Below, one piece after another: positions 1 to 64,000 of a stretch of 64,000 nt of DNA; the first letter of the stretch is position 1, and every line of letters begins with the position of its first letter. The translations under genes and the position numbers were made by a program. Below the pieces are notes generated by a model, which saw only the letters and a program-made list of their open reading frames with translations, made no database searches and had not been told where the DNA came from. The stretch comes from an uncultured Limosilactobacillus sp. (lineage in GTDB: Bacteria > Bacillota > Bacilli > Lactobacillales > Lactobacillaceae). Where the stretch lies: positions 14,337-78,336 of the forward strand of contig CALVGV010000002.1 of NCBI GenBank assembly GCA_944327195.1, written 5' to 3'.

Positions 1-120
1 GTCGCGCTTGGCGGTTGCCATCTTTTGCTTGGCCTTCTCCTGGGCCTGCTTGATTTCTGCCAGGGTGTGGTCGAGGTAGGCCTGTTCCTGGCGTTTGATT
101 TGATCTTCAGTCACGTACAT
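1..120 (-). CDS. 5' end of a CDS that runs off the left edge (MYVTEDQIKRQEQAYLDHTLAEIKQAQEKAKQKMATAKRD...); function unknown
   Basis: Own minus-strand translation. ATG at 120-118 has GGAAGGGAG just upstream and the frame is open to position 1. It is absent from the ORF track because no stop lies in the window. Only 40 charged, coiled-coil-like residues are visible. Confidence 0.45.
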   Translation of the reverse strand, partial: MYVTEDQIKRQEQAYLDHTLAEIKQAQEKAKQKMATAKRD

Positions 121-214
121 AGCTCCCTTCCGCCGGGGGTTCCCCGGAAAAAAAGTGATTATAATATGGTACCACATTTGGCGAGGGGACTGGTATTCAT
201 TCGCCTTCGAGGGG

Positions 215-370
215 TGGGCCTCCACTCCGGAAAATTGCGGGCCGTGACGATGGTGGGCACAACTTTGAGCCCCTCCGGGTCTCAAAGCTTGGCCTTTCAC
301 TAGGCGGTAAACCGCCAAGTGAAATTTCACCATCTTGGCCCGCATTTTCCTCCGTTCCGGTCCGGCAACA
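215..370 (+). repeat. Structured palindromic intergenic repeat, copy A (subtype 1)
   Basis: About 90% identical by eye to 3510-3667. Internal helices: GGAAAATTGCGGGCC/GGCCCGCATTTTCC, GATGGTG/CACCATC, CTTTGAG-N11-CTCAAAG, and CACTAGGCGG-TAAA-CCGCCAAGTG. Confidence 0.8.
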
Positions 371-433
371 GAGCGTTGCGAATGCAACTGCTTGTGAAAA
401 GGCACCAACCACCGCAAGTTGTGATCGTAGACG

Positions 434-448
434 GGTGAATAATTCACC
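434..448. promoter_or_regulatory. Perfect 7-1-7 inverted repeat GGTGAAT-A-ATTCACC (operator-like)
   Basis: Read directly from the sequence. It lies between repeat copies A and B. The 7-1-7 architecture resembles Fur-family boxes but the sequence matches no consensus I know. Confidence 0.25.
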
Positions 449-560
449 ATGCACATCACTGGAGTAATTTTCTTGTGAGAAACCGCGGCTCAGTTCCACA
501 CGGTGGAAGAGAAACGTGGTGTCTCCCGCCCTTCGCTGCCCCGATTCACCACCGCTGCTG

Positions 561-710
561 GGCCGGAGGGGAGTAGACCCGGGAGCTCAGGGGTGAAATT
601 GTTCTTGGCGATTTATCGCCTAGAACAAGGCCGAGCTTGAAGACCCTAGAGGGGGCTTCAAGTCGTGCCCACCCCGTTCCAGTCTCCCGGAAGCTACTCC
701 CCGGAGGCCC
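561..710 (-). repeat. Structured palindromic intergenic repeat, copy B (subtype 2, inverted relative to A)
   Basis: Collinear with 58202-58351. Helices: GGGGAGTAG/CTACTCCCC, CCCGGGAG/CTCCCGG, GGGGTG/CACCCC, CTTGAAG/CTTCAAG, and TTCTTGGCGAT/ATCGCCTAGAA. Confidence 0.8.
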
Positions 711-816
711 CCATCCCACGTTTCCAAAAATTTTCATAAGGTCAGGCGAAACGATTTGGTTTTCCCACCCCTTCCCCGTAAAATAAAATTAGTATCACAT
801 TTTCAGAAAAGGGGGA

Positions 817-1473
817 GTGTTTTTGGTTCACAATTTGCTTTACATCCTGACCCACCTCGAAGAGATGATCGTCCCCCTCTTTTCCCTGCTCGGCAACTGG
901 TCCTACCTGATCCTCTTTTTGATCACCTTCGCCGAAACCGGCCTGGTAGTCTTCCCCTGGCTCCCCGGGGAGTCGCTGATCTTTGTTGCCGCCTCCCTGG
1001 CCGCCGTCAGCCCGGTGGTCAAGATGGGCATCCTCGTGCCCGGCTTCTTCATCGCTGCCTTCCTCGGCGACATCGTCAACTACACGATCGGCACCCACCT
1101 GATCCACTGGCCCTGGTTACGCAAGAAGGTCGGCGGCCCGCGGCTGGTCAAGGCCCAGGAGTTTTTTGACCGCAACGGGATCATGGCGGTGATCTTCGGC
1201 CGCTTCGTGCCGGTCATCCGCACCTTCATCCCGCTGATCTCCGGTGGCGCCTCCTTCCCCTTCCACCGCTTCCTCGTCGGCAACTTGCTCGGCACCAGCC
1301 TCTGGGTGGCGATGGCCGCCATCCTCGGCTACTTCTTCGGCTCCCTGCCACTAGTCAAGAACCACTTCTCCTTGGTCCTCCTGGGGATCATCGCCATCTC
1401 GCTTTTGCCGGCCGGGATCGTCTACTCCCTGCGGGCATTGCGGCGCCGGATCATCCGCCGGCGGCAATTCTAA
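817..1473 (+). CDS. DedA/VTT-domain family membrane protein
   Basis: ORF track 218 aa. Multi-TM protein with the DedA-like core FAETGLVVFPWLPGESL...GRFVPVIRTF. The start is uncertain: GTG 817 abuts the GGGGGAG, and TTG 823 or ATG 865 are alternatives. Confidence 0.75.
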   Translation: MFLVHNLLYILTHLEEMIVPLFSLLGNWSYLILFLITFAETGLVVFPWLPGESLIFVAASLAAVSPVVKMGILVPGFFIAAFLGDIVNYTIGTHLIHWPWLRKKVGGPRLVKAQEFFDRNGIMAVIFGRFVPVIRTFIPLISGGASFPFHRFLVGNLLGTSLWVAMAAILGYFFGSLPLVKNHFSLVLLGIIAISLLPAGIVYSLRALRRRIIRRRQF

Positions 1474-1544
1474 AAACCCCCATTTCCCCGGTTGGTGTGC
1501 TAAAATTATTAGCAAACACTTGGGATTAAATGGAGGTTTTTTTA

Positions 1545-2201
1545 ATGGCAATCAACGTCTACTTTATTCGCCACGGGCAGACCTTTTTCAATAAGTACCA
1601 CCGGATGCAAGGATGGTCGGACACGCCCCTGACGGCCAAGGGCAAGGCCGATGCCGCCCGGGCCGGCAAGGCACTGGCCACCATCAAGCTGGACTACGCC
1701 TTTGCCTCCGACCTCAAGCGCACGATGGACACCGCCCGGATTCTGTTGGCCAACCACCCGACTGAAATCAGCGAACCGACCCCGCTACCGGCCTTTCGCG
1801 AGGAGTTCTTCGGCTACTTCGAGGGGCTCAACAGCTCGGAGAGTGCCACCTTCGTTTCCGGCAACGACGGGCTGACCTCCTTTGAGGACCTGATCGACAC
1901 CTACGGGGCCGACGCCGCCCGCGACAAGATCGCCGCCGCCGACGTTTCCGGCGACGCCGAGGACAGCACCACCTTCTGGGCCCGGGTAATGCCCGGCTTC
2001 GACAAGCTCCGCGCCCTTCCCGACGGCAGCAACGTCCTGGTGGTTTCCCACGGGATGACCATCCGCTCGATCGGCGCCCGCTTCAGCACCGAAAAGGCCC
2101 ACACCCGCCAACCAGACAACGGCTCAATTACCAAGCTCACCCTGAACCAAGACCAAATCACGGTTGATTTCTACAGTCAATTATCATTACCCGAAGAGTA
2201 A
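1545..2201 (+). CDS. Histidine phosphatase (phosphoglycerate mutase-like) family protein
   Basis: N-terminal RHGQT catalytic motif (MAINVYFIRHGQTFFN). ATG 1545 lies 8 nt after GGAGG and is preferred over the track start at 1530. Confidence 0.8.
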   Translation: MAINVYFIRHGQTFFNKYHRMQGWSDTPLTAKGKADAARAGKALATIKLDYAFASDLKRTMDTARILLANHPTEISEPTPLPAFREEFFGYFEGLNSSESATFVSGNDGLTSFEDLIDTYGADAARDKIAAADVSGDAEDSTTFWARVMPGFDKLRALPDGSNVLVVSHGMTIRSIGARFSTEKAHTRQPDNGSITKLTLNQDQITVDFYSQLSLPEE

Positions 2202-2219
2202 GGGGGAATAACATCATAT

Positions 2220-3506
2220 ATGGATACCACCATCCCTACGGCCGAACAGGTCATCATCATCGGGCTCGATAACGACCAGCCCGACTATCAGTATTCAATG
2301 ACGGAACTAAAGGAGCTGGCCGAGGCCGACCAGCTCGAGGTCGTCGACCGGCTCGACCAGGCCCTCGACCGCCCCAACGCCGCCACCTACTTTGGGAGCG
2401 GCAAGGTTGAGGAACTGGCCCGCCTGGCCGAAGCGCTGCGGGTCAAGACGATCGTTGCCAACGACGAGCTCAGCCCCAGCCAGCTGCAAAACCTCGCCCA
2501 GGCCACCGGCGCCCGGATCCTCGACCGGACAGCCCTGATCCTGGAAATCTTCGCCAAGCGGGCCCAATCCCGCGAAGCCAAGATCCAGGTGCAAATCGCC
2601 CAGCTCCAGTACCGCCTGCCGCGGCTGCAAACCGCCAGCAACCAACGGCTCGACCAGCAAACCGGGTCCGGTGGGGGCGGCGGCTTCACCAACCGGGGGG
2701 CCGGGGAAACCAAGCTCGAAATGAACCACCGGGTGATCGCCAAGCAGATCAGCCACCTCCGCGCCGAACTGAAGGAAATCGAAAAGTCCGAGGCCACTAA
2801 GCGGGCCCAGCGCGACAAGGCGGCGATCCCGACCGCGGCCCTAGTTGGCTACACCAACGCCGGCAAGTCGACGATCATGAACCAGCTGATCGACCGCTAC
2901 GGGGTTTCCGACGACAAGCAGGTCTTCGAAAAGAACATGCTCTTCGCCACCCTCGACACCAGCGTTCGCCAGCTGACCCTGCCGGACCAGAAGCGGTTCC
3001 TACTCAGCGACACGGTCGGCTTCGTCTCCAAGCTCCCCCACCACCTGGTGGAGGCCTTCAAGTCGACCTTGACCGAGGCCGCCCAGGCCGACCTCCTGCT
3101 CCAGGTGATCGACTACTCCGATCCCCACTACGAAGAGATGATCCGCACCACCGAGCAGACCCTCAAGCAGATCGGCGTCGAAAACATCCCGATGGTCTAC
3201 GTCTTCAACAAGGCCGACAAGACCGAGGTCGCCTTCCCGACGATGGAGGGCGACGACCGGCTGGTGATCTCGGCCAAGGACGGCCAGTCGCTCGATCTGC
3301 TGGTCGATACGATCAAGCACCACCTCTTTGCCGACTACCAGACGGTCAAGCTTCTGGTGCCCTTCGCCGATGGCCAGGTGGTTTCCTACCTCAACGAGCA
3401 CGCCACCATCAAGAGCACCGAGTACCTGAGCGAGGGCACCAAGCTCGAGGTTGAGATTGCCCCCAAGGACCTGCCGCGGGTGGCGGAATACCAGGTTGCT
3501 GAGTAG
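2220..3506 (+). CDS. hflX: GTPase HflX
   Basis: 428 aa. HflX-type N-domain followed by G motifs GYTNAGKST, DTVGF and NKAD. Confidence 0.9.
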   Translation: MDTTIPTAEQVIIIGLDNDQPDYQYSMTELKELAEADQLEVVDRLDQALDRPNAATYFGSGKVEELARLAEALRVKTIVANDELSPSQLQNLAQATGARILDRTALILEIFAKRAQSREAKIQVQIAQLQYRLPRLQTASNQRLDQQTGSGGGGGFTNRGAGETKLEMNHRVIAKQISHLRAELKEIEKSEATKRAQRDKAAIPTAALVGYTNAGKSTIMNQLIDRYGVSDDKQVFEKNMLFATLDTSVRQLTLPDQKRFLLSDTVGFVSKLPHHLVEAFKSTLTEAAQADLLLQVIDYSDPHYEEMIRTTEQTLKQIGVENIPMVYVFNKADKTEVAFPTMEGDDRLVISAKDGQSLDLLVDTIKHHLFADYQTVKLLVPFADGQVVSYLNEHATIKSTEYLSEGTKLEVEIAPKDLPRVAEYQVAE

Positions 3507-3509
3507 GCG

Positions 3510-3667
3510 GTGGCCTCCGCTCCGCGAAAATTGCGGGCCGTGACGATAGCGGGCACAACTTTGAGCCCCTCCGGGTCTCAAAGCTTGGCCTTTCACTAGG
3601 CGGGAAACCCGCCAAGTGAAATTTCGCTATCTTGACCCGCATTTTCGCTCCGCTCCGGCCGGCAACA
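3510..3667 (+). repeat. Structured palindromic intergenic repeat, copy C (subtype 1)
   Basis: Aligns over its full length with copy A. Helix 2 is GATAGCG/CGCTATC, compensatory relative to A. It starts 4 nt after the hflX stop. Confidence 0.8.
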
Positions 3668-3754
3668 AACCGTTATCTGCCGGCTACTTTGAATATGAGG
3701 AACAATCAATCCGGTTGCGTTCCTTCACTACTTCAAACCTCAATAACAACGAAC

Positions 3755-3799
3755 AACGCCCCGGTTGGCTTCCTCATGAATGCCAACCGGGGCGTTTCT
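3755..3799. terminator. Bidirectional intrinsic terminator between hflX and the M20 peptidase gene
   Basis: AACGCCCCGGTTGGC-N12-GCCAACCGGGGCGTT, followed by TTTCTC on the plus strand. Confidence 0.7.
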
Positions 3800-3812
3800 C
3801 ATATCCAATTTT

Positions 3813-4964
3813 TTATTTCAGGTATTCCGCCAGCGCCCGCTTGTAGACCTCGATGTCCTTATGGAAGGTCGCCAACTCCACGTACTCGTCGACCTGGTGG
3901 GCGGTTCGGTTGCCGGGGCCGAAGACGGCGATCGTCATCTTCGGGTTACCCTTAATCATCTCCGAGGCGTCGGTGCCGGCGGCGCTGCCGGTGACCTCAA
4001 TTTGGTGACCAAAGACCTCCTCGGCCGTTTGGTGGAGAAGGCGGTTGAAGGCCCCCTTCTCGTCAGTGACCACCGGCTCCTTTCGGCCCAGCAGCTTCAG
4101 GGCCAGCTGGGCGCCGCGGGCCTCGTTTACCTCCGTAATCAGCTCTTCCAGCTTGGCCAGAATCTCAGCGTTTGGCTCCTCGGGGATCGTCCGCACCTTC
4201 ATGTAGAGGGCGGCGGTGCTTGGCACCGAGTTGAGCTGCTGGCCACCCTCGATCTTGGTGATCACCGGAATCGTCTTCCCCAGGGCCGGGTTGCTTTTGC
4301 CGAGGGTGGCGAAGTAGGCCGTCTGCCGTTGGTAGTAGTCCATTAGCGGCTCGATCGCGTTGTAGCCCAGCTGGGGCATCGAGCTGTGGGCGGCCTTGCC
4401 CTTGGAAGTGACGGCGTAGGTCAGCGATCCCTTGTTGGCGCAGTTGAGCTGGCCCATCGAGGGCTCGGCCAAGATCATCGCGTCAACGTCGCTCAGGTAG
4501 CCGGCCCTGGTGAAGGCTTGCGCCCCCTGCATGTGGTTGCGCGGACTGGATTCCTCGGCGATCGTCACCAGCAGCTTGACCTTGCCCGCCAGTGGGGCCT
4601 GCTCGGCCAACTCGAACATGGCGATGCACTCGGCGGCCAGGCCGCCCTTCATGTCGGTGGTGCCGCGGCCGTACATCCTGCCGTCGCGGACCTCGGCGCC
4701 GAGCGGCTGGTGGTGCCACTTTTTGACGTCGCCGAGGGCCACCACGTCCTCGTGCCCTTCCAGGGCGACCACCCGGCCGCTTTGCCCGGAGCCGATCTCG
4801 GCGTAGAAGTTGCTGCGACCGTCCTCGACCGGCAGGAGGCGGTTGGTGATCCCGCGGGCGGTGAACTCCCTTTGCAGGAAGTGGGCCACCCGGTCCTCGT
4901 GACCGCCGACCGTGTCGAGTTGAATGAGGTCGGCCAGGAATTGTTCGCGTGCTGCTTTGTCCAT
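3813..4964 (-). CDS. M20-family metallopeptidase (ArgE/DapE-type deacylase)
   Basis: 383 aa. Contains HEDVV, GRGTTDMKGG and the dimerisation-domain layout typical of M20. RBS GAGAGGGGA lies 6 nt upstream. A paralog sits at 56733-57869. Confidence 0.8.
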   Translation of the reverse strand: MDKAAREQFLADLIQLDTVGGHEDRVAHFLQREFTARGITNRLLPVEDGRSNFYAEIGSGQSGRVVALEGHEDVVALGDVKKWHHQPLGAEVRDGRMYGRGTTDMKGGLAAECIAMFELAEQAPLAGKVKLLVTIAEESSPRNHMQGAQAFTRAGYLSDVDAMILAEPSMGQLNCANKGSLTYAVTSKGKAAHSSMPQLGYNAIEPLMDYYQRQTAYFATLGKSNPALGKTIPVITKIEGGQQLNSVPSTAALYMKVRTIPEEPNAEILAKLEELITEVNEARGAQLALKLLGRKEPVVTDEKGAFNRLLHQTAEEVFGHQIEVTGSAAGTDASEMIKGNPKMTIAVFGPGNRTAHQVDEYVELATFHKDIEVYKRALAEYLK

Positions 4965-5098
4965 GATTTTTCCCCTCTCTGGTGCCTAGCGTGATTTTCT
5001 CCATGATAGTCCCCTCCCCGGCCGAGCGACAGTAATTTCTCGGGCAATAAAAAACAGCCGGCTACAAAAGCAGTCAGCTGTTCAAATTCACTTACGAG

Positions 5099-7573
5099 CT
5101 AAACCGTTTGGTCGCGGTCTTGCAGGTACATTCCGTCGTCGTCCTTTTCCTCACCAAGCAATTCCTGGTTGTTGTCCAACTCGGACTTGCCGGCGAAGTG
5201 GTGCTTTTGCAGCCAGATCATCGACAGCAGGGTCAGCAGGGAGAAGACGATCGCGATCCCGGCGAGCACGCTGTTGCAGAAGGCAACGTAGTGGTCACCG
5301 AGCCCACCGGAAATCCCGTTCCGCAGGCCGAGGATCGAGTAGGTCATCGGCAGGTACCAGTGGATGACGTTGAAGAACTTCATCGTCACTTCCATCGGGA
5401 AGGTCCCACCGGAACCACCGAGTTGCAGCATCAGCAGAACCATCGCAATGAAGCGGCCGACGTTGTCGAAGGTCATCGACAGGAACATGACCACGGCGAA
5501 GGCCGCAAAGCCGAAGAGGACCAGGGTCAGGAAGAAGGATGGCACCAGCTTGACGGTCAGGCCGCACGCCATCATGACGCCCCCTTCAATCAGGGCCATT
5601 GCGGCGGCGATCACGGCCTCAACGGCGATCTTGCTTGCCCACCAGGCAGAGGCGCGCCGTTCTTGCAGGGCCACCCGCCGGATTGGGTAAACAAAGTTGA
5701 AGGTAACCGCCCCAACATAGAGGGCCACCGAGAGCACGTACGGTGCCAGGGCGTGGCCGTAGTTTGGCACATTGGTGTACTTCTTGTGGGTCAGCTTGGT
5801 TGGGCTGGCAATCATGTTGGCCGTCTTGTTGGAGGTGTTGATCGAGTTGACCTGCTTTGCCCCCTTGGTCAACTTGGTGGCCAACTTACCGGCGCCGGCG
5901 TTCAGCTGGGTGATCCCGGAAACGATTTGCGGCGTGTTGGCGGCCAGTTGACTGGTCCCACTAGCCAGTTGGGCGACGCCGGAAACCAGCGACGGCACTT
6001 GGCTGTTGAGGGTGTTCAGGCTGGAAGCCAGGGTGTTGGCCCCGCTGGTCAGCTGACTGGAGCTGGCGTTGAGGGTGTTGGCCCCGCTTGCCGCCTGGCT
6101 AACCCCGGTGGTGTATTGGGAAACCCCGGAGTTGAGGCTAGCCGCCCCGGAAGCCAGTTGGCTGGTGGCCGTCTGGAGCTCGGAGGCCAGGGTCGGCATC
6201 GAGGACAGGGTTGAGCTGTAGGAGTTCAACTGGGTCATCAGACTGTTGGCCTGAGTAAGGACACCTTCTGCACTCTTCAGTGTCTCCTCCATACTGTCGA
6301 GTTGATCGATGTTCGTCTTCAACGATGACATGCTAGAGGTCAGCGACGTCATGCTAGACGAGATCTTGTTCGAAATTTGCGTTTGAGCGGCTGCGTTTTG
6401 CGATGCCGCAGTTGCTAAGGCCGAGAGTTGACTCTTCATCGTAGCATCAGTAGTGCTATTAGCTAACGCATTGAGTTGACTAGCAATGGTCTCATCATTG
6501 TTAGCGGTCGTGCTTAGTGCATCCGTTAGCTGCTTTTTACTGCTTGAAACGGTTTGAGCCGTCGTTGATAACTCACTCGCACTATCGCTTGCCGACGAAA
6601 GAGCCGTCTCGGCTGTTTCTAGCCCGCTACTCAGCGAGTTCAGGCCGCTTTGCAGCTGTTGGGCCTGCTGGAGGGCGCTCATGATCCCGGTGAAGTTGAT
6701 GCTCCCCAGCGAGGAGGAGACGGTGCTGTTCAGCTCACTCGCACCGGAGGCCAGTTGGCTCGCACCGGAGTTCAGCGTGCTCGAGCTGGAGTTGAGGGTG
6801 TTGAGCCCGCTGGTCAGCGAGCTAACCCCACTGGTGTAGGTGGTCAAGCCCGAAGCCAACTGGCTCCCGCCGGAGGCCAGTTGGCTCGCACCGGAGCTCA
6901 GCGAGCTGACACTGGAGTTGAGCGTCTGCATCCCCGAGTTCACCTGGTAAACCCCGCTGGCGTAAGAGTTCATCCCACTTGCCAGCGAGCTGGTCCCGGA
7001 GGAGATTTGCCCGGCCCCACTGGCGGCGGTCTTCATCCCCTTGCCGACCTTCTTGAGGGCGGTAAAGGTGGCCTTGGCGTAGGCCTTGGTTACCTGGGTG
7101 CGAATTGCCTGGTTAACCTTGATCATCCCCAGGTCGCTGATCACCTCGGCGATGTAGTTCAAAGACCCGTTCGTCTCGTACTGGAGCTTCATCTTCTTCG
7201 GGTTCTTGTTCATCACCGTGGTGGCGTTCTTCGAGAAGTTCTTCGGGATGGTAACCACCGTGTAGTACTTGCGGTGGTGTAGGCCGTACTTGGCCTTCTT
7301 GGCCGACACGAATTCCCACTTGAAGGAATCATTCTTCTTCAGGTTCTTCACCGTGTCGCGACCCACCGCCAGCACCTTCCCCTGGTACTCAACCGGCTTG
7401 TCCTTGTTCACGACGGCCACCGGTAGGTTCTCGGTGCTCCCGTACGGGTCCCAAACCGACTTCAGGAAGAAGATACTATATAGGAATGGAAGAAAACAAA
7501 TAACAATACATGAGATCCGCAGGAGTTTGTTGCGCCAAATGTGGCCAAACTCTGCCTTAATCATTTCCCACAT
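5099..7573 (-). CDS. YhgE/Pip domain-containing membrane protein
   Basis: 824 aa. N-terminal TM helix plus VAVVNKDKP. A long Ser/Thr/Ala/Leu-rich repeat region (LASG..SQL motifs) is followed by a C-terminal ABC-2-like multi-TM domain. Confidence 0.8.
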   Translation of the reverse strand: MWEMIKAEFGHIWRNKLLRISCIVICFLPFLYSIFFLKSVWDPYGSTENLPVAVVNKDKPVEYQGKVLAVGRDTVKNLKKNDSFKWEFVSAKKAKYGLHHRKYYTVVTIPKNFSKNATTVMNKNPKKMKLQYETNGSLNYIAEVISDLGMIKVNQAIRTQVTKAYAKATFTALKKVGKGMKTAASGAGQISSGTSSLASGMNSYASGVYQVNSGMQTLNSSVSSLSSGASQLASGGSQLASGLTTYTSGVSSLTSGLNTLNSSSSTLNSGASQLASGASELNSTVSSSLGSINFTGIMSALQQAQQLQSGLNSLSSGLETAETALSSASDSASELSTTAQTVSSSKKQLTDALSTTANNDETIASQLNALANSTTDATMKSQLSALATAASQNAAAQTQISNKISSSMTSLTSSMSSLKTNIDQLDSMEETLKSAEGVLTQANSLMTQLNSYSSTLSSMPTLASELQTATSQLASGAASLNSGVSQYTTGVSQAASGANTLNASSSQLTSGANTLASSLNTLNSQVPSLVSGVAQLASGTSQLAANTPQIVSGITQLNAGAGKLATKLTKGAKQVNSINTSNKTANMIASPTKLTHKKYTNVPNYGHALAPYVLSVALYVGAVTFNFVYPIRRVALQERRASAWWASKIAVEAVIAAAMALIEGGVMMACGLTVKLVPSFFLTLVLFGFAAFAVVMFLSMTFDNVGRFIAMVLLMLQLGGSGGTFPMEVTMKFFNVIHWYLPMTYSILGLRNGISGGLGDHYVAFCNSVLAGIAIVFSLLTLLSMIWLQKHHFAGKSELDNNQELLGEEKDDDGMYLQDRDQTV

Positions 7574-7606
7574 TTCTCTTTCTTATCCTCTCTTCATTAC
7601 TTTTGG

Positions 7607-8152
7607 CTACTTTACGTAAGGGGAACGCTGCACCTGTTGCTTGATGAACTCGATCATCTCGGCATCCGACGCATCGTAGTTCTGCTCCTGCCACCAATAA
7701 AGGATCCCCATCAAGCCGCCCCCCAGCGTGCAGGCGGTTAGCTCCGGATTGGGGCTGGCCTTCATCAAGCGGACAATCGTTGCTTCATCGTCCTCGGCCT
7801 CGCGCAGGCCAAGGAGGATTTCACTACAGATCCGCAGCAACTCCGTGTAGAGCGAATCGCGGCTGGCGCTGGTGGTCAGGTTGCGGAAGAGCTTCTTGTG
7901 GTCGCTCACGTACTGAACCAAGGACTCGATCAACTCGTCTTCGGTCTGCGCCTGTTCCCACAGGGTGCCCAACCGCTGCTTGAGCAGTTGTTCCAAGAGG
8001 TCGTACTTGTCGTGGAAGTAGCGGTAAAAGCTACTCCGGTGCAAGAGGGCCTCATTACAGATCTGATCAACGGTCAACTTCTCAAAGGGCTGGTTGATCA
8101 ACAAGGTCTCCAACGCATTTTGGAAGTCACGGACAGTTCGATTCATCTTCAC
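7607..8152 (-). CDS. TetR/AcrR family transcriptional regulator
   Basis: TetR HTH (LTVDQICNEALLHRSSFYRYF). GTG 8152 lies 6 nt after GGGAGGG and is preferred over the track start at 8182. It is upstream of, and co-oriented with, the yhgE-like gene. Confidence 0.75.
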   Translation of the reverse strand: MKMNRTVRDFQNALETLLINQPFEKLTVDQICNEALLHRSSFYRYFHDKYDLLEQLLKQRLGTLWEQAQTEDELIESLVQYVSDHKKLFRNLTTSASRDSLYTELLRICSEILLGLREAEDDEATIVRLMKASPNPELTACTLGGGLMGILYWWQEQNYDASDAEMIEFIKQQVQRSPYVK

Positions 8153-8367
8153 ACTAAATCCCTCCCTACTGTAAATTTCCATCGAACATTATAATTAGTT
8201 CGGCAATGGGACGCGATCACTATTTTAGGACTGGCAGTTCTTTTTGAGACACATATTAATATTTGTTTCTAAAAATTTTATTTTACTAAACTTTACTAAC
8301 CGTTGCCGCCCATGCTACAATTTAGCTGTCGATGCAAGGAAGCGGTTACAGAAGGGGGACCTTTTTA

Positions 8368-9408
8368 ATGGAAACTGCAGAAGAAAAGTTTGGCCAGTTC
8401 AAGGGCCAAGACGTCATCAAGTACACGCTGACCAACGCCAACCAGGTTAGCATCAGCGTCCTCAACTACGGGGGGATCTGGCAAGGCTACCTGGTTCCGG
8501 GCAAGGACGGCAAGCGCCACAACCTGCTGCTAAGTGCCGATAGCTTCGCCGCCTACCAGGAGGCCGGCTACAGCATCAACCGGGTGATCGGGCCAACCGC
8601 CGGCCGGATCGAGCAGGGGCAATTCACCATTGACGGCCAAGACTACCAGGTGGCTACCAACGAAAACGGCAACGCCCTCCACGGGGGCCCAACCGGCTGG
8701 GGCGACGGCTACCTCTGGGACGTGGTCGTCGACGCCAACAACGGGACGATTACCCTGAAGAAGACCTTCACCAAGGAAGACGACTCCTACCCGGCAACGG
8801 TTGAGACCGCCGTCGTTTACACCCTCGGCGAAGACAACAGTGTGACGCTCGACTTCTACGGCGAAAGTGACGCCGCCACCCTCTTCAACCCAACCAACCA
8901 CACCTACTGGAACATTGCCGACGAGGATGCGCCAACCGTTGAGGGGCTCGACTTGCAGATCAACTCGACCCACCACCTGGCGGTCAAGGACGGCAAGTTG
9001 CCAACCGGCGAGCTGATCGCCAACGCCAACAGCGCCTACGACTTCAAGCAAATGAACAGCCTCGGCGATGCCCTGAACGAAATGCTGAAGACCCCGGAAA
9101 AGGGCTTTGACGACTACTTCGTGGTTACGCCAAGCACCACCCTGGACCACGAGCCGATCGCCGTTCTCCACGACCAAAAGTCTGGCCGGACGCTGAAGAT
9201 GTACTCCGACCGCAACGGCTTGGTCATGTTCTCGACCGACGGGATGGGCGACCAGGTTCACCTCAACCGGCCGGGCCGGCCGTGGATGGCCCTCGCCCTG
9301 GAAGGGCAAACCCTGCCGGACAGCCCGCACCACCCGGCCTTTGGCGACATCACCCTGCGGCCGCTGCAACCAAAGCACTACCAAATCCACTACGAAATCG
9401 AATTCTAA
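8368..9408 (+). CDS. galM: Aldose 1-epimerase (galactose mutarotase) family
   Basis: The NGNALHGGPTGW motif and overall length fit aldose 1-epimerase. ATG 8368 lies 8 nt after GAAGGGGGA and is preferred over 8332. Confidence 0.7.
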   Translation: METAEEKFGQFKGQDVIKYTLTNANQVSISVLNYGGIWQGYLVPGKDGKRHNLLLSADSFAAYQEAGYSINRVIGPTAGRIEQGQFTIDGQDYQVATNENGNALHGGPTGWGDGYLWDVVVDANNGTITLKKTFTKEDDSYPATVETAVVYTLGEDNSVTLDFYGESDAATLFNPTNHTYWNIADEDAPTVEGLDLQINSTHHLAVKDGKLPTGELIANANSAYDFKQMNSLGDALNEMLKTPEKGFDDYFVVTPSTTLDHEPIAVLHDQKSGRTLKMYSDRNGLVMFSTDGMGDQVHLNRPGRPWMALALEGQTLPDSPHHPAFGDITLRPLQPKHYQIHYEIEF

Positions 9409-9548
9409 GATTCACCGCGGCGGCGGGGAGGAAGCCTTCCTCCCCGCCGTTTTTTCTTGCCCCGAGCGCGGGACTTTCAACTTTTTCTGTTTTTCGGTTG
9501 ACAGTTTTTAAAAAGAGTAGCATACTACATTTATTGAAAAAGGAGGCC

Positions 9549-9989
9549 TTGCTCATAGAAACCATCAGCCAAAACATTAAAACCCTCGCCGTCCAGGTCG
9601 ATAAGAAGCTCACCGCCCACCTCAAGGCCCAGGGGATCACCCTCACCGGCACCCAGCTGGCGGTCCTCGGGATGGTCTACGACCGCCACGGCGCCCAGCT
9701 GCTCCAAAAAGAGGTCGAAACCCGCCTCCACCTCAGCCACCCCACCACCCGGGGGATCATCAAGCGGTTGGTCAACCTCCAGCTGTTGGTCACCAGCGCC
9801 CCGGCCACCGACAAGCGCCAGGTGGCCCTCCAATTAACCGAAAGTGGCCGCCAGCTCTTCGCCCACTACCAGCCGGGCCTGACAACTTCAGCCGCTCTCC
9901 TGGAGGAACGCTTGCTGGCCGGACTGACAGACGAGGAAATCGCGACCTTGCGCAAGGTGCTGCCACAAATGGTCGCCAACCTCGCCTAA
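9549..9989 (+). CDS. MarR family transcriptional regulator
   Basis: Winged-helix core QLAVLGMVYDRHGAQLLQKEVETRLHLSHPTTRGIIKRL. The start is ambiguous: TTG 9549 is only 2 nt after AGGAGG, and TTG 9534 is also possible. The long N-terminal extension in the ORF track is rejected. Confidence 0.65.
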   Translation: MLIETISQNIKTLAVQVDKKLTAHLKAQGITLTGTQLAVLGMVYDRHGAQLLQKEVETRLHLSHPTTRGIIKRLVNLQLLVTSAPATDKRQVALQLTESGRQLFAHYQPGLTTSAALLEERLLAGLTDEEIATLRKVLPQMVANLA

Positions 9990-10034
9990 AAATTTTCTCT
10001 AAAAGTGTAGTTCGCTACAGAAAGGATAATCCCC

Positions 10035-11432
10035 ATGCTCACCGAACAATCCCCCGCCCGCCAGCGCAACGCGATGCTCGCCGTCCTCCTCGTCGGCGCC
10101 TTCCTGATGCTGCTGGCCGAAACCTTCTTCAACAACGCCCTGCCAACGATCATCGCCACCTACCGGGTCAGCCAGTCGACCGCCCAGTGGGTCTCCACCG
10201 GCTACCAGCTGGTGGCGGGACTGATGATCCCGTTGTCGGCCTGGCAGTTCCACAACTTCAACCTCAAGAAGACCTACCTCACCCTGGCCAGCATCTTCCT
10301 GACCGGCTGCCTGGTCGGCTTCTTTGCCCCCAACTTTCCCTGCCTCCTGGCGGCGCGGCTGATCCAGGCGATCGCCGCCGGCTCAATGATCCCGCTGATC
10401 CAAAACGTCGTCCTCGTCCTCTACCCGGCCGACAAGCGGGGTGCCTTGATGGGAACGATCGGCCTGGTGGTTGCCTTCGGCCCGGCCCTGGGGCCAACGG
10501 TCGGGGGCCTGATCATTGACTCGCTCGGCCTCGACTGGCTCTTCGGCGTCCTGATCCCGCTCACCCTGGTCCTGATCATTCTGACCTGCTTCCTCGTCCA
10601 CCCGGTGCAGAGTCAGGCCGCCGTCGCCGTCGACTGGCCGTCGATTGCCGCCTCCTCGCTCGGCTTCGGCGCCCTCCTCTACGGCTTCTCGGCGATCGGC
10701 AACGCCGGGGAAGTCACCACCGGCAGCTTGGTGGCGATCCTGGTCGGCATGGTCATCCTCTTCTGGTTCTGCCGCCGCCAGTTGAAAATTGAAAATCCCT
10801 TGATCGAGCTGCGGGTCTTCAAGAACCCGACCTTTGATTTGGCCACCCTCCTCTCGGCCCTCAGCAACATCGCCCTCCTCGGGGTGGAACTGGTCCTTCC
10901 CCTCTACCTGCAACGGGTCCGCGGCCTCTCCGCCCTTGACTCCGGCCTCCTCCTCTTGCCGGGGGCGGTCCTGGAAGGCCTGCTCAGCCCGGTTTCCGGC
11001 AAGCTCTTCGACCGCTTCGGCATCCGGCCGGTGGCGATCGGTGGCTTTGCCATCGTTGCCCTCGGTACCCTGCCGATGCTCTTCTTCACCACCCACACCA
11101 GCCTGGTCTGGGTGGCCCTCACCTACGCCTTCCGGATCGTCGGCGTAGCGATCGTGATGATGCCAACCTTCACCGAGGGGATCAACGCCCTCTCCCCGCA
11201 ACTGGCCGTCCACGGCAACGCCGCCTCCTCAACCGTTCGTCAAATCGCCGGCTCCCTGGGAACGGCCCTCTTGATGACGATGGTCGCCTTTGGCACCAAC
11301 AGCGCCAGCGTCGCCCACGCCTCTGCCGCCAGCCGGCTGGTCCACGGCTACTGGTTCGCCTTTTTAATCGCCTTCTTGATGGCCCTCCTCGGCTTCGTCC
11401 TCTCCTTCTGGACCGGGCGGAACAAGAATTAA
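10035..11432 (+). CDS. MFS transporter, DHA2 (EmrB/QacA-like, 14-TM) efflux family
   Basis: 465 aa and highly hydrophobic, with a typical MFS N-terminus. It lies immediately downstream of marR. Confidence 0.8.
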   Translation: MLTEQSPARQRNAMLAVLLVGAFLMLLAETFFNNALPTIIATYRVSQSTAQWVSTGYQLVAGLMIPLSAWQFHNFNLKKTYLTLASIFLTGCLVGFFAPNFPCLLAARLIQAIAAGSMIPLIQNVVLVLYPADKRGALMGTIGLVVAFGPALGPTVGGLIIDSLGLDWLFGVLIPLTLVLIILTCFLVHPVQSQAAVAVDWPSIAASSLGFGALLYGFSAIGNAGEVTTGSLVAILVGMVILFWFCRRQLKIENPLIELRVFKNPTFDLATLLSALSNIALLGVELVLPLYLQRVRGLSALDSGLLLLPGAVLEGLLSPVSGKLFDRFGIRPVAIGGFAIVALGTLPMLFFTTHTSLVWVALTYAFRIVGVAIVMMPTFTEGINALSPQLAVHGNAASSTVRQIAGSLGTALLMTMVAFGTNSASVAHASAASRLVHGYWFAFLIAFLMALLGFVLSFWTGRNKN

Positions 11433-11578
11433 GCTGGGAAGAAAGGTTCAAAGTGCTCCGGACAGCTAATTGAGGGCGGGCTTTGGCACGGGACGGGCCA
11501 GAGTTCGTTCTTGCGCAGCTGCTCGGAGCGCTCTTTCTTCCCGCGATTACAGTGTAATATTCGAAAGGCAACAAAAAT

Positions 11579-11612
11579 GGATGGGAAGAAGCGCGTTTCT
11601 TCCCATCCATTT
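11579..11612 (-). terminator. Intrinsic terminator containing the shared core GGGAAGAAGCGCGTTTCTTCCC
   Basis: Hairpin GGATGGGAAGAAGCGCGTTTCTTCCCATCC, followed on the minus strand by a U-run (plus-strand AAAAAT at 11573-11578). The same 22-nt core recurs at about 19567-19590. Confidence 0.65.
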
Positions 11613-11613
11613 G

Positions 11614-12477
11614 TTAATAGCGGCCGGCCCGGCTAGTCGGCTTGGCCTCGTCTTCCTTTTCCTTGTAGGCGAGGAAGGCCTGGAGGCCGAAGTCGCCGTC
11701 GGTCAAAATCGTCGTGTCGCGGCGGCCGGCAATCTTGCGCGGCCCGCCGGTGACGAAGAGCTGGGCCAGGTAGAGGCGGTACTGCTGGCGGGCGGCGTGG
11801 GCGTCGGTCAGGCCAACCTTGGTGATGTGGCCGACCTTGACCTTCTCCATCTCGTTGATCCCGGCGTAGATCTCCAAGCGGTGGCGGCGCGGTTCATGCA
11901 CCAGCTCGTAGTAGGGCAGGGTCTGACCCTGGTTTAAGGCCATCACCGGCTGGCGGGTCTCGCGGTACTCGCTGAGGATCTGCTCCTCACTCTTGCCGTC
12001 GTACTCGGCGAAGAGCACCTTGTCGGCCACCAGCTGGTCCACCAGGTTGCGCAGGTTCTTCTGCTCGGTCGCGTCGATCGCCACGTTGGCCTCGACCGTG
12101 TCCTGGTCGCTGTAGTAGCCGTTGGCCTGGTTGAGGTGCTGGCGGCCGCCGGCGCGGCGGCGCGGCATCTTGCCGGTTTCGGCGTCCGGCGCCGTCCCGG
12201 TCACCTTGATCAGCCAGGGGGACAAGAAGTCCAGCCGCGAGGTCCGGTTCAGGAAGTAGTAGACCGCGTTTAGGTAGAGGTAGTAGGTCAAAAGGACCAC
12301 CGCCAAGAAGTAGAGGAAGCCCCGCATCCAGGCCTTGTTCATCAACAGGCGGGCGGTGACGTAGATCAGGTAACCATCCCCGAGGAAGGCGATGATCACG
12401 TAGATCTTGTTCTTTAGCTTCGGCTTGATGTTGAAGTAGCTCAGCGAGCTATTGATCATGTCGAGGAAACTAAACAT
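11614..12477 (-). CDS. Hypothetical membrane protein (N-terminal TM helices plus a soluble C-terminal domain)
   Basis: 287 aa ORF with host-like codon usage. I recognise no family motif. Confidence 0.6.
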   Translation of the reverse strand: MFSFLDMINSSLSYFNIKPKLKNKIYVIIAFLGDGYLIYVTARLLMNKAWMRGFLYFLAVVLLTYYLYLNAVYYFLNRTSRLDFLSPWLIKVTGTAPDAETGKMPRRRAGGRQHLNQANGYYSDQDTVEANVAIDATEQKNLRNLVDQLVADKVLFAEYDGKSEEQILSEYRETRQPVMALNQGQTLPYYELVHEPRRHRLEIYAGINEMEKVKVGHITKVGLTDAHAARQQYRLYLAQLFVTGGPRKIAGRRDTTILTDGDFGLQAFLAYKEKEDEAKPTSRAGRY

Positions 12478-12488
12478 GCCTTCACCCC

Positions 12489-12956
12489 CTAGTCGCTGGT
12501 CGTCGTGGTGGTGCTATCGCCACCGGTGCTGGTCGTCGAATCGGTGCTGTTGGTCGTGGTCGACGAGGCCGAGCTACTGTTGTTATTGGTCGTCGTGCTG
12601 CTATTGGTCGTCGTCCCGGTGCTCGAGTTGCTGGTGGTACCGGTGGTGCTGTTGCCGGTGCTCTTGGTAGTCGACGAGCTGGTCTTGCTTGCCGAACTCT
12701 CGTCGGTGTCGGTCCCCGATTCGGACGAAGACTTGTCGCTAGCACTGTCGCTGCTGGTCTTGCTACTCTTGTCGCTATCTCCGCTAGCGGATGCGCTTGA
12801 GCCACTGACCGTGCTGGTGGTGCTCGAGCTAGTCGAGGTTACCTTGGCCCCCTCACTTGTGTGGGTCGTTTTGTTCACAACCACGTTGGTTGCCCCGAGG
12901 GCCAGGACCAACGAAACTAAGGCAAAGGGCGTTACGAACGGTGGGGTCTTTGCCAT
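12489..12956 (-). CDS. Secreted Ser/Thr-rich low-complexity protein
   Basis: 155 aa. Signal-peptide-like N-terminus (MAKTPPFVTPFALVSLVLALGA), then about 110 aa composed almost entirely of S/T/N/D/G/K. No LPXTG motif and no lipobox Cys. Confidence 0.6.
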   Translation of the reverse strand: MAKTPPFVTPFALVSLVLALGATNVVVNKTTHTSEGAKVTSTSSSTTSTVSGSSASASGDSDKSSKTSSDSASDKSSSESGTDTDESSASKTSSSTTKSTGNSTTGTTSNSSTGTTTNSSTTTNNNSSSASSTTTNSTDSTTSTGGDSTTTTTSD

Positions 12957-13056
12957 TTAAATTCCTCCTCGCGTAGTTACTATTAACTACCATTTTACTA
13001 AACTTCTTTCGGGGAAACCTTTAAGGAAGCTGTAAGTTTTCTGGTTCGCGGCCTGG

Positions 13057-13497
13057 TTAGGCGCGGGCCCGGCAGCTGGCGCAGGTGCCGTAGAGCTCGA
13101 AACTGTGGCCGGTAATCTTGGCCCCGGGCAGCTGCTTGGCAAAGACCTGCGGGTCCCACTCCGGCAGCTGGATTTCAAACACCCGCCCGCACTGTTGGCA
13201 AACGAAGTGGTGGTGGTGGGGCTGCTCGCAGCGGAGCTTAACCGCCCGCCCGTTGGCCCGCCGGGTGATTTCCACCACCCCGAGGTGGGCGAACTCGGTC
13301 AGGTTGCGGTAAATGGTGGCGTGGCTGATCCCCGGGTAGAACTGGCGCATCTGGTCGTCGAGCTCGGTGATGTCGACGTAGCGCTCGCGGCTCTTCACCA
13401 GCAGGTCCACCAGCTGGCGGCGCTGCTTGGTCAGGCGCAGGTGGCCGCCCTTGATCGTCGTCAGGGCGGTGGTCATCAGGTCATCGTTGCTGGTCAT
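13057..13497 (-). CDS. Fur family transcriptional regulator (PerR/Zur-like)
   Basis: 146 aa. DNA-binding HATIYRNL, a HHHHF.CQQC motif and a C-terminal CASC motif. Confidence 0.8.
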   Translation of the reverse strand: MTSNDDLMTTALTTIKGGHLRLTKQRRQLVDLLVKSRERYVDITELDDQMRQFYPGISHATIYRNLTEFAHLGVVEITRRANGRAVKLRCEQPHHHHFVCQQCGRVFEIQLPEWDPQVFAKQLPGAKITGHSFELYGTCASCRARA

Positions 13498-14071
13498 CGG
13501 TTTCCTCCTTTCTGGTCATGAGGGCGGCGGCCACCAGTTGGTCGAGGGTGGCCGTCGTCTGCTTCCAATCGTCGTTTTCAATCACCGTCGCCCGCCCCGC
13601 CAGGGCCGCCGGTAGGCGGAGGTCCCGCTGGAACTCGGCGCTGGCCAGCCGGGAGGCAATCGCCGCCGGGTTATCGCCGCGTTGCTCCAGGCGTTCCTTC
13701 AGCTGGGCCGGGCTGGCCACGGTCAGGTAGAGTACCACCACCTGGGTGTTGAGCTGGTTGCAGTAGGTGACCGCCCCGGCGGTGTCGAGGACGATCACCG
13801 CTCCCGGGTGGCCGGCCAGGGCCCGGTCGAGCCCCTCGCGCGAGGACCCGTAGGCGTGGTGGTCGTACTCCACTTTCTCCAGGAGGTGGAGGCGGGCAAA
13901 GCTGGCCGGATTCTCGAAGTAGTAGTCGCGGCCGTTTACCTCGCCCGCCCGCGGTGGCCGGGTGGTGTGGGTCACCACCTTGGCTAGGTGAAAGTGGTCC
14001 ATTAAGTAGTGCTGGACGGTCGTCTTGCCGCTGCCGGCCGGGCCGCAGAGCACGAAGACCGGCTTTTCCAT
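13481..14071 (-). CDS. Guanylate kinase-like P-loop kinase
   Basis: P-loop GPAGSGKTT, plus THTTRPPRAGEVNGRDYYF typical of the guanylate kinase fold. Its 3' end overlaps the fur start by 17 nt. Confidence 0.7.
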   Translation of the reverse strand: MEKPVFVLCGPAGSGKTTVQHYLMDHFHLAKVVTHTTRPPRAGEVNGRDYYFENPASFARLHLLEKVEYDHHAYGSSREGLDRALAGHPGAVIVLDTAGAVTYCNQLNTQVVVLYLTVASPAQLKERLEQRGDNPAAIASRLASAEFQRDLRLPAALAGRATVIENDDWKQTTATLDQLVAAALMTRKEETDDQQR

Positions 14072-14487
14072 CAGCGGTCGCCCAGGTGGGCAGCCACCTG
14101 GTCAAGCAGGTCCTTGAGGTTGTCGTAGGTCAACCGTTGGCGGGCCGCCTGGTAGGGAAGCCAGGCGTAGTCTTTGATCTCTTCCTTTTGACGGCTGATC
14201 TCGGCCGTCCCCGTCAGTTCGGCGGTGAAGAGGGTCATTTCCTTGTGGTTGCCGTTGGGCAGGTCGTACTCGGTCTTGACCGCAAAGTTGGTGTCGATCG
14301 GCGGCTGGAGGGTGGTTTCCTCGCGGATCTCGCGCTGGGCGGTGGCGAGCAGGTCCTCGTCGCCCTCAACGTGCCCCTTGGGGAAGCCCCAGAAGTGGCC
14401 GGGGTTCATGCTTTGCAAGAGCAGGTACTCGATGCCGGTGGCGGTGCGCCGGTAAACCACGGCGCCGCTGGTGCGTTCAATTGCCAT
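14071..14487 (-). CDS. NUDIX hydrolase
   Basis: Nudix box GHVEGDEDLLATAQREIREET. ATG 14487 lies 7 nt after GGAGGAG and is preferred over the track start at 14577. The stop overlaps the kinase ATG by 1 nt. Confidence 0.8.
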   Translation of the reverse strand: MAIERTSGAVVYRRTATGIEYLLLQSMNPGHFWGFPKGHVEGDEDLLATAQREIREETTLQPPIDTNFAVKTEYDLPNGNHKEMTLFTAELTGTAEISRQKEEIKDYAWLPYQAARQRLTYDNLKDLLDQVAAHLGDR

Positions 14488-14610
14488 TATGTCTCTCCTC
14501 CTAAAAAACTCACTGCCCCTATTGTCAGCGTCCCGCCAAGGAAAAGCAATTAAATTTCCCCAATTCCCCCGCGGCAACGGAAAATTTTCCGGCCCTCGCC
14601 GCCACTCTCA

Positions 14611-14639
14611 TTGACTTTTAATTTCCTCTTAATTAAAAT
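14611..14639 (+). promoter_or_regulatory. Sigma-70-type promoter of the amino acid permease gene
   Basis: TTGACT, 17 nt, TAAAAT. Confidence 0.55.
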
Positions 14640-14719
14640 TGAAACACCATTATTACCACGTCAGCGGCGTCTGCCGGCCCCTTCCGGCGGCCACTGAAAA
14701 AAGTGGAAGGAGTACTTAC

Positions 14720-16105
14720 ATGAATATTTTCCGCAAAGAAAACCTCGACCGCTACCTCGGGACCGACAAGAACTTCGTCAAGTCCCTGACGGCGGTCGAC
14801 CTGATGGCCCTTGGGATCGGGGCGGTGATCGGGACCGGGATCTTCATCCTCCCCGGCACGGTGGCCGCCCTCGACGCCGGTCCCGGGGTGATCCTGTCCT
14901 TCCTGCTAGCGGCCGTGGTCTGTGCCCTGGCCGGGATGTGCTACGCCGAGTTTTCCTCGGCCCTGCCGGTGGCCGGCTCGGCCTACTCCTACGGCAACGT
15001 CGTCTTCGGCGAAATCATCGGCTGGGTGCTCGGCTGGGCGCTGATCCTCGAGTACATGCTGGCGGTGGCCGCCGTCTCCACCGGCTGGGCCTCCTACTTC
15101 AACTCCCTGCTCTCCTCCTTTGGCCTCGAACTGCCCAAGGCGATCTCGGGGCCCTTCGACCCGGCGCACGGCACCTACCTCAACCTGGTGGCGATCCTGA
15201 TCGTCCTCCTGATCACGGCGATGCTCTCCCGGGGGATGCAGACCTCGGTCCGGGTCAACAACATCGCCGTCGCCATCAAGCTGGCGATCATCGTCGTCTT
15301 CATCGCCGTCGGCCTCTTCTTCATCAAGCCGGCCAACTACCACCCCTTCCTTCCCTACCACTGGAAGGGGGTCTTCACCGGGGCAACGACCGTCTTCTTC
15401 GCCTTCCTCGGCTTTGACTGCGTCTCTTCCTCGGCGGCCGAGGTCAAGAACCCGAAGAAGAACATGACAATCGGCATCATCGGCACCCTGGTGGTCGCCA
15501 CCGTCCTCTACATGGGGGTGGCCGCCGTTCTGGTCGGGATGGTCAAGTACCAGCGGCTCAACGTCGCCAACCCGGTGGCCTTCGCCCTCAAGGCGGTTAA
15601 CCAGGGCTGGCTGGCCGACCTGCTTTCGCTTGGCGCCTTGGTGGGGATGTTCACCATGATGGTGACGATGATCTACTCCAGCTCCCGGCTGGTCTACTCG
15701 ATCGGCCGCGACGGGATGATGCCGACCTTTTTGGCCAAGCTCAACCCGCACACGATGGTCCCCACCCACGCCCTGTGGACGGTGGCAACGATCATCGCCA
15801 TCATGGGCGGGCTGATCTCGCTCGACAACCTGACCAACCTGGTCAACATCGGCACCCTGCTGGCCTTCACCTTCGTTTCCTTCGGCGTGATCCCGCTCCG
15901 CAAGCGCAAGGACATCGACAACCAGGGCGGCTTCAAGGTGCCCCTCTACCCGGTCCTGCCGATCGTTTCCGGGCTCGCCTGCCTGGCGATGATCACGATC
16001 TTGAAGGCCGAAACCCTGATCGGCGGCCTGATCTGGTTTGCGATCGGCCTGGTGATCTACTTCGCCTACGGCTACCGTCACAGCAAGCTCAACCAACAAT
16101 CCTAA
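14720..16105 (+). CDS. APC-family amino acid permease
   Basis: N-terminus MNIFRKENLDRYLGTDKNFVKSLTAVDLMALGIGAVIGTGIF with about 12-13 TM helices. ATG 14720 lies 7 nt after GGAAGGAG. Confidence 0.85.
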   Translation: MNIFRKENLDRYLGTDKNFVKSLTAVDLMALGIGAVIGTGIFILPGTVAALDAGPGVILSFLLAAVVCALAGMCYAEFSSALPVAGSAYSYGNVVFGEIIGWVLGWALILEYMLAVAAVSTGWASYFNSLLSSFGLELPKAISGPFDPAHGTYLNLVAILIVLLITAMLSRGMQTSVRVNNIAVAIKLAIIVVFIAVGLFFIKPANYHPFLPYHWKGVFTGATTVFFAFLGFDCVSSSAAEVKNPKKNMTIGIIGTLVVATVLYMGVAAVLVGMVKYQRLNVANPVAFALKAVNQGWLADLLSLGALVGMFTMMVTMIYSSSRLVYSIGRDGMMPTFLAKLNPHTMVPTHALWTVATIIAIMGGLISLDNLTNLVNIGTLLAFTFVSFGVIPLRKRKDIDNQGGFKVPLYPVLPIVSGLACLAMITILKAETLIGGLIWFAIGLVIYFAYGYRHSKLNQQS

Positions 16106-16110
16106 CCCCC

Positions 16111-16146
16111 ACCGCGGCCGGCACCTTTCCCGGCCGCGGTGTTTTA
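16111..16146 (+). terminator. Intrinsic terminator after the permease gene
   Basis: ACCGCGGCCGG-N8-CCGGCCGCGGT followed by GTTTT. Confidence 0.7.
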
Positions 16147-16188
16147 TAATGGAGAAAAACCCTGCACCGCTTTCAAGGAGGCCTTTCC

Positions 16189-18576
16189 ATGAAGATCAAC
16201 CAATTCGCCATCGTTCCCACTGCCCTCGCCGACCGGGTGAGTCAGCTGCGCACCCTCCGCTTCCTGCCGGATGACTGGGAGGCGCTCCCCGTCAACCAGC
16301 TCTTCGCCCGCCTACTGGGCGCCACCCAGGTCAACCAGGACCCCGCCAGCCGGGCCCACTTTCTCGCCGGCCTGGCCGCCACGCCAACCCAGTCGGTCCA
16401 GGAATGGTTGGCCAGCGACCAGCCGCTGACGACCGCCGTCTTCGACCTGGTGGCCCTCCAGCTACTCCACTTCACCGCCGGGGTTGACTACCAGCCGGAG
16501 GAGCCAATCGCCGCCGTTGAAAAACTGAACCTCCCCCTTCAGCCGCCGGCCCAGTGGGACCAGGCCGGCTTGGTGAGCGCCTTCTACTCCCTGCTGGTCA
16601 GCCGCAACCACGACGGCTACCGCTACCTCGACCAGCTGGCCGTCGACGGGGTCCTGGCCTGGACCTACGACCTGCCGGCCAGCCAGAAGCCGCTCTTCTT
16701 CAACGGCCAGCCGGTGGCAAGCTTCGACCCGGCCCGCTTCATCCGCGAGGTGGTCTACGTCGAGTCCGACCTCGACACCGACAGCGACGGGATGGCCGAC
16801 CTAGTCAAGGTCGAGGTCATCCGCCCGGCCGATAGCGCCGCCGGCCTGCGGGTGCCGGCCGTCTTCACCGCCAGCCCCTACAACCAGGGGACCAACGACG
16901 CCTGGGGCGAGCGGCTGACTCACCCGGTCAACCACCCAATCACCCACAAGCGGGCAACCGCTGCGGCCCCGGCCGAACCGGTCCTGCCGGCCCCCAAGCA
17001 CCACCACCCGGTAAGTGGTGAGGCCGCGCAAGCCAGCGAGACCTTCAGCGAAACGCCATCCTACACCCTCAACGACTACCTGGCCGCCCGCGGCTACGCG
17101 ATCGTCTACGCCGCCGGGATTGGCACCAAGGATAGCGACGGCCTCCAGACCTGCGGCTCGCCGGAGCAGGTTGCCTCGATGAAAGCGGTCGTCGAGTGGC
17201 TCTACGGCGACCGGCGGGCCTTTACCACCCGAACCGGCGGCCAGACGATCCGCGCCCGCTGGTGCAACGGCAAGGTGGCGATGACCGGCCGCTCCTACCT
17301 CGGCACCCTGGCCACGGCGGTCGCCACCACCGGGGTGGCCGGCCTGGCAACGATCGTCAGCGAGGCGGCGATCTCCAGCTGGTACGACTACTACCGTGAA
17401 AACGGCCTGGTGATGGCCCCGGGCGGCTTCCAGGGCGAGGACGCCGACGTGCTGGCGGCCGAAACCTTCAGTCGGACCGCCAACTTGGCCGACTTCCTGA
17501 AGGTCAAGGACCACAACGCCGCCTACCTGAAGGCGATCGCCGCCGCCCAGGACCGGCAAAGCGGCAACTACAACCCCTTCTGGGCGCGGCGCAACTACCG
17601 GCCGCAGATCGAGCGGATCAAGTGCCCGGTGATGATGGTCCACGGCCTCAACGACGACAACGTCAAGCCCAACCAGGTCAAGGCCCTCTACGACGGGCTG
17701 CAAGCGGCCGGAATCAGCAACAAGCTGATCCTCCACCAGGGCAAGCACATCTACATCAACGCCTTCCCCTCGCTTGACTTCGCCGAGATGATCAACCTCT
17801 GGTTCGCCCACTTCCTCTGGGGAGTGGAGAACGGGGCCGAAATCCTCCTGCCACCGGTCCTGGTCCAGGACAACCGCCAGGCCGACCACTGGCTGACCGC
17901 CGACCGGTGGGACGGGACCCAGACCACCACTTACCGGCTCGCCAGCGGCCGGCTGACCACCGGCCAGGGCGAAGAAACGACCACCTTCTTTTTCGACGGC
18001 CAGCCCGGTGGCCGCTACCAGGCCTGGTGCCGGGATCCCCAGCAATGGCAGGCCGCCCTCCTCAGGGACGAGGGCCACTTCAGCGCCCACTTCTTGACGG
18101 CGCCAATTTCCCGGGAAATAACCCTCAAGGGGACCCCGATCCTCCACGCCCGGGTTAAGGTTGACGCCGACCACGGCCTCCTCTCGGCCTTCCTGGTCGA
18201 CCGAGGCAGCGCCCGCCGGCTGACCGTCAGCCCGGTTGTTTCCGGCCCCCGCCAGCTGCGGGCCGGCTTCCACTTCGGCTGCGACGACCGCCGCGAGTTC
18301 GCGCTGGAGAAGACGGCCAGCGCCGCCAAGGTGATTTCCTTTGGCCACTGCAACCTGCAAAACCGCCACGACCCGGCCACCGTCGACGAGCTGGCAGCCA
18401 ACCAGTTCGTCGACCTCTCCATCCCCCTCCAGCCGGTCTACCACCACCTGGTCGCCGGCCACCAGCTGGAGCTGATTGTCTTTGCCACCGACTACCTGAT
18501 GACCCTCCGCGGCAACGAGCCGCTGACCTACACCCTCGACCTGGCCGCCTGCCAACTGACCATCCCCCACGATTAG
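16189..18576 (+). CDS. pepX: Xaa-Pro dipeptidyl-peptidase (PepX, S15 family)
   Basis: 795 aa. Typical PepX N-terminus MKINQFAIVP and nucleophile elbow GRSYLG. Confidence 0.9.
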   Translation: MKINQFAIVPTALADRVSQLRTLRFLPDDWEALPVNQLFARLLGATQVNQDPASRAHFLAGLAATPTQSVQEWLASDQPLTTAVFDLVALQLLHFTAGVDYQPEEPIAAVEKLNLPLQPPAQWDQAGLVSAFYSLLVSRNHDGYRYLDQLAVDGVLAWTYDLPASQKPLFFNGQPVASFDPARFIREVVYVESDLDTDSDGMADLVKVEVIRPADSAAGLRVPAVFTASPYNQGTNDAWGERLTHPVNHPITHKRATAAAPAEPVLPAPKHHHPVSGEAAQASETFSETPSYTLNDYLAARGYAIVYAAGIGTKDSDGLQTCGSPEQVASMKAVVEWLYGDRRAFTTRTGGQTIRARWCNGKVAMTGRSYLGTLATAVATTGVAGLATIVSEAAISSWYDYYRENGLVMAPGGFQGEDADVLAAETFSRTANLADFLKVKDHNAAYLKAIAAAQDRQSGNYNPFWARRNYRPQIERIKCPVMMVHGLNDDNVKPNQVKALYDGLQAAGISNKLILHQGKHIYINAFPSLDFAEMINLWFAHFLWGVENGAEILLPPVLVQDNRQADHWLTADRWDGTQTTTYRLASGRLTTGQGEETTTFFFDGQPGGRYQAWCRDPQQWQAALLRDEGHFSAHFLTAPISREITLKGTPILHARVKVDADHGLLSAFLVDRGSARRLTVSPVVSGPRQLRAGFHFGCDDRREFALEKTASAAKVISFGHCNLQNRHDPATVDELAANQFVDLSIPLQPVYHHLVAGHQLELIVFATDYLMTLRGNEPLTYTLDLAACQLTIPHD

Positions 18577-18639
18577 CAATCGCCGGCCAAGCGGCGTATA
18601 ATGGTTCTATTCACCATTTTTAGAGAGAGGATTGATTTG

Positions 18640-19554
18640 ATGCGGACAGGAACGACGATTTTAACCTTGGATAACGGCTACCACCTCTGGACCAACACCC
18701 AGGGGACGGGGACGATCCACCTGCTGGCCCTCCACGGGGGCCCCGGCGGCAACCACGAGTACTGGGAAGACACCGCCGCCCAGCTGAAGAAGCAGGGGCT
18801 GGACGTCCAGGTGCACATGTACGACCAGCTGGGCTCGCTCTACTCCGACCAGCCGGACTACGCCGACCCGGCGGTGGCCAAGAAATACCTCACCTACGAA
18901 TACTTCCTCGATGAGGTCGAAGAGGTCCGCCAGAAGCTGGGGATCGACAACTTCTACCTGATCGGCCAGAGCTGGGGCGGCCTGCTGGTTCAGGAATACG
19001 CCGTCAAGTACGGCCAGCACCTCAAGGGGGCCATCATCTCCTCGATGGTCGACGAAATCGACGAGTATGTCGACCACGTCAACCACTGCCGGGAAGTGAC
19101 CCTGCCGGCCGAAGAGGTCGCCTTCATGAAGGAATGCGAGGCCACGGGGGACTACGATAACGACCGCTACCAAAAGGACGTCCAAATCCTCAACGAGGCC
19201 TACGTCGACCGCAAGCAGCCGTCCAAGCTCTACCACCTCGGCGACGTGGCCGGCTCGGCCGTCTACAACGCCTTCCAGGGGGACAACGAGTTCGTGATCA
19301 CCGGCAAACTCAAGGACTGGCACTTCCGCGACCAACTGAAGAAGATCAGCGTGCCGACCCTGCTGACCTTCGGGGAACACGAAACGATGCCGCTGGCCAC
19401 CGCCAAGACGATGGCGGCCGAGATCCCGAATTCCAAGCTGGTCACCACGCCAAACGGCGGTCACCACCACATGGTGGACAACCCGGACGTCTACTACCGG
19501 CACCTGGCCGACTTTATCCGCCAAGTGGAAGCGGGAACCTTTAACCAAGACTAA
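18640..19554 (+). CDS. Proline iminopeptidase/prolinase-type alpha/beta hydrolase (S33)
   Basis: Oxyanion motif HGGPGG and nucleophile elbow GQSWGG. ATG 18640 is preferred over 18601. Confidence 0.8.
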   Translation: MRTGTTILTLDNGYHLWTNTQGTGTIHLLALHGGPGGNHEYWEDTAAQLKKQGLDVQVHMYDQLGSLYSDQPDYADPAVAKKYLTYEYFLDEVEEVRQKLGIDNFYLIGQSWGGLLVQEYAVKYGQHLKGAIISSMVDEIDEYVDHVNHCREVTLPAEEVAFMKECEATGDYDNDRYQKDVQILNEAYVDRKQPSKLYHLGDVAGSAVYNAFQGDNEFVITGKLKDWHFRDQLKKISVPTLLTFGEHETMPLATAKTMAAEIPNSKLVTTPNGGHHHMVDNPDVYYRHLADFIRQVEAGTFNQD

Positions 19555-19560
19555 TCACAA

Positions 19561-19600
19561 AGGGGGCGGGAAGAAGCGCGTTTCTTCCCGCCCCTTTTTT
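19561..19600 (+). terminator. Intrinsic terminator with the shared core GGGAAGAAGCGCGTTTCTTCCC
   Basis: GGGGGCGGGAAGAAGCGCGTTTCTTCCCGCCCC followed by TTTTTT. Confidence 0.75.
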
Positions 19601-19699
19601 GACGCCTGGCCCTTTGAAATTTCCCTTAATTTTCTTCAATGTTTAGCCGCCTTTAAAAAATCGCAAGGATTCCTGTGATAAAATGAGGGGCATTGGACT

Positions 19700-19713
19700 A
19701 TTTCCCGGGCAAT
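19700..19713. promoter_or_regulatory. Palindrome ATTTCCCGGGCAAT, a one-mismatch copy of the ATTTCCCGGGAAAT motif
   Basis: Lies about 15 nt downstream of an extended -10 (TGATAAAAT, 19676-19684) and about 100 nt upstream of the LtaS-family gene. Confidence 0.35.
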
Positions 19714-19810
19714 AATTTTTGCCCCGCCAGTCCCTTCCCGGGCTCGCCCGGTCGCGTCTGCGGTCGCCTGGCAAGCCCCACTACTAGCATTTATTGTGAG
19801 GAATTTTTCT

Positions 19811-21937
19811 ATGAAGAAACTAGGGCGGTTTGTCAGCACCCGGACGGGCTTCTTCGCCATGTTGGTGGTCCTCTTTTGGGCCAAGACCCTGCTCGCCTAC
19901 ACGACTGACTTCAACCTTGGCGATACCAGCTTCATCGAGGGGGCCATCACCTTCTTCAACCCCCTGGCGACGACGATCATCCTGCTGAGTATCGGCCTCT
20001 ACTTCAAGCGCTCGCGCTTCTTTTACCCGGTGATCATGATGTTCTACGTTGCCAACACCGTCTTGCTCTACCTGAACGTGATCTACTACCGCGAGTTCAC
20101 CGACTTCATGACCGTCGCCACGATGACCGGTTACTCCAAGGTCAACCAGGGTCTTTCCGGCTCATCCTTGGCCCTGACCAACGTCCACGACCTCTTCTAC
20201 TGGCTGGACATCGTGGTGATCCTGCTCTTGATGCTCTTCAAGAAGATCAAGTTCGACCCGCGGGCGCTCGGCCACCGCTTGGCCTTTGCCTTCACCTCGA
20301 TCGGGATCTTGGCCCTCGGCCTCAACATCATGGTCGCCGAGTTCAGCCGGCCGCAACTGCTGGGGCGGACCTTTGACCGGACCTACATCGTCAAGTACCT
20401 CGGGGTCGACACCTTCACCGGCTACGACCTGCTCAAGTCGCAGCACACCTACAGCATGCGCAAGTCGGCCACCAAGTCGCAGCTGGAAAAGGTCAAGAAG
20501 TTCACCGATTCCAACTACGCCAAGCCAAACGACAAGCTCTACGGGATCGCCAAGGGCCGCAACGTGATCGTCATCCACCTGGAAAGCTTCCAGCAGTTCT
20601 TGATTGACCGCAAGATCAACGGCCAGGAGGTCACCCCCTTCCTGAACTCGCTCTACCACAGCAAGAGCACCTACGCCTTCTCCAACTTCTTCCACCAGGT
20701 TGGCCAGGGGAAGACCTCGGACGCCGAAAACCTGCTGGAAACCAGCACCTTCGGCCTCTCGCAGGGGTCGCTCTTTGCCACCCTGGGGAACGACAACACC
20801 TTCGAGGCGGCGCCGGCGATCCTCGAACAGCGGGCTGGCTACTCGACGGCCGTCTTCCACGGCAACGTGGCCTCCTTCTGGAACCGGAACAACGTCTACA
20901 AGAACCTGGCCTACCAGTACTTCTTCGACGCCTCCTACTACGACACCTCCGGCGACAAGTCGACCGGTTACGGCCTGAAGGACAAGCTGCTCTTCGCCGA
21001 CTCGGTTAAGTACCTCGAGCACCTTCAGCAGCCCTTCTACGTCAAGTACATCACCGTCACCAACCACTTCCCCTATGAGCTAGATAGTGAGGACAAGGAC
21101 TCCTCCTTCACCACGACCAACACCGGGAACACGACGGTCGACGACTACTTCGTGACCGCCCACTACCTCGACCAGTCGATCAAGGAGTTCTTCGCCTACC
21201 TGAAGAAGTCCGGCCTCTACAAGAAGTCGATCATCGTGATCTACGGGGACCACTACGGGATCTCTAACTCCGAAAACAAGAGCCTGGCCAGCGTCCTCGG
21301 CAAGTCATCCAGCTCCTGGACCGACTACGACAACGCGATGCTCCAGCGGGTCCCGCTGATGTTCATCATCCCGGGGACCAACCAGGGGAAGGTCTACTCC
21401 ACCTACGGGGGCGAGGTCGACGTATTGCCGACCCTCCTTCACCTGCTGGGGATCTCGACCAAGCGCTACATCATGTTCGGGACCGACCTCTTCAGCAGCC
21501 AGCACAAGCAGGTGGTCGCCTTCCGCAGCCGCGACTGGGTAACGCCGAAGTACACCAGCGTCAACGGGACGATCTACAGCACCAAGACCGGGAAGACGGT
21601 CAAGCTGTCCAAGAAGCAGAAGAAGTCGGTTGAGGCCTACCAAGAGTTCGTCAACAAGGAACTGAACCTCTCCGACTCGCTCAACGAAAAGAACCTGCTG
21701 CGCTTCTACACGCCGAAGGGCTTCACCAAGGTCAACGCCTCCGACTACAACTACTCCAACGGCCTGGCCAAGGAAAAGAAGATCGAGAAGAAGAAGGGCA
21801 CCAAGTCGACCAGCCTCTACTCCGAGAACGGCAACAAGTCGACCACCAGCCTCTACTCGACCGACGCCCCGGAAATCAACCACTCCTCGACGAGTTCCAA
21901 CCGGATCAAGATTACCAACCCGGACAGCAACAACTAG
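19811..21937 (+). CDS. LTA synthase family protein (sulfatase domain, LtaS-like)
   Basis: N-terminal multi-TM region followed by an extracellular sulfatase-type domain. ATG 19811 lies 8 nt after GAGGA. Confidence 0.8.
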   Translation: MKKLGRFVSTRTGFFAMLVVLFWAKTLLAYTTDFNLGDTSFIEGAITFFNPLATTIILLSIGLYFKRSRFFYPVIMMFYVANTVLLYLNVIYYREFTDFMTVATMTGYSKVNQGLSGSSLALTNVHDLFYWLDIVVILLLMLFKKIKFDPRALGHRLAFAFTSIGILALGLNIMVAEFSRPQLLGRTFDRTYIVKYLGVDTFTGYDLLKSQHTYSMRKSATKSQLEKVKKFTDSNYAKPNDKLYGIAKGRNVIVIHLESFQQFLIDRKINGQEVTPFLNSLYHSKSTYAFSNFFHQVGQGKTSDAENLLETSTFGLSQGSLFATLGNDNTFEAAPAILEQRAGYSTAVFHGNVASFWNRNNVYKNLAYQYFFDASYYDTSGDKSTGYGLKDKLLFADSVKYLEHLQQPFYVKYITVTNHFPYELDSEDKDSSFTTTNTGNTTVDDYFVTAHYLDQSIKEFFAYLKKSGLYKKSIIVIYGDHYGISNSENKSLASVLGKSSSSWTDYDNAMLQRVPLMFIIPGTNQGKVYSTYGGEVDVLPTLLHLLGISTKRYIMFGTDLFSSQHKQVVAFRSRDWVTPKYTSVNGTIYSTKTGKTVKLSKKQKKSVEAYQEFVNKELNLSDSLNEKNLLRFYTPKGFTKVNASDYNYSNGLAKEKKIEKKKGTKSTSLYSENGNKSTTSLYSTDAPEINHSSTSSNRIKITNPDSNN

Positions 21938-21966
21938 TCCCGTCTCGGTAATTCCATCCAAATTAA

Positions 21967-22025
21967 AAGCTCCGTCATTCCGCACCACCGCTTTGGTGGC
22001 CGCCGGAATGGCGGAGCTTTCTTTT
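21967..22025. terminator. Bidirectional intrinsic terminator
   Basis: AAAGCTCCGTCATTCCG...CGGAATGGCGGAGCTTT, flanked by A- and T-runs. Confidence 0.65.
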
Positions 22026-22039
22026 TGCTTGAAATCAGG

Positions 22040-23038
22040 CTACTTGCCGACCTTCATCGACGAGCTGTGCAATGCCAGCCGCTTGTCCGGGTAGAGGGCC
22101 TTGGCCAGGGCGGTCACCGCTACCGGGGCCTCGCCGAAGCCGTTGGCGATCAGGGCCACCTTGCCCGGGTAGGTCACGCCATCGCCGATTGCGTAGACGC
22201 CGGCGACGTTGGTTTCCATCTTGCTGTTGACCTTGATCAGGTTGTGCTCGCTCTCCAGCGGCAGTTCCCAGTCCCTGAGGGCGGCGTTGTTGGAGGTGAA
22301 GCCGTAGTTGACCAGCACCTTGTCGGCCAGCAGGGTCAGCTCGTCTTCGCTCTTCAGCTTCTTCAGGGTGAGGTTAACCTTGCCATCCGCTTGGGCGGCA
22401 ATCTCCTTTGGCAGGTAGGGGGTCAGCACCTCGACCGGCGAGGCCAGCAGCTCGGAGACCGTTTTCGGCAGGGCGCGGAACTGGTCGCGCCGGTGAACCA
22501 GGGTCACCTTCTTGGCCACCGGGGCCAGCATCAGGGCCATGTCGATCGCCGAGTCGCCCCCGCCGAGGACCACGACCTCCTTGCCGGCAAAGTCGTCCTT
22601 GTGGGTGACGAAGTAGGTCAGCTGGTCGTCGCTCAGGTCCTTGGCGCCCTCCAGGGCCAGCGGCCGCGGGGTGAAGGCTCCCTTGCCGAGGGCGATCACG
22701 ATTGCCCGCGCCCGGCTCTGACCGGCCGCGGTGGTGATGGTGAAGGTGCCGTCGGCCTCCTTGGTCACGTTGGTTACCGTTTGGCCCCGCACCAGGTCAA
22801 CCGGGGCGATCGCCAGTTGGGCCTCCAGGTCCTTGGCCAGCTGGCGGCCGGTGACCCCGGCCTTGCCGGCCACGTCCCAGATCTGCTTTTCCGGGTAGAG
22901 GGCCGCCGGCTGACCGCCGAGGGCCGGCAGGGCTTCGATCAGCTGGGCGTCCAGCTCGTGGAGGCCGCAGTAGAAGGCGGCAAACATCCCCGCCGGGCCG
23001 CCACCGATAATTGTTACGTCGTAGATTTTTTCTGTCAT
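22040..23038 (-). CDS. Ferredoxin-NADP reductase type 2 (YumC/TrxB-like flavoprotein)
   Basis: FAD motif IIGGGPAG, NADPH motif GGGDSA, and C-terminal HSS. ATG 23038 is preferred over the track start at 23107. Confidence 0.8.
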   Translation of the reverse strand: MTEKIYDVTIIGGGPAGMFAAFYCGLHELDAQLIEALPALGGQPAALYPEKQIWDVAGKAGVTGRQLAKDLEAQLAIAPVDLVRGQTVTNVTKEADGTFTITTAAGQSRARAIVIALGKGAFTPRPLALEGAKDLSDDQLTYFVTHKDDFAGKEVVVLGGGDSAIDMALMLAPVAKKVTLVHRRDQFRALPKTVSELLASPVEVLTPYLPKEIAAQADGKVNLTLKKLKSEDELTLLADKVLVNYGFTSNNAALRDWELPLESEHNLIKVNSKMETNVAGVYAIGDGVTYPGKVALIANGFGEAPVAVTALAKALYPDKRLALHSSSMKVGK

Positions 23039-23212
23039 GAATTGATGCCTCTTTTGTCTTATAATTAAATTGGTTTCATTGTAGCATTTGGTTTGAGAAA
23101 ATGGCAAAGACCGGAAATTTACGATTGTATTCCCTTTCAGAATCCGTTATCATTAAGGGGTAAAACGTTTATTCATCCGGAAGCCAGTTTTCAATCTTTG
23201 GAGGGACCAATT

Positions 23213-24172
23213 ATGGCACAAAAGAAAATGATTCTCGACTTGGACACTGGGGTTGACGACGCCCTGGCGATCGCCTACGCGGTGGCCGCCCCGGACGTTG
23301 ATTTGATCGGGATTGTTTCGTCCTACGGCAACAACCTGCTCAACGTCTGCGCCGAAAACAGCCTCAAGTTGCTCGAACTGCTCGGCCAACCGGACGTCCC
23401 GGTTTACCTCGGCCTGCCGCACTCCAGCACCAGTGACCACTTCGACGTAATGCAGGTGTCCAAGGATATTCACGGCGACAACGGGATCGGCGACGTCGAA
23501 CTGCCGGCCCCGAAGCGCCAAGTGGAAACCGAATCCGGGGTGGACTTCTACATTGAAGCCGCCCACAAGTACGGCAAGGACCTGATCATCATCCCAACCG
23601 GCCCGATGACCAACCTGGCCGCCGCCCTCAAGAAGGACCCGTCAATCGCCGACCTGATCGGCAACGTCACCTTCATGGGTGGGGCGCTGACGGTTGAAGG
23701 GAACGTAACCGACGTGGCCGAAGCCAACATCAACCAGGACGCCAAGGCGGCCAACGAGGTGCTGACCAGCAAGCTGCCGCTGACGATGGTTGGCCTCGAC
23801 GTGACCCTGCGGACCCTGCTGACCAAGAAGGAAACCCAGCAGTGGCGCGACCTCGGCACCAAGGCCGGCAAGGCATACGCCGACATCACCGACTTCTACA
23901 TCGACGCCTACTACAACCTGAACATCGACAAGAACGGTTGCGCCCTCCACGACCCGCTGGCGGTTGGGGTTTCCCTCGACCCGTCCTTCGTTCAAACGAT
24001 CTCCCTCTTCATGAAGGTTATCTACGACGAACACAACTACGGCCGCACGATCGGCGACAAGGACCGCCTCAACGAACCGAACCCGAACGTCAAGGTGGCC
24101 GTCAACGTCGACAAGGACCGTTACCTGGCAACCTTCATGGACCTGCTGACCAACCTCTTCAAGGAACACTAA
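23213..24172 (+). CDS. Nucleoside hydrolase (IUNH/RihC-like)
   Basis: N-terminal DLDTGVDDALA (DxDxxxDD) motif. ATG 23213 follows GGAGGG. Confidence 0.85.
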   Translation: MAQKKMILDLDTGVDDALAIAYAVAAPDVDLIGIVSSYGNNLLNVCAENSLKLLELLGQPDVPVYLGLPHSSTSDHFDVMQVSKDIHGDNGIGDVELPAPKRQVETESGVDFYIEAAHKYGKDLIIIPTGPMTNLAAALKKDPSIADLIGNVTFMGGALTVEGNVTDVAEANINQDAKAANEVLTSKLPLTMVGLDVTLRTLLTKKETQQWRDLGTKAGKAYADITDFYIDAYYNLNIDKNGCALHDPLAVGVSLDPSFVQTISLFMKVIYDEHNYGRTIGDKDRLNEPNPNVKVAVNVDKDRYLATFMDLLTNLFKEH

Positions 24173-24189
24173 GCTTCCCCGCACTCCTT

Positions 24190-24220
24190 GGCTCCCGCCC
24201 CGCCGGCGGGAGCCTTTTTG
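24190..24220 (+). terminator. Intrinsic terminator after the nucleoside hydrolase gene
   Basis: GGCTCCCGCC-N5-GGCGGGAGCC followed by TTTTT. Confidence 0.75.
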
Positions 24221-24331
24221 TATCTTCTGATCCACGGTTCGTGGCCTCATTTTGTGCAACTTTCTCTGATTTTGTTCTCCACCACGTACCGTGGCCTTCA
24301 AATTGGTCCCTCATTCCGGGACGGCCGCAAC

Positions 24332-24493
24332 TTATCCACCGAATTTTCCCCTTATCCCCAAAATCTTGTGGATAACCACCCCAACTTATCCCCCGTTCGC
24401 TACCCCCATTACGAGGGTTATTCCCGGACTTGCCGGAGTGTTGTTCACAACTTTTCCACCACTTGTGGACAACCGGTGGAAAAGTTATCCCCT
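24332..24493. promoter_or_regulatory. Cluster of eight DnaA-box-like 9-mers
   Basis: TTATCCACC 24332, TTATCCCCA 24352, TGTGGATAA 24367 (perfect, reverse), TTATCCCCC 24386, TTGTTCACA 24441, TTTTCCACC 24452, TGTGGACAA 24464, TTATCCCCT 24485. A 12-bp inverted repeat AACTTTTCCACC/GGTGGAAAAGTT lies at 24449-24486. Confidence 0.6.
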
Positions 24494-24505
24494 CCCCGCA
24501 CCGGC

Positions 24506-24534
24506 TTGCCAAGTGAAGCCGCTTCCGCTAGAAT
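24506..24534 (+). promoter_or_regulatory. Promoter of the TPP-riboswitch/ykoEDC transcript
   Basis: TTGCCA, 17 nt, TAGAAT. Confidence 0.6.
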
Positions 24535-24544
24535 GGAGGTATCA

Positions 24545-24628
24545 ATTACCATGTCTGGGGTGCCTTTGGCTGAGATGATACCCATTAACCTGATCTGGTT
24601 AGTACCAGCGTAGGGAGACGGTCCGTTA
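24545..24628 (+). promoter_or_regulatory. TPP (THI-box) riboswitch aptamer
   Basis: CTGGGGTGC...GCTGAGA...ACCC...AACCTGATCTGGTTAGTACCAGCGTAGGGA matches the THI-element core. A terminator follows directly. Confidence 0.85.
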
Positions 24629-24650
24629 ATTCTTTGGGATAAAACCCAAA

Positions 24651-24682
24651 AAGCCCCCGGAGCGGTTTCCGGGGGCTTTTTT
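24651..24682 (+). terminator. Riboswitch expression-platform terminator
   Basis: AAGCCCCCGG-N8-CCGGGGGC followed by TTTTTT. Confidence 0.75.
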
Positions 24683-24725
24683 CGTGGGCATGGAAAATTG
24701 AAATCACTTTTAGGAGGCATTTTTC

Positions 24726-25295
24726 ATGCACACCACTCGTTACCACCTCAAGGACATCATCCTGCTGGCGCTGATCGGGATCATCTTCGGGGTGATCTAC
24801 TACGCCGGCGACTTCCTCTACAACGGCTTCACCATCCTCTTGACCCCCTTCGGCCTCGGCCCGATGGCCAACGACCTGACGATGGGCCTCTGGTGCATGG
24901 CCGGGCCGCTGGCCGCCATGCTCCTCCAACGGCCGGGGGCGGCCTTCTTCGGCGAATTTCTCGGCGCCGCCGGCGAAATGTTTCTCGGCGGCCAGTGGGG
25001 GGCGGCCAACCTGATCTCTGGCTTCGTCCAGGGGATCGCCACCGAGCTCGGCTTCACCTTCACCGGCTACCGGCGCTACAACTGGTTCTCGCTGACCCTG
25101 ACCACGCTGACCGCCACCCTGGTCACCTTCGGCTGGGACTGGTTCCGCAACGGCTACGCCCACTTCAGCGGCCAGCTCGACCTGCTCCTGCTTGGCGCCC
25201 GCTTCGTTTCGATCTTCCTCTTCTCCGGCGTGCTGGTAAAGCTGATCAGCAACCTGCTGGTTCGCGCCCACGTGATCAAGACCGTTCGCTCATGA
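24726..25295 (+). CDS. ykoE: ECF-type thiamine-precursor (HMP/thiamine) transporter, substrate-capture component YkoE-like
   Basis: 189-aa 6-TM protein directly behind the TPP riboswitch, with AGGAGG 8 nt upstream. ATGA overlap with the next gene. Confidence 0.7.
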   Translation: MHTTRYHLKDIILLALIGIIFGVIYYAGDFLYNGFTILLTPFGLGPMANDLTMGLWCMAGPLAAMLLQRPGAAFFGEFLGAAGEMFLGGQWGAANLISGFVQGIATELGFTFTGYRRYNWFSLTLTTLTATLVTFGWDWFRNGYAHFSGQLDLLLLGARFVSIFLFSGVLVKLISNLLVRAHVIKTVRS

Positions 25296-26680
25296 CTCAA
25301 GCAATCGACCTCCAGAAGCTCACCTTTTCCTACCAGGCGGGCAAGCCGGTCCTTGCCATCGACCAGCTGACCATCCCCCGCGGGCGGCTGATCCTCTTCT
25401 CCGGCCCCTCCGGCAGCGGCAAGAGCACCCTCTTGCGCCTGCTGGCCGGCCTCTTGCCCAAGTACGGCGGCAAGCTCGCCCCGGGGGCCCGACTGAACCT
25501 GACCGCCGGCGAGTGCGGCCTGATGTTTCAGGACCCCGGCCTCCAGTTCGCCCTCGACACCCCGCGCCACGAGCTCGAGTTCACCCTCGAAAACGACCGC
25601 GTCCCCGCCGGTGAAATCCCGGCCCGGGTGACGACCGCCCTTAAGGCCGCCGGGATTGAAGCGTTGGCCGACCGCCAGCTGGCCACCCTCTCCGGTGGGG
25701 AGCAGCAGCGGGCCGCCCTGGCCGTCCTCTTGGCCCTGGACCGGCCCCTTCTCTTACTCGACGAGCCCTTCGCCAGCCTCGATGTTGCCAACCGCCACCA
25801 GCTGATGGCCCGCCTCGTCGACCAGGTGGCCGCCGGCAAGACGGTGATCATCGCCGACCACGACCTGGCCGGCTACCGCCAGTACCGGCCGCTGGTGGTC
25901 GCCTTTGACCAGGGGAGCGCCCGCCTGCTGGAAGCGGCCGCGGCCGACCAACGGCTGGCGGCCGCCGACCGGCCGGTGACCATCCCGGCCCGGCCAACGG
26001 CTGCCTTCGCCCCCGCCCTCACCGGTGAGGACCTCCGCCTGGCCCACGGCGACCAGGAGCTACTGGTCCAGCCGACCCTGGCCCTGCCCAAGGAAAGGAT
26101 CACCCTGCTGACCGGCGAATCGGGCAGCGGCAAGTCGACCTTCCTGAGCGCCCTGGCCCGCCTTTCCCCCTACCAGGGGCAGTTGATCTACGCCGGCAAG
26201 GAGCTTTCCCGCTTCTCGCGCCGCCGCTGGGGGCGGACGGTCGGCCTGGTCTTCCAGCACGCCAGCGACCAGTTTCTCAACGTCACCGTTGGCGAGGAGC
26301 TGGCCCTCAGCCAACGCCAGGGGCGCCAGCCCTACTTCACCCCGACCAAGCTAGCGGCCGCCCTGGACCAGCTGGGGCTGGCCGGCCTCGAGGAGCGGGT
26401 GGTCTACTCACTCTCCGGCGGCCAGCAAAAGAAGCTCCAGCTGCTGGTGATGCTGATGATGGGCCAGCCGGTCCTCCTGCTCGACGAACCCTTCGCCGGC
26501 CTCGATCCCGCTTCGGTCGCAGCCGTCAAGGAGCTGATCAATGCCTGCCAGGCTTGCCAGCCGGCAACGATCGTGCTGGTTTCCCACCAGCTCGCCGGCC
26601 TGGCCGGTTGGGTCGACTGCCACCTTCACCTGACCCAGCGCTATTTCACCGATCAAGGGAGGGTTGACCATGAATCCTAG
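25292..26680 (+). CDS. ykoD: ECF/ABC transporter ATPase with duplicated ATP-binding domains (YkoD-like)
   Basis: Two Walker A motifs (GPSGSGKST, GESGSGKST) and two signatures ([16 protein letters not shown]). The start at 25292 is in frame within track ORF 24698-26680, whose upstream part overlaps ykoE and is rejected. Confidence 0.8.
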   Translation: MTQAIDLQKLTFSYQAGKPVLAIDQLTIPRGRLILFSGPSGSGKSTLLRLLAGLLPKYGGKLAPGARLNLTAGECGLMFQDPGLQFALDTPRHELEFTLENDRVPAGEIPARVTTALKAAGIEALADRQLATLSGGEQQRAALAVLLALDRPLLLLDEPFASLDVANRHQLMARLVDQVAAGKTVIIADHDLAGYRQYRPLVVAFDQGSARLLEAAAADQRLAAADRPVTIPARPTAAFAPALTGEDLRLAHGDQELLVQPTLALPKERITLLTGESGSGKSTFLSALARLSPYQGQLIYAGKELSRFSRRRWGRTVGLVFQHASDQFLNVTVGEELALSQRQGRQPYFTPTKLAAALDQLGLAGLEERVVYSLSGGQQKKLQLLVMLMMGQPVLLLDEPFAGLDPASVAAVKELINACQACQPATIVLVSHQLAGLAGWVDCHLHLTQRYFTDQGRVDHES

Positions 26681-27323
26681 TCTCAAACTCTTTTTGGTGC
26701 TGATCATCTCGGTTGAAGTTTCCTTCACCAGCAAGCTGACCGTCAACCTCCTGCTGGTCGCCGCCGGTCTGATCCTCCTGCTTTGGACCCGCCCGAGCGG
26801 CCTGACCCTGACCCACCTGCTGCTGATCCCGGCGATCCCGGCCGGCGCCCTGGCACTGACGGTCGGCGCCTTCACCCCGGCCCACGACTGGTTCTTTGCC
26901 GCCGTGCTGGCCAGCCGGGTCTACGTCTACGTCCTGCTCGGCAGCGCCGTCACCCGGACGACCCCGCCGCTGACCCTGGCCCGCTCGCTGGAGCAAAACT
27001 GCCACCTGCCGGCCAAGTTTGCCTACGGAACCCTGGCGGCGATCAACCTCCTGCCGCGGATAATCCGCGCGGTCAAGACGATCAAGGCCGCCGGCCAGAT
27101 GCGCGGGGTGACCCTCTCCTTCTGGTCGCCGCGCCTCTACTTCAAGGCGATCCTGAGCGCGATTTCCTGGGCCGACCAACTGGCCCAGGCGATGGAGTCG
27201 CACGGCTTCGTGGAGGACCAGCCGCGCAGCCAGGCCCAGGTCATCCCGCTGACCGGCCGCGACTGGGCGCTTGGCGCAAGCGCCCTCCTGCTGGTCCAGC
27301 TCGCCCTGGTGGCCCTCCCCTAA
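26664..27323 (+). CDS. ykoC: ECF transporter transmembrane (T) component (YkoC/CbiQ-like)
   Basis: 219-aa multi-TM protein overlapping the ATPase stop. ATG 26670 is an alternative start. Confidence 0.7.
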   Translation: MTMNPSLKLFLVLIISVEVSFTSKLTVNLLLVAAGLILLLWTRPSGLTLTHLLLIPAIPAGALALTVGAFTPAHDWFFAAVLASRVYVYVLLGSAVTRTTPPLTLARSLEQNCHLPAKFAYGTLAAINLLPRIIRAVKTIKAAGQMRGVTLSFWSPRLYFKAILSAISWADQLAQAMESHGFVEDQPRSQAQVIPLTGRDWALGASALLLVQLALVALP

Positions 27324-27408
27324 AATTTTCCCCTCCCAAAGGCGTTTTTTCCGTCCGGAGCCCCGTTTCCTGGTATGATGAGAAAAACGACTTTGGGAGG
27401 TTTTTTTC

Positions 27409-29340
27409 GTGTCGACCATTTTTGGGGTTTGCACCCTGGTGGTGGCGGTTGTGATCGCCAACGTCTGCCACCTCTTTTTCCCCCGCTTTCCGCTGGCGAT
27501 CTACCAGATCCTGATCGGGGTCCTGCTGGCCCTCTGGCCGCTCCTGGCGACCCTGAAACTGGAGCCGGAGATGTTCATGCTGCTGATCATCGCCCCGCTG
27601 ATGTTCAACGACGGCCAAAGCGCCGACTACCGGGCCCTGGTAAAGGACCGGCGGTTGATCTTATCGATGACCATCTACCTGGCCCTCTTCACCGTCCTGG
27701 TGGCCGGCCTGGGCCTCCACCTGACTTTGGCCACCTTCTCCTTGCCGCTGGCCTTCATGCTGGCGGCGATCATCACCCCGACCGACGCGGTGGCCGTCAA
27801 GTCGCTGACCGCCGGGGTGGCGATGCCCGAAAATGTCGACCAGGCCCTGGAACACGAGTCCCTCTTCAACGACGCCTCCGGCCTGGTCCTCTTCGACCTC
27901 GCCCTGACCAGCCTCGAATCGGGCAGGTTTTCGTTGGTCCACGGCACCGGCACCTTCCTCTACGTCTTCTTCGGCGGAATCGTCTTCGGGGCGCTGGCCG
28001 GCTGGCTGCTGATCAAGCTGCGCCTGCTTTTGATGCAGACCAAGGTCGACATCGGCCAGATCGTGATCCCCCTCAACCTGCTGACCCCGCTGGTCGTCTA
28101 CTGGCTGGCCGAGGAAATCCACTGCTCGGGCATCCTGGCGGTGGTCAGCGCCGGGAGTATGCACAGCATGCTCAATGAGCGCCTCCAGCTGACCTCGGCC
28201 AAGGTGCAGATTGCCACCAGCACCATCTGGCAAATCACCAGCGACATCCTCAACGGGATCGTCTTCGTCTTCCTCGGCCTCAGCCTGCCGGCCGTCCTCG
28301 GCGCCACCACCCCGCAGGGTCTGGGAACCCTGGTGGTCGTCGCCCTGGGCCTCTACCTGCTGACCACCGGGATCCGCTACCTCTGGGCGCGGCTCAACCT
28401 GGTTGACCTGAAGGGGAACCCGGAGAGCCGCCACCACGACGCCCTCCTCCTGGCCACCGGGGGGATCCACGGCACGATCACCCTGGCGCTGGCCTTCTCG
28501 ATCCCGACCACCATCAACGGCCACCCGCTGGCCCTACGCAACACGATGATCCTACTGGCGGCCCTGGTGATCCTCACCAGCATCCTGGCCGGGGCAATCT
28601 TCTTCCCCCGCCTCCTGCCGCCCAAGCAGAATTCCTACACCCAGGACGAGTTCAAGGCCGGCCTGGTTGCCGCCGTCCAATCAGCCCTCGACCGCATCAA
28701 CGGCGGGCACGATCATCCCCGCGAGCGGGCCAAGGTGGCCGACCAGCTCCTCTCCCAGCTCAACCTCGACTACCAGGTGAACCGGACCACCTACCGTCAG
28801 CTGCTGGCCGAGTGCTACGAGGTCGAGCTGCAGACGATTGACGACCTGACCAAGAGCGGCCAGCTGGCCAGTCCGGTTGCCAACCAGTACGCCCGCCTGC
28901 TGGCGACCACGATGCGCAACAACACCGCCATCTGGGGCCGCTCCTTCTTCCGCGGCCTCCTCCACCGGCTGAAGTGGTTCCGCCACCGCCGCCAGTTCCG
29001 CGACCGCCAGCCGGCCCCGGCCGACCAGCAGCAGGCCCTGCGGAGCCTGATCGCCAAGACGACCTGGGCAGTCAACGACCACCTCAACGCCATCCAGACC
29101 CCGGAAAACGTCAACGAGGTCGCCCTGATCCGACGGATGTACCTCTACCGCCTCCGGCCCCACAACCGCCGCCGCCAACTTGATGGCGAGGTCCTCCACC
29201 AACTCTCGGTGACCGCCTTCCAGGACGAGCACAGCTACATCCAGCAGGCCCTGGCCGCCGGCAAGCTCTCGGCCGAACTGGCCCGGGCGCTGAACGAACA
29301 CATCTCGATCGACGAGCTGGTCTACCTGCAGTCGAGCTAA
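27409..29340 (+). CDS. Na+/H+ antiporter, CPA1 (NhaP-type) with a C-terminal cytoplasmic domain
   Basis: 643 aa. About 12 TM helices with a CPA1-like TPTDAV motif, then a soluble tail of about 220 aa. GTG start lies 8 nt after GGGAGG, and an extended -10 TGGTATGAT lies upstream. Confidence 0.8.
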   Translation: MSTIFGVCTLVVAVVIANVCHLFFPRFPLAIYQILIGVLLALWPLLATLKLEPEMFMLLIIAPLMFNDGQSADYRALVKDRRLILSMTIYLALFTVLVAGLGLHLTLATFSLPLAFMLAAIITPTDAVAVKSLTAGVAMPENVDQALEHESLFNDASGLVLFDLALTSLESGRFSLVHGTGTFLYVFFGGIVFGALAGWLLIKLRLLLMQTKVDIGQIVIPLNLLTPLVVYWLAEEIHCSGILAVVSAGSMHSMLNERLQLTSAKVQIATSTIWQITSDILNGIVFVFLGLSLPAVLGATTPQGLGTLVVVALGLYLLTTGIRYLWARLNLVDLKGNPESRHHDALLLATGGIHGTITLALAFSIPTTINGHPLALRNTMILLAALVILTSILAGAIFFPRLLPPKQNSYTQDEFKAGLVAAVQSALDRINGGHDHPRERAKVADQLLSQLNLDYQVNRTTYRQLLAECYEVELQTIDDLTKSGQLASPVANQYARLLATTMRNNTAIWGRSFFRGLLHRLKWFRHRRQFRDRQPAPADQQQALRSLIAKTTWAVNDHLNAIQTPENVNEVALIRRMYLYRLRPHNRRRQLDGEVLHQLSVTAFQDEHSYIQQALAAGKLSAELARALNEHISIDELVYLQSS

Positions 29341-29394
29341 ATTAAAAAAGCGCCGCCCCCGACACCAATAACAGGTGCCGGGGGCGGCGCAATT

Positions 29395-29408
29395 ATTTCC
29401 CGGGAAAT
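29395..29408. promoter_or_regulatory. Exact palindrome ATTTCCCGGGAAAT
   Basis: Read directly from the sequence. It lies between two convergent genes, next to terminator hairpin 29350-29390. Confidence 0.35.
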
Positions 29409-29415
29409 TTCCCGC

Positions 29416-30378
29416 CTACTTGACGTACTTGTTGAGGAAGGCCTTGACGTGGGCGCGGTAGGCCGCCGGGGCGGTCGCAAAGGACTTGGCGTGGACCGCC
29501 TTCGGCACGATCCACAGTTCCTTCGGCCCGCGGGTGGCGGCGTAGTTCTTCTTCACCATCCAGGTCGGCACGAAGGTGTCCTTGGCCCCGTGGATGAAGA
29601 GCATTGGCCGGTGGTTGTGGTGGAGCGACTTGACGCTCGAGGCCTGCTGGGTGAAGAAGCCGTTCTTGAAGAAGTTGATCAAACTCAGCGCCCCCTCAAC
29701 CGGCGTCCGCACCAGCCAGGGTAGGTGGTAGAGGTGGCCGGCCTCGTAGTCGAGCTCGTCCTGGAGGCTGGTGTAGCCACAGTCCTCGATGAAGGCCTTC
29801 ACCTGGCTGGGGAGCTTGATCCCGCTGGTCATCATCGTCGTCGCGCCCCCCATGCTGACGCCGAACATCACGATCCGGCTATGCTGACCGTTGTGCTTGA
29901 TCAGTTTCTTGATCCACTTGCGGGCGTCGTAGCGTTCCGGCCAGCCGTAGCCGATGTACTTCCCCTGGCTCTTGCCGTGGGCGCGGGCGTCGGGCAGGAG
30001 AACGTTGTAGCCCAGCTGGTGGAAGAGGGCGGCGTAGGCCCCCATGCTCTCCTTGTTTTGCATGAAGCCATGGCAAATCAGAACGCTCTTAGTGGTCTTC
30101 TTGGCCGCCGGGATGTAGTCGGCCACCAGGCGGTAGTTGCCGCTGGCCGAAGTGATTGTCCAGTGCTCCTTCTTGACGGTCTTGAACCACTTCTTTTCAC
30201 GGTAGAGGGGGTCACTCTTCTTCAGCACGGTCGTCGGCTGGCTGACGAAGGACTTGTGGCTGGGCACCATCGCCACGTTGAAGAAGTAGGCCCCGGCGGC
30301 GCCGACCGCCACCAAGAGGAGGACCAGCAGACTGGCCAGTCCCCACCAAACTCGTTTCTTTGTCTTACTCATACTCAA
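29416..30378 (-). CDS. Membrane-anchored alpha/beta hydrolase
   Basis: N-terminal TM helix, nucleophile elbow GVSMGG, and a C-terminal HG.D...H arrangement. Confidence 0.75.
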   Translation of the reverse strand: MSMSKTKKRVWWGLASLLVLLLVAVGAAGAYFFNVAMVPSHKSFVSQPTTVLKKSDPLYREKKWFKTVKKEHWTITSASGNYRLVADYIPAAKKTTKSVLICHGFMQNKESMGAYAALFHQLGYNVLLPDARAHGKSQGKYIGYGWPERYDARKWIKKLIKHNGQHSRIVMFGVSMGGATTMMTSGIKLPSQVKAFIEDCGYTSLQDELDYEAGHLYHLPWLVRTPVEGALSLINFFKNGFFTQQASSVKSLHHNHRPMLFIHGAKDTFVPTWMVKKNYAATRGPKELWIVPKAVHAKSFATAPAAYRAHVKAFLNKYVK

Positions 30379-30492
30379 ATTCCCTTTTCTCTCTCAAATG
30401 CTCCCTATTTTAGCAGATTTTGGCCAATCGCGCAGCCCTTCCACGCTCCGTGGCCAAATGTTACAATGGAAAGAAAGAAGGGGGAGAAAGTA

Positions 30493-30915
30493 ATGTTTCC
30501 AGAACGCCTGCGGGCCCTGCGACGGGGCCAAAAGATTACCCTCAAGGAACTAGCCAACGAGTTAAACCAGCACCTCGGCCCCGGGGAGAAGCCCAATTCG
30601 GCCACCCAGATCGGCAACTGGGAGCGCGGCATCCGCACCCCCTCCTACATCGAGGCCCGCAAGCTGGCCGAGTTCTTCGACGTCAGCCTCGACTATTTAA
30701 CCGGCAAGTCGAGCCACAACGACTACGACCTGGCCAAGCTCTTCTTCTCCAGCCGCGATCTGACCTTCAACCAGACCGTGCTGACCAGCGAGGACCGCTA
30801 CGAAATCTTCCAGCTGATCGACGGCTACCTCAAGGGGCGGAGCAACCGGGCAAACCGGCCAACCACCCCGCCGGAGTTCGGCACCCAAGAAGACCTGCAC
30901 CTGAAGTTTAAGTGA
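30493..30915 (+). CDS. XRE-family helix-turn-helix transcriptional regulator
   Basis: HTH_3-type N-terminus LRALRRGQKITLKELANEL...QIGNWERG.RTPSY...LAEFFDVSLDYL. ATG 30493 lies inside track ORF 29725-30915. Confidence 0.8.
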   Translation: MFPERLRALRRGQKITLKELANELNQHLGPGEKPNSATQIGNWERGIRTPSYIEARKLAEFFDVSLDYLTGKSSHNDYDLAKLFFSSRDLTFNQTVLTSEDRYEIFQLIDGYLKGRSNRANRPTTPPEFGTQEDLHLKFK

Positions 30916-31766
30916 CCACCATGAACAAGAAACAGTTAAAGAAACTCAAAAAACAAGCAAAGAAGAAGCGGCCGAGCGGCTACATCGCCCAACTGACCGC
31001 CGCCGCGGAACTCTTCGACCACTTCCCGCGGATCAAGTACCTAATCAATAACGTCCTCGAGGCCGACCGCCTCCTCAAGCGCGGCCTCTTGCCGCAGCCG
31101 CTGCCCAAGTTGCTCCTGCCCGACGACATCCAAGACGAGCTCTTCGCCGCCGTCAACGCCCAGTACGCCCCCCACGACCCGGCCGGCGACCGCCTCTGGG
31201 ACCGCTACAGCGCCGCCTTGCCCAAGCTCGACCAGCAACTGCGCAACTTCCGCGACTACCTGGAGGAAACCTACGGGATGTGGTCCTACACCAACACCGC
31301 CTTCGTTCGCGCCCTGAGCGACTTCTTAAATGGCGCCCCGGTGCTGGAGATCATGGCCGGCAGCGGCTACCTCTCCAAGGGCCTGCGCGACCTGCGGCCC
31401 AGCCAGGTGATCTACACCACCGATAGCCAGGCCTGGGCCAAGGAGAGCGCCACCGGCCGCCACCCGGTGACGACAATCGAGGCCCTCGACGCTTTGGCGG
31501 CGATCAAGAAGTACGGCGACCAGGTGAAGGTGGTCATCCTTTCCTGGGCCCCCGACAAGGATGAAAACGATTATCAAATCCTCCACCTTCTCCGCCAGCA
31601 CTACCCGGACCTGACTTTTGTGGTGATCGGCGAACGCAACGGTGCCACCAACTCGGCCCGCTTCTGGCGGGAGGCCAAGTTATCCCAGCCGGCCGAGCTG
31701 GCCAAGGCCAACGCCGCCCTCAAGTCCTTCGACCTGATTGACGAGCAGGTCTACCTCGTTAAGTAA
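30912..31766 (+). CDS. Hypothetical protein with a class-I SAM-methyltransferase-like motif
   Basis: 284 aa. Lys-rich N-terminus, motif-I-like VLEIMAGSGYLSKGL and an acidic post-I IYTTD. GTGA overlap with the XRE stop (alternative ATG at 30921) and no obvious SD. Confidence 0.55.
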   Translation: MTTMNKKQLKKLKKQAKKKRPSGYIAQLTAAAELFDHFPRIKYLINNVLEADRLLKRGLLPQPLPKLLLPDDIQDELFAAVNAQYAPHDPAGDRLWDRYSAALPKLDQQLRNFRDYLEETYGMWSYTNTAFVRALSDFLNGAPVLEIMAGSGYLSKGLRDLRPSQVIYTTDSQAWAKESATGRHPVTTIEALDALAAIKKYGDQVKVVILSWAPDKDENDYQILHLLRQHYPDLTFVVIGERNGATNSARFWREAKLSQPAELAKANAALKSFDLIDEQVYLVK

Positions 31767-31842
31767 ATTTTACTGAAACTGTTCGTTTCTTCACTATCGT
31801 TTGATTTTCATTCCGGTTAATCGGTTAAATCTTGGCGAACAA

Positions 31843-31882
31843 ATAACCCCGAAGAGTTCTTATTCTTCGGGGTTATTCCTTT
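31843..31882 (+). terminator. Intrinsic terminator
   Basis: AATAACCCCGAAGA-N8-TCTTCGGGGTTATT followed by a T-rich tail. Confidence 0.7.
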
Positions 31883-32043
31883 TACTAGCGCTTTCAGGCC
31901 CGCCGCCACCCTAATAAAATTTGGCTTTTTTCGCATTTTTACCACCTTGGCGGTACCATCGTTTATCAATTATGGTATACTACCTTGTGTATTCGCTTCC
32001 ATCAAGAAAAGGATACGCTATCCATTCTCACAAGGAGGGTAAC

Positions 32044-33045
32044 ATGGTAGGAATTGTTTTAGCCAGTCATGGGGCCTTCGCCGATGGGATTTTCCAGTCC
32101 GGGGAAATGATCTTCGGTGAACAACCTAACGTGGCGCACGTCATTTTAAAGCCTGATGAGGGGCCTGAAGACATCCACAAGAAGATGGAAGATGCCGTTA
32201 AGACCTTGGAAGATCAGGAACAGGTCCTCTTCTTAGTTGACCTCTGGGGGGGGACCCCGTTCAACCAGGCCAGCGACCTCTTTGACCAACACAAGGACAC
32301 CTGGGCAATCGTTTCCGGGATGAACCTGCCGATGGTCATCGAAGCCTACGCCTCCCGCTTCTCGATGAACACGGCCCGCGAAATCGCGACCCACATCGTC
32401 GAGACCGCCCGCGAAGGGGTCAAGACCCTGCCGGAAAGCATCATGCCGGCCGACGAGAAGCCGGCGGCCAAGGACGCTGCTCCGGCCGCTCCGCAGGGGG
32501 CCATTCCGGAAGGCACGGTCATTGGCGACGGCAAGATCAAGTACGTCCTCGCCCGGATCGACACCCGCTTGCTCCACGGGCAAGTGGCCACCGGGTGGAC
32601 CAAGGCAACCAACCCGAACCGGATCATCGTCGTGTCCGACAACGTGGCCAAGGACAAGCTACGGAAGAACATGATCGCCCAGGCCGCCCCGAGTGGGGTC
32701 CACGCCAACACGGTGCCGATCAAGAAGATGATCGAGGTTGCCAAGGACCCGCGCTTCGGCAACACCAAGGCAATGCTCCTGTTTGAAACCCCGGAAGACG
32801 CCCTGCGCGCCATCAAGGGTGGGGTCGACATCAAGGAACTCAACGTCGGTTCAATGGCCTACAGCGACGGCAAGGTTAACGTTAACCAAGTGCTGGCGAT
32901 GGACCAAAAGGACGTCGACACCTTCAAGGAGCTCAAGGAGCTTGGCGTAACCTTCAACGTTCAAAAGGTGCCGTCCAGTTCCAAGGAGAACATGGACGAC
33001 TTGCTGAAGAAGGCGCAAACGCTGATTGACCAGCAAAAGAACTAA
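32044..33045 (+). CDS. manX: PTS mannose-family EIIAB component
   Basis: MVGIVLASHGAFADG (EIIA) plus a C-terminal EIIB domain (RIDTRLLHGQV). ATG 32044 follows AAGGAGGG, and the track start at 31921 is rejected. Confidence 0.9.
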   Translation: MVGIVLASHGAFADGIFQSGEMIFGEQPNVAHVILKPDEGPEDIHKKMEDAVKTLEDQEQVLFLVDLWGGTPFNQASDLFDQHKDTWAIVSGMNLPMVIEAYASRFSMNTAREIATHIVETAREGVKTLPESIMPADEKPAAKDAAPAAPQGAIPEGTVIGDGKIKYVLARIDTRLLHGQVATGWTKATNPNRIIVVSDNVAKDKLRKNMIAQAAPSGVHANTVPIKKMIEVAKDPRFGNTKAMLLFETPEDALRAIKGGVDIKELNVGSMAYSDGKVNVNQVLAMDQKDVDTFKELKELGVTFNVQKVPSSSKENMDDLLKKAQTLIDQQKN

Positions 33046-33056
33046 AGGAGTATATT

Positions 33057-33863
33057 ATGTCTGCGATTTCAATGATTTTAGTTGTGATTGTAGCGTTCTT
33101 AGCCGGGATGGAAGGGATCTTGGATGAATTCGAATTCCACCAACCCCTGGTTGCATGTACGCTCATCGGTTTGGTAACCGGCCACCTGATTCCCTGCGTT
33201 ATGCTCGGGGGGTCGCTGCAAATGATCGCCCTCGGGTGGGCAAACATCGGGGCCGCCGTTGCCCCAGACGCGGCCCTGGCCTCGGTTGCCTCTGCAATTA
33301 TTTTTGTTCAAAGTGGGGCCGCTTCTAAGGACATGGGGACCGCCACGGCGATCGCCATCCCACTGGCCGTTGCCGGGCTCTTCTTGACCATGATCGTTCG
33401 GACGATCTCAGTTGCAATTATTCACATCATGGACAAGGAAGCCGAAAAGGGGAACCTGCGCGCCATCGACATGTGGCAAATCATCGCCATCTGCCTCCAA
33501 GGGCTGCGGATTGCCCTGCCGGCGATTGCCCTCTTGATCATCCCGGCCTCCAAGGTGCAAGCCTTCCTGTCCTCGATGCCATCCTGGTTGACTGACGGGA
33601 TGACGATCGGTGGTGGGATGGTCGTGGCCGTTGGGTACGCCATGGTTATCAACATGATCGCCAACCGCGAAGTTTGGCCATTCTTTGCCATCGGGTTCGT
33701 GCTGGCGGCCGTTTCTGACCTGACCCTGATTGCCATCGGGACCCTCGGCCTCGCCTTCACCCTGATCTACCTGGAACTCGAATCCAAGGCCAACAACGGT
33801 GGTGGCAACGGCGGCAACGGTGGTTCCGGCGACCCGCTCGGTGACATCCTGAATGATTACTAA
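33057..33863 (+). CDS. manY: PTS mannose-family EIIC component
   Basis: 268-aa multi-TM protein with a typical ManY N-terminus and a Gly/Asn-rich tail. Confidence 0.9.
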   Translation: MSAISMILVVIVAFLAGMEGILDEFEFHQPLVACTLIGLVTGHLIPCVMLGGSLQMIALGWANIGAAVAPDAALASVASAIIFVQSGAASKDMGTATAIAIPLAVAGLFLTMIVRTISVAIIHIMDKEAEKGNLRAIDMWQIIAICLQGLRIALPAIALLIIPASKVQAFLSSMPSWLTDGMTIGGGMVVAVGYAMVINMIANREVWPFFAIGFVLAAVSDLTLIAIGTLGLAFTLIYLELESKANNGGGNGGNGGSGDPLGDILNDY

Positions 33864-33881
33864 AATGTGGAGGCAAGCATA

Positions 33882-34808
33882 ATGGCGGAAAAGAAAATTA
33901 CCTTAACGAAACGCGACCGGTGGAGCGTTTGCTGGCGGTCGACCTTCCTCCAAGGTTCGTGGAACTACGAACGGATGCAAAACGGGGGGTACGCCTTCTC
34001 GCTAATCCCGGCCATCAAGAAGCTCTACACCAAGAAGGAAGACCGGGCCGAAGCCCTGAAGCGCCACCTGGAATTCTTCAACACCCACCCCTACCTGGCT
34101 TCGCCAATCATCGGGGTTACCTTGGCCCTGGAAGAAGACAAGGCCAACGGGACTGAAATCGACAACGCCACCCTGTCCGGGGTGAAGGTCGGAATGATGG
34201 GGCCCCTGGCCGGGGTTGGTGACCCAGTCTTCTGGTACACCGCGCGGCCAATCATTGCCGGGCTGGGGGCTTCCCTGGCCATCTCGGGGAACATCCTCGG
34301 GCCAATCCTCTTCTTCGTCCTCTGGAACGCAATGCGGATCGCCTTCATGTGGTACACCCAGGAATTCGGTTACCGCACCGGGACCAAGATCACCGATGAC
34401 GTTTCCGGGGGCCTGCTGCAAAAGGTTACCCGCGGGGCAGCCATGATGGGGATGTTCGTCCTCGGGACCCTGATCGAACGCTGGGTTACGATCAACTTCA
34501 CCCCGGTTGTTTCCAAGGTTAAGCAATCCTCTGGGGCCTACATCAACTGGAGCAAGCTGCCGAACAACCCGACGGCCATCCGGACGGTCCTTCAGGAATG
34601 GGACATGGGTAACGGCCTTTCCCTGACCAAGTACAAGACGACGACTTTGCAAGACAACCTCGACTCCCTGATTCCGGGGCTGGCCGCCTTGCTTCTGACC
34701 CTCTTCTGCATGTGGCTCTTGAAGAAGAAGGTTTCGCCGATCGTGATCATCCTCGGCCTCTTCGTTGTCGGGATCCTCGGCCACGTAATCGGCCTGCTTG
34801 GGGCATAA
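33882..34808 (+). CDS. manZ: PTS mannose-family EIID component
   Basis: MAEKKITLTKRDRWSVCWRSTFLQGSWNYERMQN is the classic EIID N-terminus. ATG 33882 lies 8 nt after GGAGG. Confidence 0.9.
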   Translation: MAEKKITLTKRDRWSVCWRSTFLQGSWNYERMQNGGYAFSLIPAIKKLYTKKEDRAEALKRHLEFFNTHPYLASPIIGVTLALEEDKANGTEIDNATLSGVKVGMMGPLAGVGDPVFWYTARPIIAGLGASLAISGNILGPILFFVLWNAMRIAFMWYTQEFGYRTGTKITDDVSGGLLQKVTRGAAMMGMFVLGTLIERWVTINFTPVVSKVKQSSGAYINWSKLPNNPTAIRTVLQEWDMGNGLSLTKYKTTTLQDNLDSLIPGLAALLLTLFCMWLLKKKVSPIVIILGLFVVGILGHVIGLLGA

Positions 34809-34885
34809 TCGCCAACTAGTTAAAGCAAAAGGTGCGCAACCACGAATTCCGTGGTCACGCACCTTTTTTTCTGTCTGAAGGCGGC

Positions 34886-35836
34886 CTAGTGGTTTTGGTA
34901 GACCTGGGCCCGGCCGGTGGCGATCAGTTCCGGCGTCAGCTCCAGGGCGGTCATGCCGAGTTGGTCGTAGGCCTGGAAGTAGTAGGTCCGCCGCTCGGCA
35001 TCAACGATCGAGCGGTAGACCGAGTAGGTTGGCCGGTGGCCAAAGCTGCGCGGCACCGTCACCGCGTCCAGCAGGTGGCTGACCGTCACCACCCCCTCCC
35101 GGGCGGTGGCCGGCTGGTCGGCGTACTCCTTCAGGTAAGCGGCCCGCAGGAAGCGGGCGCTCGGCGAGTAGCCGCCCGGCGGCGTCTTTTTGCCGCTCAG
35201 CTTGCCGGTGGTGACGTGAAAGCTCCCTAGCGGCAGGGTGCCGGCCAAATAGTCCGGCCGGAAGTCGACGTAGGCCGCCAGCTTGCGGAGCTGGCCGGCA
35301 AAGTCCGGGTAGTTGGTCAGCACCCCCAGCGGGTTCTCCCGCAGCACCAGTGGTCCCTGGCCGGGCTCGATCACGGCGATTGCCCCACTGCGGTCCATCA
35401 CCGCGTAGTGCTGCATCACCGGGCCGTACTTGAAGTCGCTGAAGTCGTCGCTCATCAGCTCGACCTCACCGAGGTGGGCGCGGACCTCGGCCACCGACGC
35501 AAAGCGGCCCAGCAGGTAGAGGGCCAACTCGAAGGGCGCCAGCTGGTCCTTGTCGGCCCGCCGCGCCACGCTCAGCCGGCCGCCGTGGTCGAAGGTCAGC
35601 TTCTGGACCATCAGGCCGGCCTCGTTGACCCCGTCGCTGACGTCAATCAGGTCGCCAGCAATCATCCCGCCGCCAACCAGGGCGTAGCGGGTGCGGTAGG
35701 TCCGGTGGTCGAAGCGGGTCTGCCAGGCGTACTCGCGCGGCACGAAGAGCGGGGCGACCTTCAGCTCCGGCCAGTCCATCGTCCGCCCCAGCAGGTGGTG
35801 GCCATCCTTAGTGGTGATTCCAATGCTCGTGCACAT
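34886..35836 (-). CDS. Choloylglycine hydrolase family (Ntn; bile salt hydrolase/penicillin V acylase-like)
   Basis: MCTSIGITT...GRTMDW places the nucleophile Cys at position 2. 316 aa. Confidence 0.8.
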   Translation of the reverse strand: MCTSIGITTKDGHHLLGRTMDWPELKVAPLFVPREYAWQTRFDHRTYRTRYALVGGGMIAGDLIDVSDGVNEAGLMVQKLTFDHGGRLSVARRADKDQLAPFELALYLLGRFASVAEVRAHLGEVELMSDDFSDFKYGPVMQHYAVMDRSGAIAVIEPGQGPLVLRENPLGVLTNYPDFAGQLRKLAAYVDFRPDYLAGTLPLGSFHVTTGKLSGKKTPPGGYSPSARFLRAAYLKEYADQPATAREGVVTVSHLLDAVTVPRSFGHRPTYSVYRSIVDAERRTYYFQAYDQLGMTALELTPELIATGRAQVYQNH

Positions 35837-35917
35837 GTCACTCCCCCATTTCTAATCGTACCTGTACCATACCGAACCGGCCGCCGGCTGACAAGCAAAG
35901 TGGCCCGCCGGCGAAAA

Positions 35918-35931
35918 ATTTCCCGGGAAAT
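35918..35931. promoter_or_regulatory. Exact palindrome ATTTCCCGGGAAAT in a divergent promoter region
   Basis: Lies 82 nt upstream of the hydrolase ATG and 114 nt upstream of the DUF956 ATG. Confidence 0.4.
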
Positions 35932-36044
35932 CGCGCCCCGTCCCCCAAGAAAACGGTCCCACCGGACGAGAAGAAATGGTATCATTGACCTATTCAGTGA
36001 ATCCGCCCCGCTGGCTAGCGGGGCGCCGAAAGGAAGAGAATTTC

Positions 36045-36428
36045 ATGGTAGAAGCACTCAACACCAAGGTCGAAGTGGTCGAAAAGGGGACCTACTTCAC
36101 CACCTTCAGCGCCTACGGCAAGGTCCTGGTTGGCGACAAGGGCTTTGAATTTTACGACGACCGCAACGTCCAAAACTACGTCCAGATTCCCTGGGACGAG
36201 ATCCAACTAGTCACCGCCTCCCTCCTCTTTGGCGGCAAGTGGATCCCACGCTTCAAGATTACCACCAAGCGCGACGGCAGCTTCATCTTCGCCGCCCAAG
36301 AGCCGAAGCGGGTCCTGAAGGCGATGACCAACCACATCGATCCCAACCAGGTCGTGCGCGCCCTCACCTTCACCCAGAACCTGACCCGCAACATCAAGAC
36401 GATCATCGCCAACCGCAAGAAGAAGTAG
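36045..36428 (+). CDS. DUF956 family protein (ManO-like, usually linked to the mannose PTS)
   Basis: 127 aa with VEKGTYFTTFSAYGKVLVGDKGFEFYDD. ATG 36045 lies inside track ORF 35976-36428. Confidence 0.7.
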   Translation: MVEALNTKVEVVEKGTYFTTFSAYGKVLVGDKGFEFYDDRNVQNYVQIPWDEIQLVTASLLFGGKWIPRFKITTKRDGSFIFAAQEPKRVLKAMTNHIDPNQVVRALTFTQNLTRNIKTIIANRKKK

Positions 36429-36484
36429 CTAAAAATCCCGGTCCGCAGCAGTTGCGAACCGGGATTTTGATTTCAAATGTTAGG

Positions 36485-36895
36485 CTACAAGACGAAGGTC
36501 AGCAGCCAGACCGCCAGCAGACCGACCAGGACCGAGGACAGCATCGAGCGGGTGAAGTAGGCCACGATCGCCACGAAGACCGCCGCGATCAGGTAGCTGG
36601 CGTGACCAAAGATCGTCAGGCTGCTGCCGAAGGCGGAGACGTGGTCGAAGAAGAGCTGGTACTTGCTGTCGACGAAGAGCGCCTTGACCACCAGAGCGGT
36701 GAAGAGGCTCACCGGCACGTACTTCATCCATTCGTTGAACCACTCCGGGATCTTGCGGTTGGTGAAGAAGCGCATCGGGAAGTAGCGGGGCAGAAAGGCC
36801 GCCACCGCCGCCACCAGGATCACGATCAAGTGGTAGGTTAGGTTGTGGTGGCTCGGCACGAGCGAGGCCACCGAAAGGTTCAAGCTTGCCATCAT
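36485..36895 (-). CDS. azlD: AzlD-family branched-chain amino acid transport protein
   Basis: Small 4-TM protein whose start overlaps the azlC stop. Confidence 0.7.
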   Translation of the reverse strand: MMASLNLSVASLVPSHHNLTYHLIVILVAAVAAFLPRYFPMRFFTNRKIPEWFNEWMKYVPVSLFTALVVKALFVDSKYQLFFDHVSAFGSSLTIFGHASYLIAAVFVAIVAYFTRSMLSSVLVGLLAVWLLTFVL

Positions 36896-37758
36896 TTCTC
36901 CTCATCCTCTTGCGAGAGCGGGGCCGCTTCGGCCGCCGCCGCTTCCTGCTCCTGCTTGGCCTGCTCGTTGATCAACTGGCGATCCTCCACCGTGTGGCGG
37001 GTAATCGCCGGCCGGAAGAGCTTCTTGAGCACCCAGGGGTCCTTGGAGTGCTTGCGGGCCCAGTTTTCGATCGCAAACCCGATCAGCGAAGCGATCAAGG
37101 TGGCGATGATCAAGCCAAGGGTGCTCTTGGTCAGGGTCAGGAAGAAGAGGGCCAGGACCGCCGAGGTCAGGCAGATGATCAGGCTGAGGTGGCTGCGCAT
37201 CTGCATCACGATCATGTAGATGAAGAGGGCGGTCAAAGCGAAGTCGACGATCTCGAGGTCGATCGTGACTGCGCTGCCGATCAGGCCGCCGAGGAGGTTC
37301 CCCCCGGCCCAGGAGATCAGCGAATAGTGTTCCACCAAAAGGGCGTCCCTTGGCGTCCACTTCTTGTCGGTGGCGAACTTGAGGTAGTTTACGGCGTAGT
37401 TTTCATCGTTCATTGAGGCCGAGAAGAGTAAGACGAAGCCCTGCGTTGAGGAACGGAAGTACTTCGACAGGCTCGACCCGAGGAGGGCGTAGCGCAATTC
37501 CAAAAAGAAGAGCGTCATGAAGATCGAACTGATTGGGGCGTCACTCACCAGCAGGGAGGCCAGGATGAACTGGGCCCCGCCGGAGAAGACGAGAATCGAA
37601 ATGAGGAAGGTCAAAACGAAGTTCATCCCCGCTGCGTGGAGTAGGATCCCACACGCCACCCCGATTGGGAGATAACTCAGGCACAGCGGCATCGAGATCC
37701 CGAGGACCTGGAGCCAGCGCTGGTTGCCCGGATTGAATTGGTGTGCTTTTTGTTCCAA
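36892..37758 (-). CDS. azlC: AzlC-family branched-chain amino acid transporter permease
   Basis: Multi-TM AzlC-like protein. TTG 37758 lies 8 nt after GGAGG, while the track start at 37773 contains that SD. The C-terminus is an acidic, Ala-rich tail. Confidence 0.7.
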   Translation of the reverse strand: MEQKAHQFNPGNQRWLQVLGISMPLCLSYLPIGVACGILLHAAGMNFVLTFLISILVFSGGAQFILASLLVSDAPISSIFMTLFFLELRYALLGSSLSKYFRSSTQGFVLLFSASMNDENYAVNYLKFATDKKWTPRDALLVEHYSLISWAGGNLLGGLIGSAVTIDLEIVDFALTALFIYMIVMQMRSHLSLIICLTSAVLALFFLTLTKSTLGLIIATLIASLIGFAIENWARKHSKDPWVLKKLFRPAITRHTVEDRQLINEQAKQEQEAAAAEAAPLSQEDEEK

Positions 37759-37982
37759 AAAAGTATCCTCCAAAGGTTTGTTGAAGTCGGATCATTGTTA
37801 CGGCACCAAATCTACCGTCCAAGCTCTATGTTAACATATTTGGAAAACCGTGAATATCTTTGAAGGAAATCAATTTCCCGTTCCCGGCCCCGCAGGCTAC
37901 AAAAAATCCCGCAAGGCCCGTCAAGCGGGCACTTCCGGGATAAGCTGGTTTGCGATTGGTCCGGTAAAGAAAGGGCAAAGAA

Positions 37983-39131
37983 CTAGCCCTTCGCCTCCTC
38001 CTTGGGTTGGGCCGTCGGCAGGGTGACGGTAAAGGCGGTCTCGTCGTCGTCGGAGGTCACCGTGACCTGGCCGTGGTGGAGGTCGACGATGCTCTTGACG
38101 ATCGCCAGCCCCAGCCCGGTCCCGCCGGTGGCCTTGGAGCGGGAGGATTCAACCCGGTAGAAGCGCTCGAAGAGGTGCTCGAGCGAGGCCGCCGGGATCT
38201 TGGTGCCGTCGTTGGCCACCTTGACGGCCACCTGGTCGCCGGCCACCGTGGCGGCGATCCGGATGTAGCTGGCCCCGTTGCCGTACTTGAGGGCGTTGGC
38301 CACCAGGTTGCTGAAGACCCGCCCCAGCTTTTCGGGGTCGGCCTCGATCTTGAGCGGGTCCGGCTTGGTGGTCGCCGTGACCTCGATCCCGCGCTTCTCC
38401 CCTTCCAGCTCGAAGCTGGCCGCCACCTGCTCGAGCAGCTCGGAGAGGTCGACGGTCATTAGGTTGACCGGGGCGCCGTGCTGCTGAACCTTGGTGTACT
38501 CGAAGAGGTCCTCGACCAGGGTCTTCATCTGCTTGGATTTCTCGTAGGCGATGTGGGCGTACTTAACGATGTCTTCTTCGGAGTGGTACTGCTTGTCCTC
38601 GATCAGGCGGAGGTAGCCGATGATCGAGGTCAGGGGCGTCCGCAGGTCGTGGCTAACGTTGGTGATCAGCTCGTCCTTGGACTTTTCGATCTGGCGCTCG
38701 TCATTCATCGACTGAACGGCGCTGTCGACCAGGGCGTTGACGCTGGTGATCACGTGCTGCTGGCTCCCCTTCAGGCGGAAGGGAATCCGGTGATCGAGGT
38801 GGCCCTGGGCGATGTAGTGGAGCTCGTCTAGGATGTGGTCCATCTGGTACTGGTGGTAGCGGCGGATCAGGCGCCACCAAACCACCCAGGCGTCGATCAG
38901 CAGGAGGATCCCGTTGGCAATCCACTGGTAGGACCAGATCCGGGTGTGGAAGGGCCCTAGCCAGAGCGACTGCTTGATGATGAAGATCCCGCTGGAGAGG
39001 CCGGGGTTGCTCTGGATGAACTTCTGGATGATCACAACGACGGCGACGTTAATCAGGATCAGGAGAGCCACCGTCACGATCCCCTCAAAGATCAGGGCCC
39101 CCTTCTCGCGGCCGGTTAATTTCAGCATCAC
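37983..39131 (-). CDS. Sensor histidine kinase
   Basis: Two N-terminal TM helices, H-box SHDLRTPLTSIIGY, N-box NALKYG, and G-box GGTGLGLAIV. Confidence 0.9.
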   Translation of the reverse strand: MMLKLTGREKGALIFEGIVTVALLILINVAVVVIIQKFIQSNPGLSSGIFIIKQSLWLGPFHTRIWSYQWIANGILLLIDAWVVWWRLIRRYHQYQMDHILDELHYIAQGHLDHRIPFRLKGSQQHVITSVNALVDSAVQSMNDERQIEKSKDELITNVSHDLRTPLTSIIGYLRLIEDKQYHSEEDIVKYAHIAYEKSKQMKTLVEDLFEYTKVQQHGAPVNLMTVDLSELLEQVAASFELEGEKRGIEVTATTKPDPLKIEADPEKLGRVFSNLVANALKYGNGASYIRIAATVAGDQVAVKVANDGTKIPAASLEHLFERFYRVESSRSKATGGTGLGLAIVKSIVDLHHGQVTVTSDDDETAFTVTLPTAQPKEEAKG

Positions 39132-39137
39132 ACCCTC

Positions 39138-39827
39138 CTAGTGGGCTTCCACCTTGTAACCAACGCCCCAGACGGTTTCGATCACCTTTTCGCCACCGGT
39201 GGCCGCCTCGATCTTGTCGCGAAGGTGGCTAACGTGGACCATCACCGTCTTGGCCGACACAACGCTTTCCTGCTGCCATACCCGCTCGAAGATGTCGTCG
39301 GCCGAGAAGACCCGGTTCGGGTGGCTGGCCAGCAGGTAGAGGATGCCGAATTCCAGGGCGGTCAGCTGGATCAGGTCGCCCTTTAGGGTCTTGACCTCGT
39401 GGGAGTCCTTGTTGATTTGCAGCGGCCCGACGTTTAAGATGTCCGGCTGGTCGTTGGTGACCTTGCCCTCACTCCGCCGCAAAAGCGAGTTGACCCGGGC
39501 CATTACTTCCAGCGGGTTGAAGGGCTTGGTAACGTAATCGTCGGCCCCCGAGATCAGCCCCTGGATCTTGTCCATGTCGGCCGTCTTGGCGGAGAGCACC
39601 AGGACCGGAATCGAGGAATCCTTGCGAATCTGCTTGATTACCTCCATCCCGTCGAGCTCCGGCATCATCAGGTCGAGGATCACCAGGGCGATGTCGGGGG
39701 TGGTGTTGAGCTTGGTCAAGGCTTCCTTGCCGTTGTAGGCCGCCACCGGCTCGTAGCCCTCGTTTTTAACGTAGATTTCCAATAATTGAACGATTTCCTT
39801 GTCGTCATCAACCACTAAAATTTTCAT
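39138..39827 (-). CDS. OmpR-family response regulator
   Basis: Receiver domain (VVDDD...DLMMPELDG) plus a winged-helix C-terminus (VWGVGYKV). Confidence 0.9.
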   Translation of the reverse strand: MKILVVDDDKEIVQLLEIYVKNEGYEPVAAYNGKEALTKLNTTPDIALVILDLMMPELDGMEVIKQIRKDSSIPVLVLSAKTADMDKIQGLISGADDYVTKPFNPLEVMARVNSLLRRSEGKVTNDQPDILNVGPLQINKDSHEVKTLKGDLIQLTALEFGILYLLASHPNRVFSADDIFERVWQQESVVSAKTVMVHVSHLRDKIEAATGGEKVIETVWGVGYKVEAH

Positions 39828-39930
39828 GTGTGTATCCCCCTCGGACCGAATTTTCTTCTATTATACCCATAACCCCGCCCGCTGTGCCGCTAGGAGCCCC
39901 CGCTTTTAATGAAATGTTAAAGTCGGCGGA

Positions 39931-39944
39931 ATTTCCCGGGAAAT
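39931..39944. promoter_or_regulatory. Exact palindrome ATTTCCCGGGAAAT upstream of the two-component operon
   Basis: Lies 104 nt upstream of the response-regulator ATG. A related CCCGGGAAATTTCCGGG at 39967-39983 sits inside the tetR terminator hairpin. Confidence 0.4.
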
Positions 39945-39995
39945 AAGTGGCAAAAAAGCCCGCTCACCCGGGAAATTTCCGGGTGGGCGGGCAGG

Positions 39996-40565
39996 TTATT
40001 CTTGCTTGGCCTGGCTCATCAGCCCCCGCACCAGGTCGCGCACCGCGCCTAACACGGCGGTCTGGCTCACCTGGTCCTGGTGACCGATCCACCAGTGGAC
40101 CAGCTGGCTAACCGCCCCCAGGAAGAGTTGCAATTCGGGATCGACCTCCCGCTTCTTGAGGTCAACCATCAGGTGGTGCTTGAGGTCGGTCAGCCCGGCA
40201 GCCAAACTGGTCGTCAAGAGCTGGCTGGCCACCGTGCTGGCGGTGAGGTGGCGGATCAGGGCGGGGTTGGCCTGAACAAAGGCCAGCGCCTGCTTGGTGA
40301 TCGCCAGGTAGTAGTCCTCCGGCGTCGCCCCCTTCGCCAGCGGAGAGGCAACGAAGGTCCGCCGCTTCTCGGCCACCAGGAAGCGCCAAAAGTCGTCCTT
40401 GTCTTCAAAGTGGCTATAGAAGGTCGCCGTCCGGGTTTGGGCCCGCCGGCAGAGGGCGGTGACGGTGATCTTCTCGTAGCTGGTTTCGGCCAGCAGGTCC
40501 TCAAAGGCGGCCACCAGGGCGGTGTAGGTCTTCTCGGTCCGCAGGTCGCCCCGCTTGGTCTTCAT
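39996..40565 (-). CDS. TetR/AcrR family transcriptional regulator
   Basis: TetR HTH (ITVTALCRRAQTRTATFYSHF). It starts 3 nt after the stop of the lipocalin-like gene, so the two form an operon. Confidence 0.85.
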   Translation of the reverse strand: MKTKRGDLRTEKTYTALVAAFEDLLAETSYEKITVTALCRRAQTRTATFYSHFEDKDDFWRFLVAEKRRTFVASPLAKGATPEDYYLAITKQALAFVQANPALIRHLTASTVASQLLTTSLAAGLTDLKHHLMVDLKKREVDPELQLFLGAVSQLVHWWIGHQDQVSQTAVLGAVRDLVRGLMSQAKQE

Positions 40566-40568
40566 TGC

Positions 40569-41717
40569 TTACACCCCCGCCCGCGGGTCCTCGCGCCCGT
40601 TGTAGTTGTACTCGTAGATCATCGTCCCCGTGCTGTGGCTGGTTTCCCCGTTCAGGGTCAAGCTGAGGCCCCCGTGGGCAAAGAAGCGCACGTAGGTCGG
40701 TTGGATCCCCATTTGGTCGTACTGCTCCTTGGTGCCGCCGACCACCCTTTGCATGTCACTCACCCCGGCCGCCTTGGCCCGGGCGCGGGCCTCTGCTTGG
40801 TTGGCCGGCGCGTCGCCGTAGGTATCCCGGGTTTCCAGGATCTGGTCCCAGGTCACGGTGAACTCGGCCCGGTCGCCCCCGTTGTCGAAGAGGTAGGTGC
40901 TGGTCTTGGGGAACTGCTTGCCGACACTGGTTTCCACCAGTTCGGTTTGGCGGCTGAAGTGGCCGTTGGTGGTGAAGACCACCTTGCCGGTCTGGTTGTC
41001 GGCGACCATGAAGAGCGGCAGCGGCTTGAAGCCAAAGCGCTCGGTGGTCACGAAGTCATAGATGTAAACGACGTACTTGTCGGTGTACATCCGCCCCCAC
41101 AGCCAGTGGTGGAAGGCGGCAAAGGGGGTGATGTTCATCCACTGGTGGTCGTGGTAACCCTGGCCGCTGACCGCCACCGTCTGGCCGTCGTAGGTCAGCG
41201 TCCCGGTCACCGCGCACTTGGGAACGCTCAGGTCGGTGTAGAAGTACTGGTCGGCATCGCCGAGGGCCAGTTCGGCCGTCCCCTGGCGGAAGGGTTCGGT
41301 CAGGGCGTGGTAGTGAAGGTCAACGGCCAGGCTAGCGGTCTCCACGTGGAGGTCGTAGTCTTTGAAGTCACCCCGGCAGTAGTTGGGCCCAAACTGGACG
41401 TCACACTGGTCCGTCCCGAGGTGACTGTCTTCCATTGCCGCGAAGGCAAACTCCTGGCTGGTTTCCCCGTTCGGCCGGGTGATCGCTAGGTTGAGGTTGG
41501 GGTTGAAGCCCCCTTCCTTCATGCCGGCGACCGTCTTCGGCCGGAAGCCAACCGCCACCTTGCTCTTGTCTTCGAAGTCGGCGTCGAAGTACCAGACCTC
41601 GTTGGTTCCCGCTTGCTCGTCGGTCCGCAGGCCGTCCTCCCACTTTTCAACCCGCGCCGGGTTCAGGCCGAGGCGCTTGAAGTCGGCCGGTTGATCCATT
41701 AAGCGTGCTTTTTCCAT
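40569..41717 (-). CDS. Lipocalin-like (CrtC/AttH-type) domain protein, paralog 1
   Basis: 382 aa with WYFDA, GQGYHDHQW and WLWGR motifs. I recognise these as the hydroxyneurosporene-synthase/AttH lipocalin-like superfamily. Function unknown. Confidence 0.65.
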   Translation of the reverse strand: MEKARLMDQPADFKRLGLNPARVEKWEDGLRTDEQAGTNEVWYFDADFEDKSKVAVGFRPKTVAGMKEGGFNPNLNLAITRPNGETSQEFAFAAMEDSHLGTDQCDVQFGPNYCRGDFKDYDLHVETASLAVDLHYHALTEPFRQGTAELALGDADQYFYTDLSVPKCAVTGTLTYDGQTVAVSGQGYHDHQWMNITPFAAFHHWLWGRMYTDKYVVYIYDFVTTERFGFKPLPLFMVADNQTGKVVFTTNGHFSRQTELVETSVGKQFPKTSTYLFDNGGDRAEFTVTWDQILETRDTYGDAPANQAEARARAKAAGVSDMQRVVGGTKEQYDQMGIQPTYVRFFAHGGLSLTLNGETSHSTGTMIYEYNYNGREDPRAGV

Positions 41718-41742
41718 GGTGCTTCCCCCTTACAGTTGCTAG

Positions 41743-41762
41743 TTAATTGACACTAACTACGG
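41743..41762 (-). promoter_or_regulatory. Bipartite operator-like motif (plus strand TTAATTGACA + CTAACTACGG) in the 5' leader of paralog 1
   Basis: Gene-strand CCGTAGTTAGTGTCAATTAAC aligns with CCGTAACAAATGTCAATTAAC in front of paralog 2. Confidence 0.45.
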
Positions 41763-41817
41763 TAAGAATATCACTGGGCGGGGGCAACTCAAGGACCACT
41801 TGGCCTGCGTTCACAAA

Positions 41818-41847
41818 TTAATTGACGATCGGCCGGGATTTGTTACG
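41818..41847. promoter_or_regulatory. Split copy of the same motif (TTAATTGACG-N11-TTTGTTACG)
   Basis: Read directly. It has the same box order and orientation as 51435-51464. Confidence 0.4.
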
Positions 41848-41855
41848 CGGTTGGA

Positions 41856-42029
41856 TAAAAAAGAGCCAGGAAATAATCCCAGCTCAAAATGGCTTGGTTA
41901 TTCAACCAGCAACCAGGCGGAATGTCCACTTTCCCCTGGTTAGGCCCCCCGCAATCCGGCGGGTTAACGGGCCCCCACGAGAGGACAGCCGAATAAGGGC
42001 CGGCTGCCAAACCTCTCAGCTCATCGCGT
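41856..42029 (-). ncRNA. Candidate small RNA or orphan leader of about 175 nt, class unknown
   Basis: On the minus strand, an extended -10 TGGTATAGT lies at 42043-42035. Four hairpins follow: GAGAGG..CAGCCG-N9-CGGCTG..CCTCTC, CCCGC-N6-GCGGG, CCAGG-N17-CCTGG, and TGGTT-N4-AACCA. A terminator GAGCUGGG-N7-CCUGGCUC plus UUUUUUA lies at 41885-41856. No plausible ORF. Confidence 0.45.
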
Positions 42030-42067
42030 CCCCTACTATACCACGATTTTGGGGCCGGGGAAAGGGG

Positions 42068-42949
42068 CTAGCTTCCCTCCCGCAGGGCGACCCAGAAGCT
42101 GGCCGCCAGCAGGAGCATCCCGATGAAGAAGCCGTGGGTTAGCGCCTCGCCCAGCACCAGCCAGCCGAGGACGGCGCCGACGACCGGCTGGAAGAGGAAG
42201 AAGAGCCCGGCCAGGTTGCTATCGAAGCGGCGCAGGCCGGCGTTCCACATCACGAAGGCCAGCGCGGTCGAGACCGCCCCGAGGTAGCCAATCTGCAGCA
42301 GGACCGGGGCGGCGGTCAGGTCGACCTTGCCGAGGGTTTGCCCCCAGTGGGTCAGCACCCAGGGCGTCAGGGTCACCAGGGCGACGACCACCGCCAAGAA
42401 GGTCACCTGGAGGGCGTCGTAGGCCGGATCGATCAGCTGCAAGAGGACCGACATCAGCGCCCAGGTCAGGGCCGCCACCAGCAGGCAGGCCGCCCCGGCG
42501 AGGAGCCGGTGGCCGGAGAACTGCCAGCCGACGATCACCAGGACCCCGGCCATCGCCAAGGCGAGGCTGGCCCAGTCGCCACGCTTGGGCCGCACCTTAC
42601 GCAGCCACCAGGCGAAGAGCACCATGAAGGCCGGGGTGGTGGTGGTCACCACCGCCCCCAACTGGGCCGAGGAGAGCCAGGTCCCGGTCTCCTGAAAGCA
42701 GATCGAGAGGGCGTTGCCCACCAGGCCGCAGAGGACGATCAGCAGGCCGTTCTTGCGGTCCCAGTGCCACTTCGGCCGGCGGATGGCCAAGAAGAGGGCC
42801 AGGGTGACCGCGGCCACCAGGTAGCGCAACCAGACGAGTTCGACCGGGGGAATCAGCTTGACGGCCGCCTTGACGACCACGAACATGCCACCCCAGATGC
42901 TGGCGGCCCCGGCCAAAAGCAGGGCGCCGATTAATTTATTCACTTTCAA
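42068..42949 (-). CDS. EamA/DMT-family transporter
   Basis: 293 aa, 10 TM helices, with a duplicated EamA-like organisation. TTG start lies 6 nt after GGAGG. Confidence 0.8.
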   Translation of the reverse strand: MKVNKLIGALLLAGAASIWGGMFVVVKAAVKLIPPVELVWLRYLVAAVTLALFLAIRRPKWHWDRKNGLLIVLCGLVGNALSICFQETGTWLSSAQLGAVVTTTTPAFMVLFAWWLRKVRPKRGDWASLALAMAGVLVIVGWQFSGHRLLAGAACLLVAALTWALMSVLLQLIDPAYDALQVTFLAVVVALVTLTPWVLTHWGQTLGKVDLTAAPVLLQIGYLGAVSTALAFVMWNAGLRRFDSNLAGLFFLFQPVVGAVLGWLVLGEALTHGFFIGMLLLAASFWVALREGS

Positions 42950-43058
42950 TGTTTACCTCCAATTCACTAGTGCAACGAGCAACTAGTGAACTGGCGCATC
43001 ATTTTCAAACAGCGGTGCGTAAAACACGGTCACCCCTCCTTTCGCTTCGGACCGGGCC

Positions 43059-43526
43059 CTACTTTTCCGCTTGGCGGTTTTCCATCGTTTGGGCCAGCTG
43101 CTGGGCCACCCATTCCTGAAGGGGCGGCAGGAGGCTGGCCACGTCGGCGGTTGCCAGCTGGGCTTCGGTTGCCAACTGGTCAATCCGCAGGCCGGACTTG
43201 TTCAGTTCCTCGCCCTCGGCCACCATGTAGAGGTTGAGCCCGCTGGCCTCGTCAGCCGCGAGCAGCTTGCCGTCGAGGCGGGCGGCGTCCTTGACCGGCA
43301 CGTTGATCAGGTTGACCTCCAGCCGCACGCTCACTGGGGTCCCCTTGCGCAGGCGCACCACCCACTCGTACTGGGCCAAATAGCCGCTGGCCAGCTGGTC
43401 GAGCACGAAGGTCAGCCCGCGCTTGAGGGCGGCCGGCTGCTGGACCGTCGCCCCGGTTAGTTCCTCACTCTTTGATTGGAGGTGGTCCTCCAGTTGACTT
43501 AAGTATTGATCCTTGGTTAACTTCAC
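43059..43526 (-). CDS. Hypothetical soluble protein
   Basis: 155-aa ORF with an ATGA overlap to the upstream membrane-protein gene. No recognisable motif. Confidence 0.55.
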   Translation of the reverse strand: MKLTKDQYLSQLEDHLQSKSEELTGATVQQPAALKRGLTFVLDQLASGYLAQYEWVVRLRKGTPVSVRLEVNLINVPVKDAARLDGKLLAADEASGLNLYMVAEGEELNKSGLRIDQLATEAQLATADVASLLPPLQEWVAQQLAQTMENRQAEK

Positions 43527-43927
43527 TTCAACCGCTCCCTCAATTTCCGATCCGAGTAAAACTTGCGTTGCATGATCCCGTACCAGATCCCGGCCAGGCT
43601 GGCCAGAAAGCCCACGATCGCCACCAGCTGGGTAAGGATGCCGACTAGGCTGGTGCGGTCGCTGACCTGGCTAAAGCCGCCAAAGTTGGCCAGCGCCCAC
43701 AGAATCATCGCCAGGATGGTCAGGTAGCCGTCGAAGCGCCAGTCGGCGATCGCCAGGCCGATGATCACCAGGGCCAGGATCAGCATCGTGGCCACCCGGC
43801 CGAGGACGACCCCGCTCAGCAGGTTGGTCCCTAGCTGGGCGTACATGGCCAGTTCAACGATGATCGTGCACAGGGCCGCCACCGCCGTGGTGCCAATTAC
43901 TTTGCTCCGGTTTTTATTATCTTTCAT
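43523..43927 (-). CDS. Hypothetical 4-TM membrane protein
   Basis: The MKDNKNRSK start at ATG 43927 is preferred over 43972. Four hydrophobic helices. Confidence 0.55.
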   Translation of the reverse strand: MKDNKNRSKVIGTTAVAALCTIIVELAMYAQLGTNLLSGVVLGRVATMLILALVIIGLAIADWRFDGYLTILAMILWALANFGGFSQVSDRTSLVGILTQLVAIVGFLASLAGIWYGIMQRKFYSDRKLRERLK

Positions 43928-44033
43928 GAATCCCCGTTCCTTTTGAAAACCTTTCTTCCCCATTCTACCCAAAGTCCCCGGGAAAGTCCAAGCTGGTTTA
44001 TAATGGAAGAAAACGAAACGAGGGGATCATCAG

Positions 44034-44486
44034 ATGCTGAATAACTCCTACAAAACAATCCTGGTACCGATTGACGGCTCCAAGGCCACCCCGAAGGTAA
44101 TGGCGGCCGCGATCAAGGTTGCCCAACTAAACGACGCCCACCTCGACATCCTAAACGTCGCCCAGGTGAACCAGATCGCCGATGGCTACGCCGACATCCT
44201 GGCCCTGAGCGAGGATCAAACCTTCGACCTGGTTCAGTTGGCCACCCAACGGTTGAACGACCTCAAGGACGAGGCGTTGGCCGCCGGGGTGAAGTCGGCT
44301 GACATCCACATCCGCTTCGGCAACCCCAAGCAGGTGATCGCCCGCGACTTCCCGCTCGATCACCACCCCGACCTGATCGTGATGGGGCGGACCGGGCTGA
44401 CCGCCCTCGAGCGGGTGCTGGTCGGCTCGGTCACCGCCTACGTTGAGCGCTTCGCCCCCTGCGACGTGCTGACGATCCGAATTTGA
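44034..44486 (+). CDS. Universal stress protein (UspA family)
   Basis: 150 aa with ILVPIDGS...GRTGLTALERVLVGSV, the typical Usp ATP-binding C-terminus. Confidence 0.85.
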   Translation: MLNNSYKTILVPIDGSKATPKVMAAAIKVAQLNDAHLDILNVAQVNQIADGYADILALSEDQTFDLVQLATQRLNDLKDEALAAGVKSADIHIRFGNPKQVIARDFPLDHHPDLIVMGRTGLTALERVLVGSVTAYVERFAPCDVLTIRI

Positions 44487-44546
44487 TTTTTCCAAGTTGA
44501 AGAAAGGGGCAAGGTTGCCACCGCCGTGGTTGCCTTGCCCACTTTT

Positions 44547-45071
44547 TTATCCTTGCCAGTGTTGGCGAAGGAACTGCTCCCGGCCGCCGGCCTCTTCCAG
44601 GGCCAGGCGGGCCGGGTTTTTCTTGTAGAAGTCTTGGTGGTAATCCTCGGCTAGGTAGAAGGGCTGGGCGTCCTCGATCGTGGTCACGATCTTGGCATCG
44701 CCAAACTCGCCGCTGGCCTGGAGGGCCGCCTTGGAGGCCTCGGCCACCTGCCGTTGGGCGGCGTCCTTGACAAAGATCACCGGTCGGTAGTTGTCGCCGC
44801 GGTCCTGGAACTGGCCGCTGGCGTCGGTCGGGTCGGTTTGGTGCCAGTAGATCTCCACCAGCTGGGCGTAGGTCACCTTGGCCGGGTCGAAGGTGATCCG
44901 CACCGCCTCGGTGTGCCCGGTCGTCCCGGAGCAGACCTGCTCGTAGGTTGGGTTGGCCACGTGACCCCCGGTGTAACCCGACTCTACCTTTTCGATCCCC
45001 GGATAGGTATCAAAGGGCTTGACCATGCACCAAAAACAACCCCCGGCAAAAATCGCGGTCTCAAGACTCAT
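44547..45071 (-). CDS. msrA: Peptide-methionine (S)-S-oxide reductase MsrA
   Basis: FAGGCFWC active-site motif. 174 aa. Confidence 0.9.
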
Positions 45072-45152
45072 TCGCGTCCCCTTCTCTCATTTGATTTTAA
45101 TCATAGTTTATTGGGGAATGGCGGCGCCGTCAACCATTTCGCCTGCTAGTGC

Positions 45153-45584
45153 TTAACTCCCGTGCGCATAGCGGTCAAAGCGCGCGTCGATCCCCAGGAG
45201 GTAGAAGAGGTTCTGGTTCTTCTTGCCGATTACCCGCCCCACGTTTCCGAGGCGAAAGACCCAGTAGTCGTCCTCGCACTCTTGGTAGCGCCGGCTCGCG
45301 GAAAAGGCCGGGTGCGTACTGAGGCTAACCGCCGCCTCCGGGAGTTTTTCCAGTCCCTGCCGCTTGTCGTAACCGAGGACCGTCACGATTTCATCCTGGG
45401 ACAACTGGTGGAGCCGTGAGAGGAGCTTCAACCGGACCCGCTGGTTAACCGTCTTGCTCCGGGCGTCGAGGTTGTACTTCGCGTCGCGCGTCAAAAAGGA
45501 GAGGTTGAAAGCAAAATAATCCTGGTGCTGGTGGCGGATCCGCGTCTTTTGGGTTGGTTCGGGAAAGTTGGGGTTAATTTTCAT
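45153..45584 (-). CDS. Uncharacterised 143-aa protein; candidate toxin partner of the Panacea-domain gene
   Basis: ATG 45584 (GGGGAGG 10 nt upstream) overlaps the upstream gene by 11 nt. The C-terminus YWVFRLGNVGRVIGKKNQNLFYLLGIDARFDRYAH has a RelE/HigB-like strand pattern. That resemblance is inference only. Confidence 0.5.
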   Translation of the reverse strand: MKINPNFPEPTQKTRIRHQHQDYFAFNLSFLTRDAKYNLDARSKTVNQRVRLKLLSRLHQLSQDEIVTVLGYDKRQGLEKLPEAAVSLSTHPAFSASRRYQECEDDYWVFRLGNVGRVIGKKNQNLFYLLGIDARFDRYAHGS

Positions 45585-46044
45585 CAAGCACAAACCTCCC
45601 CTGGTAGTAAGAACGAATGGCCTCGTCACTAATCACCCCACTCTGCGGGGTTTCCTTCCACGGCCGCTCGCGGTGGGTTTGGTTCATCAAATCAATCGCC
45701 GAAACGTGACCATAGACATCATACACGCTGTTGAGAAGGTCGCGCAGCTGGGGATCCTGCTGCAATTCCCGGTAGTCCGCCAGGTCCGCGGCGGTGATTT
45801 TGCCAACGATCTCGCGCTGGCCGGCATACTTGGCGTGGACCGCTTCGATTACCGGGCCGTACTTCCAGGCAACAATCCGGTTGTTGAAGAGGCGCTTCCC
45901 GGTCGTTGCCAGACTGGCCGCCTGAAAATAGTACAGCAACTTCATCGCCTTCATCTGGGTCAACACTTCCGCATTCGGGTTGGTCCGAACGTCCGCGTTG
46001 TTTTTAACCCGGAGCCAGTTTACCACCTTAAAGACGTCTACCAT
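45574..46044 (-). CDS. Panacea (DUF4065, SocA/GepA-like) domain protein; putative antitoxin
   Basis: LTQMKAMKLLYYFQAASLATTGKRLFNNRIVAWKYGPVIEAVHAKY matches the DUF4065 core pattern. ATG 46044 lies 6 nt after AGGAGGAG, and the track start at 46110 is rejected. Confidence 0.65.
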   Translation of the reverse strand: MVDVFKVVNWLRVKNNADVRTNPNAEVLTQMKAMKLLYYFQAASLATTGKRLFNNRIVAWKYGPVIEAVHAKYAGQREIVGKITAADLADYRELQQDPQLRDLLNSVYDVYGHVSAIDLMNQTHRERPWKETPQSGVISDEAIRSYYQGRFVLDEN

Positions 46045-46186
46045 GCCGATCTCCTCCTTACTACATTCACCGCTACCCTTCTTAATCAATTCTTGCCACC
46101 ATTTTATCATAGATATTCCCTAAATTCCAGTTAATTCGAAAATAAGTTTCCTTTAAAGGGTAATAAATTATATTTGTTCGCCGTTA

Positions 46187-46744
46187 TCACTCCGCTAGCA
46201 TCCGGTTCAAAGTCGCCCGCAGGTCGGCCACCTCCCCGGGGGTCAGGAAGCGGCCGCGGATGAGGCTGGCGCGGAAGATCTGGGCAAAGAGGCCGGTGAT
46301 CGCCTGGATCACCACCGGCGAGCTGGCCGGCAGGAGGGTCGCCAGCCGGCTGGCGGCGTAGTCCTGGCAGCGCTGGGCCAGTCCCTGGCGGTCGTACTGG
46401 ATGTCCAGCAGGGTCAAGAGGCGCCGGCGGTTGGTCCCGCTGAGAAAGGCCGCCTGCTCCTGTTGTTCCAGGAAGTGGCGAAAGACCGCCGGCGACGCCC
46501 CGCTGGTGAAGGCCGTGAAGCGGCGGTCGAAGAACTCGGTCAGCTGGGCGAAGGTCGTTGCCACCAGTTGGTCGGTCAGTTCGTACTTGTCGTGGTAGTA
46601 GTTGTAAAAGGTCTGGCGGTTGATCAGCGCCCGGTCGGCAATCGCTTGGACGGTCACCGCCCGAAAGCCCCGCTCCTGCACCAGGTCCAAAAAGGCCGCC
46701 TGGATCAGCCGCTCCATCCGCGCCTGCCGCTTTGTCTCTGCCAT
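46187..46744 (-). CDS. TetR/AcrR family transcriptional regulator
   Basis: TetR HTH (VTVQAIADRALINRQTFYNYY). Divergent from the HXXEE membrane protein gene. Confidence 0.85.
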   Translation of the reverse strand: MAETKRQARMERLIQAAFLDLVQERGFRAVTVQAIADRALINRQTFYNYYHDKYELTDQLVATTFAQLTEFFDRRFTAFTSGASPAVFRHFLEQQEQAAFLSGTNRRRLLTLLDIQYDRQGLAQRCQDYAASRLATLLPASSPVVIQAITGLFAQIFRASLIRGRFLTPGEVADLRATLNRMLAE

Positions 46745-46861
46745 CTTTTCTGCTCCTTTTTCCGACAGCTGTCGTTTTAATTGTCGATCGTCACCTCATT
46801 GTAGTGCTCCGCCGGACCCGCGGCAAGGATAATAAGGGAAAAGAAGAAAGGAGTGAGTGCA

Positions 46862-47527
46862 ATGAAATGGTTTCAACGGTACTGGTACGACCTCGGCCTC
46901 GGCGCCCTCGTGGTGGTCGCGCTCGTGATGGTCCTGACCTGGCGACGCAGTTCGACCCTGGAAAAGCTGGCCCTGGCCAACTTGGGAGCAATCCTCTGGC
47001 ACCAGTTTGAGGAGTACCACTTTCCGGGCGGCGAGCCGGCGATCATGAACCTGGCGATGAACTACCAGGAGGGGGGCCAGCACGACCGCGCCCCGCTCAA
47101 CCAGAAGAACGCGATGGTGATCAACGTTGGCGGCGACCTCTTCTACCTGCTGCCCTGCCTCTTCCCGCGGGTGGGCTGGCTGGCCTTCGCCCCGGTGGCC
47201 TTCGGCCTGGCCCAGGTGATCGGCCACGTGGTCGTGACCCCGAAGCTGGTCGGCAACCACTTCTACACCCCGGGTGCCCTGGCCACCGTCTGCGGCCACC
47301 TGCCAATCGGAATTGCCTGGTTTACGGTCACCATCAAGGATGGGCTGCTGGACTGGGGCAACGCCCTCGGCGGCCTGGTTTACCTAGTCTGCTTCATCGG
47401 CCTCTTCATGCGCAAGTTCGGCTACGAACACCTGGCTTCCACCGCGGACCAAGATGCCTTTGGCGAGGACGAGTTTGAACGCGGCGGCTACGCGGCGCGG
47501 ATCCGTCTCTTGAAGCAAGAAAACTAG
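46862..47527 (+). CDS. HXXEE domain-containing membrane protein
   Basis: Contains HQFEEYHFPGG (the HXXEE motif) and several TM helices. ATG 46862 lies 8 nt after GGAG. Confidence 0.65.
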   Translation: MKWFQRYWYDLGLGALVVVALVMVLTWRRSSTLEKLALANLGAILWHQFEEYHFPGGEPAIMNLAMNYQEGGQHDRAPLNQKNAMVINVGGDLFYLLPCLFPRVGWLAFAPVAFGLAQVIGHVVVTPKLVGNHFYTPGALATVCGHLPIGIAWFTVTIKDGLLDWGNALGGLVYLVCFIGLFMRKFGYEHLASTADQDAFGEDEFERGGYAARIRLLKQEN

Positions 47528-47545
47528 TTGGCGGTAGCCCAAAAA

Positions 47546-47576
47546 AGCCCCCGGCGCAATTGCCGGAGGCTTTTTC
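47546..47576. terminator. Bidirectional intrinsic terminator (HXXEE gene / xpk)
   Basis: AAAAAAGCCCCCGGC-N6-GCCGGAGGCTTTTTC. Confidence 0.7.
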
Positions 47577-47608
47577 GTACTTAATTTATGACGCGTTTGT
47601 CGTAGTTA

Positions 47609-50008
47609 TTACTTGAGGCCCTTCCAGGTCCAGTCCTTAACTTCCGGCATGTCATCGCCGTAAGTCCGGATGTAGTGGTTGTGCTTTGCAACCATGTCGT
47701 CCATCTTTTGGGCGAAGGCGGCACCCTTTTGTTCGTAACCAGCCACGCTCAGGATTGCGTCCTTGGCAAGGTGGTAACGGTCAAGTTCGTTCAGTACCCG
47801 CATGTCGAACGGCGTGGTGATGTCCCCGTTTTCGATGTAGCTGTGGATGTGAACGTTGCGGTTGTGCCGTGGGAAGAAGAGGCTTTGCATCATGTCACGG
47901 AAGCCGTGCCATGCGAAGATAACCGGCTTGTCAGCGGTGAAGTAACGGTCGAATTCTTCGTCGGACAGCCCTTCTGGGTTCTTGTCCAGCGTCATCATCT
48001 TCATTACGTCAACCACGTTCAGAACACGGATCTTCAGTTCTGGGAAGGCGTCGTGCAGCAGGTCAGCAGCAGCGAAGACTTCTTCAGTCGGTTCCGTCCC
48101 GGAAGCAGCCAGCACAACGTCTGGTTCTGCGCCTTGGTCAGTGGATGCCCAGTCGATGTAGCCGAGGCCGTTTGCAACCAGTTCAGTTGCTTCGTCGATG
48201 GAGAACCATTGTACCCGTGGGTGCTTGGAAGTTACCAGCACGTTGATCTTTTCCTTTTCACGGAAGATCTTGTCGGAAACAGCCAACAGGGTGTTGGTGT
48301 CGGCCGGCAGGTATTCACCGATCATGTCTGGGCGTTCCTTTTCGTAAAGGTGCGTCAGCAGACCTGGGTCTTGGTGAGTGTAACCGTTGTGGTCTTGTTG
48401 GAAGACCGTGGAAGTGTCCACGAAGGTCAATGCCGGGTAGTCGTTCCGCCAGTATTGTTCCTTGGCCTTGCGCATCCACTTCATGTGTTGGGTCAGCATC
48501 GAGTCAACCACGCGCCCGAAGGATTCGTAGGTTGCGAAGTAACCGTGACGACCAGTCAGAGTGTACCCTTCAAGGAACCCTTCTGCTTGGTGTTCGGACA
48601 GTTGCGAGTCGATGATCCGGCCGTTTACGGACAGGTCTTCGTCGTTCGGTTCGTGAACGGAAGCCGTCCAAGTCCGCTTTGCGTCGTCAAGGGCAGCGTA
48701 AAGACGGTTGGACTTGGATTCGTCCGGCCCGAAGCCGCGGAAGTTGTTCGGGTTAAGTTCCATCATCTTGGCGATGTACTTACCCCATTCGATCATGTCT
48801 TGGTGCTTTTCCGTGCCGTGGTTCTTCACGTCAACGGCAAAGTCACGGTAGTTTGGCATCCGGAGAGCCTTTTGGTTAGCCCCACCGTTGGTTTCTGGGT
48901 TGATTGCCATCCGCATTTCAGCGGCCGGAACGTTTGCCCGAACGGCGTCAACCGGGTAGCCGTTTTCGTCGAAGAGTTCTTCCGGCTTGTAGGACTTCAT
49001 CCAGTCAACCAGCATGTCCTTGTGTTCCATGGCGTCTTGTGCCACCGGAATCGGAATTTGGTGTGCCCGGAAGGAGTTTTCGATCGGGTTACCGTCGAGG
49101 TCCTTGGTTGGGCCAGTCCAGCCCTTCGGTACCCGGAAGACGATAACTGGCCAGCGAGCCATCGAACCATCGTTGTTTTCGCGAGCAGTCTTTTGGATGC
49201 TCTTGATTTCTTCGATGGCTTCGTCCATTACCTTAGCCATTTCTTCGTGGACTTCCATGTGGTCCTTGAGGCCATCGAATTCGCCGTCCTTGTATGCGGA
49301 GACGAAGTATGGCTTCCAGCCAAGCCCTTCGAAGTACTTAGTAACTTCTTCGTTGCTCATCCGCGAGATCATCGTCGGGTTGGAAATCTTGAACCCGTTA
49401 ACTTGAACGATCGGCAGAACGGCCCCGTCAGTAACCGGGTTGATGAAGCGGTTGGAGAACCAGGAAGCGGCCAGCGGGCCAGTTTCGAATTCCCCGTCCC
49501 CGATTTCAACGGCAGCGATTTGGTCTGGGTTGTCGAGGATTGCCCCAACCCCGTGGGACAATGCGTAACCCAGTTCCCCACCTTCGTGAAGGGAGCCCGG
49601 CGTTTCCGGAGCGGCGTGGGAAGCAGTCCCACCTGGGAAGGAGAAGTGCTTGAACAGCTTTGCCATCCCGGCTTCGTCTTGGGTGATTTCTGGGTAGATT
49701 TCAGTGTAGGAGCCGTCAAGGTAAGAGTTGTTAACCATGACTTGGCCACCGTGACCGGAACCTTCGATGTAGAACATCTTCACGCCGTACTTCTTGATAA
49801 CCCGGTTCAAGTGGGCGTAAATGAAGTTTTGCGGAACGATCGTCCCCCAGTGACCAATCGGCTTCGGCTTAACGTCTTCTGCCTTCAGTTCCCGCCGCAG
49901 GAGAGGGTTGTGCATCAAGAACAACGTCCCAACGGAGAGGTAGTTAGCAGCACGCCAGTAAGCATCAACATTTTCCAAGTAAGCCTTGGAGTCGTAATCT
50001 ACTGCCAT
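47609..50008 (-). CDS. xpk: Xylulose-5-phosphate/fructose-6-phosphate phosphoketolase
   Basis: 799 aa. XFP-family N-terminus [27 protein letters not shown]...IGHWGT and EGSGHGG. Confidence 0.9.
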
Positions 50009-50086
50009 TTAATGTACACTCCTTTAAAAGTATAACTACGATTGACATCTAAACGCATCGTAAATCGGAATCAATTTACGTCTATC

Positions 50087-50114
50087 ATGATAAAGCATTT
50101 CGGCGAAAAGTCAA
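50087..50114 (-). promoter_or_regulatory. Putative xpk promoter
   Basis: Minus strand TTGACT, 16 nt, TATCAT. Lies about 80 nt upstream of the ATG. Confidence 0.45.
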
Positions 50115-50345
50115 CCTTTTTAAAAATTGATACGGTCCAATTTATAAAGGCCGCTAAATCCCCGCCGTATTAGGGATTATCACCGTTCGCCGCTCCGCTG
50201 TCCACCCCCGCCGGCGGGAATTTAAGCGGATTTTTAGAATTCAAGCCCGCCTTAGAAAGCCCTTCCTTCATATTTTACCAGGACCCCGCTGACGACCAAA
50301 GCAAAACGCCCCCGCCCGCTTCGGGCAGGAGGCGTTCGCCAAGAA

Positions 50346-51332
50346 TCAGTTGTGGTCGGTGTCCAGCACCTGGCGGCAGCTTTCGCCCGGGAACATGAAC
50401 TCGTAGATCAGCTTGCCCTGGCGCTCAACCACCTGGTCGCCGTCGTCGATCCGCAGGGTTCCCGTCCCGTAGTAGCGGGAGTAGGAGAGGTTGCCGACCC
50501 CGTTGTGGCGGGCAACCTGCTTGAAGATGAAGGGGATCTTCTTGATGCCCTGGGCATCGAGGATTTCCTCCTCGGCCAGCGAGTAGGTGACCTGCTTGCC
50601 GTCGCTTTCCAGCTCGTAGCGCAGGGCCTTCGGGTAGTCCTTGCCGCTCAGCTCGTCCTGGTAGAAGCCGCTGACCGTGCACTTGACCGCCTGGCGGTTC
50701 TCGAAGACCAGCTTCCCGGCGGCGTCCTCGATGAACATGATCGGGAAGCGCTGGTAGCCGTCCTTTTCGGCGGCGATCAGGTCGAAGAGGAGGACCGTGT
50801 AGTCATCAAACCGCTGCCGGGCCCACAGCCAGTTGTTCCACTCGGTCATGTAGAAGTGGTTTCCCCACTGGTGGTCGTGGTAGCCGCTCCCCGGCCGGTA
50901 GGGGGTCGTCCGGCTGGTCAGGGTCAAGTCGGCGCCGAGGCCGTTGACCGGGGCCACGTGGATCCGGTACTGCTTGAGGTCGCCGACGAAGGAATTGTCG
51001 CCGAGGTGGACGTCGCACTGGTCCTTGCCGAAGGTACAGTCAGCCACCTTGACCGAGACGTCCTCCTGGTGGAGCTTGCCGTCGGGAGTCGTCACCTTGA
51101 TCGTCAGCGAGGGGTGGTCGCCGTGCTTCTTGATGCTCTTGCCGGGGCGGATGAAGAACTGGATCACCGCTTTGGTGCCGTCATCAAGCACCGAGTCGAA
51201 GTACCACCACTCCCAGTTGCCGGGTTCCTGGTGCCAGTTGCGGCGCCCGTCCTCCCAGGACTCGATTTGGGTGGGGTTGACGCCGAGCCGCTGGTAGTCG
51301 GCCGGGGTGTCGAGCAGTCTTACGCTTGCCAT
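50346..51332 (-). CDS. Lipocalin-like (CrtC/AttH-type) domain protein, paralog 2
   Basis: MASVRLLDTPADYQRLGVNPTQIESWEDG aligns with paralog 1 and carries WWYFDS and YHDHQWGN. ATG 51332 lies behind AAGGAGG and is preferred over the track start at 51368. It lacks about 35 aa present in paralog 1 just before YHDHQW. Confidence 0.65.
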   Translation of the reverse strand: MASVRLLDTPADYQRLGVNPTQIESWEDGRRNWHQEPGNWEWWYFDSVLDDGTKAVIQFFIRPGKSIKKHGDHPSLTIKVTTPDGKLHQEDVSVKVADCTFGKDQCDVHLGDNSFVGDLKQYRIHVAPVNGLGADLTLTSRTTPYRPGSGYHDHQWGNHFYMTEWNNWLWARQRFDDYTVLLFDLIAAEKDGYQRFPIMFIEDAAGKLVFENRQAVKCTVSGFYQDELSGKDYPKALRYELESDGKQVTYSLAEEEILDAQGIKKIPFIFKQVARHNGVGNLSYSRYYGTGTLRIDDGDQVVERQGKLIYEFMFPGESCRQVLDTDHN

Positions 51333-51357
51333 GAGTGCTTCCTCCTTTGCTTGTAAG

Positions 51358-51377
51358 TTAATTGACATTTGTTACGG
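51358..51377 (-). promoter_or_regulatory. Bipartite operator-like motif (TTAATTGACA + TTTGTTACGG) in the 5' leader of paralog 2
   Basis: Lies just downstream of a minus-strand promoter TTGATG-17-TAGAAT (51409-51381). Confidence 0.45.
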
Positions 51378-51434
51378 ATAATTCTAGGCTTGCCTTAGCC
51401 CACCATCAATGACCACCGGCGGGACTTGTGTCAC

Positions 51435-51464
51435 TTTATTGACACTTTTGCCCGTTTTGTTACG
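51435..51464. promoter_or_regulatory. Split copy of the motif (TTTATTGACA-N11-TTTGTTACG) immediately upstream of tetR
   Basis: Ends 17 nt before the tetR ATG at 51482. Confidence 0.4.
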
Positions 51465-51481
51465 CCTGAGGAGGAAGCTTT

Positions 51482-52030
51482 ATGAACCTGCGAACCGAAA
51501 AAGTCTACGACGCCCTGACCACCGCCTTCGAGGAGCTGCTGACCGAAAAGTCCTTTGACCAGATCACCGTCACCGAGCTCTGCCAACGGGCCCGCACCCG
51601 GCGGGCCACCTTCTACAACCATTTCGCCGACAAGTACGCCTTCTTTCAGTTTATGATGAGGCGGCTGCGCGACCAGCTCTTCGCCGAGGCCAACCTCCCG
51701 AAGGTCCCGGCGGCGACGCCGGAGAGCCTCCACGCCCTCGTCGACGTGATCCTCTCCTTTGCCGAGCAGCACCGCCAGCTGGCCCTCTCGATCAAGAACA
51801 GCCCGCTGGCCGAGCAGATGCAGTTTTCGCTGACCAGCGAGTCGCTGGGCGAGTACGAACACCGCCTCGCCCTTGACGACCGGCTGACCGTCCTCTTCTT
51901 GCTCGGCGGGATCAACCAGTGCGGCCGCTGGTGGCTGTCCAACCCGAACGCCGTCACCCCAGAGGAGATGCGCCAGCGGCTCTACGCCCTAGTCGACCGG
52001 CTGGTGGACCAGGAGCGGGCCGAAAAGTGA
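51482..52030 (+). CDS. TetR/AcrR family transcriptional regulator
   Basis: TetR HTH (ITVTELCQRARTRRATFYNHF), closely resembling the HTH of the TetR at 39996-40565. Divergent from paralog 2. Confidence 0.85.
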   Translation: MNLRTEKVYDALTTAFEELLTEKSFDQITVTELCQRARTRRATFYNHFADKYAFFQFMMRRLRDQLFAEANLPKVPAATPESLHALVDVILSFAEQHRQLALSIKNSPLAEQMQFSLTSESLGEYEHRLALDDRLTVLFLLGGINQCGRWWLSNPNAVTPEEMRQRLYALVDRLVDQERAEK

Positions 52031-52036
52031 AAAGCA

Positions 52037-52065
52037 TTGACCCCGCCGCCACTCTCCCCTATAAT
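52037..52065 (+). promoter_or_regulatory. Near-consensus sigma-70 promoter
   Basis: TTGACC, 17 nt, TATAAT. Confidence 0.6.
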
Positions 52066-52103
52066 GGCCCCAAGAAGAACCGCTCAAGATAAGCAGCGAG
52101 GGT

Positions 52104-52147
52104 AAAAGCTGGAAAAGGTCCCGTTCGGGCCTCTTCCAGCTTTTTTT
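52104..52147 (+). terminator. Strong intrinsic terminator between the promoter and the B3/4 gene
   Basis: AAAAGCTGGAA..GGTCCCGTTCGGGCC..TTCCAGC followed by TTTTTTT. Confidence 0.7.
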
Positions 52148-52167
52148 AACTTAAAGGAGGAATCACG

Positions 52168-52872
52168 ATGAAATTTATTGTTAGCGACGAGATCTTCGCC
52201 AAGCTTCCCGAGATGATCGTTGGGGTGGTGGTGGCCCACGGGATCGATAACACCAAGGACTACCCGCAAATCACGGCAATGCTGGATCAGCAGGTGGCGG
52301 CCGCCCAGGCCCGCTTCAAGGACGCCAAGGTCAAGGAACGGCCGGAGATCATCCCCTACCGCGAGGCCTTCCGCACGCTGGGGATCAACCCCAACCGCTT
52401 CCCCTGCTCGGCCAAGGCCCTCTTCAAGCGGCTGGCCAAGGGGAAGGACCTACCCCACATCAACCCGCTGGTCGACCTCAACAACGCGATCTCGCTTCAG
52501 TACACCGTCCCGATGGGCACCCACACCCTAGATGGGGTAAGCGAAGACGTGATGATGCGCCCAGCGGTGGCCGGCGACCAGTTCGTCCCCCTCGGCAAAA
52601 CAGCGGTGGAGGAACCGGAGGCCGGCGAGGTCGTCTACGCCGTCGGCCACCAGGTCCGCACCCGCCGTTGGACCTGGCGGCAAAGCGAGTACGGCAAGAT
52701 CGGCCCGCAGACCCACTCGGTCTTCTTCCCGCTCGACGGCTTTGCCTCCACCAACCGGAACGCAGTGCTCCAGGCCCGGGCCGCCCTAGCCAGCCGGCTG
52801 GAGGAAATCTTCGGCGTGACCGTCCAGACCGGGCTAGTCGACCAGGCGCACCCGGCCTTCAAGTGGGAATAG
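52168..52872 (+). CDS. B3/B4 tRNA-binding domain-containing protein (PheT-B3/4-like)
   Basis: 234 aa. The family call is from memory of the B3_4 pattern (PYREAFR..G.NP.RF.CS..AL.KR...G..LP.IN.LVDL.N). AAAGGAGG RBS. Confidence 0.6.
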   Translation: MKFIVSDEIFAKLPEMIVGVVVAHGIDNTKDYPQITAMLDQQVAAAQARFKDAKVKERPEIIPYREAFRTLGINPNRFPCSAKALFKRLAKGKDLPHINPLVDLNNAISLQYTVPMGTHTLDGVSEDVMMRPAVAGDQFVPLGKTAVEEPEAGEVVYAVGHQVRTRRWTWRQSEYGKIGPQTHSVFFPLDGFASTNRNAVLQARAALASRLEEIFGVTVQTGLVDQAHPAFKWE

Positions 52873-52967
52873 TCGGCGTCTGGTAAACGGTACCATTTGA
52901 AGGAAGTGTTCCTGTCCCCCACCCCCGGTTTCCCCCTATAATAAGGGTGATTGGGGGGGGAGAAATC

Positions 52968-53870
52968 ATGCTGTACCAACAAATCGCGCGAAACAAGCGC
53001 AACACCTGGATTGTCCTTATCCTATTTGCCCTTCTCGTGGTGGCGGTGACCGTCTTTCTTTGGCGAACGGTCTCGGCCTACCTCGGGGGCGCCTTCCTGC
53101 TCTTCGGCCTACTCTACTTTCTCTACCATTACTACCAGTGCACCCGCCAGCTGATGCAGGTCACCAACGCCCACCGCTTGACCAAAGAAGAGGCGCCGGC
53201 CCTGTTTGAGATCGTCGAGGAACTCTGTCTGGCTGGTGGGCTGCCGATGCCCAAGCTCTACCTGGACCCGGACCCGCTGCCGAACGCCTACGCCACCGGC
53301 CGCGACCCGGAACACGCCAGCCTGGCCCTCACCCAGGGGCTAGTTGACATCATGAACCGGCAGGAGATCGCCGGGGTGGTCGGCCACGAGCTCTCCCACA
53401 TCCGCAACCACGACTCGCAGGTGACGGTGATCGTGGGGATCATCCTCCAGTTCATCGTCGGCTTCGCCATCAGCGGGACCCTCTTTTGCTGGGGAATCGT
53501 GATCAGCGACCTCCGCGGGGTGATCGGTCTGGTGATCCGCCTCTTCGCCCTGGTCGGCGGGCTGATCTTCCTCGGTCTGCTGGTGGTGGCAATCCCGCTG
53601 GGGAAGATCATGTATTTCGCCCTCTCCCGCCAGCGCGAGTACCTGGCCGACGCCGGCTCGGTGGAGCTGACCCGCGAACCGAGCGGCCTGATTTCGGCCC
53701 TGGAAAAGCTGAAGGACCCGCAACTGCAAATGGAACCAGCCAAGAACATGGCCTTAAACGGCCTCTACTTGAACGGCCCCAAGCCCCACTACCTCTGGGA
53801 CCGGCTCTTCAGTGACCACCCCGCCCTGGACAAGCGGATCGCCCGGCTGAAGAACTCCGCCGCCAGTTAA
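52968..53870 (+). CDS. htpX: Zinc metalloprotease HtpX (M48)
   Basis: HELSHIRNHD (HEXXH motif), four TM helices, and C-terminal DHPALDKRI. ATG 52968 follows GGGGGGGAG. Confidence 0.85.
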   Translation: MLYQQIARNKRNTWIVLILFALLVVAVTVFLWRTVSAYLGGAFLLFGLLYFLYHYYQCTRQLMQVTNAHRLTKEEAPALFEIVEELCLAGGLPMPKLYLDPDPLPNAYATGRDPEHASLALTQGLVDIMNRQEIAGVVGHELSHIRNHDSQVTVIVGIILQFIVGFAISGTLFCWGIVISDLRGVIGLVIRLFALVGGLIFLGLLVVAIPLGKIMYFALSRQREYLADAGSVELTREPSGLISALEKLKDPQLQMEPAKNMALNGLYLNGPKPHYLWDRLFSDHPALDKRIARLKNSAAS

Positions 53871-53963
53871 TTTTGTCAACTTTGACCGCTGCCCGCCCGG
53901 GGCGGCGGTTTTTTTGCAGCAAAAAAGCCGCCCCACCGGGAGCGACTTTTGAATTGATAATGT

Positions 53964-55373
53964 TTAGTTCAGCACCAGTTCCGCCTTGCTGGTGGCCTGG
54001 CTGGCCCGGGTGGAGAAGCCGGCGATGATGCAGGAAATCGTGACCAGGGTCGGGAAGACGGCGAAGGGGATGAAGGCCAGGTTGTCGACCTGGAGGGTGG
54101 AGGCGATGAAGACGCCGGAAACGCTCCAAGGGACAATCGCGTTGACCGCCGCCCCGGCGTCGTTGAGGATCCGGGTCAGGCACTGGCGCGGCAGGTTGTG
54201 GTGGTCAAAGGATTCCTTGAAGGATTCCCCCGGCAGGATGATTGCCAGGTAGTGCTCGCCGACCAGCAGGTTGACGCCGATCGCCGTCAGGGCGGTGGCA
54301 ACAGTCAGCCCGCCGGCCCCCTTGACCTTCTCTTCCACCTTTTCGATGATCGTGCGGACGATCTTGAACTCGATCAAGAGCCCGCCAAGGGTGAGGGCGA
54401 AGATGATCAGCGCCTCCGAGGTCAGCATGCTGGAGATCCCCCCCTTGGAGAGGAGGGCGTTGATCGTCTTGTTGGCGGTGTGGGCAACGTAGCCGTTCAT
54501 GATCAGGTCGCTGACCTGGTTGATCGTGGTCGCCGGCTTGTGAAGCCAGCCGATCGCGATCGCCAGCATCGCCCCCAGCCCCAGCGACGGCACCGCCGGG
54601 ACCTTGAAGAAGGCCAGCCCGATCAAAAGGGCCACCGGCAGGAGGGTGACCGGCGAGATCCAGAAGCCGCTCTGCAGGCCGCTCATCATGTGGTGGATTG
54701 AGGCCAGACTAGCGGCGTGGGCGTTCATCCCCATCAGGGTGAAGAAGACCAGCGACAGCCCCCAGGCCGGCAGGTCGGTCCACAGAAGGGCCTTGATGTG
54801 CTTGTAGATGTCAATCTGGCCGGTTGAGGCCGCCAGGTTGGTGGTCGAGGAAAGCGGCGAGATGTTGGCCCCGCAGAAGGCGCCGGAAACGATCGCCCCG
54901 GCGGTCAGGCCCGGGTTGAAGTGCAGGGTCGCCCCAATCCCGATGAAGGCGATCCCCATCGTCGACACGCTGGTGAAGGAGCTCCCGCAAGCGATCGCCA
55001 CCAGGGTGCAGACCAGAAAGACGGTCGGCAGGAAGAACTTAACCGAGATGATCTGGAAGCCGAAGTACATGATCGTCGGGATCGTCCCTGAGAAAATCCA
55101 GGTGGCGATCAGCACCCCGATTGTCAAGAAGATCACCAGCGGGTCGACCCCGGCCCGCAGGCCAGTCCGCATCCCCTTGGTAATCGTCTGCCAGGAGAAA
55201 CCACGGAGGCGACCGTAGATCATCAGCAAGACGAAGGCGATCAGCAATGGGGCCTGGGGTTCCTGCTGCTTGATGATGATCAAGAAGCCGAGCAGGCCCA
55301 GGATGGCTAAGAGAACAACGATGCTTTCGGCCAGGCTAAGGACGGGTTCCGGCCGCGAATTTTTCTTCTTCAT
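53964..55373 (-). CDS. NhaC-family antiporter/transporter under T-box control
   Basis: 469 aa, about 11-12 TM helices, with a typical NhaC N-terminus. It is preceded by a T-box leader, so an amino-acid-related substrate is likely. Confidence 0.8.
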   Translation of the reverse strand: MKKKNSRPEPVLSLAESIVVLLAILGLLGFLIIIKQQEPQAPLLIAFVLLMIYGRLRGFSWQTITKGMRTGLRAGVDPLVIFLTIGVLIATWIFSGTIPTIMYFGFQIISVKFFLPTVFLVCTLVAIACGSSFTSVSTMGIAFIGIGATLHFNPGLTAGAIVSGAFCGANISPLSSTTNLAASTGQIDIYKHIKALLWTDLPAWGLSLVFFTLMGMNAHAASLASIHHMMSGLQSGFWISPVTLLPVALLIGLAFFKVPAVPSLGLGAMLAIAIGWLHKPATTINQVSDLIMNGYVAHTANKTINALLSKGGISSMLTSEALIIFALTLGGLLIEFKIVRTIIEKVEEKVKGAGGLTVATALTAIGVNLLVGEHYLAIILPGESFKESFDHHNLPRQCLTRILNDAGAAVNAIVPWSVSGVFIASTLQVDNLAFIPFAVFPTLVTISCIIAGFSTRASQATSKAELVLN

Positions 55374-55501
55374 TTAATAAACTCCTCATTGGTTGGCAAA
55401 TCGACGACAACGAGCGGCGATAATAATATCGGTTTGCAGGGGTTGAACTGAAGTGACGAGACATTATGATCGGCTCCTTTCTTGTTTGCCTTCGAGGATT
55501 T

Positions 55502-55740
55502 AAAAAAAGCCCCCGCCAAATTTGACTTTGACGAGGGACGAAGCGATTCCGTGGTACCACCCAACTTCGTGCATTTTACTGCACCTTTTGGCCGAAGATT
55601 GGCCACCGTGATTCATTTTGGAAGGGAGTGTAATTCGCAAGCACGTTGTGGGTTAGCTTTCAGCACCGCTAACTCTCTGGGCCAGGAAACGGTTCGCTAC
55701 TGGGGGTCCCAAGAATCATTAGAAAGATTTAATTTAACTT
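55502..55740 (-). promoter_or_regulatory. T-box riboswitch leader (specifier not securely assigned)
   Basis: Read on the minus strand: AGUA, AG-bay AGAGAG, distal loop GGUGCUGAAA, T-box GGGUGGUACCACG (55561-55550), and terminator CCCUCG...CGGGGG plus U8. Promoter TTGACC-17-TTTAAT lies at 55775-55747. Confidence 0.8.
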
Positions 55741-55846
55741 GGCATTATTAAACCATGATCGGGGAGGGTGGTCAAGGTTTTTGATGAGATAATTTTAATT
55801 TTTGTTCTAACCAACGGCCTGGTATGATGGGAGCAAAGCAGAAGGG

Positions 55847-56680
55847 ATGGCGATGATAATGGAAGAATTACAAGTGGTGGCCGGCGTAATTATTAAGAAC
55901 GGCCGCTTTCTGGCCGGCAAGCGGGCGGCCGGCCGGCTGGGGGCGGCCAAGTGGGAGCTGCCCGGCGGCAAGCTCCACCCCGGCGAGGACCCGCGGGACG
56001 GCCTGGCCCGGGAACTGGCCGAGGAACTGGGCTGCCCGGCCACGGTCGGCGAGCGGGTCCTGCCGACGATCACCGTCCCCGGGGCCAGCGGGACGGTCCA
56101 CCTCCAGGTCTTCTACGCCAAGCTCGCCGGCGAACCGCACTCGACCGGCGCCCAGGCGGACCTGCGCTGGGGCACCCCGGCCGAGCTGGCAGGGCTCGAC
56201 TGGCTGCCGGCCACCAAGCCGGTGCTCGAAAAGCTGGCCGCGGTTGACCTGGCCAAGCTGGTGGTCGCCGATCCGGCCCAGCTCTGGACCCACCAGGTGG
56301 CCTACTACGAAACCGACCGGATGGGGATCACCCACCATTCCAACTACATCCGCTGGATGGAGGAGGCGCGGACCCATTTCTTGGCGACGATCGGCTGGGA
56401 CTACCGCCGCTTCGAGGAGGCGGGCCTGATCTCGCCGGTGGTCAGCGTCAACTGCCGCTACAAGCAGCCGACCACCTTCGGCGACCAGGTCGACATCTTC
56501 ACTAGCGTCAAGCAGGTCGACAAAATCAAGCTCACCCTGGAGTACACCTTCACCAAGGAGGGGGAAGTGGTCGGCAGCGGCGAGTCCAGCCACTGCTTCA
56601 CCAAGGACGGCCGCCTGGTCCGGCTCGACCGCGACCTGGCCGACTTCAAGGCAAGCCTGGAAAAGTTTCTTGCGGACTAA
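55847..56680 (+). CDS. Fusion protein: MutT-type NUDIX hydrolase domain plus YbgC/4HBT-type acyl-CoA thioesterase domain
   Basis: Nudix box GGKLHPGEDPRDGLARELAEELG in the N-terminal half. The hotdog thioesterase pattern YYETDRMGITHHSNYIRWMEEAR lies in the C-terminal half. ATG 55853 and 55859 are alternative starts, and an extended -10 TGGTATGAT lies upstream. Confidence 0.75.
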   Translation: MAMIMEELQVVAGVIIKNGRFLAGKRAAGRLGAAKWELPGGKLHPGEDPRDGLARELAEELGCPATVGERVLPTITVPGASGTVHLQVFYAKLAGEPHSTGAQADLRWGTPAELAGLDWLPATKPVLEKLAAVDLAKLVVADPAQLWTHQVAYYETDRMGITHHSNYIRWMEEARTHFLATIGWDYRRFEEAGLISPVVSVNCRYKQPTTFGDQVDIFTSVKQVDKIKLTLEYTFTKEGEVVGSGESSHCFTKDGRLVRLDRDLADFKASLEKFLAD

Positions 56681-56732
56681 ATAAAAGTGGCCGGCAGCAT
56701 TGCCGACCACTTTTTGCGTTGGGGAAAATTTG

Positions 56733-57869
56733 CTAGGCAAAGAAGCCCGTTACTAGTTGCTTGTAGGCCTCGATCGTCGCCAGGTAGGAGGAAACCGTCG
56801 TCCACTCGTCGACCTGGTGGGAGTTTTCCCAGGCGGCGGGGCCAAGGACGACCACCGGCAGGTCCGGCTGGGCCTTGACGAAGACGCTGGCGTCGGTGGC
56901 GCCGTTGATCGTCGTCAGTTGCGGTTCGGTGCCAAAGGCGGTCCGGGCCGCTTTTAGGGCGAGCTGGGCCAGCGGGCCCTCCGGAGCGGCGGTTACCGGG
57001 TAGAAGTCGTGGATCACTTCCAACTCCAGCCGCGCCCCCGGGTGGGCGGCGGCCACCTGGTCAACCAGGTCCTGCAGGCGGCCGATCACCGCCTGGTTGG
57101 AGAAGGAGGGCGTTGGCCGGACGTTGCCAGCCAGCTTGGCTGTTGCCGGCAGCGAGTTGACCTGGTCGCCCCCGGTCAGGACGGTGACGCTGTGTTGAAC
57201 GGCGCCGAGGGCCGGGTCGTGGGCGGCGTCTGCAAAGAGGGTTGCCTCTCTGGTGAAGAAGTCAACCAGCGGGGTCAGGGCGTTGACCCCGTCTTGGGGA
57301 CGGGAGGAGTGGGCGGCCTTGCCATGGCTGGTGACCTGGTAGTTGATGCTGCCGGCGTGGGCGTAAACGACCTTGCCGCCGGTGGCCTCGCCGACGACCA
57401 ACCCCGCCAGGTCACGGGCGTAGCCGGCCTCGACCAGCCGGTTGGCGCCGGGGGTGCCGTACTCCTCGCCGGCGGTGGCCAAAAGGCGGACCCGGCCCGG
57501 GAGCGCCCCGGCCTCGTGGAGCTCGATCAGGGCAAGGGCCATGGCGGCCAGGCCGCCCTTGGCGTCGGCGGCCCCGCGGCCGTAGATCCGGTCGCCGATC
57601 CGGGTGGCGGCGAAGGGCGGGTGGTGCCAGGCGGCCGGATCGCCAACGGCGACGGTGTCCATGTGGCTGGTCAGGCCCAACACGCGGTCGCCGTGGCCGG
57701 CCTCGAGAATCAGGTTGGCCCGCTGGTTACCAAAGGGGGCAACGGTGGCCGCCAGGCCGTGGCGGGCAAAGAGGGAGTGGAGGTAGTTGGCCACGGCGAG
57801 TTCGTTGCCGTTGACCGAGTGAATTTGGATTAGGTCGGAAAGCACCTGTTCTTTTTCGCGTGCGTCCAT
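56733..57869 (-). CDS. M20-family metallopeptidase (ArgE/DapE-type deacylase), paralog
   Basis: 378 aa with HMDTV and GRGAADAKGG. Collinear with 3813-4964. Confidence 0.8.
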   Translation of the reverse strand: MDAREKEQVLSDLIQIHSVNGNELAVANYLHSLFARHGLAATVAPFGNQRANLILEAGHGDRVLGLTSHMDTVAVGDPAAWHHPPFAATRIGDRIYGRGAADAKGGLAAMALALIELHEAGALPGRVRLLATAGEEYGTPGANRLVEAGYARDLAGLVVGEATGGKVVYAHAGSINYQVTSHGKAAHSSRPQDGVNALTPLVDFFTREATLFADAAHDPALGAVQHSVTVLTGGDQVNSLPATAKLAGNVRPTPSFSNQAVIGRLQDLVDQVAAAHPGARLELEVIHDFYPVTAAPEGPLAQLALKAARTAFGTEPQLTTINGATDASVFVKAQPDLPVVVLGPAAWENSHQVDEWTTVSSYLATIEAYKQLVTGFFA

Positions 57870-58002
57870 GTGGATCCTCCTTTCAGGTAGGGATGAGAAT
57901 TAAAGCAACGTGCCGTTAAGCTTGGATTCAGAGAATGGTTTAGATAACCTTGGTAGTTAATACCAAAAAGCTTCAATGTTACCTGTAGCAATTATTAGGA
58001 AA

Positions 58003-58165
58003 GCTCCGCGCTGCTGACCCGGAGTGAATGGGCAGGCCAAGATGGCGAAATTTCACTTGGCGGGTTTTCGCCTAATTGAAAGGCCGAGTTTAGAGACCCG
58101 GAAAGGAGTTTAGAATATGTCCAAACCGTTTTCCAATCTCCTGGAAGCCACGGGGCGCAGACTCC
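58003..58165 (-). repeat. Structured palindromic repeat, copy D (degenerate/chimeric)
   Basis: The 5' half matches subtype 1 (GGCCAAGATGGCGAAATTTCACTTGGCGGG). The 3' half matches subtype 2 (CCAAACCGTTTTCCAATCTCCTGGAAGCC). Several helices are broken. Confidence 0.6.
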
Positions 58166-58201
58166 CCCACTTTGGCTACCGTAACCATGTTTAGTTGCCG
58201 G

Positions 58202-58351
58202 GGCCGGAGCGGAGCAGACCCGGGAGCTCAGGGGTGAAATTTCACTTGGCGGGTTTCCCGCCTAGTGAAAGGCCAAGCTTTGAGACCCGCTAGGGGCTCA
58301 AAGTTGTGCCCACCCCGTTCCAGTCTCCCGGAAGCTGCGGAGCGGAGGCCC
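58202..58351 (-). repeat. Structured palindromic repeat, copy E (subtype 2)
   Basis: Collinear with copy B. Apical hairpin TCACTTGGCGGG-TTT-CCCGCCTAGTGA and side hairpin CTTTGAG/CTCAAAG. It ends 4 nt from the metI stop. Confidence 0.8.
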
Positions 58352-58355
58352 TACC

Positions 58356-59057
58356 CTACCGCACCTGGTGATTCAACCGCTTCGTCAGCCAGTCCCCCAC
58401 CAGTTGCACGATCAGCACCAGAATCAGGACCAGGAGAGTGGCCACCACGGTCACGTCGTTGTTGAAGCGGTTGTAGCCGTAGGCAATCGCCGTGTTCCCC
58501 AGGCCGCCGGCGCCGATCGCTCCGGCCATTGCGGTCAGACCAATCAGGGAAATCAGGGTCACCGTCGAAACCCGCACCAGTTCGGCCCGCGCCTCGGAGA
58601 GGTAGACGTCGAAGATGATGTCGAGGTTGGTGGCCCCCAGCGCCTGGGCGGCCTCAATCTTGCCGCGGTCAACGCTTTCCAGCGCCACTTCGACCTGGCG
58701 AGCAAAGAAGGGGAAGACCCCGAGCGACAACGGCACCAGGGCAGCGGTCGTCCCGATCTGGGTGCCGACGATCAGCTGGGTGAAGGGGGCGATGAAGGCC
58801 AGCAGGATGATGAAGGGGATCGCCCGGAAGAAGGAGACCACCTTGTCGCAGATGTTGAACCAAACCCGGTTGGCCAGGATGCCACCCTCCTTGGTCAGCA
58901 CCAGGGCCAGGCCGAAGACCAGCCCCAGCAGGCCGCCGATCACCGCCGGCCAAAAGGTCATGTACAGGGTCTGGAAGATCGCCGTCCCCCAGCCACTGTC
59001 GCCGCTCCAGCCGAGACTGGCCACGTTGGGCAAGTACTTGCTAATTAGTTCGCTCAT
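58356..59057 (-). CDS. metI: Methionine ABC transporter permease
   Basis: 233-aa 5-TM BPD-type permease downstream of metN in a Met T-box operon. Confidence 0.85.
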
Positions 59058-60097
59058 GCTAAGATCCCCCCATCAACTTTGGTAACTTCAACTTGGTAAC
59101 TGGCCAGGAGCTTTTCGACCCGGGCCTGCTGGTCGGCCGACCCGGTGACCAGGATGAACATCGTGCCGACCGGCTCGTCGCCGAGGACCTCGATGTTACC
59201 GTAGAGCATCGACACGTCAACGCCGACCTGCTTGTAGAGCTCGAGGATGATCGACTTGGTGACCGTCTGGGCACTGAAAACCACCTGGTAGAGCTGCTCA
59301 TTTTCGCCCAGCTGGCCGAGGTGGAAGGCCTTGAGGGTGTCGGCCGCCGCCAGCGAGCCACCGACGAACTGGCGGGTCAGCTCGGCTTGCGGCCGCAGGT
59401 AGACCTCCTTGAGGTCGCCCTGTTCGACCACGTGGCCGTGCTCCATCACGGCGATCTTGTTGGCCACCTTCTTGACGGCGTCCATCTCGTGGGTGATCAG
59501 GATGATCGTCAACCCCAGCTCCTTGTTGAGCCGCTTTAGGAGGTCGAGGATCTGGTTGGTGTTTTGCGGATCGAGGGCGCTGGTAGCTTCGTCGGAGATC
59601 AGGATCTCCGGGTCGTTGGCCAAGGCCCGGGCGATTGCCACCCGCTGTTGTTCCCCCCCGGAGAGCTGGATCGGGTAGTTGTCGGCCTTGTCCGCCAGCC
59701 CCACCAGGTCAAGCAGGCGGGTGCACTTTGCTTCGATTGCGTCGTCGTCGAGCTTGCTGTGCTTGAGGGCGAAGGCCACGTTTTCGATCACCGTCACCTC
59801 GTTGAGGAGGTTGAAGTGCTGGAAGATCATCCCGATCGTCCGCCGCTTCTCTTGGAGGGCGGCGCCGGCCAGTTGCGGTTGGCCGTCCTTGAAGAGCGGG
59901 GTGCCGGCAACGGTCACCGTTCCGCTGGTCGGCTGCTGGAGGAGGTTGATCGTCCGCACCAAAGTCGACTTACCGGCGCCGGAGTAGCCGACGATCCCGT
60001 AGACGTCGCCCTTTTCCACCTTAATCAAAACGTCGGAGACGGCGGTCAGGTCGCCAAAGGAGACGGTGACGTGGTCGAGGTCAATAATGCTTGGCAT
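59054..60097 (-). CDS. metN: Methionine ABC transporter ATP-binding protein
   Basis: Walker [10 protein letters not shown], signature LSGGEQQRV, and a C-terminal NIL/ACT-like domain. Confidence 0.9.
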
Positions 60098-60109
60098 ATC
60101 AATTCCTCC

Positions 60110-60961
60110 TTACTTTAGTTTGAGGTCCCAGGCGGCCAGTTCCTTGTCGCCGTAGTACTTCTTGATCAGCTGCTTGACTTCAGTCGTTTGGAAGGACTTC
60201 ACGACGTCCTTGTAGGCCTGCTTGTTCTTGTCCTTCTTGTTGGCAACGATGATGTTGATCCACTGCTTGGAGTCCTGGTTAACCGGTTCGGTGTAGAGAA
60301 TCTCGCTGTCCTTGAGCTTGGCGGCGGTGGCGTAGTTGGTGTTGACCACCGCGGCGGCGACGTCGTCAAGCGAGCGGGCGGTTTGTTCGGCCGAGAGCTC
60401 CTTGATCTTTAAGTTGTGCGGGTTGGACTTGATGTCGGCGATCGTGGCCAGCGAGCCGGCGGACTTCTTGAGGGTGATCAGGCCGGCGTTCTTTAGCAGG
60501 AAGAGGGCCCGGCTTTCGTTGGAGGCATCGTTTGGCACCGCGATCGTGGCCCCGTCCGGGATGTCCTTTAGGCTGGAGTACTTGCTGGAGTAAAGGTGGA
60601 TCGGGGTGATGTAGGTCTTGCCGATCGCCACCAGGCTGCCCTTGTTGGCCTTGTTCCAGGATTTCAGGAAGGCATAGTGCTGGAAGGCGTTGAGGTCAAC
60701 CGAGCCGTTGGCCAACGCCTTGTTGGGCTGGGTGTAGTCGGTGAAGGTCTTGTACTTGATGGTGATGCCGTACTTCTTCTTGGCCGTCTTCTTGACCTGG
60801 TCCCAGATCTTCTGATCGGTGCTGGTTGGGGTCATGATCCCGACGGTCACCGTTTGGCTGCTTTGCTGTTGGCTGCGGCCGAAGCTGAAGTAGCCGGCGA
60901 TGATGATGACGAGGGCCACCAGCCCCCAGATGATTAACCGTTTTTGCCGCTTCTTTTTCAT
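60110..60961 (-). CDS. metQ: MetQ/NlpA-family methionine-binding protein
   Basis: N-terminal TM/signal anchor plus an NlpA-type domain. ATG 60961 lies 9 nt after AAGGGAG, and the track start at 60991 lies within the leader. Confidence 0.85.
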   Translation of the reverse strand: MKKKRQKRLIIWGLVALVIIIAGYFSFGRSQQQSSQTVTVGIMTPTSTDQKIWDQVKKTAKKKYGITIKYKTFTDYTQPNKALANGSVDLNAFQHYAFLKSWNKANKGSLVAIGKTYITPIHLYSSKYSSLKDIPDGATIAVPNDASNESRALFLLKNAGLITLKKSAGSLATIADIKSNPHNLKIKELSAEQTARSLDDVAAAVVNTNYATAAKLKDSEILYTEPVNQDSKQWINIIVANKKDKNKQAYKDVVKSFQTTEVKQLIKKYYGDKELAAWDLKLK

Positions 60962-61011
60962 GTTGAACAACTCCCTTTCTCTTGAAAACACTGGTTGGCG
61001 GGGCGGAAAAC

Positions 61012-61285
61012 AAAAAATCGCCCCTTAGCAATGATTGCTAAAGGACGATTAATCGTGGTACCACCTTTGTTCGCCGCCTTCTCGCAAAGGCGGCCTCGCC
61101 GAGTTACGGTTACCCATAACCCTGCATTGGTAACGGGTGCAAGCCCGTCGCCGGCTAAGGATCGCCGACGCCATTCCAAGCCCATCTTCACCGGCTTGAG
61201 TTGATCCCTTTTCACCAGCCAGGGACTCTCTTGGCAACCGCCACCAGTTACTCTGCTTTTCCAAATGTTTTCGTTCCTCATTTCG
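61012..61285 (-). promoter_or_regulatory. T-box riboswitch leader, probable Met (AUG) specifier
   Basis: Read on the minus strand: AGAGUA, AG-bay AGAGAG (61231-61226), distal loop GGUGAAAA, GGA-AUG-G at 61174-61172, T-box AAAGGUGGUACCACG (61065-61054), and terminator CCUUUAGCA-N5-UGCUAAGGGG followed by a U-run. Promoter TTGACG-18-TACTAT lies at 61323-61294. Confidence 0.8.
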
Positions 61286-61623
61286 TTGTCAGAATAGTAT
61301 CATCATTCTCTCATTTTCGTCAAGCCTTTTGGCAATCTTTTTGGCAAAAAATGGGGTAAATCGCTTTAAGGACGGGGTTTCGCGGTGGCGGAAGCGACTC
61401 ATTTTTGCTTCATTTGGACGCCAAGGACCGCCGCTTTTGCCGGCAGAAGTGGGGGGATTCCTTGCCGCCCCTGGCCGACTAGCGTAAAATTAAAGGGATA
61501 ACCCGGGCGGGAAAATGAGTGATCCGCCGCAAAAATGAGCGTCATTTCCGGTTAGGCCGGCGATGCGTAAGCCTAGGGGGCCACCTGACTTTGGTCCCCC
61601 AACTTCATTCGAGGAGGAAGAGA

Positions 61624-62019
61624 ATGCAAAACCCATTTGGCAACCGAAACAACCAGCAGGACTTCTTGAAGAATCTCCCGGTTCCGCCGAATTACGCCAA
61701 GGTCACCGATGACGCCGGCGACATCCGGATCGCCAAGGTGGGCATTTCCTGGACCACCCTCTGGTTTGGCCCCCTGCCGGCGGTCTTTCGCGGGGACTGG
61801 TACAACTTCGCCCTGATCCTGGTTTGGGAGGCGATCTACGTCCTCTTCGCCCTCCTGACCCACCTCGAGCTCTACTTGCTTTCCTTCCCCTGGCCGGCAA
61901 TCTTCTTTGCCTTCTTCTACAACATGATGTACTTCCGCCACCTCTTCACCAAGGGCTACCGCCCGGCAGACCAGCGTTCCCGGGAGTTGCTAATTAAGAG
62001 TAAGTACCTGAAACAATAA
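61624..62019 (+). CDS. DUF2628-like small membrane protein
   Basis: 131 aa. WTTLWFGPLPAVFRGDWYNFALIL resembles the DUF2628 pattern. ATG 61624 follows GAGGAGG. Confidence 0.55.
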   Translation: MQNPFGNRNNQQDFLKNLPVPPNYAKVTDDAGDIRIAKVGISWTTLWFGPLPAVFRGDWYNFALILVWEAIYVLFALLTHLELYLLSFPWPAIFFAFFYNMMYFRHLFTKGYRPADQRSRELLIKSKYLKQ

Positions 62020-62097
62020 TTTAATAATATTATTTGAAATTTTTTAGAGTATTTTTGGCCTCTTTACCGTATATATAAGGTAGGAGGTTTTTTTAGT

Positions 62098-62841
62098 ATG
62101 AACAAAAATGACGTGACCACCCCGCAATTCGATTTCCGCAAGGCCCGCTGGGCGGCGGCTGACCAGTGGCGAGCGCTGACGATTGCCGACAGCGCCCTCT
62201 TCGTCACCCTGATGCGGGATCCCTTCCTGGCCTACGAGTTGGCCCGCCGTGCCCTGAGCGCCCTCAAGCTCCCCTGCTACAGGACGGGGGTGACGGTCAA
62301 GTATACCAAGGAGGGCAACCTACTGATTGACACCGACAAGGGGCCGATCGAGGTGATCATGCGGATGCTGGGGAGCCACCAGCTTCCCTGCCACCTCTGG
62401 CGCTTCCAGGATCGCCTCGGCCACAACGTCCGCTGGAAACGCCACCCCGACCAGCCGCTGGAGGTCCGGCCAACCTACGTGATCTTCTTTTGCACCTTCG
62501 ATTACTTCGGCAAGGGGGCGGCCCGCTACGAGTTTGAGTACCGCAACATCTACTGCCTGACCCAGGGGCTGGGCGACCAGCGGCGGCTGATCATCTTCAA
62601 CGCCACTGCCAAGAAGTTCCGCCGCACCCAGGACTTGCGCTACTTCCTCGAGTACCTGTACGGGGACGAACCGCGGATGCAAGACTTCTTCATCCACCGC
62701 TTGCACAACGCCGTCCGCAAGCTGAAGAACAACAAGGAGCTCCGGGCCGCCTACATGAAGGCCGAGGTTACCCGCCGCTACCGTGAGTGGCAGGCGGCCC
62801 AGCCGGTGCCCGAAGAAATCGAAGGCCCCGAGAAGGCCTAG
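62098..62841 (+). CDS. Rpn/YhgA-like PD-(D/E)XK nuclease family protein (putative transposase-like), apparently degenerate
   Basis: 247 aa. The VIFFCTFDYFGKG..YEF.....L.L.D....IFN...... and LRYFLEYL patterns are typical of the family. The usual IEMQ catalytic block reads IEVIMR. An AT-rich promoter region lies upstream. Confidence 0.55.
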   Translation: MNKNDVTTPQFDFRKARWAAADQWRALTIADSALFVTLMRDPFLAYELARRALSALKLPCYRTGVTVKYTKEGNLLIDTDKGPIEVIMRMLGSHQLPCHLWRFQDRLGHNVRWKRHPDQPLEVRPTYVIFFCTFDYFGKGAARYEFEYRNIYCLTQGLGDQRRLIIFNATAKKFRRTQDLRYFLEYLYGDEPRMQDFFIHRLHNAVRKLKNNKELRAAYMKAEVTRRYREWQAAQPVPEEIEGPEKA

Positions 62842-62860
62842 CGAAAAGGAGGAAGACCAG

Positions 62861-63091
62861 ATGGAAAAACCGATCGCCGACTACCTACGATTCCACTACC
62901 CGGTCAAGGTCCGCGAAACCACCGGGGCGAACGGCACCCACTACTACCGGACAAGTGCGCCCACCCTTCCCGGAATCACCACGACGGGCGATTCCCAGGA
63001 AATCGCCATGCTGACCCTGCGGGGGACCAAGCCGGCCTGGTGGGACTACTGCCTCATCCACGGCACCGTGACGCCGGCGCAGAAACGCTAA
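62861..63091 (+). CDS. HicB-like (UPF0150) small protein
   Basis: 76 aa with the HicB N-domain pattern YPVKV...G.YY...P.LPG..T.GDS.E.A. ATG 62861 lies 8 nt after AAGGAGG. Confidence 0.55.
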   Translation: MEKPIADYLRFHYPVKVRETTGANGTHYYRTSAPTLPGITTTGDSQEIAMLTLRGTKPAWWDYCLIHGTVTPAQKR

Positions 63092-63247
63092 TCCCAGGTC
63101 ACTAGCACCACGGCCCCAAAAGGACGGGCCGCTTTGGCGTTCTCTTCAATTTATCGCTCGATAGTGAAATGATTGATGATCGTCAATTTTCTGTCCTTGG
63201 AAGCGTGGTAAAATGAAAGCACTCTATCAAGAAGGCGGGAAGAAGCA

Positions 63248-64000
63248 ATGCAGGTCTTAGGGATTTTTGCGGGCAACAAGGACGACGGGATTACCGCCCA
63301 GATGCTGGACGCCGTGCTGGCCGGGGTGACGGCGCCGAACACGACGGTCAGGGTGAACCTGAACGACTACGACCTGGCGATGGCCGCCCCGCGCCACCCC
63401 AACCGCGACCTCGGCAAGCTCGACGAGTTGCTGATCGAAAGCGACGTCTGGGTGATCGCCACCCCGACCTACTGGGGCCACGAATCCGGTAGCCTCAAGC
63501 GCTTCTTCGACGCCCTGCGTTACCGGCTGGTCCGGATCGACCACCAGGGTGGGATGCACCCGGGGCGCTTCAAGAATAAGCACTACCTGACCCTGACCAA
63601 CTGCTACCAGGCGACCTGGGTGAACCTGACGACCCCGGTCACCGATGCCACCTTCCAGACCGTTGATCGGGTGCTCGGCACCGCCGGCCTGATCAAGCTC
63701 GGCGAGGCGGTCCAAACCAATACCTGGCAAATCAAGCACCTGCCGGAAAAGAAGCGTCGCCAGCTGACCAAGCTGGCCGCCAAGATCAACCGGAGCCAAC
63801 GAAAGGACGATCAAACGATGAAACGTTACCTGGAACTCTTTGCCGTCGTGGCCCTGATGACCCTCGCAACGATGGGCATTCAAGCCGGCCTGGCCAAGCT
63901 GTGGCCGGTTGGCGGCTTTTGGTGGACCTACTGCTCCTTCGTGGTAATCTTTTTTGCCCTCTTGGCAACGATCCTGCACTGGTTGACGGTGCGGTTGCAC
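63248..64000 (+). CDS. Flavodoxin-like fold NAD(P)H-dependent oxidoreductase with a C-terminal TM extension (3' end outside the window)
   Basis: Own translation: MQVLGIFAGNKDDGITAQMLDAVLAGV...VWVIATPTYWGHESGSLKRFFD...then TM segments LELFAVVALMTLATMGI and WWTYCSFVVIFFALLATIL. The frame is open to the window edge and is absent from the track. The antisense track ORF 63257-64000 is rejected. Confidence 0.7.
   Translation, partial: MQVLGIFAGNKDDGITAQMLDAVLAGVTAPNTTVRVNLNDYDLAMAAPRHPNRDLGKLDELLIESDVWVIATPTYWGHESGSLKRFFDALRYRLVRIDHQGGMHPGRFKNKHYLTLTNCYQATWVNLTTPVTDATFQTVDRVLGTAGLIKLGEAVQTNTWQIKHLPEKKRRQLTKLAAKINRSQRKDDQTMKRYLELFAVVALMTLATMGIQAGLAKLWPVGGFWWTYCSFVVIFFALLATILHWLTVRLH

Follow-up and report, generated by a model that had tools for sequence, protein, structure and literature searches.

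A multi-copy family of structurally conserved, palindromic intergenic repeats in a gut Limosilactobacillus and other lactobacilli

The window, by which we mean the whole 64-kb stretch of DNA analysed here, comes from a Limosilactobacillus of 60% GC that is seen only in gut metagenomes. It opens with the N-terminus of a PcrA/UvrD helicase gene (1–120, minus strand), and dedA follows at 817–1473. Between these divergent genes, and upstream of the sole recognisable promoter (762–789), lie two convergent copies of an imperfect palindrome. Copy A (217–362, plus strand, 146 bp) and copy B (561–709, minus strand, 149 bp) are separated by 198 bp of non-repeated sequence (363–560), which opens with a small hairpin, GCAAC-AGAGC-GTTGC (365–379), directly 3' of A. 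The initial annotation had described this inverted pair between the edge CDS and dedA, together with three further copies, and all five were found where it had placed them or a few bases away. Copy C (3512–3660, plus strand, 149 bp) begins 5 nt past the stop codon of hflX (TAG, 3504–3506) and is co-oriented with that gene. An inverted repeat followed by TTTCT lies downstream of it at about 3755–3796, so that copy C would fall within the hflX 3' UTR. Copy E (58202–58350, minus strand, 149 bp) likewise begins 5 nt past the stop codon of a co-oriented gene, metI (58356–58358, minus strand). Copy D (about 58016–58164, minus strand) stands in tandem with E, 37 nt downstream of it, and upstream of an M20 peptidase gene (56733–57869, minus strand).

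A profile HMM built from the copies found these five and no others in the window; their E-values lie between 3e-37 and 5e-49. The core pattern matched five times, against none expected from 100 shuffles, and a covariance-model search with the filters off revealed no sixth copy. Three further copies, one of them partial, lie within 9 kb to the left of the window. Copies F and G start at the stop codons of a GNAT gene and of pcrA; C, E, F and G all begin 0–7 nt past the stop of a co-oriented gene. Copy H carries an internal deletion. Copy lengths range from 146 to 155 bp; A, B, C and E measure 146–149 bp each and are bounded by GGCC...GGCC (GGCC...GGTC in A).

In copies A, B, C and E the fold consists of an outer and a second helix that lead to a neighbouring pair of hairpins, with z-scores of -5.1 to -8.2 against shuffled sequences on either strand (A, minimum free energy -73.2 kcal/mol, z -7.0; B, -90.3 kcal/mol, z -7.4; C, z -6.2; E, z -5.1). 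The expectation that every copy shares this fold was right for these four and failed for D, whose z-scores are only -2.3 and -0.05. Copy D is a decayed copy: it can be aligned to the family, but most of its pairing is gone, with 22 of the 35 pairs still Watson–Crick, and it scores 26.9 bits against the covariance model, compared with 102–120 bits for the others (A, 102.1; B, 112.3; C, 106.7; E, 119.5).

Read on a single strand, the element begins and ends with short conserved motifs that close a long outer stem (P1). A conserved internal loop separates this stem from a short second one (P2), which leads to a junction bearing the hairpins P3 and P4; these two hairpins are unrelated to each other in sequence. 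The palindrome is about 150 bp long here and reaches about 200 bp in Levilactobacillus, where the junction of many copies carries three hairpins, giving a four-way variant. Copy A combines the P1 arms GGAAAATTGCGGGCC/GGCCCGCATTTTCC and the internal loop GUGACGA/CUUGG with the P2 arms GATGGTG/CACCATC, the side hairpin P3 (CTTTGAG/CTCAAAG) and the hairpin P4 (TTTCACTAGGCGG/CCGCCAAGTGAAA), which contains a conserved A.A mismatch. In copy B the outer stem is GGGGAGTAG/CTACTCCCC plus TCCGGGAG/CTCCCGGG, with CUGGAAC/CUGAG as the loop, CTTGAAG/CTTCAAG in the side hairpin and GTTCTAGGCGAT/ATCGCCAAGAAC as P4. The arms quoted in the initial annotation are all present in the sequence: the two versions of the side hairpin just given, the apical hairpin TCACTTGGCGGG/CCCGCCTAGTGA of E against TTCTTGGCGAT/ATCGCCTAGAA of B, and the outer helix AAAATTGCGGGCC/GGCCCGCATTTT of A and C against CCCGGGAG/CTCCCGG plus GGGGAGTAG/CTACTCCCC of B.

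It had also been proposed that, where copies differ, both arms change together. Within the window, such stepwise compensation is seen only in P2 of A and C, which are 96% identical over 84 nt and differ there by two compensated pair changes (GATAGCG/CGCTATC in C), whereas most of the differences that affect both arms come from entire modules exchanged between sub-families. Copy E is a mosaic of this kind, in which an outer stem and loop matching those of B and F are joined to P3–P4 hairpins that are 100% identical to those of C over 54 nt.

The broader proposal, that structure rather than sequence is conserved, was borne out by alignments that include relatives from other genera, with shuffled and slid alignments as controls, which both of the following data sets exceeded. 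Among 11 sequences, 94.7% of the cells were paired, compared with 75.8% after shuffling, and 23 of the 35 pairs showed double changes. Among 64 distinct copies, pairing reached 86.7%, compared with 63.2% after shuffling and 33–42% in the slid controls, with double compensatory changes at 32 of the 35 core pairs. The pattern is of the helix type and unlike that of coding sequence. P1 is specific to the copy: 28 copies contain 23 distinct arms, yet the two arms of each copy are still complementary, with a mean of 7.9 contiguous pairs compared with 0.96 for arms taken from different copies. The A.A mismatch in P4 and the single-base bulges are invariant.

The pairs are almost purely Watson–Crick (1653), with 63 G-U and 89 A-C pairs, so that G-U accounts for 3% and is no commoner than A-C. 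The RNA folding energy is lower on the complementary strand in 32 of 36 copies, and the model strand is rich in A and poor in G where it is unpaired (A 778, C 708, G 453, T 411). The choice of a functional strand by folding energy, by G-U against A-C pairs and by unpaired composition was abandoned, as these indicators contradict one another. Judged by sequence, the internal loops of the CGUGAC/CUGAGCC type may form what we take to be a K-turn, a canonical stem followed by a 3-nt bulge, tandem sheared G.A/A.G pairs and a non-canonical stem, on the model strand only. The fit to this pattern is exact in the CGUGAC/CUGAGCC copies (loci L058, L074 and L052) and approximate in those of the NYGGAAC/CUGAR type, B, E and F among them, and the GUGACGA/CUUGG loop of A and C is without the second, 3'-strand GA that a K-turn requires.

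A covariance-model search across loci returned 67 matches. The family is abundant in Levilactobacillus, with up to seven matches per 22 kb and about one copy per 3 kb at some loci, and copies are present in Secundilactobacillus oryzae and on a plasmid of L. brevis/L. plantarum. When copy E was compared by BLASTN with 72,556 plasmids, only Levilactobacillus and Lactiplantibacillus records matched. The same covariance model found no copy at 38 other Limosilactobacillus loci. A metagenome scan with a looser pattern gave 19 loci, of which five are real and belong to a single further gut bacterium, whose copies are followed by a T-rich tail (TCTTTCTTTCT). An exact-pattern scan for the host-type core in 185,579 species genomes, from which the host species is apparently missing, gave no match. 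Species other than the host differ from the exact host pattern in their core sequence. In viral contigs, 47 pattern matches corresponded to chance, and the covariance model confirmed none of them. The family is thus present in multiple copies across several genera and is confined to intergenic DNA.

The placement of the copies relative to genes is strongly polar. All 17 gene ends that lie within 90 nt of the model-5' side are 3' ends of co-oriented genes, and only three gene ends of any kind lie within the same distance of the 3' side; after orthologous sites are collapsed, the polarity stands at about nine loci against two. In 45 of 52 copies the nearer gene lies on the model-5' side. About half of the copies are antisense to the local transcript or face the 5' end of a gene. 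Neighbouring copies are nearly always convergent, as A and B are, and lie 110–320 bp apart. An alternative in which A, its spacer and B form a composite element of about 500 bp was rejected, since the spacers of 15 convergent pairs are unrelated in sequence, the A–B spacer being unlike those of other pairs, and the members of a pair come from different sub-families.

The region downstream of pcrA illustrates this placement. At three loci (L073, L074 and L076) the pcrA stop codon is followed first by the element and then by the terminator. In the host, PcrA is 4–6 residues shorter than in relatives, and the protein ends exactly where the copy starts. The motif TACCAG, found in the left flanks of C, E and G, was considered as part of the element and rejected for pcrA, where TACCAGCGG is native coding sequence common to L. 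caccae. In a genus-level comparison, the intergenic region downstream of pcrA measures 134–153 bp when empty and 400–1489 bp when filled. Positional orthologues of the element are 48–57% identical, whereas the flanks, measured in related species pairs, are about 88–96% identical, and sister species hold very different family members at the same site. Nested copies were also seen, with one element inside the stem of another. Copies decay, as D and H do, and are mosaics of one another.

No presence/absence polymorphism was found among 10 metagenome contigs of the host species. No strictly empty site with alignable flanks was found, the flanks at L056, L060 and L064 being too diverged, nor was an empty site found in the L. 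brevis plasmid family, in which homology ends some 50 nt short of the element for unrelated reasons. An ISLre2-family element lies beside the plasmid copy and has no second copy at its far end. The longest flanking direct repeat in six copies is 0–3 nt, with no common sequence, so that no target-site duplication was detected, and no conserved flanking oligonucleotide, including a target or cleavage motif of 4–5 nt, was found beside the ends. The termini read GGCCTCC...CCGGCC; the extreme ends share only GGCC, which is followed by symmetric TCC/TCC loops, and the two halves are complementary throughout. The earlier observation that the window encodes no transposase was upheld by a Pfam search of its gene set, which revealed no TnpA, TnpB, RAYT/Y1-transposase or integrase domain, and no cognate transposase or other mobilising enzyme was found in the window or in flanking contigs of about 15 kb.

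The copies also lack a counterpart among catalogued RNAs, in agreement with the first reading of the sequence. An Rfam 15 scan matched none of them; its only matches at the gathering thresholds, a T-box and a TPP riboswitch, lie in other parts of the window, and at E-values up to 10 copies A–E and a Levilactobacillus pair gave only noise (11–21 bits). The core motifs of hammerhead and twister-sister ribozymes, considered as candidates, are absent by eye and have no Rfam match. No promoter-like or terminator-like signal of their own was found at the copies. In the host no U-tract or T-run follows the element on either strand, and it is therefore not an intrinsic terminator.

Known repeats offer several points of comparison. 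The Efa-1 element of Enterococcus faecalis, which presumably is the one called EFAR in the literature, shares with the present family the order Lactobacillales, an intergenic location and two adjacent stem-loops. Many EFAR copies lie near the stop codons of ORFs and are co-transcribed. Efa-1 is described as a 163-bp model with 65 copies, all intergenic, and an adjacent pair of stem-loops predicted on both strands, whereas a long hypervariable outer stem, a K-turn-like loop and four-way variants are not reported in that description (PMC2267715). The double-hairpin architecture common to bcr1 and Efa-1 is found here in both the minimum-free-energy and the consensus structures, in which P1 and P2 enclose P3 and P4. 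The bcr1 element carries terminal inverted repeats and a TTTAT target duplication, whereas the present family has no target duplication and only GGCC common to its ends. In the Bacillus cereus group, bcr1 is intergenic and multi-copy, about 150–165 bp long, and its RNA is cruciform-like with two independent stem-loops (PMC3184786, PMC2267715). The BOX element of Streptococcus pneumoniae is modular, mosaic and MITE-like without the classical hallmarks, and its intergenic copies are transcribed and adopt stable folds (PMC3184786). Its units are arranged as a linear boxA-(boxB)n-boxC array, whereas the modules here are nested helices around a junction, and the two are connected neither by sequence similarity nor by any Rfam or BLAST match. 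For ERIC, compensatory substitutions were reportedly described by Wilson and Sharp in 2006. Also an imperfect palindrome, ERIC measures about 127 bp, is co-transcribed at gene 3' ends and can alter mRNA stability (PMC3184786). It differs in forming a single long hairpin, in having a TA target duplication and in occurring in Gammaproteobacteria, whereas the present elements have a three- or four-way junction and no target duplication. REP/BIME elements are palindromes of 20–40 nt with a GTAG-type head, clustered with RAYT; they differ from the branched fold of about 150 bp seen here, and the window contains no Y1-transposase domain. Like MITEs, the present repeats are small (within about 50–400 bp), non-coding and dispersed in multiple copies. 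The initial annotation had suggested either MITE-like elements of the ERIC/RUP/Correia type or a structured RNA family. The ERIC/BOX-type class turned out to be the right neighbourhood, but classical hallmarks of a MITE were not recovered: there is no target-site duplication, the ends share only GGCC and no cognate transposase was found in the window or its flanking contigs.

The polarity described above raises the possibility that the element acts primarily in cis, as a structured RNA module at the 3' ends of mRNAs, working on the model strand, and that its multiplicity is secondary. The Y-shaped fold after the stop codon would then block 3'-to-5' exonucleases or serve as a processing or termination barrier, and the P1/P2 loop (NYGGAAC/CUGAR or CGUGAC/CUGAG) would be a K-turn-like motif bound by an L7Ae-type protein. 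This is a tentative reading, in its proposed actions as in its whole, and clearly short of an even chance. The positions of C, E, F and G just past co-oriented stops, the 17 of 17 co-oriented 3' ends and the element between the pcrA stop and the terminator at three loci all speak for it, as do the A-rich, G-poor unpaired positions of the model strand and the CGUGAC/CUGAGCC loops, whose sequence suggests a K-turn on that strand only. However, copies A and B stand between divergent genes upstream of the promoter at 762–789 and are not obviously in any transcript, about half of all copies are antisense or face a gene 5' end, and the loops of A and C are without the 3'-strand GA. A G-U content of 3%, no higher than that of A-C, is atypical under strand-specific RNA selection, and positional orthologues are replaced and decayed copies tolerated. 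Stable folds with a conserved junction and loops might also suggest independent small-RNA genes, a multi-copy family in which each member has its own promoter. The structured-RNA alternative of the initial annotation is unlikely in this form, given the lack of a promoter or terminator of its own and the rarity of G-U pairs, and since the copies abut stop codons, neither strand is followed by a U-tract, some copies are decayed or internally deleted and Rfam gives no match, we regard such genes as very improbable.

The virtual restriction to Watson–Crick pairs, the invariant A.A mismatch and bulges, the variation of sequence under a conserved structure and the lack of target-site duplication would instead suit descent from a single-strand-DNA transposon (an IS200/IS605-type PATE or RAYT/REP-type element), as a remnant or a non-autonomous derivative, or a folded recombination site like the integron attC. 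The mismatched or bulged hairpins would then be recognised on one DNA strand, by an HUH transposase or a tyrosine recombinase. The hairpins of attC and IS200/IS605 likewise conserve structure over sequence and keep mismatched or bulged bases; attC sites also lie directly after ORFs in fixed orientation, IS200/IS605 insertion also leaves no target duplication, and the copies nested in another's stem point the same way. The left-end and right-end hairpins of IS200/IS605 resemble each other, whereas P3 and P4 are unlike, no target oligonucleotide flanks the copies, and agreement with a PATE extends only to the absent target duplication. For attC, the ends GGCCTCC...CCGGCC contain no R''/R' core sites (RYYYAAC/GTTRRRY), there is no cassette array, and the copies flank housekeeping genes. 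Genes for TnpA, TnpB, RAYT or an integrase are missing from the window and the flanking contigs, there is no conserved 4–5-nt target or cleavage motif beside the ends, and convergent copies 110–320 bp apart exclude a single replication-strand orientation. We therefore consider such a derivative or site unlikely, and recognition by an enzyme of either type equally so.

Weighing these points, we favour, at somewhat better than an even chance, the interpretation that the copies belong to a new family of structure-constrained, small non-coding interspersed repeats, similar to MITEs, BOX, bcr1 and Efa-1. On balance the family would be of the same kind as BOX, ERIC, bcr1 and Efa-1, the comparison with Efa-1 and bcr1 being one of descriptions. 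A full-text literature search found no description of it in lactobacilli, and it is, somewhat more likely than not, a previously uncatalogued family of heterofermentative Lactobacillaceae. The repeats would spread by a copy-and-replace process, mobilised in trans by an enzyme encoded elsewhere and/or through recombination between copies, in a step that would require the folded form, so that proliferation would continue only in lineages that retain the fold. Such a requirement would account for the retention of structure despite drifting sequence, and for the decay of old copies. As the pairing is almost purely Watson–Crick and both strands fold equally well, the fold relevant to spread is probably a DNA hairpin or cruciform rather than a strand-specific RNA. 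The abutment of the model-5' end on co-oriented stop codons suggests that many copies are co-transcribed as a large 3'-UTR structure, and the repeats probably affect the 3' UTRs of neighbouring genes. Orientation-dependent effects of the RNA, for example protection of the 3' end or protein binding by a K-turn-like loop, would probably decide which insertions survive.

Several observations weigh against this interpretation as a family of structure-constrained repeats. The conserved bulges, A.A mismatch and internal loops would equally suit a specific RNA–protein complex. A purely DNA-level selfish element does not predict the polarity towards gene 3' ends, unless its insertion or survival depends on orientation. 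There is, moreover, no target-site duplication, no mobilising enzyme was found, and the 10 host-species contigs show no polymorphism. A more radical possibility, which we think improbable, is that these are mobile structured elements of a new class, spreading with no need of a conventional transposase. A strand-specific three- or four-way junction containing a K-turn would be copied just past stop codons and into the centres of palindromes, older copies included, by way of a hairpin-targeted single-strand intermediate of DNA or RNA. This would account for the fixed polarity, the convergent pairs, the nested copies and the complementary, hypervariable outer stems.

If confirmed, the repeats described here would constitute a substantial structured family in Lactobacillaceae that had previously gone uncatalogued. 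They fill much of the intergenic space at some Levilactobacillus loci, and they probably fragment metagenome assemblies, the host species being seen only as short contigs. They can alter the ends of genes, as the host PcrA exemplifies, and the family provides a ready marker for strain typing. The combination of strict Watson–Crick compensation, polarity, convergence and site turnover makes it a good system for the long-standing question of whether such repeats stay folded to promote their own propagation or to serve the host. In food and gut lactobacilli, many copies are probably transcribed along with housekeeping genes as large structures in their 3' UTRs, with possible effects on mRNA stability.

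The five repeat copies described in the initial annotation are members of one family. A hidden Markov model built from the copies matched the 64-kb window at five places only (E-values 3e-37 to 5e-49), the core pattern gave five matches there against none in 100 shuffles, and an unfiltered covariance-model search returned no sixth copy in the window. Repeat finding recovered the A/C, C/E, A/E and D/E relationships, with a 54-nt stretch of C and E being 100% complementary, and all the arm pairs originally quoted were found in the sequence. When bounded by their GGCC...GGCC ends, copies A (217-362, plus strand), B (561-709, minus), C (3512-3660, plus) and E (58202-58350, minus) are 146-149 bp long; copy D (about 58016-58164, minus) is decayed. 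As for other repeats, the longest inverted repeat of the window (40390-40546 and 51486-51642, 75% complementary) is accounted for by TetR-family paralogues (39996-40565, minus; 51482-52030, plus). Three 126-nt direct repeats (6008-6133, 6731-6856 and 6857-6982; 63-71% identical) lie inside an 824-aa ABC2_membrane_3 gene (5099-7573, minus strand) and are probably an internal protein repeat.

In the fold of copies A, B, C and E (z-scores -5.1 to -8.2), a long outer stem, P1, leads through an internal loop to a short helix, P2, and then to a three-way junction from which two hairpins branch: a side hairpin, P3, with bulged A, U and C, and P4, with an A.A mismatch. The proposal that each copy shares one architecture therefore stands for these four and fails for D, which yields no fold (z -2.3 and -0.05) and whose score is 26.9 bits, the others reaching 102-120. 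Covariation above that of shuffled alignments upholds the view that structure, not sequence, is conserved. Among 11 diverse copies, 94.7% of cells were paired (75.8% when shuffled), both sides changed in 23 of 35 pairs, and a control with the partner columns slid gave 31-50% pairing. Among 64 distinct copies, 86.7% of cells were paired (63.2% when shuffled), double changes occurred in 32 of 35 pairs (465 cells), and none of 500 shuffles reached the observed values. The outer stem lies outside the covariance model, which covers P2-P4, and its complementarity was scored separately: P1 averages 7.9 contiguous pairs versus 0.96 when arms are combined across copies, and its arms comprise 23 different sequences among 28 copies, so that complementarity is copy-specific. 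Within the window, the statement that both arms change together applies to two compensated pairs in P2 that differ between A and C; most differences are instead module swaps, copy E combining the outer stem of B and of F, a copy left of the window, with the P3-P4 region of C. The outer stem ends (217-232 and 347-362 in A; likewise in B, C and E) contain two symmetric TCC/TCC internal loops, GGCC-TCC-GC-TCC-..., through which one strand exposes CCUCC, similar to the anti-Shine-Dalgarno sequence, and the other strand GGAGG. Near the ends of Levilactobacillus copies, CCTCC motifs recur as well.

The window has a GC content of 60.5%, and its proteins find matches only on short gut-metagenome contigs. 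The host PcrA shares 77% identity with the Limosilactobacillus ingluviei protein and 76% with its L. alvi counterpart, which places the host in Limosilactobacillus. The window also has a phosphoketolase gene, a T-box leader and a TPP riboswitch, as would suit a heterofermentative lactobacillus. The metQ-metN-metI operon (60991 to 58356, minus), after whose last gene E and D are found, is preceded by the full-length T-box leader (61038-61272, minus; 108.6 bits). Downstream of the TPP riboswitch (24546-24633, plus; 64.6 bits) come a double ABC-ATPase gene (24698-26680) and one of CbiQ type (26664-27323), which probably make up an ECF-type system for thiamine uptake. A SocA/Panacea antitoxin-domain gene (45574-46110) overlaps a 158-aa ORF without a Pfam match (45153-45629), the two (45153-46110, minus) forming a candidate toxin-antitoxin pair.

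The copies lie close to gene ends. A and B occupy the region between the divergent pcrA and dedA genes, and C and E each start 5 nt past a stop codon, those of hflX and metI, respectively. Three further copies, F, G and H, lie within the 9 kb left of the window, on contig L001. F starts 7 nt past the stop codon of a GNAT gene, and G right at that of pcrA (L001:7001-7010). The end of the host PcrA, ...SYQRG*, coincides exactly with the start of G, and the protein is 4-6 residues shorter than PcrA of six related Limosilactobacillus species; the insertion of G appears to have replaced the last pcrA codons and supplied the stop codon. H (L001:3929-3983) has lost P4 in an internal deletion that joined CTTTC and ATTTC, short direct repeats on either side of the hairpin, as would be expected if replication slipped across a palindrome. 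No copies were found in the right flank (L093-L095, about 2.5-5 kb right of the window, and L092:7563-7913); this flank carries two or three PDDEXK_2 (Rpn-like nuclease) paralogues and a DDE_Tnp_1 transposase fragment. Two M20 peptidase paralogues both adjoin repeats, C at the first (3813-4964, minus) and D and E at the second (56733-57869, minus), which could be a coincidence.

The placement is polar across the family. Within 90 nt of the model-5' side lie 17 gene ends, every one a co-oriented gene 3' end, versus 3 gene ends on the opposite side, and the 5' side is nearer a gene than the 3' side in 45 of 52 copies; after collapsing orthologous sites, about 9 loci versus 2 remain and the significance is only moderate. 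Of the copy pairs lying no more than 450 bp apart, 16 are convergent (at least 6 independent loci), 3 tandem and none divergent, and the A/B pair is one instance of this recurring convergent arrangement. Convergent pairs were rejected as composite elements because their spacers are unrelated in sequence and the two partners come from different sub-families.

No match to the host-type core was obtained in one genome per species from 185,579 species. When 80 Lactobacillaceae pcrA loci were searched with the HMM and the P2-P4 covariance model, none of 38 other Limosilactobacillus loci held a copy, Levilactobacillus loci held up to 7 per 22 kb, many with an extra hairpin forming a four-way junction, and Secundilactobacillus oryzae held one. 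One copy resides on an L. brevis plasmid, in common with an L. plantarum plasmid; it adjoins an ISLre2-family transposase gene and was rejected as the end of that element. A metagenome scan located copies in ~50% GC contigs from another human-gut bacterium, and a viral scan gave chance matches only.

Signs of turnover come from Levilactobacillus, where the intergenic region after pcrA measures 134-153 bp without a copy and 400-1489 bp with one or two. Flank identity between sister species, where measured, is about 88-96%, and two copies occupying one position may be as little as 48-57% identical, or 9-10 fully compensated pairs apart. Some copies are nested: at L073 and L076 (about 12300-12560) and L058 (about 14320-14560), the outer stem of one element houses a second one that is complete and has terminal motifs of its own. 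The corresponding site in L074 has that outer stem as well, around a different core. Such nesting suggests that an existing palindrome received an insertion at its centre, or had its centre replaced.

The main rival explanation holds that the repeat is a true RNA module of 3' UTRs with a K-turn in it. On the model strand only, the P1/P2 loop CGUGAC/CUGAGCC is what we take to be an exact fit to the K-turn sequence, and NYGGAAC/CUGAR an approximate one; A and C show no fit. Unpaired positions on this strand are A-rich and G-poor, yet with RNA energy parameters its complement gives the better fold for 32 of 36 copies (mean advantage 6.6 kcal/mol). The pairs comprise 1653 Watson-Crick, 63 G-U and 89 A-C, and one-sided changes are rare relative to double changes among the 64 copies. 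This near-pure Watson-Crick pairing is unlike typical structured RNAs and agrees with both strands, or the DNA, being constrained; overall, the evidence on DNA or RNA and on the strand is mixed. An independent sRNA gene family is unlikely; the one promoter-like site between pcrA and dedA (762-789) lies downstream of B, and no Rfam 15 family matches the repeat, in keeping with the earlier failure to name an RNA class. An origin as a single-strand-DNA transposon or recombination site is possible, but its defining features are absent. As the initial annotation had noted for transposases, Pfam scans of the window genes (housekeeping, transport and regulatory only) found no transposase, nor any recombinase or HUH domain; no target-site duplication was found at the copies, and no presence/absence polymorphism among 10 contigs of the host species.

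The best-supported reading, in line with the ERIC-type class first suggested, places the copies in a new family of interspersed repeats constrained in structure, of the same kind as BOX, ERIC, bcr1 and Efa-1. No lactobacillar family of this kind appears in reviews or in a systematic survey of bacterial stem-loop repeats. The nearest described architectures, likened by description, are bcr1 of Bacillus and Efa-1 of Enterococcus faecalis, a double-hairpin intergenic repeat of 163 bp with 65 copies (PMC2267715); possible homology to Efa-1 is the main threat to the claim of novelty. As interspersed repeats, the family would spread and replace itself by a mechanism that acts in trans or via recombination and requires the fold, and the survival of a copy would probably be set by its orientation beside gene 3' ends, with co-transcription there.

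Follow-up and report, generated by a model that had tools for sequence, protein, structure and literature searches.

What is a dense array of DnaA boxes doing in the spacer between a nucleoside hydrolase gene and a TPP riboswitch-ykoEDC unit, in a bacterium that keeps dnaA elsewhere on its chromosome? We examined this locus in a 1.79-Mb draft genome of an uncultured Limosilactobacillus (52 contigs, 60% GC), working outwards from a 64-kb stretch of contig C2 (C2:14337-78336), referred to here as the window, and comparing it with relatives, among which the nearest orthologues of the flanking genes are found in L. alvi and L. ingluviei. Judging from the sequence comparisons, with a probability of roughly 0.55, the array is a Bacillus subtilis-type DnaA-box cluster (DBC): about nine DnaA sites, under selection in an apparently origin-proximal intergenic spacer, that would dampen the initiation of replication. 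Perhaps the array also modulates local transcription. Elements of this kind are well established in B. subtilis and Escherichia coli and have not yet been described in lactobacilli. In the literature searched, no paper deals with DnaA-box clusters in Lactobacillus or with DnaA boxes in Limosilactobacillus, in keeping with the original prediction, whose author was not aware of an equivalent in lactobacilli. To our knowledge, replication-initiation control in lactic acid bacteria is almost unstudied.

The features of the locus, and the distant elements to which it is compared, are collected in Table 1. The hydrolase gene lies outside the array and served as the synteny anchor, with orthologues 70-94% identical in 80 Lactobacillaceae loci. 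As the original prediction had placed it, the array lies between the hydrolase terminator and the promoter of the riboswitch-ykoEDC unit, and the last box stands 12 bp from the -35 element. The T component and the 27323 end of ykoEDC were read from the list of open reading frames. In the 20-30 kb part of the window, only the TPP riboswitch reached the Rfam threshold, and no open reading frame was conserved across the spacers of the seven species compared below, which leaves no candidate for a hidden gene. The GC skew of the window is ambiguous (-0.05 to -0.13, then about 0). The genome has a GC content of 60%, as against a local GC of 37-56% at the other Limosilactobacillus loci sampled, and even so it retains its AT-rich DnaA boxes, the promoter of the riboswitch, and its unwinding element.

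Table 1. Features of the array, its neighbourhood, and related elements elsewhere. Plain numbers are window positions; C denotes a contig of this genome (G000).
Feature	Position	Strand	Details
Inosine-uridine-preferring nucleoside hydrolase gene	23093..24172	+	PF01156, E 7e-87
Hydrolase intrinsic terminator	24190..24214	+	10-bp stem, 9 GC pairs, then TTTTTGT
Palindrome 1	24232..24244		CCACGGTTCGTGG, 13 bp; putative XRE operator
Palindrome 2	24282..24294		CCACGTACCGTGG, 13 bp; -10-like TCAAAT 3 nt further on
Sub-cluster 1	24332-24394		4 boxes: 24332, 24352, 24367, 24386
DnaA box	24332-40	+	1 mismatch, TTATCCACC
DnaA box	24352-60	+	1 mismatch, TTATCCCCA
DnaA box	24367-75	-	0 mismatches, TTATCCACA
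DnaA box	24386-94	+	2 mismatches, TTATCCCCC
Sub-cluster 2	24441-24493		5 boxes, start-to-start spacing 10-12 bp: 24441, 24452, 24464, 24475, 24485
DnaA box	24441-49	+	2 mismatches, TTGTTCACA
DnaA box	24452-60	+	2 mismatches, TTTTCCACC
DnaA box	24464-72	-	1 mismatch, TTGTCCACA
DnaA box	24475-83	-	2 mismatches, TTTTCCACC
DnaA box	24485-93	+	2 mismatches, TTATCCCCT
Sigma-70-type promoter of riboswitch-ykoEDC unit	24506..24534	+	TTGCCA-17-TAGAAT, 10/12 matches
TPP riboswitch aptamer	24546-24633	+	RF00059, 64.6 bits
Riboswitch terminator	24648-24681		Terminator-like hairpin; scan reports minus strand
ykoEDC-type ECF uptake genes	24726..27323	+	PF09819 (YkoE S component, ykoE, starts 24726), PF00005 (duplicated ABC ATPase)
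Palindrome on extended -10 promoter of XRE gene	30441-53		CCACGCTCCGTGG; promoter TGtTACAAT
XRE-family HTH regulator gene	30493-30915	+	PF01381; 6 kb downstream of array
ATTTCCCGGGAAAT, exact copies in window	18106-18119, 29395-29408, 35918-35931, 39931-39944		
ATTTCCCGGGAAAT, copy with 1 mismatch	19700-19713		
dnaA-flank box clusters (oriC)	C5:8031-8400 and 9733-9830		200-bp window scan
Second non-origin DnaA-box cluster	G000:C5:40600-40910		HtrA-like protease gene / rlmH (PF02590) spacer
parS-like sites	C5:27059, C5:28978, C18:29398, C18:35269, C10:54916, C27:7817, C33:12207		TGTTNCACGTGAAACA, at most 1 mismatch

Matching against the consensus TTATCCACA, with up to two mismatches and on both strands, identified nine DnaA boxes within 162 bp (24332-24493), of which one is perfect, three have one mismatch, and five have two. 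The original prediction had counted eight; its perfect box and its three one-mismatch boxes stand, and its four two-mismatch boxes have to be raised to five. Within the first sub-cluster, the boxes at 24352, 24367, and 24386 form a triad arranged as box > 6 bp < box 8-10 bp box >. An inverted repeat of 12 bp without mismatches, described earlier (24449-60 / 24475-86), was recovered, and its arms are made up of two opposed boxes with their AAC flanks; this repeat, together with the boxes at 24475 and 24485, is peculiar to this genome. Comparison with the dnaA flanks and the rlmH spacer shows that the box variants in the spacer are those of the organism's own oriC (TTWTCCMCA with an A/C-T 5' flank). 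The array has a GC content of 49%. It has the makeup by which a DBC is recognized, several TTATNCACA-like boxes grouped in non-coding, non-origin DNA.

Such a grouping is not expected by chance. Boxes with at most two mismatches occur genome-wide at a density of 0.00145 per position, counting both strands, so that 0.23 would be expected in 162 bp against the nine observed (Poisson P ~5e-12); the excess claimed originally is confirmed, and the expectation of 0.4 given with it is corrected downwards. The 64-kb window contains six boxes with at most one mismatch, and four of these fall between 24332 and 24493. The whole genome holds 12 perfect and 128 one-mismatch boxes, and seven or more boxes per 200 bp are reached at only three loci, namely the dnaA flanks, the rlmH spacer, and the ykoEDC spacer. 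When the pattern was relaxed to TT[ATG]T[CT]C[AC]C[ACT], using variants taken from oriC, the ykoEDC-spacer locus ranked first in the genome. Two of the 12 perfect boxes (C16:167 and C22:130) lie within 170 bp of contig ends, and may be part of a repeated or unassembled element.

The label "orphan" given to the array in the original prediction applies at the scale of the window and not at that of the chromosome. Neither dnaA nor dnaN is found at the array, as had been stated, dnaA being located on contig C5, and that same contig carries a second non-origin cluster about 31 kb from dnaA, upstream of rlmH, with four perfect boxes and several near-perfect ones. This cluster is the positional counterpart of DBC[yydA-yycS] of B. 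subtilis, in which yydA is rlmH and which is the strongest of the B. subtilis clusters. In the relative G015, five perfect boxes about 25 kb from dnaA (C121:68140-68366) are a candidate equivalent of the rlmH cluster. The genome also encodes YabA (PF06156, 97.9 bits, G000:C14:23701-24000).

We sought to learn whether the array is conserved, since its absence from close relatives with the same synteny had been named as an outcome that would speak against it. At least six further species of Limosilactobacillus have it in the matching spacer: L. ingluviei, L. gorillae, Ca. L. merdigallinarum, and the species represented by genomes G011, G013, and G014. Box enrichment was seen in all seven species, with local Poisson P values (at most two mismatches) from 2.5e-2 in G011 to 3.5e-14 in the present genome. 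The densest version belongs to L. ingluviei, in which 357 bp contain one perfect box and eight with a single mismatch (L024, 4030-4390), and at the other end L. gorillae, G013, and G011 go down to two boxes with at most one mismatch plus a few weaker ones. An alignment of the seven spacers (A1) has a mean column identity of 52% and a local GC content ranging from 40% to 62%. Its invariant columns are those of two palindromes described below, the perfect box, the head-to-head pair 24452/24464, and the promoter hexamers; in the riboswitch promoter, the TTG of the -35 element and the T, A..A, and T positions of the -10 element are invariant. The order and orientation of the triad are maintained in six of the seven species. 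The alignment shows that the boxes keep their place and orientation in seven species as the intervening DNA drifts, and the persistence of AT-rich boxes in a genome of 60% GC argues for selection on them.

The gene order surrounding the array is more widely distributed than the array itself. The succession of hydrolase, TPP riboswitch, and ykoE was found in Limosilactobacillus and Paucilactobacillus, and is old. Boxes are absent from L. vaginalis, L. portuensis, L. fastidiosus, L. agrestimuris, L. urinaemulieris, L. equigenerosi, and Paucilactobacillus species, in which the gene order is identical and the spacer measures 211-316 bp, the whole block of ~300 bp being missing. The 703-bp spacer of L. 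gastricus holds no boxes either, and no cluster was detected where genes intervene between hydrolase and riboswitch, as in L. reuteri, L. pontis, L. mucosae, and L. oris, among others. In L. pontis, L. reuteri, and species like them, lone "boxes" about 350 bp 5' of the riboswitch are located inside an inserted gene for a 261-aa membrane protein, and were set aside as chance or coding matches. Since more distant species with the same gene order do without it, the array is lineage-restricted. On the hydrolase gene tree, its distribution requires at least two to three gains or losses, a single-gene tree that fits one old gain followed by losses as well as several independent gains. This presence and absence in an identical gene order provides a natural experiment on how a cluster is gained, strengthened (as in L. 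ingluviei), and lost.

Because our own assembly is a draft, the distance of the array from oriC was inferred from G013, a relative assembled as a single contig of 1,887,974 bp, whose neighbourhood is collinear with positions 19.8-30.8 kb of the window. In G013, dnaA and its flanking box clusters lie at 59.4-61.1 kb, the rlmH cluster at 83.3-83.6 kb, and the ykoEDC-spacer array at 1,811.15-1,811.3 kb. If this contig represents a closed circle, about 136 kb separate the array from oriC, a distance equal to 7.2% of the chromosome.

These properties resemble those of the DBCs of B. subtilis, which are intergenic, contain multiple boxes in mixed orientation, lack an unwinding element, and are adjacent to promoters (PMC3245932). 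In Bacillus, such clusters lie upstream of different genes depending on the species, almost all of them near oriC (PMC3245932). They are stably bound by DnaA and jointly restrain initiation, and some control the adjacent promoter (PMC3245932; PMC4447404). Deletion of all six clusters from B. subtilis leads to early initiation, whereas single deletions mostly have little effect (PMC3245932). Our array would share the origin-proximal location, as judged from G013 read as a closed circle, and has a host that encodes YabA and also carries the yydA (rlmH) cluster. It differs from the B. subtilis clusters in being flanked by a nucleoside hydrolase gene and a TPP riboswitch-ykoEDC unit, in its confinement to some Limosilactobacillus lineages, in having only one perfect box, and in the two palindromic putative XRE-type operators at its side. 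The B. subtilis-like sequence features, the rlmH counterpart, and YabA together favour reading the array as a putative DnaA sink and control site. What counts against this reading is that five of the boxes have two mismatches and only one is perfect, and that many Limosilactobacillus species with a matching gene order do without the array. The sequence-testable parts of the original prediction nevertheless hold: the cluster is non-random, away from dnaA and dnaN, conserved, and like a B. subtilis DBC.

The B. subtilis model suggests how such a cluster would act. DnaA, probably cooperatively and as ATP-DnaA, would occupy the array, which, being replicated early, would double in copy number soon after initiation and draw DnaA away from oriC. 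The array, the rlmH cluster, and YabA would together delay re-initiation. DnaA bound at -13 to -175 relative to the -35 element might in addition modulate the TPP-riboswitch/ykoEDC promoter or block transcription coming in from upstream. In L. gorillae, G013, and G011, any titration role would be small, because few boxes are left. Another known system, datA of E. coli, is likewise a DnaA-box cluster near oriC, with no sequence relationship to the array. Once replicated, the datA locus is believed to reduce the pool of DnaA competent for initiation. It acts with IHF to promote hydrolysis of DnaA-bound ATP. Bacillota, as far as we know, have no IHF. For B. subtilis, the lack of IHF is reported (PMC13220808). 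To test whether the Bacillus mechanism operates in Lactobacillaceae, the array and the rlmH cluster offer two concrete candidate loci that could be deleted, with the L. ingluviei version of the array as the best experimental subject; the practical consequences are modest.

Two 13-bp palindromes lie between the hydrolase terminator and the first box. Both are conserved in every array-bearing species, so that the ~300-bp block behaves as one module; columns C110-C113 and G119-T120 of palindrome 2 are invariant in A1, and it is followed in five of the seven species by a -10-like TnAAAT. Further downstream, a palindrome of the same type overlaps the extended -10 promoter from which an XRE-family regulator would be transcribed, an arrangement also found in G013, G014, G015, and G016, and degenerate palindromes (CACACTTTCTGTTAC) occur upstream of the orthologous XRE gene in other Limosilactobacillus species. 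The XRE gene is coupled to a methyltransferase-like gene. It was detected in 23 of 25 genomes of the genus (our own and 24 relatives), and all 16 genomes searched from other families lacked it; being genus-wide, it does not serve as a marker of array-bearing species. The motif CCACGnnnCGTGG has nine exact copies in the genome. Two of them are enclosed by longer inverted repeats that are GC-rich and run into a stretch of T, as in terminators, and a third is enclosed by a similar GC-rich repeat. A fourth copy falls in coding sequence, and a fifth in the spacer that separates a malic/malolactic-type enzyme gene (named from sequence only) from a divergent regulator gene. We therefore rejected it as a general regulon motif, as only the copy on the XRE promoter and the two beside the array look operator-like. 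The CCACGnnnCGTGG palindrome is likely an autoregulatory XRE operator with two extra target sites beside the array, and the nearby XRE repressor probably binds palindromes 1 and 2. The palindromes were also considered, and rejected, as degenerate DnaA boxes, with which they have only a CCAC core in common, and as parS, the true sites of which (TGTTNCACGTGAAACA) are located elsewhere and never on the contig of the window.

It is possible, if doubtful, that the array serves mainly in transcriptional control, DnaA and the XRE repressor tuning the ykoEDC thiamine-precursor transporter and any effect on initiation being incidental. Such control could be exerted on the riboswitch promoter itself, or a weak promoter beside palindrome 2, where the -10-like TnAAAT stands, could be blocked. 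That the boxes stop just short of the -35 element and that the XRE gene's own promoter carries the same palindrome type agree with this, as does the fact that in B. subtilis DnaA, acting directly from clusters of this kind, is an activator of sda and a repressor of ywlC, yydA, and others (PMC4447404; PMC3245932). However, the gap between the conserved box pair and the -35 element varies among species from about 10 to about 70 bp, which argues against a precise promoter geometry as the main constraint. Moreover, species lacking the array retain promoter, riboswitch, and operon; the riboswitch promoter was the only one found by the promoter scan; and the boxes all lie upstream of the -35 element, an unusual place for a repressor to act. 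A reading of the minus-strand boxes as extended -10 promoters (TGTGnATAAT) is plausible in some AT-rich relatives, but the boxes of this genome do not fit the pattern (TGTGGACAA, TGTGGATAAC), so it is not the conserved constraint.

We consider it distinctly unlikely that the array is a functionless, decaying relic of an old origin-like or mobile-element region, inserted in an ancestor and eroding at lineage-specific rates. Erosion would account for the patchy distribution on the hydrolase tree, for the number of boxes with at most one mismatch, which ranges from 2 to 9 between species, and for the complete loss of the block from the short spacers. It does not sit well with an alignment in which boxes are invariant columns while the spacers are down to 52% identity and local GC spans 40% to 62%, with the survival of AT-rich boxes, in an array of 49% GC, within a 60% GC genome, or with the order and orientation of the triad. 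In addition, the list of open reading frames and the family searches gave no mobile-element genes near the array, and a BLAST of the spacer against our own genome and 40 relatives returned only pieces of the riboswitch and terminator, with no detectable homology to oriC or another locus, and a duplication of either was rejected on this ground.

Very improbable, in our estimate, is that the core is a DARS-like or other nucleotide-state-switching DnaA site in Bacillota, a group not known to have any, or that the whole module, with its two XRE operators and the DnaA array ahead of the riboswitch promoter, is a composite switch tying thiamine-precursor uptake to replication status. The triad core, in which a consensus box and a weaker box stand head-to-head and a third box is added, is kept even where the remaining array has decayed. 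The core of E. coli DARS also has three boxes, with I and II head-to-head across a 5-bp gap and III head-to-tail with II (PMC6868365), and in both DARS1/DARS2 and the array a consensus middle box stands head-to-head with a weaker neighbour (6-bp gap here). The third box of the array, however, opposes the middle one, unlike DARS box III, and many additional boxes surround the core. DARS elements have been reported as absent from B. subtilis (PMC13220808).

We give next to no weight to a second or dormant origin: the dense mixed-orientation array is like that of oriC, but it has neither DnaA-trios nor an AT-rich unwinding element (AT maximum 70% in 27 bp) and so cannot fire, it lies away from dnaA and dnaN, and contig C5 carries the true oriC, bipartite and intact, with dnaA flanked on either side by box clusters and with a box, a GC cluster, and DnaA-trios (CTACTACCACTACTA) followed by a 27-mer of 100% AT.

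Two further observations concern the wider chromosome. The sequence ATTTCCCGGGAAAT, which we take to be the consensus Noc-binding site of B. subtilis, has 27 exact copies in the genome, four of them in the 64-kb window against 0.03 expected, an abundance that fits an origin-proximal chromosome region. Seven parS-like sites are present in the genome, and two of these (C5:27059 and 28978) are 17-19 kb from dnaA.

Follow-up and report, generated by a model that had tools for sequence, protein, structure and literature searches.

Two overlapping genes on the minus strand of the 64,000-nucleotide stretch of Limosilactobacillus DNA analyzed here (the window) were assigned, with a probability of about 0.9, to the PanA–PanT pairs of cluster T1. 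The pair is a fresh member of a known, predicted family that was already catalogued in 2022. Cluster T1 is listed in Dataset S1 of Kurata et al. (2022; PNAS 119:e2102212119; PMC8832971), where its predicted action is given as "mRNase." It accounts for approximately 217 of the 1,268 predicted PanAT pairs and is one of the two largest Panacea partner families (PMC8832971).

Organization of the panA–panT Locus

The upstream gene, panA (positions 45574–46044), encodes a stand-alone Panacea (DUF4065) protein of 156 aa that is predicted to be the antitoxin. The downstream gene, panT (45153–45584), encodes a 143-aa protein of cluster T1, which is a predicted endoribonuclease toxin with a RelE/YoeB fold. 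The panA stop codon and the panT start codon lie within a shared segment of 11 nt (ATGAAAATTAA, 45574–45584, minus strand), and this overlap implies that translation of the two genes is coupled. The coordinates and the overlap agree exactly with the original prediction, and the motifs quoted there (LTQMKAMKLLYYFQ, RIVAWKYGPVIEAVHAKY, and DDYWVFRLGNVGRVIGKKNQNLFYLLGIDARFDRYAH) were all found in the PanA and PanT proteins. By reading the sequence, we placed a Shine–Dalgarno motif for panA (AAGGAGG, 46053–46059, minus strand) 8 nt before the ATG at 46044. The corresponding motif for panT (GGAGG, 45595–45599, minus strand) is situated within the 3' end of panA, 10 nt before the ATG at 45584, as expected from the good ribosome-binding site that had been claimed for the 143-aa ORF. 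A consensus scan of the region upstream of panA identified a promoter-like site on the same strand (TTAACT, a spacing of 17 nt, and TATGAT; 46106–46134), which amounts to no more than agreement with the consensus. In the region 46030–46200, upstream of panA, we detected no inverted repeat that could serve as an operator.

Longer open reading frames of 178 aa (from 46110) and 158 aa (from 45629) were considered and rejected, as their N-terminal extensions are not kept in homologues. Additionally, the ATG of the 178-aa frame falls within the predicted −10 box. The pair is flanked by msrA (PMSR, 44547–45071) and by a TetR_N regulator gene (46187–46744), both on the minus strand, which is the context originally described. 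The local GC content is approximately 0.6, and the flanking genes are Lactobacillaceae-like.

PanA Is a Stand-Alone Panacea Protein

The DUF4065/SocA core proposed for the 156-aa protein was confirmed with the Pfam profile PF13274 (SocA_Panacea), which matched PanA with 65.9 bits (cut-off, 25.7 bits; E = 7.5e-18) over profile positions 2–113 of 113. PanA also matched the PHROG families phrog_10390 (E = 3e-38) and phrog_1281 (E = 2.7e-34). Its identity to PanA at the homologue loci was 55–69%, falling to 41–43% at two Levilactobacillus loci (L023 and L025). The match to the NCBIfam equivalog model NF047745 (SocA_antitoxin) was partial, with 56.5 bits (E = 2.7e-15) against a cut-off of 190 bits. 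Therefore, orthology with SocA was rejected, and PanA was regarded as a relative at the level of the domain.

According to the Pfam search, PanA consists of the Panacea domain alone, without an added N- or C-terminal neutralizing domain and without a DNA-binding domain. Classical autoregulation is therefore unsupported in this pair, as the search for an operator repeat was also negative. The authors of NetFlax are likewise skeptical of Panacea as a transcriptional autoregulator (PMC10440598). For B. choladocola and G. mesophilus, direct neutralization of the toxin by stand-alone Panacea has been reported (PMC10440598). In the L. fermentum phage JNU_P1, a PanA 58% identical to that of the window is partnered with a Doc toxin, which is a typical PanA partner swap.

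Recurrence of the Pair at Homologous Loci

To be predicted as a pair by Kurata et al., a panA gene had to lie no more than 100 nt from a conserved partner in a recurrent two-gene architecture. In the window, panA lies within this distance of panT, and the same architecture recurs across species and genera. A PanA gene was located directly upstream of all 11 homologous proteins that were looked up (P0001, P0002, P0004, P0023, P0034, P0036, P0038, and P0042, and the distant P0103, P0111, P0145, and P0185). It was likewise found directly upstream at 10 of 11 genome loci, examined in 11 GTDB species-representative genomes. These results bear out the recurrent linkage to DUF4065 that had been put forward as a check on the 143-aa protein. 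At the eleventh genome locus (L024), PanA is reduced to a remnant of approximately 18 aa, and the toxin is truncated where PanA is destroyed. At the homologue sites inspected, the pairing is kept down to approximately 25% identity, both in prophages and in chromosomes. Since both genes are conserved across species and the pair recurs at homologue loci, the arrangement exceeds what is expected by chance, and PanT is an obligate, conserved partner of PanA in antitoxin-then-toxin order.

The surroundings of the pair vary. Terminase and portal genes occur beside it at L001 and L007, holin and amidase genes at L026, L033, and L036, a cps locus at L010, and msrA and tetR in the window. Most PanT relatives occupy accessory-gene positions of prophages, beside terminase or lysis genes. 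The 11-nt overlap is also present in L. coleohominis (L016) and at L042, and in other members the two genes overlap by 17 nt or directly adjoin. The L042 copy is 78–79% identical to the window pair, with dN values of 0.16 for panA and 0.20 for panT; because synonymous sites are saturated, these values are not expressed as a dN/dS ratio. At L042, the panA ATG has changed to ACG and panT is intact, and 12 contigs carry the toxin protein of this locus.

Assignment of PanT to Cluster T1

The T1 members listed in the 2022 catalogue include representatives from L. fermentum, L. coleohominis, L. parabrevis, and L. jensenii, with gaps between the two genes of −11 in L. coleohominis 101-4-CHN, 0 in L. 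parabrevis, and −17 in L. jensenii (PMC8832971). The loci recovered here reproduce these values. In L. coleohominis 101-4-CHN (L016), the toxin is 61% identical to PanT and the overlap is 11 nt, and the PanT homologues of L. parabrevis (L023) and L. jensenii (L020) have a gap of 0 and an overlap of 17 nt, respectively. Furthermore, orf161 of Salmonella phage Emek (JQ806763), a listed T1 member whose record was reached by a tblastn search with PanA, aligned to the PanT family profile in hhalign with a probability of 98.9% (E = 1.2e-17). On the basis of the matching loci and gene gaps and of this alignment, we assigned PanT to cluster T1. The suggestion in the original prediction that the toxin family might be undescribed is thus not upheld.

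The window pair has the general form of the T1 pairs, in which a stand-alone "noNTD" Panacea antitoxin is followed, with a small overlap, by a toxin of approximately 140–160 aa labeled as a hypothetical protein. The window copy differs from the listed T1 pairs in its higher-GC host and in its location, with tetR and msrA on either side instead of prophage genes.

The MqsR-type PanTs of cluster T2, which are common in Lactobacillaceae, are also RelE-superfamily RNases with a Panacea-containing partner. However, in T2 pairs the toxin precedes the antitoxin, and the antitoxins carry an HTH domain (HTH-ZBD-Panacea; Dataset S1, PMC8832971), and neither feature is present in the window pair. T2 toxins match the MqsR model, whereas PanT does not, and in the B. 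fungorum T2 example the neutralizing element is the Zn-binding domain and not Panacea (PMC10440598).

Conserved Residues and Predicted Fold of PanT

PanT matched the PHROG family phrog_38762 (E = 4e-11), and searches of Pfam, NCBIfam, and PADLOC returned noise only. Homologues fell into 42 close clusters, and a profile search extended these to 275 representative clusters. The exact PanT sequence was absent from a collection of 15 billion proteins, and the nearest cluster in it (99% identical) consists solely of proteins from metagenome assemblies. Across 127 diverse family members, the near-invariant residues, in full-protein numbering, were E79 (126/127), R111 (122/127), R117 (126/127), D133, Y139 (124/124), and H141, and every family-conserved residue is intact in the window protein. 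This set of residues would suit an RNase site of the RelE/YoeB type.

Two independent AlphaFold models of PanT (pLDDT 87.5 and 94.2) had a common topology of beta-alpha-alpha-(insert)-beta-beta-beta, in agreement with the core of YoeB, RelE, HigB, and YafQ (beta-alpha-alpha-beta-beta-beta). The RelE fold is a small alpha/beta domain whose two helices pack against an antiparallel sheet. When the models were compared with the PDB using Foldseek, nearly all of the top 35 neighbors were RNases of the RelE superfamily (YoeB, RelE, HigB, YafQ, GraT, and Cami1). The RelE/HigB-like strand pattern noticed originally therefore agrees with the fold searches on both models. The Foldseek comparison that had been proposed as a check yielded RelE-type nearest structures, but with E values of only 0.03–2 (best, 0.03–0.04; none ≤ 0.001), with probabilities of up to 0.98 and target-normalized TM-scores of 0.46–0.64. 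The ranking of RelE-type neighbors is consistent, but statistically not decisive. A fold search of the viral database BFVD returned one plausible, unnamed match (H9YQY0, E = 0.026), and the remaining matches were noise.

At the sequence level, no similarity between PanT and either the YoeB, RelE, HigB, and YafQ group or ParE was detected with Pfam, a PDB profile search, or hhalign. Searches of the PDB sequences by phmmer with PanT and with the profile of 127 sequences returned nothing relevant. A Pfam scan of the 127 members produced scattered single matches, of which the RelE-type one was a marginal HigB_toxin match (E = 0.044). The hhalign comparison of the family profile with a four-sequence YoeB profile derived from PDB alignments was not significant (E = 0.12, probability < 1%), nor was the comparison with E. 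coli YoeB alone. As a hint only, the non-significant hhalign register places W108, R111, and R117 of PanT onto W56, R59, and R65 of YoeB. The conserved Glu, the two sheet Arg residues, and the C-terminal Tyr/His of PanT resemble E46, R59/R65, and H83/Y84 of YoeB (sequence checked against 2a6q), residues to which Kamada and Hanaoka (2005) reportedly assigned catalytic roles in that enzyme. Compared with the YoeB group, PanT is approximately 55 residues longer, with an N-terminal extension of approximately 45 residues, in which the FNFSFLT strand is invariant, and with two short helices in an insert of approximately 25 residues. Its partner is a Panacea protein, whereas the partners of YoeB-type toxins are YefM, RelB, HigA, or DinJ.

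Proposed Mechanism and Alternative Interpretations

Our preferred reading, which we consider moderately probable when all of its steps are taken together, is that the PanA–PanT pair of the window is a mobile type II cassette of two genes, present here as a chromosomal copy, in which PanT is an RNase. In this model, panA and panT would be transcribed from their own promoter and translated in a coupled manner through the 11-nt overlap. PanT would adopt a RelE/YoeB fold with a family-specific N-terminal extension (the strand with FNFSFLT) and with inserted helices preceding the C-terminal sheet of three strands, and would most likely act as a ribosome-dependent mRNA endonuclease that halts translation. 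As a candidate catalytic set, E79 would serve as the base, R111 and R117 would bind either the phosphate or the transition state, and Y139-x-H141 at the C-terminus would supply the acid, in parallel with E46/R65/H83/Y84 of YoeB. PanA probably neutralizes PanT by direct binding, as other stand-alone PanAs do, and the release of PanT would probably be set off by phage infection or by the loss of PanA, leading to growth arrest. The positions of most relatives in prophage accessory slots make defense of the prophage or host, or maintenance of the element, a likely role.

An explanation that we regard as possible, although clearly less probable, is that the two genes form a conserved module of phage or prophage accessory genes. 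Instead of arresting growth as a toxin, PanT would then serve as a regulator that binds RNA or ribosomes, or as an effector directed solely against an incoming phage, and PanA would be its partner or sensor rather than its antidote. The published tests of three T1 members in E. coli do not demonstrate a toxin–antitoxin pair and can be read in this manner, as the C. cadaveris toxin was toxic and was not neutralized by its cognate PanA, and the toxins of E. coli MOD1 and phage Emek were non-toxic (PMC8832971). The prophage positions of most relatives, the proposal by the NetFlax authors that Panacea is mainly a sensor (PMC10440598), and the intact panT beside the altered panA start at L042, whose toxin protein is carried by 12 contigs, point in the same direction. 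However, one of the tested members was toxic, and Emek orf161 has Ala at the position of the otherwise conserved R117, so this protein may be merely an inactive variant. E. coli is also a remote host for Firmicutes proteins, the truncation of the toxin at L024 goes with the loss of PanA, and the strictly conserved charged residues resemble an active site.

The remaining alternatives accept a toxin but alter its target or its control, and both appear improbable. As the RelE/ParE fold is common to RNases and gyrase inhibitors (PMC10440598), the fold of PanT alone cannot tell an RNase from a ParE-like poison of DNA gyrase. Nevertheless, this target is very improbable, because the top structural neighbors are all RNases and no ParE gyrase inhibitor was present among the top 50. 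Moreover, the Glu/Arg/Arg/Tyr/His set is kept, its Y-x-H part lies at the very C-terminus in the manner of YoeB, HigB, and YafQ, and the class assigned by Kurata et al. is mRNase (PMC8832971). Only slightly less remote is control of the kind found in the type VI SocAB system of Caulobacter, where SocA is an adaptor for ClpXP and SocB targets the DnaN clamp. PanA would in that case pass the toxin to ClpXP for continuous degradation instead of sequestering it. Panacea was first characterized in SocA, and this domain and the partial match to the SocA_antitoxin model are what PanA has in common with it; however, its score is far below the equivalog cut-off, and PanT is not related to SocB, the toxin that makes up cluster T10 of the 2022 catalogue. 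In that study, validated PanAT pairs are reported to form complexes (PMC8832971), which indicates direct neutralization.

An idea that extends beyond the type II reading, and that we offer only tentatively as rather unlikely, is that T1, which did not succeed in the standard E. coli toxin–antitoxin assay, may be no classical addiction toxin. Instead, prophages may carry it as a RelE-fold RNase that depends on a trigger, its FNFSFLT extension combining with PanA into a switch, gated by a sensor, that brings about superinfection exclusion or abortive infection. If so, the effector would need either its native (Firmicutes) ribosomes or a cue from a phage to be active, and the intact, chromosomally fixed copy in the window would be a handy model.

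Implications for the T1 Family

The window pair is fairly ordinary and does not represent a new kind of system. For annotation, the 143-aa "hypothetical protein" can be renamed PanT (cluster T1), a predicted RelE-fold toxin, and its neighbor PanA. Phage records in which PanA is mis-annotated as a "Cro/CI regulator" were also flagged. Despite its size, T1 has neither a Pfam model nor validated neutralization. Our analysis supplies residues that may be catalytic, together with an intact pair from Lactobacillaceae, with which to ask how a bare Panacea domain controls a T1 protein and whether that protein is a real toxin.

Gene organization and genomic context

Both genes lie on the minus strand of the window, and their limits were read from the sequence: panA (156 aa), encoding the predicted Panacea-domain antitoxin PanA, runs from an ATG at 46044 to a stop at 45574, and panT (143 aa), encoding its predicted toxin partner, from an ATG at 45584 to a stop at 45153. 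The two share exactly 11 nt (45574–45584), in agreement with the original prediction, and every peptide motif quoted there was found in these two ORFs. Shine-Dalgarno sequences precede both starts: AAGGAGG, 8 nt upstream of the ATG at 46044, and GGAGG, within panA and 10 nt upstream of the ATG at 45584. A sigma-70-like promoter was matched by consensus at 46134–46106 on the same strand (TTAACT, 17 nt, TATGAT). Longer versions of both ORFs were considered: the 178-aa start of panA would lie within the predicted −10 box, and neither its extension nor the N-terminal extension of a 158-aa panT is conserved among homologues, so the shorter starts were adopted.

The neighbouring genes encode MsrA (PMSR), a universal stress protein, a TetR-family regulator, and an HXXEE protein, which confirms the predicted msrA/tetR context. 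The order tetR-panA-panT-msrA recurs at 99% identity on several metagenome contigs, and no copy of the exact PanA and PanT sequences was found in a collection of 15 billion proteins. The GC content of the cassette (0.56–0.58; promoter region, 0.48) is somewhat below that of its flanks (0.59–0.68). The wider region (42000–49000) has an unusually high GC content for Lactobacillaceae-like genes (phosphoketolase, msrA, Usp, EamA), with many 400-nt windows at 0.59–0.70.

PanA and its conserved pairing with PanT

The window PanA covered the full Pfam model PF13274 (SocA_Panacea, formerly DUF4065; 65.9 bits, cut-off 25.7 bits), and its assignment to DUF4065 therefore stands. Because no domain other than Panacea was found in it, it corresponds to the stand-alone (“noNTD”) PanA class of Kurata et al. 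(2022). Orthology to SocA was rejected, as the NCBIfam equivalog score, 56.5 bits, fell far short of the 190-bit cut-off.

At the close and mid-distance homologue loci inspected, a Panacea gene lay directly upstream of panT, co-oriented and usually overlapping, so the predicted linkage to a DUF4065 gene is conserved. PanA was upstream at 10 of 11 genome loci (Limosilactobacillus, Lactobacillus, Levilactobacillus, and a Clostridium MAG), the exception (L024) keeping only a PanA remnant, and this obligate pairing persists for PanT relatives merely 23–27% identical to the window PanT. The flanks are varied. In two prophages (L001, L007), panAT lies upstream of the small and large terminase and portal genes; at three loci (L026, L033, L036), it immediately follows holin and endolysin genes; at L010, it adjoins a capsule locus; and in the window, it adjoins housekeeping genes. 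Therefore, panAT behaves as a mobile two-gene module, typical of prophage accessory genes.

Two phages illustrate the annotation of such pairs. In Latilactobacillus phage TMW 1.706 P2 (L026:2949–3848), a temperate phage that was induced and purified, a PanA–T1 pair directly follows the lysis genes for holin and amidase, and its PanA, which matches the SocA_Panacea model of Pfam (E = 3.8e-20), carries the erroneous annotation “Cro/CI family transcriptional regulator.” The same annotation is carried by the PanA of Lactobacillus phage JNU_P1 (host L. fermentum; L041:1995–2950), which at 184 aa is longer than the window PanA and 58% identical to it. Its partner is a “death-on-curing” (Doc) family toxin rather than a T1 protein, which shows clearly that closely related PanAs can exchange toxin partners. 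This pair lies between ArpU regulator and HNH endonuclease genes, near the end of the record.

Assignment of the toxin to cluster T1

PanA–PanT systems were defined by Kurata et al. (2022; PMC8832971), who predicted 1,268 pairs with 88 toxin clusters. In their Dataset S1, cluster T1 has ∼217 rows, about as many as the MqsR cluster T2 (∼218). Among its pairs, the listed gap is −17 in L. fermentum SRCM103285, −11 in L. coleohominis 101-4-CHN, 0 in L. parabrevis LMG 11984, and −17 in L. jensenii. Among our loci carrying the window toxin family, L. coleohominis 101-4-CHN had the published 11-nt overlap, L. parabrevis ATCC 53295 had the gap of 0 published for LMG 11984, and L. jensenii DSM 20557 had a 17-nt overlap, equal to the published −17. 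Furthermore, the T1 member orf161 of Salmonella phage Emek matched the PanT family profile (hhalign probability 98.9%, E = 1.2e-17). Judged by these matching gaps and this profile alignment, the window toxin is a T1 PanT. The observation and general interpretation of the original prediction thus hold, except that the toxin family, suggested there to be undescribed, was already catalogued. T1 had been listed and its fold anticipated earlier, the tested proteins being labelled “mRNase” (PMC8832971 Table S1), yet without experimental validation as a toxin-antitoxin pair.

The PanT family and its predicted fold

Searches of Pfam, NCBIfam, PADLOC, and PDB sequences gave no match to the window PanT, whose sole matches were PHROG families lacking a known function (phrog_38762, E = 4e-11). 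Its close relatives form 42 clusters, mostly from Limosilactobacillus and Lactobacillus, and when 1.8 billion representatives were searched with a profile (E ≤ 0.001), 275 clusters were retrieved, nearly all of 130–160 aa and matching end to end; panT is a real gene family. Comparison of the window pair with the L042 pair (78–79% identical) gave dN values of 0.16 (PanA) and 0.20 (PanT) with saturated synonymous sites, which indicates purifying selection on both genes.

Across 127 aligned, diverse members (numbered from M1 of the full protein; outputs beginning at K2 run one lower), F26, S62, K74, G77, D133, and H141 were near-invariant, and so were E79 (126/127), R117 (126/127), R111 (122/127), and Y139 (124/124). 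The window PanT retains every near-invariant residue. Among the most conserved parts is the motif F-x-F-N-[FL]-S-F-[LI]-T (residues 24–32; gene at 45153–45584, minus strand), in an N-terminal extension outside the canonical RelE core; modelled as a short strand, it may be an extra sheet strand or a PanA-binding element. Orf161 of Salmonella phage vB_SemP_Emek (L040:1529–2011), published as “not toxic” in E. coli, keeps the equivalents of E79, R111, Y139, and H141 and has Ala at the R117 position (Arg in 126/127), a substitution that may explain its non-toxicity.

AlphaFold2 models of PanT reached a pLDDT of 87.5 with a 39-sequence alignment, and a pLDDT of 94.2 and pTM of 0.84 with the 127-sequence alignment. 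Both comprise the short FNFSFLT strand, two helices, a short strand (G77–E79), two short insert helices, a three-stranded antiparallel sheet with R111 and R117, and a C-terminal tail with Y139-x-H141. In Foldseek searches of the PDB, both models listed mostly ribosome-dependent RNase toxins, namely RelE (1wmi, 2khe), YoeB (2a6r, 7v5y, 7v6w, 6l8e), HigB, YafQ, and GraT, along with the RelE-like CRISPR effector Cami1. The statistics were modest (best E 0.03–0.04, none ≤ 0.001; probability ≤ 0.98; target-normalised TM-scores 0.46–0.64), and a profile-profile comparison with YoeB, which aligned W108, R111, and R117 with YoeB W56, R59, and R65, was not significant (E = 0.12). For these reasons, the reading best supported by these data is a RelE/YoeB-like fold and active site, an inference short of demonstrated membership; the predicted RelE/HigB-like strand pattern agrees with the neighbours listed, at E-values of 0.03–0.04 at best.

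Degenerate and unusual copies

In L. delbrueckii subsp. delbrueckii DSM 20074 (L024:2420–2920), the module has decayed: of PanA, only the first ∼18 residues survive, joined in frame to the N-terminus of a toxin that is itself disrupted beyond about residue 75. Antitoxin loss with toxin inactivation is what toxin-antitoxin logic predicts, as seen in this one case. The L. fuyuanensis toxin (L025) is frameshifted at “WIFV*,” just ahead of the conserved Arg residues. This locus (L025:1349–3539) and that of Levilactobacillus parabrevis (L023:199–2383) have a tandem PanA-PanA-PanT-PanA arrangement with a single T1 toxin, the three PanA paralogues being divergent (37–43% identical to the window PanA).

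By its gene calls, L042 appeared to lack PanA. This metagenome contig, like L043, carries the toxin P0002 (present on 12 contigs; 78% identical to the window PanT), and an intact, uncalled PanA frame (L042:410–880; 79% identical) precedes the intact toxin, with ACG for ATG at its start, followed by ATT. The exception was therefore dismissed; the ACG could be a non-canonical start or reflect a weakly expressed antitoxin.

Proposed mechanism and significance

Most likely, panA and panT would be co-transcribed and translationally coupled, with PanT a putative RelE/YoeB-fold, ribosome-dependent endoribonuclease that blocks translation, is silenced by direct PanA binding, and is freed by a trigger. 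Phage infection is a plausible trigger because of the prophage habitat of the relatives. The analysis itself establishes the gene architecture, the Panacea domain, the obligate pairing, membership of T1, a resemblance in fold, and the conservation of polar residues, whereas RNase chemistry, dependence on ribosomes, the way PanT is neutralised, and the trigger are inferred.

Three other, less probable explanations were weighed against this mechanism. The pair may be a non-toxic phage accessory pair. Of the three T1 proteins with published assays, those of E. coli MOD1 and phage Emek showed no toxicity; the C. cadaveris protein was toxic, and its PanA failed to neutralise it (PMC8832971 Table S1). 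It is improbable that PanT is a ParE-like gyrase poison; no ParE gyrase inhibitor occurred among its top Foldseek neighbours. It is likewise improbable that PanA acts as a SocA-like protease adaptor. In the NetFlax study (PMC10440598), stand-alone Panacea domains neutralise toxins via direct contact, and a sensor role is proposed for Panacea. RNase activity of PanT under direct PanA control remains our preferred explanation.

The remaining interest of the pair lies in T1 itself, a large family without a Pfam model or validation, and the window pair brings a new host and a new chromosomal site to this known, computationally predicted family.
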